Assembly: GCA_900128585.1 (NCBI GenBank)
Contig: LT642191.1
Span: 1 to 37,774 of the forward strand
From: Stramenopiles sp. TOSAG23-3
Lineage: Eukaryota
Direction of reading: 5' to 3'
DNA: 37,774 nucleotides
Shown piece after piece: positions 1 to 37,774 of this stretch. Made by a program: the position numbers and the translations under genes. The stretch's first letter is position 1, and each line of letters begins with the position of its first letter. The notes under the pieces were generated by a model. That model was not told where the DNA came from. It saw only the letters and a list, made by a program, of their open reading frames with translations, and did no database searches.

Positions 1-570
1 TAAAATTTAATATCGTGAGAATAGACTTTTATAATTTTCAGTTAGTCTAATTACTTCCCTTTTCAACCGTGCTCGTTTGTTGGCGCGGGCATCCTTAAAA
101 AAACTCACACTCGGACACATTTTTATATTTTTTTAATTTATTGATCACACGGATTGATTCAATTTTTATTTATTGATTGATTCAATTTTTAGAGAGTTGA
201 GGAGGTTCTAATGCTGTGATTTTGTATACCTAGACTAGTCTACGTATATAATATTAATAATGAAAAAACGATCAAAGAAACGACCAGCACCCAACCCAGC
301 ACTGCTGTAATACCGGATTGTTTTTTGGTGGTTCTCTTTTTTTTTTTTAGTTGTTCATTTGATACCCGTAGTAGTAGATATGTTTTACGTATGAGGTAGA
401 AATAGGTGCGTCCCTTTGGGATAAATATTGTATGAACAAGTCAATGAACAGTTATCTTTACGAAGCATAAAGCACAGTTTAGAGTGAAACATTAGTCTCA
501 TTAAATCTTCTTATTCTTGAATATTGTTTACATTTTCTAGCTCGTTCATCTTTGCAGAGACACAACATAC

Positions 571-1908
571 ATGTCGAGCTCCAGCGCATCAGGCAACCCG
601 CCAAAGCAAAAGAAAAAAGGGGTCCACGAGAAGGTATATTATAAACGAAGTATCAACTACTGCACAAACAACTACATTCGAACAGAAGGCGCCAGAACTT
701 ATTTTACATTAGATCATAATGTGACTGGTTTTCATGCGCTCCGGAGGAAAGCATTATCGAATAGGGGTTTTTGTGTTACGCAAAATATATCTTCGGGCGG
801 TGGTGGGTACGATTGGAGAGTCCAGATTTATCCAAACGGGCATGCAAACCGTGTGGGTTCCCTTGACGTGTCCCTCACGCCAAAGTCGCGCCAAAGAAAC
901 ATAGACATATACTTTACAATTGCCGTAAAAGATGGAAGTAGTCAAATAAACAAAACAACCTTTCGAAGAGGTACAAGCGAATCCAAATCGTCTTCAAGCG
1001 AATCCGAATCGTCTTCAAGCGAATCCGAATCGTCTTCAAGCGAAGACGATTTGGATGACAGTATCTTTGCCCTGCAAGCGAGGTTCAAAAGCGTTTCGCC
1101 GCCGAGCAAAATCTTTGCTGCTGACAAACTTCCAGACAGCTTCCAGCTTTGTATAACTTGCGAAATTCCTGGTAAGGAAGTACGACTGCCTCTGCCTCTG
1201 CTATACCGAGGTCCAAAAGCACACATTGACATGTTTCATCAAAGCACCAATACTGATGTGACTTTGAAAGGAAACTCGTTTGAACTGCATGCCCACAGCC
1301 AATTCCTCAGCGCATTCTCGACTACCTTTTCCGCCTCGCTGAACGGGCTATGGACCGAAAGCCAAACTAAAACGCTCAACGTAAGCGAAGGTATATCTGA
1401 AGAAGCAATGAAAATCTTCCTGAGCATGTTTTATGGTGCTCAGATTGAAGCCGAAGATTTCGCTGCTATGGCCCCACAACTGCTCGTTCTGTCCAGTGAG
1501 TACAACGTAGAGTCACTCGGCAAAATTTGCTCGCAGTGGATTCCCAACAGTCTCTCTCCTGGGTCAGTAGTTGATACTCTCCTCATAGCAGATCGATATG
1601 TTGAAGAATTTCCTACGTTAAAGGAAGACTGTCTGGAATTCATTTCAATGAACGCACAAGCTGTAACTAGCCACTCGAGCTTCAGCACTCTGTTGGAGCA
1701 TGGGGAACTGGTAAAGCTTGTTTTGGCTAGACTTTCTAAGGAAAATTTGAAAAAACGAAAACGAGATGATGAAGGATTCATAGAGCGTCTTATCAAAGGA
1801 GCGAAAGTTGATGCCTTGCGAACTGAGTTAGCACGTCGTGGCTTGAGAACATATGGTTCAGCAGTTGTACTGATTGAACGCTTGAAATCAGCAGTAAAAG
1901 ATTCATAA
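571..1908 (+). CDS. MATH-BTB(-BACK) protein (SPOP-like) with C-terminal SAP-like motif
   Basis: MATH-like segment (GGYDWRVQIYPNG), BTB (TDVTLKG..LHAHSQFLSAFS..FLSMFYG), BACK-like helices (LKEDCLEFISMN), basic NLS-like KKRKR, and SAP-like tail KVDALRTELARRGLRTYGSAVVLIERL. Confidence 0.75.
   Translation: MSSSSASGNPPKQKKKGVHEKVYYKRSINYCTNNYIRTEGARTYFTLDHNVTGFHALRRKALSNRGFCVTQNISSGGGGYDWRVQIYPNGHANRVGSLDVSLTPKSRQRNIDIYFTIAVKDGSSQINKTTFRRGTSESKSSSSESESSSSESESSSSEDDLDDSIFALQARFKSVSPPSKIFAADKLPDSFQLCITCEIPGKEVRLPLPLLYRGPKAHIDMFHQSTNTDVTLKGNSFELHAHSQFLSAFSTTFSASLNGLWTESQTKTLNVSEGISEEAMKIFLSMFYGAQIEAEDFAAMAPQLLVLSSEYNVESLGKICSQWIPNSLSPGSVVDTLLIADRYVEEFPTLKEDCLEFISMNAQAVTSHSSFSTLLEHGELVKLVLARLSKENLKKRKRDDEGFIERLIKGAKVDALRTELARRGLRTYGSAVVLIERLKSAVKDS
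974..1044 (+). repeat. 21-bp coding tandem repeat (~3.4 copies) giving SSSESES
   Basis: caagcgaatcc(a/g)aatcgtctt at 974, 995 and 1016, plus a partial copy at 1037. Confidence 0.95.
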
Positions 1909-2097
1909 ATCTTCTGCGATCAAATGAAAGAGAGAAGCAAAGTTTTGATGAATCTGCTCGCGCCCAAATTGGGAAAGACATTTGTAACCCCAAGAATTTT
2001 CTTGGTTCTTTATTTGTTTAAAAGTCAAAAATAAAACGTTTTAGACAGAGTTCTATATATAAAATTAAAATTTGAAAACGAAATATTGTGCCCTCTT

Positions 2098-2120
2098 AAA
2101 AATAACAGCCAATTTTCTTG
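2098..2120 (-). repeat. Dispersed motif CAAGAAAATTGGCTGTTATTT, copy 1
   Basis: Plus strand reads aaaaataacagccaattttcttg. Confidence 0.9.
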
Positions 2121-2205
2121 CTTTTTAAATTATTATTTCACAAAAAAAGTTACTCGTAAAAGGAACATTTTTTCGGTTTTGAAGTTTTCTCAAACTTTTA
2201 CTGAC

Positions 2206-2232
2206 TTTAAATAACAGCCAATTTTCTTGTTT
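2206..2232 (-). repeat. Dispersed motif, copy 2
   Basis: Plus strand reads tttaaataacagccaattttcttgttt. Confidence 0.9.
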
Positions 2233-2293
2233 CTTTAGTAATAAGAAAATTTAAAATTTACACACGCTCACGCACTCCGAAAACACCTGCACC

Positions 2294-2719
2294 TTACAAC
2301 CTCTGGATAATACCCTTCTGTGCGTCGCTCAGTCTGGACCAAGCGGTCTCTTTTGCTTGTGATGGCAAACTACTGACCATTTGCTTCAAGTACATTTGAA
2401 GCATTTCTTTCGTTTGCGGGGTAGTCAGCTCTGCGCTGTCTTCTCCGCCGCCTTGGCATCCAACCAGCATCTGGGTGATTGCTGACATTGCCTGGGGCGC
2501 ATGTTCGAAGTTGCCCCCCAACAGCATTTGGCCGCTGGTTTGAAGAAAACCGCACAAGTAGGCAGCGGTAAGCTGGGCGCACTCTTCGTCTTCCTTCAAC
2601 GGCAAGGTGGACAACCATAACGGCAGGGCATTGGCCAAGTTAACGCCGGGGGATCCGGAGTGAAATTTGCATATGGCCCCCATGGCAGCTATCGCATTTT
2701 CTGTCGCTTCCGCGTTGTC
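2294..2719 (-). pseudogene. IPO5: Orphan C-terminal fragment (~141 codons) of importin-5 / karyopherin beta-3
   Basis: Frame extends upstream of the listed ATG: DNAEATENAIAAMGAICKF..LPLWLSTLPLKEDEECAQ..YLCGF..LSDAQKGIIQRL. This matches the importin-5 C-terminus (ATEN.ISA.GKI.KF..LP.WLSWLPL.ED.EEA). An in-frame TAA lies at 2720-2722 and no upstream part is visible in the window. Confidence 0.7.
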
Positions 2720-2738
2720 TTAATAGGGGCGCGGTTTT

Positions 2739-3347
2739 TTATGATGGTCCGTCAAAGTATTTGCTGAGCCTCCTTCTCCCAGATGGCCGCTTTCCACGAG
2801 CAAAGTATTTCGAGTATTTTCCAATCTTCGCCTTCTTCATGATGTACCGAAGCTTCTTTGCTGCAAGGTTCCGGTTCTCTTTTGTATTCCAGAAATGTGA
2901 GCAGCCAGACGGGTGGGGCAGAACGAGCCCAATGGTCTTGCCAAACCTCAGCTCTTTGAAAAGTCTCGCGTTTTTAACGTTGAAAGATTTTGCCACGTTC
3001 AGGCCAAGGAATATGACAAGTCGGTACCGGTGGACGTTTATTTTTTTTGCCTCTTCCCTGCCTTCTCGGAGATCAAAAAAATCCCCATCCCCCGTCCCTT
3101 TTCTGCCAGGAAATTCTTTCAGCACGTTTCTCCGCTCGAAGAGGCAGAACAACTTTTCCTCGGGCAAACCAGCCAGTTTGCACAGCCTCGTCGCGCTCCG
3201 TCCTTCCAACACGGGACCGCCTTCTGCCGCAGGCGCCTGGCCAACAAATAAAGCTTCCTTCACGAACTTTAAATGGGGGGAAGAGGCCAAAGTGTTTTTC
3301 TTATATACATTTTTACAACGCCTCTCGGGGGGAACAGACTTTCCCAT
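2739..3347 (-). CDS. Uracil-DNA glycosylase superfamily protein (prokaryote/phage-type UDG-like)
   Basis: Motif A-like LFVGQAP, then GRSATRL, RRNVL, LVIFLG and motif B-like LPHPSG. Basic C-terminal tail carries two SKYF motifs. Confidence 0.75.
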   Translation of the reverse strand: MGKSVPPERRCKNVYKKNTLASSPHLKFVKEALFVGQAPAAEGGPVLEGRSATRLCKLAGLPEEKLFCLFERRNVLKEFPGRKGTGDGDFFDLREGREEAKKINVHRYRLVIFLGLNVAKSFNVKNARLFKELRFGKTIGLVLPHPSGCSHFWNTKENRNLAAKKLRYIMKKAKIGKYSKYFARGKRPSGRRRLSKYFDGPS

Positions 3348-3635
3348 TGCTACGCCAAGCTATCGTTTAGGACCCCTGTCGTCATACAGCCACTACTGAA
3401 CCTGCGCTTTTTCACTATTATATATATATACAAACACGCAATCTAATTAAAAGTGCACATTAGAAAGAGGGGGGAAATCTCATGGGCTAATAACTCTTTT
3501 ATTTTTTTCCAATATATAAATAATGTGTATGGTTATACACGACGAATGTTGAAGAAGAAAGTTTTATTAGCCTACATAAATAAAGAAAGAACAATCATCT
3601 CATCTCGTCTTCTCTTCTAGAGAAGAAGAAAAAAA

Positions 3636-3651
3636 NNNNNNNNNNNNNNNN
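3636..3651. other. Assembly gap (16 N)
   Basis: Run of n within a GAA/TTC microsatellite. Confidence 1.
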
Positions 3652-3762
3652 TCTTTCTTCTTCTTCTTCTTCTTCTTCTTCTTTCTTCTTTCTTCTTCTT
3701 CTTCTTCTTCTTCTTCTTCTTCTTCTTCTTTCTTCTTTCTTCTTCTTCTTCTTCTTCTTCTT
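3652..3762. repeat. (TTC)n microsatellite
   Basis: Directly visible in the sequence. Confidence 0.97.
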
Positions 3763-4343
3763 GGGTGAATTAATCAATATTTAAGTATTCTTAGTCATTC
3801 ATCAGTTAGGCGTACCAATGTTATATACTACCAACATTACTTTCTTCCTTTTTTAAGAATTATTAATATTTAGAAGAATATGGTCCTTAATAAATAGTAT
3901 TATCTATTATTGGAATTATACTAAATATAACCCCTTCTCCTCCCTCCCTCCCTCCTTCCCTCCTCTCCTCCATCGATTTGATGCTTCTTTGATGCACAGA
4001 TATAAAATATGATCCAAAACAATCAAACGAATGACGACACCGACAACACCATCCACATTTTTTTTTTTAATTATTTTTTATTATTTTTTATATTTTAAAA
4101 TAATAGACCTACTAATACATTTTGTTTTTTGTAATAATCATCTTTTTCATTTGTGCCCATATGTATGCATGAATCGCCACATACAGTTTATTATTGACGA
4201 ACGAGGAAGAACACCCATTCAACAAACCAACCCATCTACAAAGATCGCAACGTGCCCTGGTCCCTTGCAGTTTTCTTACGGTTTCGGCAGTAGTACGGTA
4301 GGGAGGCATATACAGAGCAGTCCGCGCGTTGAACGGTAGAGAA

Positions 4344-5960
4344 ATGAAAGTGTTGATTGCGGGCGACGTTCGTGGAAATTTGCATTTGTTGAAAAAGAAA
4401 GTAGAGGCACTGCACAGTTCAAAACATGGTCCGTTTGATTTAGTATTTTGTGTTGGTACATTTTTTAGTCGTGAGGTACCTGACCTTGCAGATTACATGG
4501 AAGGCAAGTCTGCTTTTCCCGTCCCGTGCTATGTCGTGGCGGGGCAAGAGGACTTTGTCGGTTCGCTAGGGGAGATATTGGTGGACAGCGCGGACGCGAA
4601 GGTGGAGATATGCCACAACATAGAGTACCTAGGCAGCTGTGGATTGAAGGATGTGGGGCACGAAAAGTTAAGGGTGGCGTACGTCTCGGCCGATGCCACG
4701 AAGCCGGCCATTGAGCGGTTGTCCCAGCAGACCAAGAACGAAGACGTCGATTTTTTGCTCACGTACTCGTGGGGCGCGGCCCTCCAGCCGTTTTTCTCTT
4801 CCATTGATTCAAGCGTCGAAAAGGGGGCTGGCGATTTCTCCAACCTTGTAGATATAGCAGTGTCGTCTGGGGTTACCGCGCGGTACCACTTTGCGGGCGC
4901 AAATGGGTTGTACTTCAAACTTCCGCCCTACAAGTCTGTGACCCGCCCGTACGTGACACGCTTTGTCGGCCTCGGGCAAGTCCAGGCAACGAAAGACAAA
5001 GCGAAGAAGTGGCTGCACGCCTTGACCATCCGCCCGGCGTCGGCTTTATCGATTGAGGATTTGAGCAAGACGTTCGAGGGAACAATTAGCAATCCATATG
5101 CACATGTGAATAGTGACCGCAAGCGCCCGCACGAGGGCAACGGGAACGGGGCCGGGCTGTCCGCATCCGACGCCCAACGTTTGGAGCAGGCTGGGGCCAA
5201 CAAGGACCAGTACTTTTTCAAAACCCGGGCGAACAGCGGAGGGCTCTGCCCGCCCAAACGGCAAAAACGGATGAAGACAAAGTACAACGTCCCCGCCCGG
5301 AAAGATTGTTGGTTTTGTCTGGCGAGCCCGACGTGCGAAAAACATTTGATCGTTAGCGTTGCCAGGGAAACCTACTTGTGCTTGCCAAAGGGTGGAATTT
5401 CTGCCGGGCATTTGTTGATCGTTCCGATCGCACACCACGATTCCATGTCCGTTGCGCCGGACTCAATCGTGGAAGAATCGGAGCGGTACAAGCGGGCGCT
5501 GAAGGAATTTTTTGCATCCCACAACGAAAAGACTCTGATTGTCGAACGGTGCGTGACTACCCAGGGCCCGCAGCATCATACGTACATTGAGGTCATACCA
5601 ATGCCTAGCGATCGGATGGGCATGGTTGGCAAAGCCTTCGAGAACGAATCCGAGCGGTGTGGCATTAAGTTTGAAGCGGTGCGGGAGGGCGATGCCCTGT
5701 CCGCAGTTGCACCGGAGGATCACCAGTACATTCATGTCGAGCTTTGCGATGGGAGAAAATTCATACACAAAGTTCATGCCGCCCAACGTGAGGCAGGAAA
5801 GGTCCCGTTGCAGTTTGGTCGGCTTTTGGCGGCGAAGGCCCTGGAGTGTCCAGAACGCACGCATTGGAAGAGCTGTGTCGTGCCAAAAGACCAGGAGGCC
5901 CAATTGACGGAATCGTTCAAACGAGTTTTTAAACCGTTTGATTGGACGCTCCAAGGATAA
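4344..5960 (+). CDS. CWF19L1: CWF19-like protein 1 (Drn1 family, lariat-spliceosome disassembly factor)
   Basis: N-terminal metallophosphoesterase-like domain (KVLIAGDVRG..HGPFDLVFCVGTFF, RYHFAG, TRFVGLG..KWLHAL) and C-terminal CwfJ domains (CWFCLASP..EKHLIVS..YLCLPKG..HLLIVPIAH; QFGR; WKSC; FKPFDWT). First ATG is at 4344. Confidence 0.92.
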   Translation: MKVLIAGDVRGNLHLLKKKVEALHSSKHGPFDLVFCVGTFFSREVPDLADYMEGKSAFPVPCYVVAGQEDFVGSLGEILVDSADAKVEICHNIEYLGSCGLKDVGHEKLRVAYVSADATKPAIERLSQQTKNEDVDFLLTYSWGAALQPFFSSIDSSVEKGAGDFSNLVDIAVSSGVTARYHFAGANGLYFKLPPYKSVTRPYVTRFVGLGQVQATKDKAKKWLHALTIRPASALSIEDLSKTFEGTISNPYAHVNSDRKRPHEGNGNGAGLSASDAQRLEQAGANKDQYFFKTRANSGGLCPPKRQKRMKTKYNVPARKDCWFCLASPTCEKHLIVSVARETYLCLPKGGISAGHLLIVPIAHHDSMSVAPDSIVEESERYKRALKEFFASHNEKTLIVERCVTTQGPQHHTYIEVIPMPSDRMGMVGKAFENESERCGIKFEAVREGDALSAVAPEDHQYIHVELCDGRKFIHKVHAAQREAGKVPLQFGRLLAAKALECPERTHWKSCVVPKDQEAQLTESFKRVFKPFDWTLQG

Positions 5961-6221
5961 TTGATAAGATCCTCCTCTAACGTATTTTTGGAGAATAAAA
6001 AGTTGTTCTAGGTACTTATTCTTATATTGGTAGTCTAGTTTGATGTTTTACTGAATGTAAGCACCGTCCCGTTTCAACTAAAAGAAAGAAAAGGTATTAA
6101 TTAAGTCCCCGGAAAATTCTTACGTTTTTTTTGTATTTCTTACTTCTTGTTTAAAACACACACACAAGGTTTAAAAGATAACCCTTTCTCCGGTTCGTGG
6201 CTGGCGTTTTCCCAATGCTTC

Positions 6222-6665
6222 CTACGCCTTGGTGTAGTTGAAGAAAATATCAAGGCAGTAGTATGGGGCATGCTCAAAGTCTTTTCCCATGAAACTAGCT
6301 TGAAATTTACCGCTTCCACGGCTTGGAGGCATCAGCAACGGCGCTTTCAGCTCGAAGGTGGTGTTGCGGTTATCGGTGAAACGAAGGATCTTTAACAGGT
6401 CCCCCGTTTGAGTGCTGACTGGGTGGCTGAATCCGAGTTCATAGATTTCAATGCTATACGATCCACCCTGGAGCGGGCCGTGAAGGCTGCAGGCACCTGT
6501 CGCATCTACCGTTGCATCCACCCCTTTGTGCCATTCTGGGGACCCAGTAAGGGACAATTCTTTCGTAACTAACCGATCCGTCGCCGTTCCACAAGAGTCC
6601 CAACTCGACGGTGCCGCGCCTTCGGCGCAGGCGGCAAGAAGAAATGCAACAAGAAACAATTTCAT
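6222..6665 (-). CDS. Secreted ML-domain (MD-2/NPC2-like) lipid-binding protein
   Basis: Signal peptide MKLFLVAFLLAACAEG, then WDSCG..L..LSL..P..KG..TV.A.G and a C-terminal Y.CLDI, ~147 aa, as in ML/NPC2-type proteins. First ATG is at 6665. Confidence 0.65.
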   Translation of the reverse strand: MKLFLVAFLLAACAEGAAPSSWDSCGTATDRLVTKELSLTGSPEWHKGVDATVDATGACSLHGPLQGGSYSIEIYELGFSHPVSTQTGDLLKILRFTDNRNTTFELKAPLLMPPSRGSGKFQASFMGKDFEHAPYYCLDIFFNYTKA

Positions 6666-6851
6666 GGTAGTAAAATACAATAAGAACTATATCTGGCTAT
6701 AAAAATTAAAGAAAGAAATTCGCAAGTGCACTTACATAACAAAATGTAGCACTTATCATAGTTTGGTAAATGTTTCGATTTATGCATACAACCTCGTAGG
6801 GATACATATAAAACTCTTCTTCGTCTATCTGGGCGACTTTTCAAAGACACC

Positions 6852-7111
6852 AAGAAGAAGCAAGAAGAAGAAGAAGAAGAAGAAGAAGAAGAAGAAGAAG
6901 AAGAAGAAGAAGAAGAAAGAAGAAGAAGAAGAAGAAGAAGAAGAAGAAGAAGAAGAAGAAAAAGAAAGAAGAAGAAGAAGAAAGAAGAAGAAGAAGAAAG
7001 AAGAAAGAAGAAGATGTGGTGTGTTGTATATTATTTACCACCACAAAAAAAAAAAAGTGGGTCAACAAGAAAGAAGAAGAAATTCAAGCAAAGAAAGAAA
7101 GAAAGAAAGAA
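6852..7111. repeat. (GAA)n/(GAAA)n polypurine microsatellite
   Basis: Directly visible, interrupted at about 7015-7065. Confidence 0.95.
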
Positions 7112-7517
7112 ATGATGGGCTTAATAAAAATAATATATAAATAGCATTGAAATTAAAATAAGATTTTTAATAAAAAATAATTTTCACTTTTTAACAGGAC
7201 TACAGTATTACAATATATTTTGAGCCATAAATATAATTTTTTATTTCAATGTTTCCTGCTAATAGACTAATAAAATAATAAGGCTCCATCATCATCTCAT
7301 CGTCCCTCCGTTTTTGTTGTTGTCGTCCATCATCACACATCTTATTTATAATTAGACCAACTATAACAAATAACTAAGAAATCAAAACAAAATGAAAAAA
7401 GAGAAAACATTCAATAATAGTTTGACTTTATTTACGTTAGGCAATAAAATCTTCACGCACAAGAGTAGAAAGAACATAAAATACACAGTAAAACAACGAA
7501 AGTATTCGATCGACCCG

Positions 7518-8705
7518 ATGATGAAATTGTTCGTAGTTCTTCTTCTTGGGCTGCTCGCCGTCGGTTCCTCCGCGTCGTGCCTGGACACCCTGAACACGGC
7601 ATGCAATGAAGACGTGTGCACGGTTGGTGACCTTGGATGCACAGTGGGGTGCTTCGTCAAGCACAACGCCATGCTGAAAAAAGCAGGCTGCGGCTTCCCC
7701 GAAGAAACGCTGACTCTCCTTACCCTGGCCGTCGAGGAGCCGCGCGAATTCGCAAAAGCCTTGCAAGCGTCGCCGCTTGCCGCCATAATTGACAAAAAAA
7801 AGAACTCTTTGGGACTTTTCTCCGACTTGGAAGCTGTCCTCCCTCGCGGAGGCGGGAGCGCATTGCCCACAGTCATGGGCCACGGCATGGGCGACAGCTG
7901 TTTCAACGAGGGCATGAAGGAAATCACTGCGGATGTTGGCAAACACATTGGCTCCTACTCGGTCTGCGTGCCAACGGGCGACAACTGGCTCCAAGACACT
8001 CTAAATGGGTTCCTGCTCAACATGGACAAAAGCGTGACGGTGTTTGCCAACAAGATCAAAGCCGACGACAATTTGAAGAATGGGTTCAATGCCATTGGAT
8101 TTTCTCAAGGCAACAGCTTGATCCGCGGCTATTACCAAAAGTACAACGGCGTCAATGGGTACCCACCGCTTCACATGGCAATGCACGTCCATGGAACCGT
8201 TAGTGGCGTTGCGGGCATCCCTCAGTGCGACCCTTCCTCCGGGTTCTGCAAAACCTTGGCGCACTTGTGCGGGGAGTTGTCCCCGAACTCGCTTGTTCAA
8301 GGCATTCTGTTCCAAGCGGACTACTTTCGCGACCCAACCAAGGTGAACGAAACCGCCTACAAGACATACTCTCAACTTGCACAAATGAACAATGAAGGCA
8401 ACACCGTGGACAAAACCATTAATGAAAACTTTGGAAAAGTCGAAAAGTTCGTCATGGTCAAAGCGCTCGGCGATACGATGGTATACCCGAACGCGGGGGA
8501 ATGGTGGGGACATTTCAAAGATGGTGCGGACGATTACAAAACGGTCGTGCCCTTGAACCAGACAAATTGGTACAAAGAAGATCTGTTTGGGCTGAAAACG
8601 GCGTTCGATGCGGGGAAAATGCATTTTGAAACGACTCCAGGCAACCACTTGCAATTTACGGAGAAGGAACTCTTTGGCTGGATTGATAAGTATTTTCAAA
8701 AATGA
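7518..8705 (+). CDS. PPT1: Palmitoyl-protein thioesterase 1-like (lysosomal)
   Basis: Signal peptide MMKLFVVLLLGLLAVG, HGMGDSC, nucleophile GFSQG, QA.YFRDP, DTMVYP, GNHLQF. The ATG at 7518 is preferred over 7392, whose leader is AT-rich and lacks a signal peptide. Confidence 0.9.
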   Translation: MMKLFVVLLLGLLAVGSSASCLDTLNTACNEDVCTVGDLGCTVGCFVKHNAMLKKAGCGFPEETLTLLTLAVEEPREFAKALQASPLAAIIDKKKNSLGLFSDLEAVLPRGGGSALPTVMGHGMGDSCFNEGMKEITADVGKHIGSYSVCVPTGDNWLQDTLNGFLLNMDKSVTVFANKIKADDNLKNGFNAIGFSQGNSLIRGYYQKYNGVNGYPPLHMAMHVHGTVSGVAGIPQCDPSSGFCKTLAHLCGELSPNSLVQGILFQADYFRDPTKVNETAYKTYSQLAQMNNEGNTVDKTINENFGKVEKFVMVKALGDTMVYPNAGEWWGHFKDGADDYKTVVPLNQTNWYKEDLFGLKTAFDAGKMHFETTPGNHLQFTEKELFGWIDKYFQK

Positions 8706-8754
8706 GATAAGTTTATGGTATGGCAGCACGAACGTTAATGAAATATAATATGAT

Positions 8755-8776
8755 AAGAAAATTGGCTGTTATTTAA
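8755..8776 (+). repeat. Dispersed motif, copy 3
   Basis: aagaaaattggctgttatttaa, about 50 bp after the PPT1 stop. Confidence 0.9.
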
Positions 8777-9751
8777 GTAATTAAATAAAAAGCCGAGCAG
8801 ACTGCCAGCAGTTTAATTTGCGAAAGACAAAAATGTCCTGCACAATCTCCGTATTTTCCGTATTTTCTAAGTACTTCGTATGAAAATATTTCCTAGTAAT
8901 TCTTAGTTCTATTCTCGTTCAAAGTTACCAAATTACTACGAAGGATATCAAACTTGTTTTGTTTTTTTCAAACTCGTAGGAACACCCGTCCATGATCTGA
9001 CAATGAATATTTACCCAACAACTGAGTTCCGGTAAAAAAAGAAATGAACGCATTCGTCAATATATAGGGGCAGCCTTTTGTTTTTTTTATAAAATGGGAG
9101 CTGCTCTGTTTCAACCTCGACGCGTTTCCCTTGTGGAAGCATAATCAAAAATTCAGACTTAAATTTAACCTATCCCCTAGAAACCATAAAGTTTTTTTGC
9201 GCTTTAACAAACTGGGTAATATCTTACATATTAATTATATTGGATTATCATATAAAAGGTAATAAAAGTATAATATGATGAATCACTCCCTCTTCTTCTT
9301 CTCTTTAAAAAACATTATAATAGAAGTGACCAGGCACCAGCATGGGTTCTCTCGCCCAAAGGTCAATCAAACCAACAACAAACAACCAACGGGAGGAGGA
9401 TGGAGGAGAAGATGATTACATTATTATAATAAAAAATTACCAACAATAATTTTTATTATACCAGGTAATATTATTGAGAGAGAGAGAGATGATTCCAACA
9501 CTGAAGAGTCTGTATGCATTTTAAAAAACATTGTATTTTGTACTTGTTCGCCTCGATTTGAATTTCTTTCTTTCGTTGGTTGTTTGGTTGTCTGTGTTTA
9601 TTTATTTATTCACACAGCTCTTCACATATAATTATCGAAAACACGCGGTGGCGTCTTCGTTCTTGGTTGGTGTATGTCCTTGGGGCAGAGAACATTTTTT
9701 GACGAGGCAGCGAGAGGAACAGTACAAAAATTGCATTGGTCTACCTTGATC

Positions 9752-11608
9752 ATGGAAGAAGACAACACCTTGGTGGAAGTGGATCTGCCGGATTTGCCGG
9801 AAGCGTTAGACGTGGCAACCTACACTCGTGAGCGGCACGTGCTGCTTATTGACAACAAAGAATTCCAAGGGGCGCGGTTTTTGCGGTACCAGCGGGGTTC
9901 CTACCTTCAAGCGGCGCGGCAAGAGGACGTGCAGCCCGAGACGCTGCGAAAGGCGCTCGTTGGGGGGCTGCAACACGGGGGATGGTTTGTCATGGCGTTT
10001 GGGTCGTTGGAAACGAACCTACAGACCGTCTTCTCGGAGGAGATGTTCCCCAACTTTGAGCAATTAATGGACAGGAGGTCCTTGTACTTGGAAGAAGTGC
10101 ACACCCCGTTGCTTCGCCCAGACGCGGGGGACCCTACCCCCCAACAATTCGTCGCACGGGACGAGTTCAAGTTGATATTTGTCACGGACAAGGATCCACC
10201 GCAGGAAGGCCTTCAAGCGTGCACCAGGAACTTTCAAGTGATAAAGTTGAAGAACGCCGATGAAGATGTCGGCGCGGCAGCGTCTGGGGCTGGGGACGGC
10301 CAGTTCAAAGCCGACAGCCAGCTGGCGAGCATGTTCGGGGTGAAACTAGTAAAGCGGAACAGCGCCGACATGGTGGAAGAAGCGTTCGACGGGAACATGG
10401 AACAGGTGAAAGAGTGGCTGGAGAAAGGGTACGACCTCGAGAGCGTGGACGGCCACGAAAACACGTCCCTTGGGGAAGCGGCTGCTCAGGGCCATGACGA
10501 CTTGGTTGGGTACTTGTTGGATCTGGGGGCGGACCCGAACACCCAGAACGATCAGGGGCGAAGCCCTCTCTTTCGTGCCTCGTTCAACGGGCACGACTCG
10601 ACGGTCATCTTGCTGCTCAACAGCGGGGGGGACCCAGACCTGAAAGCTCAGGGTGCAGAGGCACCGACACACGTTGCAAAGACCGAGGAGCTGCGGGCCC
10701 GGCTGGATGCGTGGGACAGGAACTTGATGGAGGAGTTGAAGGCCGAGCGGTTGAAAATTATTCGTGCAAAGATGGAGGAACGGCTGTCCACGGCGGCGGA
10801 AAAGGAAGCGCTGGCCCGGGACCTCATCCGGAAGTCTTTAGTCAAGTACGCAAAGACGGGAAACATTGAAGAATTGAAGAGTGAAATCGAGCGGTGTGTC
10901 ATGGAAGCAGAGCGGGAAGGCGCTCGCACTTGCCGAGGGAGCGTGGCGTGCCGGGACGACCGAGGCCAGACCTTGCTGATGGTCGCCGCCCAAGAGGGGC
11001 AGCTGGAAATGGTAAAGTTTCTGCTACACCACTGGGAAACGATAGAGGACGACATTTTTGGCGGGGGGGCCACGATGGAGAAACGGGCGTTTCGCTCGAA
11101 CGTCAATTGTCGGGACAGCAAGGGGTGGACCCCAGTATCAGTGGCAGCATTTCATGCAAAGAAGGACGTCCTAAAGGAGTTGCTGGCGGCGGGGGGAAAC
11201 CCCTTGATCCCAAACGTGTACAAAAAAAATGCATTTCAAGTTGTCGAAACCCGAACGGATCTGTTGGGGGCAGTGTTGAAAGAAGGGAACGACGAAATTT
11301 TGGAAGTGCTGAATTCATGGAGGGCAGAGAAAAAGAAGGAAGACATGGGCTTTGTAGAGGAATCTGAAACCGCCACGAACAATGCCACTGAGGGGGGAGA
11401 AGCTGCGGCCACCCCAGCGGGCCCCAAGCCGGCCGAGAAAGCCTCCGAGGCGAAGGGGAAGACGAAGGGGGCGAAGAAGGGGGGCAAAAAGGGGGGGAAG
11501 AAGAAAGCTGCGGGGGCGACTGGGAAAAAGTCCCCCGCTGGAAGTGGGGCAAAGGCCGCGCGTGCCCTCAGCAATTCTCCCAATAAGCAGAAAAAGAAAA
11601 AAGGGTAA
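9752..11608 (+). CDS. Ankyrin-repeat protein, IQANK1-like
   Basis: Ankyrin repeats (ENTSLGEAAAQG, GRSPLFRASFNGH, GQTLLMVAAQEG, GWTPVSVAAFH), EEAFDG and LLID..FLRY..LRKALVG segments recalling IQANK1, and a Lys-rich tail. Start is ATG 9752 or 9674. Confidence 0.7.
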   Translation: MEEDNTLVEVDLPDLPEALDVATYTRERHVLLIDNKEFQGARFLRYQRGSYLQAARQEDVQPETLRKALVGGLQHGGWFVMAFGSLETNLQTVFSEEMFPNFEQLMDRRSLYLEEVHTPLLRPDAGDPTPQQFVARDEFKLIFVTDKDPPQEGLQACTRNFQVIKLKNADEDVGAAASGAGDGQFKADSQLASMFGVKLVKRNSADMVEEAFDGNMEQVKEWLEKGYDLESVDGHENTSLGEAAAQGHDDLVGYLLDLGADPNTQNDQGRSPLFRASFNGHDSTVILLLNSGGDPDLKAQGAEAPTHVAKTEELRARLDAWDRNLMEELKAERLKIIRAKMEERLSTAAEKEALARDLIRKSLVKYAKTGNIEELKSEIERCVMEAEREGARTCRGSVACRDDRGQTLLMVAAQEGQLEMVKFLLHHWETIEDDIFGGGATMEKRAFRSNVNCRDSKGWTPVSVAAFHAKKDVLKELLAAGGNPLIPNVYKKNAFQVVETRTDLLGAVLKEGNDEILEVLNSWRAEKKKEDMGFVEESETATNNATEGGEAAATPAGPKPAEKASEAKGKTKGAKKGGKKGGKKKAAGATGKKSPAGSGAKAARALSNSPNKQKKKKG

Positions 11609-11859
11609 GGGGCACGGCGAACATGGCAACCACAAGAAAAAGGTGTGTGGTTTGAGCGAGAAGAGGCCGGAAATGCAAAGCAACGTGTTTTTCACGGACG
11701 AGCATTTTTTGAAGAAGAAACAAGATCTCATTTACTTTTACTGAGCGAGGTTGCTTATGTACGCACTGTGAAATTTTAATAACTTGTAACATTACGATAT
11801 ACTTCACCCTCCAGGATTACTCTTAAATATTGTTTCGTTCCAAAATACAACTTCGATGC

Positions 11860-12534
11860 TTAGCAGCAGCCTTTCCCCCCACCGCTCTTCCCCCCGGTCG
11901 AACTTTCGTCAATGGAATCTTCCCTAATACGAACCGTCTTCGCTGCGCTACCGCGCTTTCCACCACGCTTCCTCCCACCGCCGCTTCCAAGGGTCAACGC
12001 CCCGCCATCGTTGGCCGATTTCGCTAGTATACCTCTGGCAAGGTGCAAAAAACTTTCATTCAAACCACGCCCAAGCTTCGCCGAAGTGTCAAAATGGGTA
12101 GCACCGACACTCTTTGCAAAGTCGAGCGCGTCTTGCTTCTTCACCACTCGTCGTTTTTCCAGATCGCACTTGTTACCCGCTATCGCCATAACAATGTCAC
12201 TAGACGCGTGGCGCTTCAACTCTTGGACCCACTTGCGCACGCGCCCCAACGAGTCCCCGTCCGTGATATCGTACACAAGAAGGGCGGCATCTGCGTCCCT
12301 GTAATAGATTGGGCCTAATGCATGGAACCGCTCTTGCCCCGCGGTGTCCCATATGGACAAGTGGACACTTTGCTGGTCCACGTTTAGTTTTTTGTCCAGG
12401 TAGGAAGCCTGCAAGGTAGGCTGCTGCCTGTCGTCAAAGTTGTTTTGGCAAAAGCGAATAAGAATGGAAGTTTTTCCTACCCGACCTTCACCTAAGAGAA
12501 CGACTTTGTACTTCTTTGTTCGCGACCGAGGCAT
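11860..12534 (-). CDS. RAB21: Rab GTPase Rab21
   Basis: LLGEGRVGKTS, TLQASYL, WDTAGQERFHALGPIYYRD, GNKCD, TSAK, and a C-terminal CC prenylation motif. Confidence 0.93.
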   Translation of the reverse strand: MPRSRTKKYKVVLLGEGRVGKTSILIRFCQNNFDDRQQPTLQASYLDKKLNVDQQSVHLSIWDTAGQERFHALGPIYYRDADAALLVYDITDGDSLGRVRKWVQELKRHASSDIVMAIAGNKCDLEKRRVVKKQDALDFAKSVGATHFDTSAKLGRGLNESFLHLARGILAKSANDGGALTLGSGGGRKRGGKRGSAAKTVRIREDSIDESSTGGKSGGGKGCC

Positions 12535-13388
12535 CCTTCGTCCCGTTTATCTAACAACTAAATTTAAATACAAATACGAACAGGCACTCTCTCTCTCTGT
12601 CGGTCTGGTCTGTGTCTGGAAGGCACTAAACGTTGCTGTAACCTTTGGCGGCAAGCGCTTACTACAAAGAAAACGAACAAAGACTGGTTTATATATAAAC
12701 ACAACTCAATTCGATTTGAATATTTGTTTCTTCTTCTCTTTTCTATTCCTTCGATCATTCTTCTTTTTTTCTTTTCTTTGGTTCATGGCATTGAAGTTCG
12801 TTAGTTAATAATGTTACCAAATTTGATTATAAAATTAATATATTATTATTATTATATTAAATAAAAATAATAATAAAAAAAAATATAAAATAATAAAAAG
12901 ACTTTTATTTTTTTATTTCGTTCTTCTTCCTTCCCTTCCCTCCTTCCTTCTTCTTTTCTTCTTCTTCTTTTCTCTTCTTCATTTTATTATTATTATTTTT
13001 ATTTTTTATTTGTTTTGTTTTGTTTTGTTGTTCAAATAGTTAGTCTATTTATTATTGTATTCCTATGGTATTCAATGTAAATAATTTTTGGAACTTTTTC
13101 TTTTTTCTCCGTCTGTCTGGTCTCTCGCTCAGTTGATCCTTATTTCCATATAGGCATTACACTACAAATATTAACACTTAAGTACTGAAAGACAAGATAA
13201 TTCGTCGCTGAAAGTTCTTCAAATAAATATATAGGTAATATTATATAATTATGTATATATATATTGTATTAAATTTGTATTATAATAACATTATATAGTC
13301 TAGTATATAATTTATGTACTTATAGTTTTAATATTATTTATATGGTTTGTTATTTTTACCTATGTTTGTATTTAGAAACTGACCTCGA

Positions 13389-13410
13389 TCGAGCTCGAGC
13401 TCGAGCTCGA
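13389..13410. repeat. Perfect 22-bp palindrome, (TCGAGC)n
   Basis: tcgagctcgagctcgagctcga is its own reverse complement. Confidence 0.9.
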
Positions 13411-13815
13411 GAGCGGTTTAAATAGAAAAGATGAAAATGTCAATAGTACTGTTGCAAGTTTTAATATAATTAATAATTTAAATTAAATAAAAGTAAAGTA
13501 AGCCACGCACCCACCCAACAACACCCTTTCTTACAGATCGTTTGTTCGTTTGTACATATATGAATATAAATTAAACCGTGCGAATCGAGAGCTGTCTGTT
13601 GCATGAATGAATGAATTAAACTTTTATTTTATTTTAATTATAGGACTACTTTTAATAGACGACTATGGAGTGAGTCATCCCAGACTAATTATATTTAATA
13701 CTATCGTTATTATAAGCAAGGAGAAGACGAAGAAAGAAGCGAGGACGACGGAAAATAATAAATACAGTTAAAATTATTTTCACTTTCTTAGACTATTAAA
13801 TATTTATCCAACCTT

Positions 13816-13883
13816 GCCAAGCCAAGCCAAGCCAAGCCTCAAGCCTCAAGCCAAGCCTCAAGCCAAGCCTCAAGCCTCAAGCC
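13816..13883. repeat. Compound GCCAA/GCCTCAA tandem repeat
   Basis: Mixed 5- and 7-bp units are directly visible. Confidence 0.9.
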
Positions 13884-14281
13884 TTGCTTTGCTAGACAGA
13901 CTATCTTGGTATAATATTCGTTAGAGTTTGCAACAAAACAGGAACAAGTAACAATAGACTAGTATACACAATGCCGAGTACAATATATATGGACAGAGCA
14001 TCCAGTTAACATTGTCTCGCTTGAGGTAGGAGGCGTAGGAGGGAAAAGAGAAGAAAAAAAAGTATTTTTTATTTATTTACTATGATGATGATGATTCAGC
14101 TGTATGTAATAAATAAGCAACTCTCAGAAAACGGCACACAAACAAAACGGGGCAGTTGTGGAATGCAAGCATTGTTCTCGTCTACCCACACAAAAAATAG
14201 CGACAGGGAATGCATGTAAGAGAGGACGCCAAGTGGACCAATAACCGCGTTTGAAGTAGGAAACACACCAGCTGCTAGATC

Positions 14282-17200
14282 ATGAACGGAAAACAGAGCC
14301 GGGACCTTTCCGAGCCTTCGAGCTCGTCTGCGGCGTCCAGCTATCGTGGGATGTCCAGCAAGATTTCCGTTATCGAAGGCATTCGCCAGAAGGCTAAGCG
14401 CGAGGTTGAGTTCCAGCTCCACGCCTTTGAAACAAAAAGTCGATATCGGGGGCATGACGTGGAAACAGTGAAGCACGTAAGGCGCACGAAGGTCCACCGG
14501 ATGTCCGCAGACGATGAGAAGGAACTTCGCAAGCAAGTTGCCCACGAACGGGCCCACCGCATGCACAAACAGCGCTTGCTGAATGGGATAAAGCGGCACC
14601 AGCAGCTTGCAGAAGAACGTTTTCCAGAATATAGCATGGATCAGTTCGTAGATTCAGCTTCGTCGAAAAGATCCAGCGAGAAGAAAAAATTGCAGAATAG
14701 GGCTCTTGCAAAACTGCACAGGCAAGTGGACTTGGAGCACGCCATGAAGGTTTTGCCGCACTACAACGGCGACCTCTTTGGGACTCACAGGAGTTACCTG
14801 GCAGGGGTCATGTACATGTCTCGGATGACGGCTGCGAAAAAGCACAAATCGCGCAATCCCTGGGACAATGGGAACGAAAACGGTGGTTATGATACCGCCG
14901 AAGATAAAAAAGTAATAGAGTTTTTGGAAAACAAACAAAACGTAGCCAAATCTTTGTGCAATTTGTCGTGGCACAAATCCAATAGCAGAAAATTAGTCCA
15001 CGAAGGCGGACTGAAAGTGTTAGTAGAAATGTCAGATTTGGATGACTTCTCCATAAGGCTGTCTTGTGCCATTGCCCTCCATAATCTTTCCAGGGACCCA
15101 GACGTCCAAGCAGACTTGTTTGAAAACTATGTCGTGGAGACTATTGCCCGCCTTAGCCAGACAACAGGGGAATCCGCGCAGCTGCTGTTGGCACATTGCA
15201 TCGGGGCATTGTGCGCCTTAAGTGCCGTGCAGGGCTACGAGGCTCAAATGGTGAGAGAAGGGGCCCTGAAAGCAATTGATGTTGCCCTGGAAAGCCCGCA
15301 GACGTTAGAAGTCCAAAAATTGTTAACCTCATGCTTGTTGAATTTGACAACGTGCTTCGATGAGGCAACGTCCTACCCAGGCTGGGAGCGGGTGATAAAT
15401 TCATGCCGGAGCGCCATTTCATCCTACCTTGTCGACACCCGAGCGAAGCATCACGTTGCTAGCGCTTTGAGCAATTTGGCCTTGTACGAAAACCATAGGG
15501 CAAGAATGATATCGGAAGGAATGGTCAAGGACCTGACCGAGTTTTACGAGATGTTTGATTCCAACAACTCAGTGTCCAGCGCGGTGTTCAGTGATGCGGA
15601 AGCAGCCATAGCTTCAACAATGAATTATCTGGCCTCATGCCACGGCGAGTTGAAGTCTGCCGTCGTGCGGCAAAACGGCGTGCAGCTGTTGGTGAGGATA
15701 TCTCGTTCAAAGAATAATTTAACCCGCCAAAGGTGTATTATGGCCTTAAATAGTTTAGCAATGGATACACACGGCGAGGGGCGCGCTGCGGGGCAGGTTA
15801 TTGGACCGATTGTTCAGCTGTCCGACTCGAGAAACCCAACTACACGTTTCCGGTGCACGGCTGCGTTCAGGTCCATGTCTAGTCGACAAGGCAGTCGGAA
15901 ACAAATGATGAAATCGAACGTTGTCTCCGTCTTGTTGCGGATGATTAACACAGAAATTAACCTGAGCGAGGATGTGTGGAGTGCCAGCATATGCAACTGC
16001 ACGATTACATTGTGCAACTTGCTGATTTCTGTTGACACAAGGGCGCGGGCTATTGAAGGAAAGGCGTTTGACAGCGTTATCATGCTTTTGCAAAGGCAGC
16101 AGAAACTACAGGAGCAACAAATTTGTTGCGATGCCATTTTGACGCTGACCAACACCGCGGAAGTAGCAGGGGAGATGCGAAAAGCAAGCACGCTTGGCGT
16201 AATTGTAAGGTTGTTAGCCAGCCCAGATCCAGGCATAATCAAGTCGGTTGTCCTTATTTTGAAAGCTCTTTGCAAAGACAAGAAAACTTGCACCACATTT
16301 TGCGCTCTGCGACCCGACTCCTTGCCGTACCTTGTCAACTTGTTAACAACACCGGACGAAGAAATTGTTTTGAATGTTTTAATCGTAATTTCGATGGCCA
16401 TCGGCACAACGAGCATGCGAAAGCGCATGGTCCAGGCTGGCGTGGAGAGCATAGTGTACCTATGCGGGGGGGCGAACAAGGAGATCCAAATATGGTGCGC
16501 AGCGATTCTTTGCGCGCTTTCCTTCACCCCAGAGTGCCGTGTACCCATAATACAGGCTGGGGCTGCCAAAGGGTTGAGCATAGTTTCGGGAATCAAAGAA
16601 GACGTCAACCAACACCGCTGTTCCATAGCCATCTGTAACCTTTCGGCAGAATTCGAATGCCGTTTGCGAATGATTGAGGATGGAGTGACCACTAGCTTGA
16701 TATCGCTTTCAAGCGCGCACCACGAGAGCATCCGTTTTAATTGTTGCAAAGCACTTTGCAATTTATCTTGTACAGTTGGGAACGAGATGGACCTGGTGCA
16801 AGCTGGCACACTCCCAGAGCTCATGCTGACTGCTTTGGTCCGCTCGGAGTACCCCATAACAAAACTCGTGTGCATCAAAACGATTGCTAACCTGATCGCC
16901 GATGATACCATCGACATTTTATTGGAGCAAGGCATTGCGTGGGCAATGATGGCTGCCACCACGGCATCGTTTGCAGAAACCGACGACGAGCCTTTAGAAG
17001 ATGGACTTCAAATTGCGGGCAATGTTTATTGCGTGGTTGCAAAGTACGACGTAGGGATAGAAAAGTTAATAGACGAGCCAGGAGTTCTACGATCTCTCGC
17101 AGTATTGATGCAGTCGGAGAGCACCGATACCCGTGGGTACGCGTGGAAAGTTCTCAAGCTGGCGTGCCAGCACCCGTGCCAGTCCCGACTGATGCAAGAA

Positions 17201-19441
17201 AACTTCTTGCAGACGTTGAAGAATATGAACGTAACGTCTAGCTTGCACATTGCAAAAAATATTGCTGCGCTTCTCTCCTTTTTGTTCCGCGACAACAAAA
17301 TACGGCGAAAGATTTCCATAGACGGGATCGGCGTAATGCAGAAAATATACTCCATGGACGACGACGACACGACGTTGCAATGCAGTGAAGCACTGACAAG
17401 ATTGAGTTGCGATGACGTGACCACCAAGGCCGTCGTGGAAAACGATGTTTTAAAGATGTACTTGACTCTAGCACAGAGGAAGGCGGTGGAGACGAGATCG
17501 TTGGTCATCCAATCGTTGCTTCATTTGTCTTTCAATGAAAAATACATAGGATCGCTTGCGAAGCAAAATGCCCTTGGTGTCGTCAAATCGTTGGTGCAGT
17601 TCGAAGACAGTGACCTGGAAAAGCACTCGTTCCTTTTGGGGATATTGCGCTCCTTTGTACTAGGCGACCAGAGAGCCCTGGTAAAGGGTTACGGGGTGAT
17701 CGATGTATCCAATATTGAAGTGACAGAAGAAAACAGTTTGCACCACAATCTTGCGAGGAGCGGGATCATAAAAACGGCAAGCAAGATATGGTCGCGGTTG
17801 GACAAGACGAATTACGGCTATTATATTCCAAAGGTTATTCAGAGGGACATTGCCGTAGTGCTGTCCAAGACAATCTACCACGTAAGAAATCAGTATGCCT
17901 CGATGCTAAACGACGGCTTGCTACCCATATTGCTTTTTCTGACCCTTCATGGGGACGACTTTTCTAGTCGCCAGGCCGTCGTTGCACTCGCCAATTTATC
18001 CCACGATGGTTCGATCAGACAGAGACTGATAGACAACGAAGTAGTTGAAACCTTGGTTGAACTTTTGAAAACCATCAAAACAGATAATGGAATTCAGCGT
18101 GACTGCGTCACTGCTTTTTGCAACCTCTCCTACTGCCTTGAACGTGGGAAGTTTTTGGTCGACTGCGGTGTTTACGACATGTCTGTGACCATGGGGAACC
18201 AATCGGACGAGTACATCCGGTCATGCTGTGGAAAAATTCTCACCAACCTGTCAGTGCACGCCGACAACACCCATGATGGTTCTGTCGCCGCGTTATTAGA
18301 GCTCTGCATGCCCGGAATGTCCACACCATCCAGAGACAAAAAGGCTGAGATACGAAGAAGCACTACTCAAGCGCATTTGGTAAAATCTCAGCGTACCTTG
18401 GAAGATTATTCTGAACCAGAAGGAACATGGGCCGATGCCCACGAATATTTTAGTAGCAATTGCAAGTTTAAGACCAAAGTTGAGGCCACTTTGGAAATTA
18501 ATTTTGCGAACGATGGCTCCGAAGAAGAGGTAGACACATCATGGGTTAAAGAAGACGCAGGCTCCGCCAGTGGCCCACCACCATCTTACCCTCCAACGAA
18601 AGATGATGAGGAAAAAGTGGCGAATGAACTGCGATCTGAACTCGTAAGCCGCAAGCAAGTACTGGCCAGCTTAATAGAAGAAGATATAGGGAACAGCACG
18701 GACGAAGGGGCGAACTTAGATATCGTCAAGTTTGACAAAGTCCAACCAACCCTGAGCCAATTGTGGTACGACCCCATCACAGCATTTGAAAAAGTTGGCC
18801 GCACTTTTGAAGGGGATAACGACAACGAGGAAGACTTCGATTACGACAAAGAAAGCGATACTTTTGAGGAGGATGAGACGGAAAATGTGGACAAATCACT
18901 TGGAAACCAGAAAAAGGCAGCGTCTTCTGGCCACAGCACTCGCCCCACGACATCCGCCCACGACAGTCGGGACAGTTCCCGTAGGAGTGGGGGTTCCCGC
19001 CAGCGCTCTAACAATTCTTCCGATAAAGCACAAAAAAACGATGCTAGTGGGGGATTTAAAGAACAGGAAGATGGCGAAGTAGATTTTGAAGAAGCGATAG
19101 CTAGTGATTATGGATCGCGACAGTCCCGCAGAAGTGTCGAGGAGTTGATGACTCTCAACAAAGAATCGGCACAAAAAAACAGAGGCGGGGTTTCGTTTGC
19201 ATCGGAAGGCTCGGCCGTGTTGGAGGAAAGCGAGGCCACTGCAACCCCTGCAACACGAGGAGACCAGTCAAACGTGTCATTGCTTGAAGCCGAAGGCAGG
19301 CCAACCTCCACCCCAAGCTTGCATTTCGTGGATAATGCCCTCTCAGCGGGTCTTTGGAATGAGACACCAAAGATTAAATGGGATAAATCGGAAGAGGGTG
19401 GAAAGAAAAGAGGTGGACCAGCCCATCGACGGAAGAAGTGA
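14282..19441 (+). CDS. Large armadillo-repeat protein (Vac8-like ARM array) with disordered acidic C-terminus
   Basis: Many ARM-type helices (CAIALHNLS, ALSNLA, CSIAICNLS, CCKALCNLS, AVVALANLS, CVTAFCNLS) in a 1719-aa uninterrupted ORF. Confidence 0.85.
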   Translation: MNGKQSRDLSEPSSSSAASSYRGMSSKISVIEGIRQKAKREVEFQLHAFETKSRYRGHDVETVKHVRRTKVHRMSADDEKELRKQVAHERAHRMHKQRLLNGIKRHQQLAEERFPEYSMDQFVDSASSKRSSEKKKLQNRALAKLHRQVDLEHAMKVLPHYNGDLFGTHRSYLAGVMYMSRMTAAKKHKSRNPWDNGNENGGYDTAEDKKVIEFLENKQNVAKSLCNLSWHKSNSRKLVHEGGLKVLVEMSDLDDFSIRLSCAIALHNLSRDPDVQADLFENYVVETIARLSQTTGESAQLLLAHCIGALCALSAVQGYEAQMVREGALKAIDVALESPQTLEVQKLLTSCLLNLTTCFDEATSYPGWERVINSCRSAISSYLVDTRAKHHVASALSNLALYENHRARMISEGMVKDLTEFYEMFDSNNSVSSAVFSDAEAAIASTMNYLASCHGELKSAVVRQNGVQLLVRISRSKNNLTRQRCIMALNSLAMDTHGEGRAAGQVIGPIVQLSDSRNPTTRFRCTAAFRSMSSRQGSRKQMMKSNVVSVLLRMINTEINLSEDVWSASICNCTITLCNLLISVDTRARAIEGKAFDSVIMLLQRQQKLQEQQICCDAILTLTNTAEVAGEMRKASTLGVIVRLLASPDPGIIKSVVLILKALCKDKKTCTTFCALRPDSLPYLVNLLTTPDEEIVLNVLIVISMAIGTTSMRKRMVQAGVESIVYLCGGANKEIQIWCAAILCALSFTPECRVPIIQAGAAKGLSIVSGIKEDVNQHRCSIAICNLSAEFECRLRMIEDGVTTSLISLSSAHHESIRFNCCKALCNLSCTVGNEMDLVQAGTLPELMLTALVRSEYPITKLVCIKTIANLIADDTIDILLEQGIAWAMMAATTASFAETDDEPLEDGLQIAGNVYCVVAKYDVGIEKLIDEPGVLRSLAVLMQSESTDTRGYAWKVLKLACQHPCQSRLMQENFLQTLKNMNVTSSLHIAKNIAALLSFLFRDNKIRRKISIDGIGVMQKIYSMDDDDTTLQCSEALTRLSCDDVTTKAVVENDVLKMYLTLAQRKAVETRSLVIQSLLHLSFNEKYIGSLAKQNALGVVKSLVQFEDSDLEKHSFLLGILRSFVLGDQRALVKGYGVIDVSNIEVTEENSLHHNLARSGIIKTASKIWSRLDKTNYGYYIPKVIQRDIAVVLSKTIYHVRNQYASMLNDGLLPILLFLTLHGDDFSSRQAVVALANLSHDGSIRQRLIDNEVVETLVELLKTIKTDNGIQRDCVTAFCNLSYCLERGKFLVDCGVYDMSVTMGNQSDEYIRSCCGKILTNLSVHADNTHDGSVAALLELCMPGMSTPSRDKKAEIRRSTTQAHLVKSQRTLEDYSEPEGTWADAHEYFSSNCKFKTKVEATLEINFANDGSEEEVDTSWVKEDAGSASGPPPSYPPTKDDEEKVANELRSELVSRKQVLASLIEEDIGNSTDEGANLDIVKFDKVQPTLSQLWYDPITAFEKVGRTFEGDNDNEEDFDYDKESDTFEEDETENVDKSLGNQKKAASSGHSTRPTTSAHDSRDSSRRSGGSRQRSNNSSDKAQKNDASGGFKEQEDGEVDFEEAIASDYGSRQSRRSVEELMTLNKESAQKNRGGVSFASEGSAVLEESEATATPATRGDQSNVSLLEAEGRPTSTPSLHFVDNALSAGLWNETPKIKWDKSEEGGKKRGGPAHRRKK

Positions 19442-19519
19442 TGAATGAAGTATATTATCCTCAGTATATCCGGTTTTCCACTTTGCAATCTGTATTGCAA
19501 TCCGCGCCAGTTGTACTAA

Positions 19520-19660
19520 GCCCCCAATAATGGCACCTATAAGGCCAAGATTTGTGATTTTGGCCTAAGCCGACGCTTCTCCAATGAATTGCACCGTGGT
19601 TTGGATTATATGGTAACCAGGTGGTATCGTGCCCCCGGAAAATGTGATAAAGTAAATTAA
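19520..19660 (+). pseudogene. Orphan CMGC (MAPK/CDK-like) kinase fragment
   Basis: Translates [46 protein letters not shown], containing DFG and VTRWYRAP. It is bounded by stops, and APE would be restored by removing one base in gcccccggaa. Confidence 0.75.
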
Positions 19661-20136
19661 GTATTGTTACTATATAAATGTTGCTAGTATGGGAAGGGGT
19701 GTATACGAGGAATACTCTAAAGGGAATCTGTTCTTTTATTGAAATTTTAAAAAACTTTTAGCATCTACATACCGTTGGAGACAATTTGTTTTTAAGGTAA
19801 TTATACCGAAGCACAGCATTGTACACTAAAAACTGATTTTGGAACATACGCCTCGTAGACGTCGTCCACATATATAGGGTTATGTTAAGTACATAATTTA
19901 GTATTATTTGGTAGTGTTCGATGTTCGATGTACTTCTTTCTTCGCTCGTCGATGTTCGAGTATCGAGTACCGGTCACACCTGTAAACATTGAATTTCACG
20001 TATATAACAGTATCCCTTTCATGCAGATGTCATATGTAAAACCGCGCATGTGCGTGCAAAACTAAATAATCGCCCGCTCCATAAAAATCACCTAGGAAAG
20101 AAGCACGAAGTGTAAATTTCGTTTTGTTGTTTAAAA

Positions 20137-21780
20137 ATGAAACGAGTGTATGATGCCATAATTGTGGGAGGCGGTCATAACGGCTTGGTCACCGCGGCAT
20201 ATTTGGCGAAGGCGGGGAAAAAAGTGTGTGTTCTTGAAAGCCGTGCCCTCGTAGGCGGTGCGGCAGTGACGGAGGAGCTTGTACCAGGGTATAAATTTTC
20301 AAGGGGGGCATACTTGGGGGGTCTTTTGCGCCCTGCAGTCATCGAAGAACTCGAGCTTGAGACAAAGTACGGTTTGCGGTTTTACCCCCGAACCCACTCG
20401 TCGTTTACGCCGCTCCAGTCGGGAGAGTCGCTTTTAATGGGACAAAGTCAAGAGCTAAACCAACGGGAAATTTCCAAGTTTAGCAAAAAGGATGCCGCGG
20501 CGTACCCGAAATACGAAGCGCAGTTGAAGCGATTTGCAAATATTTTAGAAGATACGCTGGATTCGATCCCACCGGATCCGGCCAGCATGGCGGGGAAAGA
20601 GCGGGCGGAGCTGTTTGAGCATGCAAAAACTTTGGGTGTCGGAGGCAGAAACATGGCGAAGCTTGGCAAAGAAATGGGGACGTTTTTACAATTTTTGACC
20701 GCACCAGCTTCGCAATGGCTTGATATGTGGTTTGAAAGCGAGCCTCTAAAGGCAACGTTGGCAACCGACGCCATCATTGGAGCCCACGTTGCGGCCAGCT
20801 CGCCGGGGACAGGATATGTTTTGCTTCACCACGTCATGGGCGATTGGGCTTACGTTGAGGGGGGCATGGGGTCGATACCAAACAGCATTGCCAAGGCGGC
20901 GAAAGCGTTCGGGGCGGAGATCGAGACCGAAGCTGTCGTCGAGTCTATAGATGTGTGTCCGACCCAAGGGAATGTGCGGGGAGTGACCTTGTCGACCGGG
21001 GAAACATTGTCAGGGAAAGTTGTCGTTTCGAATGCAACGCCGGACAAAACATTAATGGGGGACGCTAGTTTGTTGAAAGAAAAGGATCGCGCGTCGTTCT
21101 TACCGGACATGTATACCAAAAATATGTCTTCCATTAGCTACCAATCGTCCACGACGAAAATCAATGTCGCCGTCGACCGTGTTCCCCAGTTCTCTTCCAT
21201 TGGGAGAGAGGGCAATGTACCTGGGCCGGAACATGAAGGGACAATTCATATCGGGTGTGAGTCAATGGAATCGTTGCATGCTGCGTACAGGGACGCAGAG
21301 TACAGCAAGGTGCCGAGTATGACGCCCCTTGTCGAAATGACACTGCCTTCTGTTCTTGATCCCACCTTGGCACCAGAGGGCCACCACGTCGTCAACCTAT
21401 TCATACAATACACGCCGTACACTCCATCGGACGGGCCTTGGGACCAAGCGAGCAAACAAGATTTTTCCGAGAGGATCTTTGGTTTGATCGACCAGTACGC
21501 CCCGGGATTTAGCGAGTCCATCGTCGGCGAACCCGACATTTTGACTCCCCCCGACCTTGAGAAGACATTTGGTCTGACGGGTGGGAACATCTTTCATGGA
21601 GAGATGACATTGGACCGACTCTTCATTACACGCCCGGCATCGAGCGGGGCTTCCTACCGCGTGCCTGGGGTCAAAGGCCTATATTTGTGTGGAGCTGGAA
21701 CCCACCCAGGGGGAGGAGTCATGGGGGCAGCGGGGAGGAATTGTTCGCGAGCAGTCCTCCGAGACATGAAGAAGGGTTGA
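20137..21780 (+). CDS. PYROXD2: Pyridine nucleotide-disulfide oxidoreductase domain protein 2 (phytoene-desaturase-like FAD oxidoreductase)
   Basis: YDAIIVGGGHNGLVTAAYLAK, GGAAVTEE..PGYKFSR, YVLLHHVMG, GLTGGNIFHG, GLYLCGAGTHPGGGVMGA. Confidence 0.9.
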   Translation: MKRVYDAIIVGGGHNGLVTAAYLAKAGKKVCVLESRALVGGAAVTEELVPGYKFSRGAYLGGLLRPAVIEELELETKYGLRFYPRTHSSFTPLQSGESLLMGQSQELNQREISKFSKKDAAAYPKYEAQLKRFANILEDTLDSIPPDPASMAGKERAELFEHAKTLGVGGRNMAKLGKEMGTFLQFLTAPASQWLDMWFESEPLKATLATDAIIGAHVAASSPGTGYVLLHHVMGDWAYVEGGMGSIPNSIAKAAKAFGAEIETEAVVESIDVCPTQGNVRGVTLSTGETLSGKVVVSNATPDKTLMGDASLLKEKDRASFLPDMYTKNMSSISYQSSTTKINVAVDRVPQFSSIGREGNVPGPEHEGTIHIGCESMESLHAAYRDAEYSKVPSMTPLVEMTLPSVLDPTLAPEGHHVVNLFIQYTPYTPSDGPWDQASKQDFSERIFGLIDQYAPGFSESIVGEPDILTPPDLEKTFGLTGGNIFHGEMTLDRLFITRPASSGASYRVPGVKGLYLCGAGTHPGGGVMGAAGRNCSRAVLRDMKKG

Positions 21781-21792
21781 TGATGACAAAAA

Positions 21793-21814
21793 CAAGAAAA
21801 ATTGGCTGTTATTT
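21793..21814 (+). repeat. Dispersed motif, copy 4 (one extra A)
   Basis: caagaaaaattggctgttattt, 12 bp after the PYROXD2 stop. Confidence 0.9.
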
Positions 21815-21913
21815 TATAGTAATTACAAAATCAGAAAAAAAATATGTACTTGTGGTACTTAAACTTACGAATCAGTCTGAACTTACGAAGTCTACACCCA
21901 CAAAGGGGGCCAA

Positions 21914-23104
21914 TTACACCCACCTCGAACCAGCATTCAGCATAAACGACTTTCTAGACGTCGTTGACGGTTTGTAAAATGCTGGACCAGGGGGTCGCTT
22001 GGACCCACCCAGCTGGGCCTCTATACCACGCTTCGATTTGCTCAGGCCCCAACTGGAGGAGACGAGCTTTACCTCTCTGTTTCTAATGCGGTAGTAACTC
22101 CCTGGGCCTGGCGGATCATCGTCAATGGTCTTTTTCAAGTACGGTTTCCCAAAACGATCGTGCCCCGCACCGCCAAACGATTTTCCATTCTTATTTGCGC
22201 GCGCGAGCTTTCGACGTTCCGAGAAGCTTAAGACTCGAATTCCACCCACAGGGACCGGCTCCCCTCTTGCCTTTATTTCCAAGGCGGTCGTTGCTAAGTA
22301 TGCGCCTGGCCCAGGATTTTCTGACCCCATGGCCAGCATTGCTTCCATTCCACGCTTGCTTTTGTCCTTCCCCCATGCCGACTCCCCCTTCACAGCACCG
22401 AACTTTTCACGAAAATTCGCCGCGTCACTAACATTGTACTCCCCTGGTGCCGGCATGCTCATTTGATCGATGGGATCCTTTCTTAGCCGGGAGGAATTGG
22501 AGCGAAAGGCGCATCTCGCCGCCGATCCGTTCAAATTCAAAGCCCTGTTTAATTTTTCCACCCCATAAGCTCCTGGGCCGGGCATTTTCAGGAGGTCGAC
22601 AGGTGGATCATCCCTATAGCGGCGCGGCCGAGCAAAGTTCGATGTCACAGGGGCTTTGTTGAAGTCGTCCCTGGACGCCCAGACCGCCCCAGCGTTGTGC
22701 GCGCCGGGCCCGGGCTCTTGGGCCGATTCCAGCTCATTCCGGCTATTAAACCTCCTTGTCTTACTCACAAGCCCCCCGTACCCTTTCGTGTTTGCAGTGC
22801 CCTTGTTCATCTCGGGATTCCATAGCATACTGCTGGAGTCTGGGTTGTGGTATTTGCCTGCACCTGGGTTGGCGTTTCCGTGTGCCCTGAAACGTATCCC
22901 TTGCGAGCCGAACCCGTCTGCCTCCCTCGGTCCTTTGTGGAGGACAGTTTCGTACTTGGATGGAATAGATGGCTTCTCTTTTCGCTTTTTAGCAGCCCTA
23001 GCAATGGCGGCCGGCCCATCGTTCTTATCGACGACCCCACGAACCAGACTGCCTTGCGGCAGACGACCTACTTGCCGGTACGACACTTTTTCATACTCGT
23101 CCAT
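21914..23104 (-). CDS. SHIPPO/sperm-tail PG-rich repeat protein (STPG1-like, axonemal)
   Basis: Seven PGPG.Y-type repeats (NPGAGKY, EPGPGAH, MPGPGAY, MPAPGEY, NPGPGAY, PPGPGSY, PPGPAFY), N-terminal SIPSKY..GFGSQ..RF and C-terminal RKSF.LN..W. First ATG is at 23104. Confidence 0.8.
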   Translation of the reverse strand: MDEYEKVSYRQVGRLPQGSLVRGVVDKNDGPAAIARAAKKRKEKPSIPSKYETVLHKGPREADGFGSQGIRFRAHGNANPGAGKYHNPDSSSMLWNPEMNKGTANTKGYGGLVSKTRRFNSRNELESAQEPGPGAHNAGAVWASRDDFNKAPVTSNFARPRRYRDDPPVDLLKMPGPGAYGVEKLNRALNLNGSAARCAFRSNSSRLRKDPIDQMSMPAPGEYNVSDAANFREKFGAVKGESAWGKDKSKRGMEAMLAMGSENPGPGAYLATTALEIKARGEPVPVGGIRVLSFSERRKLARANKNGKSFGGAGHDRFGKPYLKKTIDDDPPGPGSYYRIRNREVKLVSSSWGLSKSKRGIEAQLGGSKRPPGPAFYKPSTTSRKSFMLNAGSRWV

Positions 23105-23704
23105 CGATGCCGTATTGTTGTCTTGATCCGGACAGAAAGAATTACAGTGCACGTCTCGTTTGAACCAATCAATGGCCTCAAAAGAAAGAAAATTAGTCTC
23201 TACGTTGTTGAACAACACATATACAAGGTGTTGTGTTCAAGTACTGTTTCAAAAAAAGTTTCAATACCAAAAGATCAAAATGTTCGCAGAAAAGGAACAA
23301 AACAAAAGACGACCTTTATTTTCTTATATTTATTATTATTATTATTAGAGAGATAATACCAAGGTACAACAAAACAACAATAAAATTTTTTTATTATTTT
23401 ATAATAATAATAGTCCTATTATTAATAATACCAAAAAAAAGGTATTATTATTTATTAAATTATTACATTCTATCATCAGAGGAGGTTGTGTTTTTTTTTG
23501 CATTGGATTAGCATTGTTTGGTTGGGAGATTGAATACTATAATGAAATAAAATGTATCGAACAATATTTACATAGAAATAGTATTGAATACCCAAATAAA
23601 ATTACGAAACAAACGAAGAAACGGCTCTTCGCTCTTCGCCAAAAGATAGAAACTAGCTCACTAAATAGTATAAAATGAACTTAGACTACGAACTACAACC
23701 GCAC

Positions 23705-24130
23705 AGAGAAGAAAGAAGAAAGAAGAAAGAAGAAAGAAGAAAGAAGAAAGAGAAAGAGAAAGAGAAAGAGAAAGAGAAAGAGAAAGAAGAAAGAAGAAAG
23801 AAGCAAGAAGAAAGAGAAAGAGAAAGAGAAAGAAGAAAGAAGAAAGAAGAAAGAAGAAAGAGAAAGAAGAAAGAGAAAGAGAAAGAGAAAGAGAAAGAAG
23901 AAAGAAGAAAGAAGAAAGAGAAAGAAGAAAGAGAAAGAGAAAGAAGAAGACGACGAAGAAGATAGAAGAAGAAGAAAAAAGAAGGAAGAAGAAGAAGAAG
24001 AAAAAAAAGAAGGAAGAAGGAAGAAGGAAGAAGGAAGAAGGAAGAAGGAAGAAGGAAGAAGGAAGAAGGAAGAAGGAAGAAGGAGAAGGAAGAAGGAAAG
24101 AGAGAAGAAGAAAGAAAGAAGAAAAAAAAA
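23705..24130. repeat. Long polypurine compound microsatellite (GAAAGA, GAA, GAAGAAG units)
   Basis: About 425 bp almost purely A/G on the plus strand. Confidence 0.97.
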
Positions 24131-24605
24131 TAATGAGAAGATATGATAAAAAATAATAATAATAATCATCGTAAAAAATAATAATAATAAAATAATAATA
24201 ATTTATTTTATTAGAGTCTATTTTTATTATATTGAAGATCATATCATCACACGTGTTCATTCAGAAGAGATATAACAAATAGTACAAAAATTTTGCATTG
24301 AGATTGTTTCACATACTAGTGTCTGCTTTCTTTCTCTGTTTCTTATTTAGTCGTCCCTTTGCCTTTCTCTTTTCATTTTCGCGGTGAAAGTTGTTCGTCT
24401 CTGTCGGATATATATACACACGCGCGCGCGTATTCGTACCTTTCTTGGTGTTGAAGACGACCGGCTACCACCATCCCGACGAACTCACTCTGAACGGCAG
24501 CCGTGTACCATTAAACTGGCGTGTGTTGGTCGCAGGAGTTGAAGGAAGGTTTGCTGCGCTCCGTCGGCTGCTTTGTAGTGGTTTTTAATTGTTAGGGAGG
24601 GAACG

Positions 24606-25715
24606 ATGAGCAGTCTGTCGGAGCGCGTTTGTCGGCCCCGTAGGCACTGGCGAAGCGTGCTAAGCAATAGCATATTTCGAAGGGCGACAGTCCTGTGCCT
24701 TGCGGCAATGGTGTCGGCGGTGTCGGCCCAATACGGGCAGATCCCAAAGTCCATCAACGAGCGCTACCGGAGAGCAGGGACCCCGCACGTTTACAACGGG
24801 GCAAGGCACGTGGCCGAACAAGCACCCCCCTGCAGGGTTCTTGGGGGCACGTTCGGCTACTTTATCCAGGGTTTGCTCGGGGTGGTTGCCTTGATTGGCC
24901 TATTTTTTAAATTTCACATAGAAAAACACGACGAGAAGCACGTACCTCGGCACTTCAGAGAGTGGGCGTTTGACGTGTCCAAGCAGGCGATCGGGGCTGC
25001 CACCACCCACGTGTTTAACATATTTTTGGCCATGGTCATGGCGCACATAAAAATTTCGAAGGACCCGAGCGTTCATCCGGACCAGTGCGCGTGGTATTTT
25101 ATTAATTTTTGCATCGACACATTTTTGGGAATCGCGCTGGTCCTTTTTTTTGTTAAGACTTTGGAAAGCATATCGCGCGACTGCGGGTGGAAGAGCCTTG
25201 CGGAAAGTGGCAACTATGGGTCCTCTACCAACCCTTCTTGGAAGATATTTTTCGTCCAGCTAACCGCGTACCTCATAATCACGCTGTTGGTGAAGTTTAT
25301 CCTCGCCTTGCTCGTTTGGCCGATCAGCAGGCCCCTGAGCCGTCTGGGGATCTGGCTGTTCGCCCCGTTGCGACAGTCCCCGGACCTGGAACTGGTCCTG
25401 GTCATGGTCATAGGGCCATGCATGATGAACGTCGTCGGATTCTGGATCTTGGACAACATTCTTAAGAAGAACGAAGTGATAAACGACCCGAGAAAACGGA
25501 ACGACGACTCGGACAATTTCGACGCCCCTGAATCTCCAGAGTACGACGACTTGGGCTTCGACGAGCACGCGGGGTTGATTGCCGGCTACGAAGACACGTT
25601 TGGAGCTTACGACGAGCCCGGCGATCGGGGGGGAATCTACGACAGGGATCCCATGAACAGCTCGTACTCGTACGACCGTTCCAGGTCCATAAACTTTTCG
25701 CCCCGAGACGTTTAG
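24606..25715 (+). CDS. STIMATE/TMEM110 / YPL162C family membrane protein
   Basis: WAFDVSKQAIGA..H..N, DQCAWYFINF.IDT.LG, ESGNYG, LELVLVMVIGP..MN...FWILDNILK, with about 5 TM segments. Confidence 0.85.
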   Translation: MSSLSERVCRPRRHWRSVLSNSIFRRATVLCLAAMVSAVSAQYGQIPKSINERYRRAGTPHVYNGARHVAEQAPPCRVLGGTFGYFIQGLLGVVALIGLFFKFHIEKHDEKHVPRHFREWAFDVSKQAIGAATTHVFNIFLAMVMAHIKISKDPSVHPDQCAWYFINFCIDTFLGIALVLFFVKTLESISRDCGWKSLAESGNYGSSTNPSWKIFFVQLTAYLIITLLVKFILALLVWPISRPLSRLGIWLFAPLRQSPDLELVLVMVIGPCMMNVVGFWILDNILKKNEVINDPRKRNDDSDNFDAPESPEYDDLGFDEHAGLIAGYEDTFGAYDEPGDRGGIYDRDPMNSSYSYDRSRSINFSPRDV

Positions 25716-25907
25716 CTTCAGGGAATTTCTTTTTATCTGGAACGATATTGCACTTTCCCTATAGAGGAATGTGACGCCTGGGTTTCGTTCGGGCGGGTCT
25801 CTTTAAAAGAGTTTCTAATGTGTGTTGTCACATGGTCATGATTTTTATAAATAAAAATAGTAATTAATAAGAAAATTATTATGATATCAAAAATGAACCG
25901 CTTTCTC

Positions 25908-27137
25908 TCAGTGATCTCTCCACGACCCGCCGTCGTCTTTGCGTATGGGAACGTACTGTTTTAGTGTACGGTCCCAAACCATAGGAACCGATTTCTGGCT
26001 GTCCTCTGCTTCACCAGCTCTGTCCGTGTCCTTGTCGTCGGCACCTTTGTCGTCGTCTGCGTCCTCATCGTCCCAGTTGATCTTCAAATTCTTTGGAAGG
26101 TCCTTGTTCTTCAGCTTCTTTCTCTTTTTCTTCAGAGTAGCGTTTTCTTTATCACTGCTGATCGAGCGGATTTCCTCCAGAATTTCTTGAGACTCTTCAA
26201 CTTGCTCTATTTTCTCTTCTAACGCCTTTAAGGCCTCTTCTTGCTGTGCTATTTCTGCTTCCAACCGCGCGACGTAGGCCCGTTTTTGACTTTTTCGCTC
26301 GGCAGTATGGTCTTCGCACTGCTTTAACAAGCGAGCTATGTCAACAATCCTTTCCTTTGCCAGCGCCGGGGTCATCTGCCCAGTTTGAAGTTCGTACGTA
26401 ATGCTTCCTGGGTTGATTCTCTGTTGGTCAATATTTTGGCAATGCTGCGTTAACCGTCGTCCAAGCTCATCGTTTGCCACTTCCATCTGTACGTAATCCG
26501 CGATGGGAATCACTTCTGCCTCCTTCTTTTTCTTCCCTTCGTTCGTTTCCGCGTCAAAATTTGGAGAGGGGGTTCCTGCACTTTTGCCATCTGAACCGCC
26601 CTCTTCGTCGTAATTCGGAGACGGGGTGGGGGCATTGTCACTATCAGAGTCTATCACATTTGCTAAGTGAGGAGAGTTTGGAGGGGTACCTTCGTGCTCT
26701 TTCTCGCTGGTGTTGAAGGCCCCGTTCATCCATGTGATAGTTTTTCGAGGGTAGCACTTTCTGTCACCCCATACCTTAACAATCTTTTTCATTTTAGAGA
26801 CTACCTTTGGGTTCAAGTCTGTCGCAATCCGTAATGCGGGCTTGATTCTGGTCTCAAAGCTATCGATGTACGCGCTTCCCTTCTTCCTTGACGTTTGTAC
26901 CACGTCGTTCGCAATGTACAACAGCGGCAAGACCGTTCCTGCCGTGGCATCGTAGATTGCATCCAACCATAGGCCAGTGACTTGGTTCGCGTGCTGATAG
27001 TACGAAAGCAGCAATTTGGATGCCCCCTGAATGGACTCCTGGGTCACTTGAATGTTACTATCGTTGAACAGAGCAACAAGTTTCTTAACGTCCTTTTCCG
27101 GAAGACCACCCGACCCACCTGCAGCCAACACTGACAT
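25908..27137 (-). CDS. CTD-interacting domain (CID/RPR) protein, RPRD1/Rtt103-like
   Basis: TQESIQ.AS, LPLLYIANDVVQTSRKKG, KIVKVWGDRK, followed by a coiled coil. First ATG is at 27137. Confidence 0.8.
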   Translation of the reverse strand: MSVLAAGGSGGLPEKDVKKLVALFNDSNIQVTQESIQGASKLLLSYYQHANQVTGLWLDAIYDATAGTVLPLLYIANDVVQTSRKKGSAYIDSFETRIKPALRIATDLNPKVVSKMKKIVKVWGDRKCYPRKTITWMNGAFNTSEKEHEGTPPNSPHLANVIDSDSDNAPTPSPNYDEEGGSDGKSAGTPSPNFDAETNEGKKKKEAEVIPIADYVQMEVANDELGRRLTQHCQNIDQQRINPGSITYELQTGQMTPALAKERIVDIARLLKQCEDHTAERKSQKRAYVARLEAEIAQQEEALKALEEKIEQVEESQEILEEIRSISSDKENATLKKKRKKLKNKDLPKNLKINWDDEDADDDKGADDKDTDRAGEAEDSQKSVPMVWDRTLKQYVPIRKDDGGSWRDH

Positions 27138-27581
27138 GATAATTCTATATACCTTTGGCAAGCAACGCGCTTAAAAAGAAGGACAAATTCACTATTTTAA
27201 AAACCGATAATTATAATTATCTATGCGATAATATCATGTAATAAATGTTTTATGTGAGAATTCAACTGATTAAATTCTTCCCACTATTAATTAATTCGTT
27301 TTTCAATCTAAATTGAAACAAAATACAAAAATCGTGTAATAATATATTTTATAATAATAATATAATAAAATTTTACGAGGAGGAGGAGGAGTCCTCGTAT
27401 TTAATATTATTAATAGTCGGTCTTCTTCTATTTTTTTAATTATTATATAATTTTTGTTTGCTTCAGAGAGGGAGGAGGATGGATAAATACAGCCAATAAA
27501 TAATTGATAGGAATATTAGTACTTAAAATAATACGATTTATCGTATATAATTAATAACTACTAACCGAAAAACTCCTCTAA

Positions 27582-28028
27582 AAAGTGTTGTTCAGTATCT
27601 TTGGCGCGGAATTGAAAAATGGGAAACGACTTTGTGCTAACTATTTCAAACGAAGAGATCTTTATGAAAAAAAGATAATTTTTACTATTTTAAAACGTCA
27701 AATGTCTTTTTAGATACACAAAACTGTGCGCCGATGACTCGTTTTGCAAGACCCTAATAAGAAATAAGTGATTGTTTGGGTGGCGCTTGGTACAAATCGT
27801 CCATTTCACAAAAAATTGTCCCTTGGAACCGCAATTCCAAGTCAATTGAAGGCAAACAATTTATAAACATTTGTTGACGGTCGCACATGGAAAGCGGAAC
27901 GCTTGCATGATCTAAACTTATGCAGTTAGGCATCCCTATTGCTTTAATTTGTCGTTATCGTTCAAAGTGCTTCCATACTTTGAAATTCGAGTCGGATTTT
28001 TATTCGCGCCAAGGGCACTGAACACTTT
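27582..28028. mobile_element. Putative MITE-like element with ~27-bp imperfect terminal inverted repeats
   Basis: Left end aaagtgtt(gtt)cagtatctttggcgcggaat versus reverse complement of right end aaagtgttcagtgcccttggcgcgaat. The interior has no long ORF and is less AT-rich than the flanks. No clear target-site duplication. Confidence 0.5.
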
Positions 28029-28117
28029 ATTAAACAGGTGAACAGTATGGCATTTTACTTATAGAAAAACAACGACGGTCGTCTTTTCTATTTTTTTTAG
28101 AAAATGGGATTTTATTA

Positions 28118-28494
28118 TTTTTTGTTGTAAGTTTGTGTTGAAATATATTTTATTCATATTTAATAACGAAGAGAAAAGTTAATTTATTTTAACAAGTGCT
28201 GTGTCAATATAAAATACTCATTGTAAAAGCAAAACAAAAAAACAAAAAAATTGCAAAAGATCAATTGTTGTTGGTACCGTTTATTGTTTTTTTTAGTGCT
28301 GTGTATATCTACTTTACTTTTACCAAAATTTGTTTTTTGTTGTAACTTTGTGTCGAAATATATTTCCTTCATATTTCATAACGAAGAAGAGAAATGCTAA
28401 TTTATTTTAATAGATGCTGTGTATATATGTAAAATACTAATTCTAATACAAAAACAAAAAAACAAACAAAATGCAAAGGAAGAATTGTTGTTGG
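28118..28494. repeat. Two diverged direct repeats of ~157-162 bp (28118-28274 and 28333-28494)
   Basis: Shared blocks tttttgttgtaa.tttgtgt.gaaatatattt..ttcatattt.ataacgaaga..taatttattttaa..tgctgtgt..aaaatact..aaaacaaaaaaacaaa..tgcaaa..aattgttgttgg. Confidence 0.85.
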
Positions 28495-28561
28495 AGGAGG
28501 CCTTACCCTCCTAATTTTTTCCTTGATATAGAAAAGTACAGAAAGTATTTTTAACAATTAA

Positions 28562-28589
28562 AAACAAGAAAATTGGCTGTTATTTAAAG
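28562..28589 (+). repeat. Dispersed motif, copy 5
   Basis: aaacaagaaaattggctgttatttaaag, identical over 28 bp to the reverse complement of copy 2 (2205-2232). Confidence 0.9.
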
Positions 28590-28701
28590 AATTATATCGT
28601 TCTATAATTTACTTGAAAATCGAGGAACAACTCGTATCCTGTTTTAACGCTTATACATAGTCTATTTATTAATTCATCTCCATATATACATGGAGTGTTA
28701 T

Positions 28702-31011
28702 TTATAAATTGCAATTTCCATGCATGGACGCTGACGCATTTGGCAAATACTCCCATTGATCCCCCCAAAAACCGGCTGCCACAACACCAGCGAGAGATGT
28801 TGCCCCCCCCCTCCCCGTTTTATACCCCTTCCCCGCAATAACAAAATCAGGTAGGCGATGTTGCCAGCTATTCGTTTGAAACATATTGGATCGAAGCAGC
28901 TCTACGGCTTTATCGAACCCGCTGAGGGTAGTCCCAGCAACAATTGCTGCGAGTCCAGGCACTCTGGGCCCAATGCTGACGATGGCAACTCCGGGCTCAG
29001 TGAAACTGCAATGTTTACCAATACCAAATCCACCTTCAATTTGACTTTGAATGTCTTTCGAACGAATTGAGCGGAATGGAAAAAGAACAGATCTTGATAC
29101 AGAATTGCTCTGTTTACCACCAAAAAGAATGACATTTTGAGCCAGGACTGTGTCCAGATGAACGAGTTTTTTGTCACTCACGACTGGGACAGATCCACCA
29201 ACCACGGTAGCCCAGGAATTTGCAAACTTGATGGCCTCTTGTTTGTAGTGCCTTGTTACCTTGGCCACGCCCGTTGTGCCATAAACAATAGCAAACGGGG
29301 CGGCAAATACTCGTCGAACAGGGCCACTGTTTCTCTCAATATCGTCTGACCGCCTGCCTTCCTTGCGCAAGTCGTCGGTCCATTCCCTTCCAACTTGTTC
29401 CTTTCGAACATAGTCTCCATAATCTCTCTTCTTTGTTTTCAACAATTCAAAACTTTGACCATCCAGTACAACTTTTTTGAACGAGCCCATATATTGGTTC
29501 AGATTGAGGATACGTAAACGTGCAACATTCACTGTTTGGATATTGATTGTGAGGAATTCTTTAGAATATGACATCTCAAAGCTGGACATTTGACCAGGGA
29601 CCTGCTGCGCAAGGACTCGAACGCCCGCGCTGCTTCCACAAGAAACTGGATTTGCACAGCTGAAGTAAACGGGTTGTTCGTACTTCCGATCCTTACTCTC
29701 CCCTTTGCGAAGGACCCTTTTCCAAAATTTGCGGAGCTGCCCATCGTCGACAGCTCCCCCATCGTTGGTGTGCACAGTATCCCACCACCAATGTTCTTTA
29801 CCCTCTAAAAATACGATCCGTTTTTCAACCCCAGCAATAGCCTTCCACAGCACGCCCCTGGGCTTCTTGATCTTGTTTTCCGACCACGTCACCCCAGCGG
29901 AAGCAAAAAGGGTGCCCATGTGTTTCGTAGCTCGGGGGTCTATGACTCGGTCTTGAAGGCCCGTTCTGGCAAAAAATGGGAGGTTGAGTAAATTTTTCAC
30001 CACCGCATCTCCACGATACTCAGTCACAGAGCTGTCGACGACCTTCCAGATCTGTTCCATTTGACCGTGGACCTCTGCTGGCTTCTGCATTTCGGTAGTA
30101 CCAAGGGTGGCCATCCCAGCCAACGTGGCCACACCCACCGCCATGTCCGGATAATGGGCTCCAAAAAACCAGGCACCGAATCCACCGTTGCTGTGCCCCG
30201 TGAAAATTACTTTCCACGGCCGGTTTGCTACGGTCACACGGTCGAAAGTCCACCTTGCAGCTAACTCTGACAGACTTCGGAGTGCCCTGAGAGCATGCCA
30301 GTGTCCGGGTCCTTGCCAGTTAGTAGCATGTGTTCCTCTTCCATGCGGGGCCAAAACCCACAAATCGGGCTTTGGCCTGTAGCAATCAGCCTGGCGCTGT
30401 GCCGTTACATCCATACCATGAGTAGATAATAAAACCGCGCATCCATCTTCAGGACAGCCGGTCCGATTGCCATACTTTGAAGATACTTTTGGAAATTTTG
30501 CTGCAGCAATCTGGGGGGAACCGTCGACGTCAAGGAAGACAAACGTAATTCGGTCGTGAATGGTGCGGCACAGGAGCTTGTAGTATTTTCCTGTGGCAGC
30601 AGTGTCTCCAATATTAACCTCCAGCCGAACCTTGAAAGGACACGCCTCCTGGGGTATAGCCGTCCCATTTACTTGCCGTAGCGGTGCGTGCAAACTTACC
30701 CGCTGTCCAGCTTTCACATCAATTGGCACCTCCGAAACAGTTGGCAAAATAAAGCGAGACCCTTTCACAGCAAGGCGTACGCCCTTGACGTTCCGCCTAC
30801 CACGATTTACAACTCTCAAAAAAATAATTCCACCAAAAACTCGCCCTTCGACAACGTCGGGAAGTTCATGACCAGTGTTCCAGTCATCGTAGGCAAGAAG
30901 TGGAAATATCTCGAGATTCTGCTTTCCCTTACGTTTCCTTCCTCCTGCAGTCAAAACACAGAGAGCCCAGCAGCAGAGAACAACAATGGACAGAAAACGC
31001 GTTGTTACCAT
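28702..31011 (-). CDS. Secreted/membrane-anchored alpha/beta-hydrolase (peptidase S9/esterase-like)
   Basis: N-terminal hydrophobic signal, LSTHG, nucleophile elbow GHSNGG, G..DRVI (Asp candidate), HWW (His candidate), C-terminal PFAIVYGT..NVILFGG domain. First ATG is at 31011. Confidence 0.75.
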   Translation of the reverse strand: MVTTRFLSIVVLCCWALCVLTAGGRKRKGKQNLEIFPLLAYDDWNTGHELPDVVEGRVFGGIIFLRVVNRGRRNVKGVRLAVKGSRFILPTVSEVPIDVKAGQRVSLHAPLRQVNGTAIPQEACPFKVRLEVNIGDTAATGKYYKLLCRTIHDRITFVFLDVDGSPQIAAAKFPKVSSKYGNRTGCPEDGCAVLLSTHGMDVTAQRQADCYRPKPDLWVLAPHGRGTHATNWQGPGHWHALRALRSLSELAARWTFDRVTVANRPWKVIFTGHSNGGFGAWFFGAHYPDMAVGVATLAGMATLGTTEMQKPAEVHGQMEQIWKVVDSSVTEYRGDAVVKNLLNLPFFARTGLQDRVIDPRATKHMGTLFASAGVTWSENKIKKPRGVLWKAIAGVEKRIVFLEGKEHWWWDTVHTNDGGAVDDGQLRKFWKRVLRKGESKDRKYEQPVYFSCANPVSCGSSAGVRVLAQQVPGQMSSFEMSYSKEFLTINIQTVNVARLRILNLNQYMGSFKKVVLDGQSFELLKTKKRDYGDYVRKEQVGREWTDDLRKEGRRSDDIERNSGPVRRVFAAPFAIVYGTTGVAKVTRHYKQEAIKFANSWATVVGGSVPVVSDKKLVHLDTVLAQNVILFGGKQSNSVSRSVLFPFRSIRSKDIQSQIEGGFGIGKHCSFTEPGVAIVSIGPRVPGLAAIVAGTTLSGFDKAVELLRSNMFQTNSWQHRLPDFVIAGKGYKTGRGGATSLAGVVAAGFWGDQWEYLPNASASMHGNCNL

Positions 31012-31745
31012 GAACAACCGCACCCAAACCACGATACAGAAAATAATGTATAATGCAAAAAAGTTTCCTGTTAAAATCAGCGATCATATCTTCCATTTAT
31101 TGTTGACTCTATATAGTCTTTTCAAATACTAGATGACCATGTGAAAAGAATGTAATTTAAAACCATGGCGACACAGATCAATTATGAAGAAAAAAAAAGA
31201 AAAAAAAAAAAAAAGAAGGGAAAAATAATAAAAGAGAAGAAAGAGGGGGTTAAAAGTCGTCTATTATTGTGTATTGTATAGACACAGCATAGTACAAATA
31301 ATAGATCTTCATAAAAAAAAAGATTCTCGCCGCCCTTCGCTCTCATACCTCGTATTTGTTGTTTGTTTTGGCTTTTCCTCTGCTCTGCTGTTTAATGTTT
31401 AAAATGGATTACATTTCTGCTGTATCTTTGAATTAGTTTCAGTTGTGTGTTCGTATATTAATAATTGGAATAATCCAAATTATTTATATGGGAGGAGTAT
31501 TATTATTTTTTTTTAATTATTATTTTATTATATTTTAGATACAAACGACGGTTCAAAATGTTCTACAATAATAAAGATTAGCCACATGTAAAATCAATTA
31601 GTTCGATTAAAACACGGCAGCCTGATATTCGTCTACTGTTTCCCGTAGAGTATAAAGGTACGGATTGCATATCATTCTCATCCATTTTTTGATAATTTGT
31701 ACTCTACTAACAGGTGGTGCGATACCGGACTGTTTACTCTTAGAG

Positions 31746-34700
31746 ATGGTGCAGAAGAACAAACAGCGTTCGAAGTCGAAACGGGTGCTCAAAAAGACTG
31801 TGCTTTCTGGGGAATCAGTTACAGGGCAACCGTCAGGGGCGAAGCCAGGATGGATATTCAAAACAAATAAAATTGCGCTTCTTTACGATTGTCTCCTATT
31901 CACAGCATTCTCTTTTTGCTTCATATTCGGCATGTCACTGTACACACTAATACTTGGGTTGACGCTGACCACAGTGAAGTGGGCATTGTCGCCCCCGGAT
32001 CGAAAAATTAAGAAGGAATTTTACGACACACCAAGGCGTTTTCTATTAACTGGTTCGGCCAGTGGCATGTCTCAACACTTAACTAAAACGCTTTTATCGC
32101 GCGGACATTATGTATGCGCGACAGACATAATGTATACCCAGCTTCTTCAACAGTACCCCGGAGAAAACAGACCAACGAATTTATTACTACAGAAGTTAGA
32201 CGTTACGAATTCAGACAACTGGGACGAGGTAGTTGGTTCGTGTGTTGAGGTGTGGGGAGGGCTTGATGTTGTCTTCAACATAGCTGGTGTATTATGCCCG
32301 CACAAAATCCAAGACGCAACGCTTAAAGAAATTAATTTGCAACTCGATGTAAACATCAAAGGCGTAGTTTTGGGGACACGCGCGGCGGCCAGGTGCTTTC
32401 TTTCTCATCCCCCTGCCTCACCCTCATCACCACGGGGGCACATTGTAAACTTTTCGTCCATGGGGGGGTTGGCTACAGTGTCAGGGGTCACGTTGTACGC
32501 CGCCAGTAAGTTTGCAGTTCGTGGCTTTAGCTCCGCGTCTTCGAAAGACCTGGCGAACGCTAACATTGCGGTGTCGTGTTTCATGCCCGATGCCGTCCAA
32601 ACCCCAATGGTCGATTTGCAATTGAACTTCGACGAAGCGTCAATGGCGTTTTCAGGCGAGATATTGTCATTAGAAGAAGTGGAAGATTGTATAATGAATA
32701 CCGTATTGATCGAACGGCCAGTGGAGCAATGGCTTTCGTCCCGGGCGAATGTTGCAAGGTTCGGAGATATTTTTGGTGCCTCGCGTGCCGTAGCTCTTGC
32801 CGAATGGTCCATGCGTAGCACTGGCGTCCAACGCCAAAATGCTTTGATGGAAGAAAAGCACAGCACGAACCAAAGGTCTTTTGGGGCATCGCACCTCCCG
32901 GACTTGAGAACTGTCAAGAGAAACGTTTGCGTAAAGTACATCCTACGCGCCTTCTACTTTCTTTGCTTCCTAGAAATTTATTCAAGATTTCTGGTCAATG
33001 TTCGTCTAGAAACAGCGGAGGACATTGCACTCAAAAATGTTAAGAATATTGTTGGGAAGCGGTTTGTAGTGACTGGTGGGTCAGCAGGAATTGGGCTTGA
33101 AACTGCCCGAGTGCTGACCAAATATGGTGGAATGGTTACCATTGCCAGTCGGTCCCAATACAGGGGGGAGCTGGCAGCCTCTTCTATAAACGGACAGGCC
33201 GATAGTGTAAGTGGTGGGCAAGCAACGTTTGAACAGCTTGACTTGTCATCGTTTGATTCCGTTAACAAATTCGTAGATCGTCAATTGCACGCGCAGCAAA
33301 AAACGGACGTTTGGATTTTAAACGCTGGGCGTATATCTCCAAACTTTGAACGGACAAGCGACGGTGTAGAGTCGACCTTGCAGGTGAACTTTCTATCTCA
33401 CCAGCTGCTGATGGATCGTATTTTACGGAAAGAAGGGAAGAACAACAATACAGAGAAAGGACCAACGGTGGTCTCGTTATCTAGCTGGGGGCCTGCACGT
33501 TACTCTAAACTTGGAAACCTTGTTAATGGGGGTCTTCACCATGTACTGAAGAGGGACGAGTATCCATTTATCTTGCCCGGGGTCTATGGCATTTCCAAAC
33601 AGGCCACGGTCCGCTTTGCACGGGAGATATTTAAGCGTTTTGGTGCGCGTTCGTTCAGCGTTCACCCGGGGCTAGTCTCAACAAAATTGGGAACAACGCG
33701 CGGTAATAAACTGGAAGAATACGGAGCTGCATTATGGTGGTACATGGCATCAAAATTTACAAAAGTAAAATCAGTTCAAGAGGGCGCTGCAACGACAGTC
33801 CTGTGCGCCACCGACCGAGCAATTGACGGCAGGGGATTGTTCTACAGCGACAACGCGCTCGCAGAATACCCAAAAGACGAAGACAACGACATTTCAAAAA
33901 TTCACGACCGAGCAAACAGAGATGCAAATGCCTACGATGAAGGCTTAAGAATTATCAACGATGCGTTGGCTGGAAAGTACCGGAAGACTGGTACCGGCGC
34001 GGACAATACAATTAGCACCGTAGGTGTTTGGTTTAATGTAGACAGTTCTGGCACAGCCACAACAACCCTGGTTTCCGTAGTGTTGCACGTTATAGTGCAT
34101 CGTATACTCTTTCTCATTGCCGAGTATCTAGTGCAATCGAAGCTTGGTGAAAATCAAAAGATATCATCAAAAAATATCCGGCCAGTCATGATAAGTTTGG
34201 AACAGCGCCGCTCGACGTATTCTGCGATTATCGACGGAATGTACTGCTCATTCCTGTTGAAGTACGGACTAATTGGGAGCGGTTCGTACCTTCTTGGTGG
34301 TTTCATTGTCCTGTTTTGGACGGACTTTCATTTTTATGTGACGCACCGTTTAATGCACATGTCGACGTTTCTGTACAAGAATGTTCATTACATTCATCAC
34401 CAAAGTCACAACCCAAATGTTTGGAGCTCATTAAGTTTTCACCCAGTAGAAGCATTTATTTTCTTTTCAGCTTACTTAATTGTTTTAATCGTTCCAATGC
34501 CAACAGTGGTTTGGTGGGCCTTCAAGTTTGGGATGGTAATTGGACCGCTCCATGCACACATTGGCTACGATTTGGGAGCAATTGTGAAAGGCCCAGCCCA
34601 TCACTATTTGCATCATGCATTCAAAGATGGCAATTATGGTGGATTTCCAACGGGAATCTGGGATAAGTTGTTCAACACTGAATTGGACAGCAATGGGCAC

Positions 34701-36410
34701 AAAAAGGTGTCCAGCCCCGAGAGTAAATATTCACCGTCTTCCTTTCGAAAATGTCTTTTCTTTTTTCTCCTCTCCCAATTTGTATTCGATTACAATATTC
34801 CGCTGTGGACCATAGGGGCCGGATCGGTTTTGGTTTGGATTGCGTTGCTCGATGGCATGCTTGTTATTTTTCCAGGGGCATTTGAGCGCAAGTGGGACCA
34901 AAAAAAGGTTTTCGTTGTTGGTCTAAGTCGTACAGGGACAACATCCATCACAGAAGCACTTAACATGCTCGGCATCCGCACTCACCACTTTTGCGGTCCA
35001 TTGGTGAAACTTGCCTCTGGGCATGGGGGTAGCCATAAAATTGTGGAAGCCTACGTTGACAATTTGGACGGCCACACAGATATCTCACCGACAATCGTTG
35101 CGGAGGAACTTGCTGAAAAATACCCCGAGGCACGCTTTATATACACAACACGACCACGCGACGAATGGGCCCATGCGCTCGTGCGTTTTGTCAGTGAAGA
35201 GCCGAGAAAAACATTGTTCAAAAACCACCCAACGCCTTTCAATTTTTACAATGCGGCGTACGGTGAGGGATGGTCTTCCTACGATGCAGTAGAATGGCAG
35301 CACATTCATGATGCCCACGAAAAGCGCATGCAGAATTTAAGAAAGCAAGTAGGCACCAAACGCTTTTTGAAGATTGATATCACTGCCCTTGGCAAGAAAG
35401 GCAAAGACACAACGCTATGGAATATACTGGGGGATTTTCTTGACGTGGATGTTTCAAATGCCCCTAAGAAATTTCCCCATCGTTATGTGTTTCAGTATTC
35501 GGCGATTGATCAACCAAAGCGACAAATTAATTATTTGTTGCAACGCATAGTGTCAAAAACCTGGGTCCTGTTATTTCTGTTTGCATTGGTGTACGGTGGT
35601 CGATTCTTTGATTCGGGTCAATGTACAAGAGCATGCCGTGTCTGGAACGGAGAATCAAAGATGAAGCACGGAAAACCCATACCAATACTTGCGGGGACGT
35701 CCGGAAATTGGTTCGAACCCCCCGATGTTTCCGGGGTTCGTATTGGTTGGCAGACGTGCCAATGTTTCTCAAGCGAAAGTACAAGAATCTTGAAGGGAAG
35801 ACGAATCCCCCGGCTTCACTCACCAATTGAAACAAAAGATCAATGGTGGTTTCGCCCAGAGACAACGGCGGTGTGCAGCGACGAAGGCAAGGAATACGAC
35901 CATGCGAAAGATGTCCCAACTGGAGACACCACCGTTTCCAATTGCGGTCGTTGTGGAAAGTGCAATGTTCACGATGCAGATGCGATGCACATCCGCAAAA
36001 GCACGTTGACTAAGCGCGCTTCTGTTGGTGCAATACTGTACTTGTTTTTTGGTCAAGCTGCGCATCGAATCTTTTTTCGATCGGGAATTGTAGGATTTAG
36101 TCAAACCTGTGCGGAGTGTTGGCTGGAGGCAACAAGGTGCAACCTTGCAAGCTGCGCTCAGTACTGCTTGTTTGGCTGGGAGAATCCTCTGTCGGTACAA
36201 AGTACAACAGATGGCACGAAACTGAATGCTTGCATGCATTGTGATGAGATCTATTGCAGTGCTTATTACTTGCAGTCATGCGGTACAAATCGAAGGGCCG
36301 CCGGTGTTGTCACAGATATCCTGCGCCCAGAAAAAGATGTTTGCGAGGCTGCTCTCAGAGGGTATGATGCGAGGGCAAGGAGGCAAGGAGGAGGCAAGAG
36401 TTCGCCGTAG
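31746..36410 (+). CDS. Multidomain membrane enzyme: SDR + SDR + sterol desaturase/fatty-acid hydroxylase + sulfotransferase + Cys-rich domain
   Basis: SDR1: TGSASGM (32049), NIAG, YAASK (32496). SDR2: TGGSAGIG (33072), NAG, YGISK (33585), VHPGLV. His boxes HRLMH/HYIHH/HAH/HHYLHH..WDKLF (34344-34673). Sulfotransferase: KVFVVGLSRTGTTS..ALNMLG..YPEARFIYTTR (34905-35480). Cys-rich tail with CDE..C and NRR. First ATG is at 31746, with no internal stops. Confidence 0.85.
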   Translation: MVQKNKQRSKSKRVLKKTVLSGESVTGQPSGAKPGWIFKTNKIALLYDCLLFTAFSFCFIFGMSLYTLILGLTLTTVKWALSPPDRKIKKEFYDTPRRFLLTGSASGMSQHLTKTLLSRGHYVCATDIMYTQLLQQYPGENRPTNLLLQKLDVTNSDNWDEVVGSCVEVWGGLDVVFNIAGVLCPHKIQDATLKEINLQLDVNIKGVVLGTRAAARCFLSHPPASPSSPRGHIVNFSSMGGLATVSGVTLYAASKFAVRGFSSASSKDLANANIAVSCFMPDAVQTPMVDLQLNFDEASMAFSGEILSLEEVEDCIMNTVLIERPVEQWLSSRANVARFGDIFGASRAVALAEWSMRSTGVQRQNALMEEKHSTNQRSFGASHLPDLRTVKRNVCVKYILRAFYFLCFLEIYSRFLVNVRLETAEDIALKNVKNIVGKRFVVTGGSAGIGLETARVLTKYGGMVTIASRSQYRGELAASSINGQADSVSGGQATFEQLDLSSFDSVNKFVDRQLHAQQKTDVWILNAGRISPNFERTSDGVESTLQVNFLSHQLLMDRILRKEGKNNNTEKGPTVVSLSSWGPARYSKLGNLVNGGLHHVLKRDEYPFILPGVYGISKQATVRFAREIFKRFGARSFSVHPGLVSTKLGTTRGNKLEEYGAALWWYMASKFTKVKSVQEGAATTVLCATDRAIDGRGLFYSDNALAEYPKDEDNDISKIHDRANRDANAYDEGLRIINDALAGKYRKTGTGADNTISTVGVWFNVDSSGTATTTLVSVVLHVIVHRILFLIAEYLVQSKLGENQKISSKNIRPVMISLEQRRSTYSAIIDGMYCSFLLKYGLIGSGSYLLGGFIVLFWTDFHFYVTHRLMHMSTFLYKNVHYIHHQSHNPNVWSSLSFHPVEAFIFFSAYLIVLIVPMPTVVWWAFKFGMVIGPLHAHIGYDLGAIVKGPAHHYLHHAFKDGNYGGFPTGIWDKLFNTELDSNGHKKVSSPESKYSPSSFRKCLFFFLLSQFVFDYNIPLWTIGAGSVLVWIALLDGMLVIFPGAFERKWDQKKVFVVGLSRTGTTSITEALNMLGIRTHHFCGPLVKLASGHGGSHKIVEAYVDNLDGHTDISPTIVAEELAEKYPEARFIYTTRPRDEWAHALVRFVSEEPRKTLFKNHPTPFNFYNAAYGEGWSSYDAVEWQHIHDAHEKRMQNLRKQVGTKRFLKIDITALGKKGKDTTLWNILGDFLDVDVSNAPKKFPHRYVFQYSAIDQPKRQINYLLQRIVSKTWVLLFLFALVYGGRFFDSGQCTRACRVWNGESKMKHGKPIPILAGTSGNWFEPPDVSGVRIGWQTCQCFSSESTRILKGRRIPRLHSPIETKDQWWFRPETTAVCSDEGKEYDHAKDVPTGDTTVSNCGRCGKCNVHDADAMHIRKSTLTKRASVGAILYLFFGQAAHRIFFRSGIVGFSQTCAECWLEATRCNLASCAQYCLFGWENPLSVQSTTDGTKLNACMHCDEIYCSAYYLQSCGTNRRAAGVVTDILRPEKDVCEAALRGYDARARRQGGGKSSP

Positions 36411-37177
36411 TCGTCTAGTTATCGGTGGTACGTACCGTGCCTTTTTTCTTTATGTCGAGGGAAGGACACGTAATGAGTATGTGAGTGTTAAATTTCAGAC
36501 ACAGCAAGGTTCTGGTTGCGGAAATTCTAGTACTAAAATACGTATACTAACTGGTACATTCGAGTACGAACCACCTCGAACATTTAATAAATCCGTTTTT
36601 GGATTTTCTAGAATCGACCGTGTGACGTGTGACTCGCTATTTTTTTACCTGTACGGTGGTACCTGGTATTACCTGCAGACACTGACTTTAATACTATTAT
36701 TAATTAATACCACCAGTGTTGTACAATGTGTAGTTTGTTAATCAGGTAGGTACAGGTACCGGTATTAATATAATATTGAGCGTCGACGACCGTCGTACCT
36801 AAAATCTACAACAGTTTTGCTTCTCTTCTGACACTCCTGAAGTTGTATTCCTGCCTTCAAGTGCCTTCCACATACTAATACAAAAAGTGAAGATCTGTAC
36901 TTACATGTAACTCAAAAGATTTAGTCACTTTCCACGCCCCATTGGTACCCCAAACACCACTTTGCCCCAGAACCAAAAACGACTCCCGCGAAGGTGCCCG
37001 GAAAACATTGTTTAAAAAGTTGCAAAACGGTATGTAACCACCTATCCAAGATAAACCGACGTTCCACTCGTATAAAGACAAAGTTCATCTTTTTTGTTTG
37101 TAACGGCTCTACTGATAGATAGGGGAGTTTGAACAAGTTCTCGAAGTGGTTCGTTCCAAACTAAATCTTTTCATCAC

Positions 37178-37774
37178 ATGGCGTCTGGCTGGAGACGCAA
37201 AGGAGTCCAGCGGACAGTGACAGAGAGCACGCAAGGCAAACGTTTCATAATCTCCGAGCCGGATGTGCAAGTGTGGAACGTGGATGGGAGTGCCTCCGAC
37301 CAACTTTATTCCGGCAGCTGGATCCAAAAGTGGGAGTCTGAGGCTGACCAGATTCGTAGCATGTGTGCATATCATGGTTGCGGTCGCAGGTCAGAGCACG
37401 GAGGCCATGTCTGGATAAAAAAAAAGGGTGTGTATTTGGTGCAGCTGTGCGCTCGTTGCAACTCGCCGAAGAATCAGGAGCGACAGCAGAACGCACACGG
37501 GGGTCACTCGCATCTGAAATTGGGCACGGTCGCAATTGGACTGGGCCCGCTCACAGAAGACATGCGTCGCTGCGAGCGGCGGATATCCAGGGAATCATCA
37601 GGAAGCGCTCATTGTGGCGGGAGGAGCAGCGCGCCAGTGCGCAAACCACCACGCAAAGCGTCCACTGCTGCCGTGCCGCGCGGCGGTCGAGTAGGTTCAG
37701 GCGGCGGTAGAAGCTCCGGGGCGAAGAGAAAGCGAGCGAGTCGGTGCTGCAAGAGCTGTAACGCGGACATCGCT
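37178..37774 (+). CDS. Window-truncated ORF (>199 aa) with His/Cys-finger domain, absent from the ORF track
   Basis: MASGWRRKG..VWNVDGSASDQLYSGSWIQKWESE..MCAYHGCGRRSEHGGHVWIKKKGVYLVQLCARCNSP..CCKSCNADIA, open to the window end. An in-frame TGA lies upstream at 37130. Confidence 0.7.
   Translation, partial: MASGWRRKGVQRTVTESTQGKRFIISEPDVQVWNVDGSASDQLYSGSWIQKWESEADQIRSMCAYHGCGRRSEHGGHVWIKKKGVYLVQLCARCNSPKNQERQQNAHGGHSHLKLGTVAIGLGPLTEDMRRCERRISRESSGSAHCGGRSSAPVRKPPRKASTAAVPRGGRVGSGGGRSSGAKRKRASRCCKSCNADIA

What the first reader, a model, noticed from the sequence alone, without database searches (positions are those of the whole stretch)
31746..36410. Five-domain single-chain enzyme: SDR-SDR-sterol desaturase/hydroxylase-sulfotransferase-Cys-rich, a possible sterol/lipid sulfate assembly line
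Seen: one uninterrupted ~1550-codon ORF holds two SDR domains with YxxxK motifs, a membrane di-iron enzyme with its His boxes, and a sulfotransferase-type domain (GLSRTGTTS), separated by TM segments. Established: an acidic residue after beta-2 (SDR1, ATDI) indicates NAD(H) preference and a basic one (SDR2, ASRS, retinol-dehydrogenase/WWOX-like) indicates NADP(H). The HH.S.NP..W..SFHPVEA pattern is typical of ERG3/SC5D-like members of the fatty-acid hydroxylase superfamily. Inference: desaturation/hydroxylation, NAD-linked oxidation plus NADPH-linked reduction (e.g. 3-OH epimerisation) and then PAPS-dependent sulfation could all occur in one ER protein, yielding a sulfated sterol or lipid. The oxidase+dehydrogenase+ketoreductase trio loosely recalls ERG25/26/27, although SDR1 looks classical rather than ERG26-type. 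I know of no characterised protein with this architecture.
Basis: partly seen in the sequence, partly recalled or inferred. Interest (0 to 1): 0.88.

Follow-up and report, generated by a model that had tools for sequence, protein, structure and literature searches.

The report
Five-module membrane lipid-tailoring enzyme with sulfotransferase
A marine picoeukaryote encodes one very long membrane protein that strings together two dehydrogenases, an iron oxygenase, a sulfate-adding enzyme and an unknown cysteine-rich outer domain, probably to modify and sulfate a membrane lipid whose identity is still open.

Summary
Window 31746..36410 (+) is one stop-free 1554-codon ORF. Pfam finds adh_short twice, FA_hydroxylase and Sulfotransfer_4 in the stated order. 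The last ~265 residues match no Pfam family.

It is a real fused gene, not a read-through. The same module order recurs in metagenomic and EukProt proteins 39-78% identical. A 40%-identical relative has short introns inside domains, not between them. Modules are far better conserved than linkers. Catalytic motifs are kept. RNA-library contigs from 3 studies cover parts of every module and bridge 2 of 4 junctions.

The sterol-specific reading is not supported. The oxygenase's nearest relatives are unnamed stand-alone protist FA_hydroxylases, none called ERG3/SC5D.

The sulfotransferase is the S. mansoni/SgdX2 type. The Cys-rich tail belongs to a large unannotated family of TM-anchored proteins (430 clusters). 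Its confident model has no PDB fold match.

Charge flanks suggest SDR1, the oxygenase site and the sulfotransferase face the cytosol, while SDR2 and the Cys domain face the lumen or outside.

Best reading: a multi-step lipid hydroxylation, redox and O-sulfation enzyme of unknown substrate. It is an unreported architecture built from known enzyme kinds.

The parts
31746..36410 (+). Complete CDS, 1554 codons plus stop, no intron needed
   Evidence: The start is supported by the orthologue N-termini in A1. RNA-library contigs show no joints.
31746..31982 (+). Basic N-terminal tail (res 1-41) and a ~37-residue hydrophobic stretch (res 43-79), read as a two-helix hairpin
   Evidence: Kyte-Doolittle scan. 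In the window protein the up-flank is net positive (+3) and the down-flank +1; the flanks of P0004 (+1/0) and P0005 (0/0) are near neutral. L005 shows two ~22-residue hydrophobic runs split by a short polar loop. The hairpin reading is inference.
32034..32780 (+). SDR1: classical short-chain dehydrogenase with TGSASGMS, Asp after beta-2 (CATD), NIAG, and an N/S/Y/K tetrad (DVNIKG, NFSSMGG, YAASK)
   Evidence: Pfam adh_short 100-289. Best PDB sequence hits are acetoin reductase, Rv2002 and 3alpha,20beta-HSD, E 7e-22 to 3e-14. Motifs are kept in the orthologues that contain this region. It is the best-conserved module, 60-64% identity at the distance where SDR2 is 39-44%.
32925..33002 (+). Single hydrophobic segment between SDR1 and SDR2 (res ~394-419)
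   Evidence: Strongly hydrophobic in orthologues (KD peaks 2.55 in P0005 and 2.46 in P0006). In P0005 the sequence upstream is a K-rich linker and the downstream flank is acidic, -1 to -3 in P0005, P0006 and P0046.
33054..33965 (+). SDR2: RDH/WWOX/protochlorophyllide-reductase-like SDR with TGGSAGIG, Arg after beta-2 (ASRS), LNAG and YGISK
   Evidence: Second adh_short stretch plus KR 440-513 and Epimerase 441-635. NCBIfam PRK06196 433-723 and PRK06197 430-705. PDB hits 3rd5 and protochlorophyllide reductase B. Motifs kept.
34056..34685 (+). Di-iron membrane oxygenase (FA_hydroxylase superfamily). One extra N-terminal helix (771-799) precedes the four-helix core. Invariant His: H862, H867, H871, H881, H884, H885, H938, H952, H953, H956, H957
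   Evidence: Pfam E 3.4e-23. His residues are invariant in A1. AF2 model pLDDT 89.7. The only PDB relative is Scs7p: Z 6.9, rmsd 4.8 over 175 residues, next row Z 2.9.
34737..34883 (+). Two hydrophobic segments (res 998-1016 and 1022-1046) read as a hairpin that returns the chain to the cytosolic side
   Evidence: The up-flank is 0 to +4 (positive in 5 of 6 sequences). The down-flank is +2 to +6 in 5 of 6 sequences.
34905..35519 (+). PAPS-type sulfotransferase domain (Sulfotransfer_4, 'S. mansoni type') with P-loop GLSRTGTTS, GHTD, TTRPRDEW and FPHR
   Evidence: Pfam E 1.1e-22 covering 209 of 215 profile positions. PDB hits: 8y9p SgdX2 at E 4.5e-6, S. mansoni oxamniquine sulfotransferase weakly at E 0.05. 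Motifs invariant.
35541..35600 (+). Single transmembrane anchor between the sulfotransferase and the Cys-rich domain
   Evidence: Stand-alone members of the Cys-domain family have the same anchor-then-domain layout. RNA contigs of 3 runs bridge this junction.
35610..36350 (+). Cys-rich C-terminal domain: 18 Cys, with CGRCGKC, CAECW, CMHCDE..CS and GTNRRAAGVVTDI. The family is unannotated and probably exoplasmic
   Evidence: No Pfam or NCBIfam hit. 430 representative clusters at E <= 1e-3. AF2 pLDDT 84, pTM 0.79. No PDB fold match: Foldseek 0 at E <= 1e-3, VIA best Z 4.3 of 48,161 chains.

Best explanation
This is a genuine, conserved and transcribed single gene of an intron-poor marine picoeukaryote. 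It encodes an integral membrane multi-enzyme with about 11 predicted membrane passes.

The five modules, in order:
1. A classical NAD-type SDR.
2. An NADP-type SDR of the RDH/WWOX-like group.
3. A di-iron oxygenase of the FA_hydroxylase superfamily.
4. A PAPS-dependent sulfotransferase of the S. mansoni/SgdX2 type.
5. A disulfide-rich domain of an unannotated family, behind a final membrane anchor.

The most likely job is stepwise tailoring of one hydrophobic membrane substrate: a sterol-like, sphingoid or long-chain alkyl lipid. The oxygenase would introduce a hydroxyl or a double bond at the cytosolic face. The SDRs would interconvert hydroxyl and keto groups. The sulfotransferase would O-sulfonate a hydroxyl from cytosolic PAPS.

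The predicted topology puts SDR1, the oxygenase iron site and the sulfotransferase in the cytosol, and SDR2 and the Cys-rich domain in the lumen or outside. On that topology the intermediate or product would have to cross the bilayer.

Shown here: the gene, the fusion, the family membership of four modules, the intact catalytic motifs and the presence in RNA libraries. Inferred: the substrate class, the order of reactions, the sidedness and the role of the Cys-rich domain.
For: Fusion is real:
- In one search, 7 of 12 hits carry SDR + FA_hydroxylase + Sulfotransfer_4 Pfam families. 3 more are truncated family members and 2 are unrelated SDR proteins.
- The full-length forms P0004 (78%), P0005/P0035 (48%), P0006 (47%), P0046 (49%) and P0010 (38%) align end to end.
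- Independent contigs L002 and L004 hold ~1490-codon open frames.
- L005 keeps the same order, with in-frame stops only inside insertions that interrupt the FAH, ST and Cys modules, which look like introns.

Selection acts on every module. Identity to P0005 is SDR1 64%, SDR2 39%, FAH 52%, ST 53% and Cys 55%, against 3-36% in the linkers.

Catalytic motifs: 23 of the 24 working motif patterns are found in all 5 five-module full-length forms. The 24th, SDR1 TGxxxGxx, is missed in P0006 and P0046, and the beta-2 Asp pattern also in P0046. Both proteins start downstream of the TG motif. P0010 lacks SDR1. The 25th pattern was my own faulty regex. His boxes and the P-loop are invariant in A1.

Expression: 24 contig pieces from 4 RNA-library runs (3 studies) lie on the ORF, 21 at >=99% and 3 at 95-99% identity, with no joints. 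The TM-to-ST junction is bridged by one run and the ST-TM-Cys junction by three.

Family assignments.

Topology:
- Scs7p aligns from model residue 42 onward, so helix 771-799 is extra to the four-helix core.
- Its up-flank is -1 to -3 and its down-flank +1 to +4 in 5 of 6 sequences.
- The flank after the hairpin, before ST, is +2 to +6 in 5 of 6.
- Stand-alone Cys-domain proteins have a basic, Cys-cluster tail, then one TM, then the domain.
Against: - No experiment or genome context ties the protein to any substrate.
- The oxygenase subfamily is unnamed, and only one solved structure of the superfamily exists.
- Two of four module junctions (SDR1|SDR2 and SDR2|FAH) are not bridged by any RNA contig. 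The RNA data are short assembled contigs, which cannot prove one transcript.
- The topology rests on hydropathy and the positive-inside rule only. P0010 does not follow the charge pattern at two segments. The two closest sequences, P0002 and P0004, have net positive flanks on both sides of the SDR1|SDR2 segment.
- If SDR2 is really lumenal, a simple one-face 'assembly line' does not work.
- P0010 continues past the Cys domain into a tyrosine-phosphatase domain without a TM. That is odd for an exoplasmic domain unless it is an ORF read-through.
- P0009 (864 aa, SDR1-SDR2-FAH) and P0071 (537 aa, TM-ST-TM-Cys) may be true split forms.
Confidence: 0.55

Rival explanations
1. One reading: a sterol pathway in one protein. 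An ERG3/SC5D-like desaturase or hydroxylase, NAD-linked 3-OH oxidation, NADPH-linked re-reduction (epimerisation) and then 3-O-sulfation together yield a sterol sulfate.
For: The box-2 region has the general HH...FHP.E spacing that I recall for ERG3/SC5D (sequence; the spacing is recalled, not tested). Sterol sulfates are known bioactive molecules in marine diatoms (PMC5670183, abstract and passages read). SDR1's PDB hits include hydroxysteroid dehydrogenases (2hsd, 1hxh, Rv2002).
Against: None of the 120 best relatives of the oxygenase domain is named ERG3, SC5D or lathosterol oxidase. They are unnamed protist and rotifer proteins. No PF01073 (3Beta_HSD) match. SDR1's top hits are generic, such as acetoin reductase. 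The genome is not held, so the presence of a sterol pathway could not be checked. The same motif spacing is, from memory, shared by several FA_hydroxylase subfamilies.
Confidence: 0.15
2. The sulfotransferase is an 'activating' enzyme. It sulfonates a hydroxyl made by the oxygenase or an SDR so that sulfate leaves, giving net dehydration, an alkene, cyclisation or substitution. The end product is then not sulfated.
For: The best solved relative is SgdX2 (8y9p, E 4.5e-6). It is titled 'activating sulfotransferase ... sungeidine' in a reference list (seen in PMC11677658; the paper itself is not held). The family is named after the S. mansoni enzyme that activates oxamniquine (name from PMC11625862; the mechanism is recalled). 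Sulfation-elimination inside multi-domain assembly lines is known from CurM/olefin synthase (recalled).
Against: There is no thioesterase or other elimination module. Identity to SgdX2 is low and limited to the N-terminal ~110 residues. Family membership does not fix the fate of the sulfate ester.
Confidence: 0.15
3. The modules do not act on one substrate. The fusion is a polyprotein or a co-targeting device for independently acting, or proteolytically separated, membrane enzymes.
For: Each module brings its own membrane anchor, like a concatenation of anchored enzymes. The predicted sidedness alternates. Shorter forms exist: P0009 is SDR1-SDR2-FAH and P0071 is TM-ST-TM-Cys. P0010 lacks SDR1.
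Against: Module order is invariant in all 6 full-length forms over 38-78% identity. Linkers keep conserved hydrophobic segments. The shorter forms may be gene calls cut by introns or contig ends, as shown for P0060's frameshifted tail.
Confidence: 0.1
4. Assembly or gene-calling artefact: neighbouring genes read through in frame.
For: The genome is compact and many database entries are prokaryote-style ORF calls.
Against: The same stop-free arrangement appears in independent contigs and divergent lineages. 14 sequencing runs hold half or more of the sampled words. Linkers are conserved and contain membrane segments. An in-frame 6-nt indel variant occurs.
Confidence: 0.02

Closest known systems
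S. mansoni oxamniquine sulfotransferase (SmSULT-OR, 4mua) and SgdX2 (8y9p), Pfam Sulfotransfer_4
   Same: Same Pfam family, with 209 of 215 profile positions covered. The P-loop G-L/F-x-R-T-G-T-x-S, a TD motif and an R...W motif align.
   Different: Those are small soluble stand-alone enzymes (253-259 aa). Here the domain sits between membrane segments inside a 1554-aa protein. Sequence similarity is low (E 4.5e-6 and 0.05).
Scs7p / FA2H (4zr0, 4zr1) and the FA_hydroxylase superfamily (ERG3/SC5D, ERG25, SUR2, CH25H and others)
   Same: His-box di-iron site and a four-helix membrane core. Fold match Z 6.9 over 175 residues. Pfam E 3.4e-23.
   Different: There is no fused cytochrome b5 and there is one extra N-terminal helix. 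The subfamily is unresolved: closest relatives are unnamed ~300-360-aa protist and rotifer proteins at 35-45% identity, two of them b5 fusions. ERG3/SC5D orthology is not shown.
Sterol C4-demethylation set ERG25/ERG26/ERG27 (recalled)
   Same: A membrane di-iron oxidase working with an NAD-dependent dehydrogenase and an NADPH-dependent ketoreductase on one lipid.
   Different: Those are separate polypeptides. ERG26 is a 3beta-HSD-type extended SDR (recalled), and no PF01073 match was found here. That set has no sulfotransferase and no Cys-rich domain.
CurM / olefin-synthase ST-TE modules of polyketide synthases (recalled)
   Same: A sulfotransferase embedded in a long multi-domain biosynthetic polypeptide next to ketoreductase-type SDR domains.
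   Different: Those are soluble and carrier-protein based, and as I recall use a different sulfotransferase family. No ACP, KS or TE is present here.
RDH11-14 / WWOX / DHRSX-type and protochlorophyllide-reductase-type SDRs
   Same: SDR2 matches NCBIfam PRK06196 and PRK06197 and protochlorophyllide reductase B. It has a basic residue after beta-2 and an N-terminal membrane anchor.
   Different: It is fused, and the predicted sidedness is lumenal. The substrate is unknown.

Membership tests
Classical SDR (SDR1) | Rossmann TGxxxGxG-type motif, NNAG-type motif and N-S-Y-K catalytic tetrad | tested here: met
   TGSASGMS, NIAG, DVNIKG, NFSSMGG and YAASK. adh_short E 1.4e-52. Kept in the orthologues that contain the region.
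Classical SDR (SDR1) | Acidic residue at the end of beta-2, indicating NAD(H) preference | tested here: met
   CATD is present and conserved as [CA][AV][TS]D in 8 of the 9 sequences that hold SDR1. This is motif evidence only; cofactor use was not measured.
SDR, RDH/WWOX/POR-like group (SDR2) | TGxxxGIG, NAG, YxxxK; basic residue after beta-2, indicating NADP(H) preference | tested here: met
   TGGSAGIG, LNAG, YGISK and ASRS. PRK06196 at E 2.1e-37. PDB protochlorophyllide reductase at E 2.5e-11.
FA_hydroxylase superfamily (PF04116) | Three His boxes (8 or more His) on a four-helix membrane core | tested here: met
   11 invariant His. Pfam 82.9 bits against a cutoff of 31. Scs7p Z 6.9.
ERG3 / SC5D (sterol C5-desaturase) | Orthology to named C5-desaturases (closest named relatives, clade membership) | tested here: inconclusive
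   0 of the 120 listed relatives is named ERG3, SC5D or lathosterol oxidase. No reference sequences were available for a tree.
ERG26-type 3beta-HSD/decarboxylase | 3Beta_HSD (PF01073) extended-SDR domain | tested here: not met
   PF01073 is not among the 9 families at E <= 0.1. It appears only in the unrelated hit P0014.
Sulfotransfer_4 (PF17784), PAPS-dependent | 5'-phosphosulfate-binding P-loop, 3'-phosphate-binding R...W/S region, full-length domain match | tested here: met
   GLSRTGTTS and TTRPRDEW align to SgdX2 and SmSULT. 81.3 bits against a cutoff of 22.8.
Sulfotransfer_4 (PF17784), PAPS-dependent | Sulfate transfer to a defined acceptor | not testable with these tools
   Needs an enzyme assay.
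Kazal / follistatin-like module (part of the Cys domain) | Kazal disulfide fold | tested here: inconclusive
   Only weak matches over model residues 81-115: Z 2.7-2.9, Foldseek probability 0.2.
Unannotated TM-anchored Cys-rich domain family | Conserved Cys pattern with CGxCGxC, CxxCW, CxxCDExxC and GANRRxxG..(S/T)DI, after a single TM | tested here: met
   430 clusters at E <= 1e-3. 8 invariant and 5 nearly invariant Cys in the 50-sequence alignment. TM-then-domain layout in stand-alone members.

The most novel reading that the evidence does not exclude
A single ~170-kDa polytopic protein in abundant marine picoeukaryotes carries out a whole lipid-signal or surface-lipid pathway: oxygenation, two redox steps and sulfation. 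Its active sites lie on both faces of the membrane. It ends in a new-fold, disulfide-rich exoplasmic domain that receives or presents the sulfated product. That domain would define a large uncharacterised family of protist surface or lumenal proteins.
Probability: 0.3. Interest if true: 0.78.

Novelty: new variant of a known kind. Interest (0 to 1): 0.6.

Why it matters
Sulfated lipids and sterols act as infochemicals and cell-death signals in marine plankton (PMC5670183), yet the enzymes that make them are largely unidentified. A conserved fusion physically links an oxygenase, two dehydrogenases and a sulfotransferase. That is a 'Rosetta stone' statement that these four activities belong to one pathway, and it gives a single gene to express and assay.

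The fusion also exposes two uncharacterised families. One is a protist clade of FA_hydroxylase enzymes. The other is a widespread TM-anchored Cys-rich domain (430 clusters at 50% identity) with a confident predicted structure and no solved counterpart. The sequence occurs in marine metagenomes of many studies, so the product could be ecologically relevant.

Tried and rejected
- Whole-genome search: no genome is held for this window. Sterol-pathway presence and paralogues could therefore not be checked.
- Earlier findings of the scan: three look-ups returned nothing.
- PDB sequence searches with the oxygenase domain found nothing meaningful, either as a single sequence (one spurious His-tag hit) or as a profile (0 hits).
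- Foldseek for the oxygenase model gave no hit at E <= 1e-3. Only the VIA second look gave Scs7p.
- Viral-contig scan with the oxygenase domain: 8 pattern matches, none a relative. This followed an Atlas lead to giant-virus FA_hydroxylase clusters, which stays an untested lead.
- Genome-contig scan with the sulfotransferase alignment: 63 pattern matches, none a relative. The patterns chosen were not the P-loop, so this says little.
- NCBIfam on the oxygenase, ST and Cys domains and on P0237: nothing useful.
- Atlas for the Cys domain: only 'hypothetical protein' clusters at 0.86-0.88, below the 0.9 lead level.
- Complex prediction of SDR2 (433-745) with the Cys-rich domain (1286-1554): no verdict, score 0.00, controls not run.
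- Literature term 'SgdX2' matched grant numbers only. The SgdX2 paper itself is not held.
- RNA contigs left uncovered the stretches 32979-33053 (SDR1|SDR2) and roughly 33946-34568 (SDR2|FAH and the N-terminal part of the oxygenase).
- My regex for His box 2 was wrong and matched 0 of 14. The His residues are shown invariant instead.
- I did not attempt to name the organism.
- Supplementary files of papers were not consulted.
Full report

The window holds one frame open from 31665 to 36410 on the + strand. The first ATG is at 31746, which gives a 1554-residue protein, P0002. The orthologue P0004 starts at the equivalent position (MGHGGKPRSKSKR versus MVQKNKQRSKSKR), so 31746 is the likely start.

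Pfam-A finds the following:
- adh_short with two stretches, E 1.4e-52, best stretch 100-289. KR 440-513 and Epimerase 441-635 mark the second.
- FA_hydroxylase at 854-978, E 3.4e-23.
- Sulfotransfer_4 at 1054-1246, E 1.1e-22, covering 209 of 215 profile positions.

All exceed the curated cutoffs. Nothing matches residues ~1290-1554.

**2. What kind of genome is this?**

The other long ORFs of the window are ordinary eukaryotic genes, each in a single open frame:
- BTB/MATH
- CwfJ
- palmitoyl-protein thioesterase
- ankyrin
- a 1719-aa ARM-repeat protein
- an amine oxidase
- a SHIPPO-repeat flagellar protein
- STIMATE
- a CID-domain protein

This is therefore a compact, intron-poor eukaryote. 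No whole genome is held. The neighbours give no pathway context.

**3. Is it one gene?**

A search of 5.8 billion proteins gave 12 hits. Seven carry SDR + FA_hydroxylase + Sulfotransfer_4. Three are truncated members of the same family. Two are unrelated SDR proteins.

The full-length forms align over the entire length in the same module order:
- P0004, 78% identity
- P0005/P0035, 48%
- P0006 (an EukProt protein), 47%
- P0046, 49%
- P0010, 38%

P0010 lacks SDR1 and continues into a tyrosine-phosphatase domain.

Metagenome contigs L002 and L004 carry ~1490-codon uninterrupted frames. L005, a lineage whose long second alignment block is 40% identical (its SDR1 block is 51%), keeps the same order. 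Its frame is interrupted only by short stop-containing insertions that fall inside the oxygenase (twice), the sulfotransferase and the Cys domain, so they look like introns. A change of frame between the SDR1 and SDR2 blocks, with about 290 unaligned bases, may be a further intron. No unit boundary separates the other modules.

Per-module identity is much higher than linker identity. For P0005 the values are SDR1 64%, SDR2 39%, FAH 52%, ST 53% and Cys 55%, against 3-36% for the linkers. Every module is therefore under purifying selection.

Catalytic motifs of all modules are kept in the full-length forms, apart from two N-truncated proteins that start after the first SDR1 motif. The eleven His residues and GLSRTGTTS are invariant in A1.

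**4. Is it expressed?**

Twenty sequencing runs from 12 studies hold the stretch, 14 of them with at least half of the sampled words. I laid the assembled contigs of four RNA libraries on 31400-36700. These were one oligo-dT, one polyA and two unspecified libraries, from 3 studies.
- 24 pieces lie on the stretch: 21 at >=99% identity and 3 at 95-99%.
- 23 of the 24 lie on the ORF and touch every module. One (36555-36700) lies downstream of the stop.
- There are no spliced joints.
- The hairpin-to-sulfotransferase junction is bridged once (34823-34994).
- The sulfotransferase-anchor-Cys junction is bridged three times (35503-35695, 35520-35670, 35594-35799).
- The SDR1|SDR2 and SDR2|oxygenase junctions are not bridged.
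- One RNA contig carries an in-frame 6-nt deletion at 35777. It matches the two-residue difference in the metagenomic variant P0003.

These are contigs, so they show presence in RNA libraries, not a single transcript.

**5. The modules**

*SDR1.* This is a generic classical SDR. Its PDB hits are acetoin reductase, Rv2002, quinuclidinone reductase and 3alpha,20beta-HSD, at E 7e-22 to 3e-14. It has Asp after beta-2.

*SDR2.* This belongs to the PRK06196/PRK06197 group. Its only PDB sequence hits are 3rd5 and protochlorophyllide reductase. It has Arg after beta-2. The NAD versus NADP reading follows the established SDR cofactor rule and is motif-level only.

*The oxygenase.*
- It has no sequence-level PDB relative.
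- Its AF2 model (pLDDT 89.7) matches only Scs7p: Z 6.9, rmsd 4.8, 175 residues, with the next row at Z 2.9.
- A profile search gave 638 hits at E <= 10.
- Beyond the fusion family, the 120 listed are stand-alone ~300-360-aa FA_hydroxylase proteins. Where a source names an organism, these are protist transcriptomes, Cymbomonas and bdelloid rotifers.
- They are 35-45% identical over about half of the query. Two are fused to cytochrome b5.
- None is named ERG3/SC5D. Names are generic ('sterol desaturase/sphingolipid hydroxylase (fatty acid hydroxylase superfamily)').
- The ERG3-like label is therefore unproven.

*The sulfotransferase.* It aligns with SgdX2 (8y9p, E 4.5e-6) and weakly with the S. 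mansoni oxamniquine sulfotransferases. InterPro calls PF17784 'S. mansonii-type' (PMC11625862, passage read). SgdX2 is titled an 'activating sulfotransferase' in sungeidine biosynthesis. I saw only the title, in the reference list of PMC11677658.

**6. The Cys-rich domain**

A full HMMER scan of 1.84 billion representatives found 430 proteins at E <= 1e-3, 178 at <= 1e-10 and 11 at <= 1e-30. Beyond the top rows, which include fragments of the fusion family, most of the 150 listed are 150-420-aa proteins.

I scanned 50 sequences, the window's domain plus 49 hits. At least 45 have no Pfam family. One (P0082) carries Sulfotransfer_4 and one carries SH3. Source names are 'hypothetical protein'.

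In about half of the 22 sequences printed, a variable and often basic N-terminal tail, sometimes with Cys clusters next to the membrane, precedes one hydrophobic segment and then the domain. In the others the hydrophobic segment lies at or near the N-terminus or is missing. This is the layout of a type II anchored exoplasmic domain, and it is the same as in the fusion.

The 50-sequence alignment has 8 invariant and 5 nearly invariant Cys. It also has conserved G.NRR..G..(S/T)DI.R and CDE motifs.

The AF2 model is confident (pLDDT 84.0, pTM 0.79). It has no solved counterpart. Foldseek found 0 of 285 matches at E <= 1e-3. VIA-align against 48,161 chains gave a best Z of 4.3 and none >= 5. A short Kazal/follistatin-like stretch (model residues 81-115) matches only weakly. 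The weak helical matches include several small disulfide-rich lipid-binding proteins, at Z values the tool itself calls non-specific.

**7. Topology (inference)**

Hydropathy finds these hydrophobic stretches:
- A ~37-residue N-terminal stretch. In L005 it is visibly two ~22-residue runs.
- One segment between the SDRs.
- Helix 771-799.
- The oxygenase core.
- Two segments at 998-1046.
- One segment at 1266-1285.

The Scs7p alignment begins at model residue 42, so helix 771-799 is additional to the canonical four-helix core. From established knowledge of the family, the His boxes of that core face the cytosol.

Charge flanks support a specific sidedness:
- The loop after helix 771-799 is +1 to +4 and the flank before it is -1 to -3 in 5 of 6 sequences.
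- The flank after the 998-1046 hairpin is +2 to +6 in 5 of 6.
- The flank before that hairpin is 0 to +4, positive in 5 of 6 sequences.

The self-consistent model runs as follows: N-terminus in, hairpin, SDR1 cytosolic, one pass, SDR2 lumenal, one pass, oxygenase with a cytosolic iron site, hairpin, sulfotransferase cytosolic (where PAPS is made), one pass, Cys domain exoplasmic.

The weak points are the SDR1|SDR2 segment in the two closest sequences and P0010.

**8. Mechanism and rivals**

*Best reading (confidence 0.55).* This is a membrane multi-enzyme that hydroxylates or desaturates, oxidises and reduces, and O-sulfonates one lipid. The Cys domain acts on the far side of the membrane.

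*Rivals.*
- The sterol-sulfate version (0.15).
- An activating sulfation followed by elimination (0.15).
- Independent or cleaved modules (0.1).
- An artefact (0.02).

The evidence for and against each rival is given in its own section.

**9. Novelty**

Two full-text searches found no paper. One combined sulfotransferase, fatty acid hydroxylase, short-chain dehydrogenase and multidomain, requiring all four terms. The other required four of five terms including sterol desaturase, fusion and picoeukaryote.

Five papers mention Sulfotransfer_4 or PF17784. I read passages in two of them, and neither describes this architecture. Database entries carry only automatic names such as '3-oxoacyl-[acyl-carrier protein] reductase'.

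All four catalytic modules belong to known families. I therefore rate this a new variant of a known kind. The added value is an unannotated, apparently new-fold Cys-rich domain family and an unnamed FA_hydroxylase clade.

Noticed in passing
window 35777 (within the Cys-rich domain): An in-frame 6-nt deletion variant occurs in one oligo-dT metatranscriptome contig. It matches the two-residue difference (SSESTRILK versus SSERILK) in the metagenomic variant P0003. This is natural length polymorphism that keeps the frame.
   Followed up: partly
P0010 (relative, 1625 aa): This GC-rich relative lacks SDR1. Its ORF runs on for ~170 low-complexity residues after the Cys domain into a tyrosine-phosphatase domain (PF00102), with no membrane segment between them. 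It is either a sixth module or an ORF read-through into a neighbouring gene.
   Followed up: no
P0009 (864 aa, on a 364-kb contig) and P0071 (537 aa): P0009 is SDR1-SDR2-oxygenase and ends right after the oxygenase. P0071 starts with the hydrophobic hairpin and is ST-TM-Cys. They could be true split forms of the pathway or gene calls cut by introns.
   Followed up: no
Relatives P0081-P0218: There is a large family of small proteins with the TM-anchored Cys-rich domain: 430 clusters at 50% identity. It has no Pfam model, no name and no solved fold. It deserves its own family description.
   Followed up: partly
Relatives P0237, P0248, P0255, P0266, P0299, P0318; loci L008, L010: There is a conserved clade of stand-alone FA_hydroxylase proteins of ~300-360 aa. 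Shared motifs are MTYG..., HFYWCHR..HPW, HSLHHKSYNPGPWSGLSMHPVEH and FHYLHHAKFECNYG. They occur in prasinophytes, Goniomonas, other protists and bdelloid rotifers, sometimes fused to cytochrome b5. No functional name is attached.
   Followed up: no
window 35850-35955 (model residues 81-115 of the Cys domain): The stretch VC..(D/E)G..Y........G..V..CG.CG.C resembles a Kazal/follistatin module. It matches those folds only weakly: Z 2.7-2.9, Foldseek probability 0.2.
   Followed up: partly
window 28702-31032 (-): The 776-aa ORF directly upstream, divergently oriented, has no Pfam match at E <= 1e-3.
   Followed up: no
window 14282-19441 (+) and 20137-21780 (+): A 1719-aa single-exon ARM/ARMC5-like repeat protein and a flavin amine-oxidase/NAD_binding_8 protein. 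Both look like ordinary eukaryotic genes. Neither was examined further.
   Followed up: no
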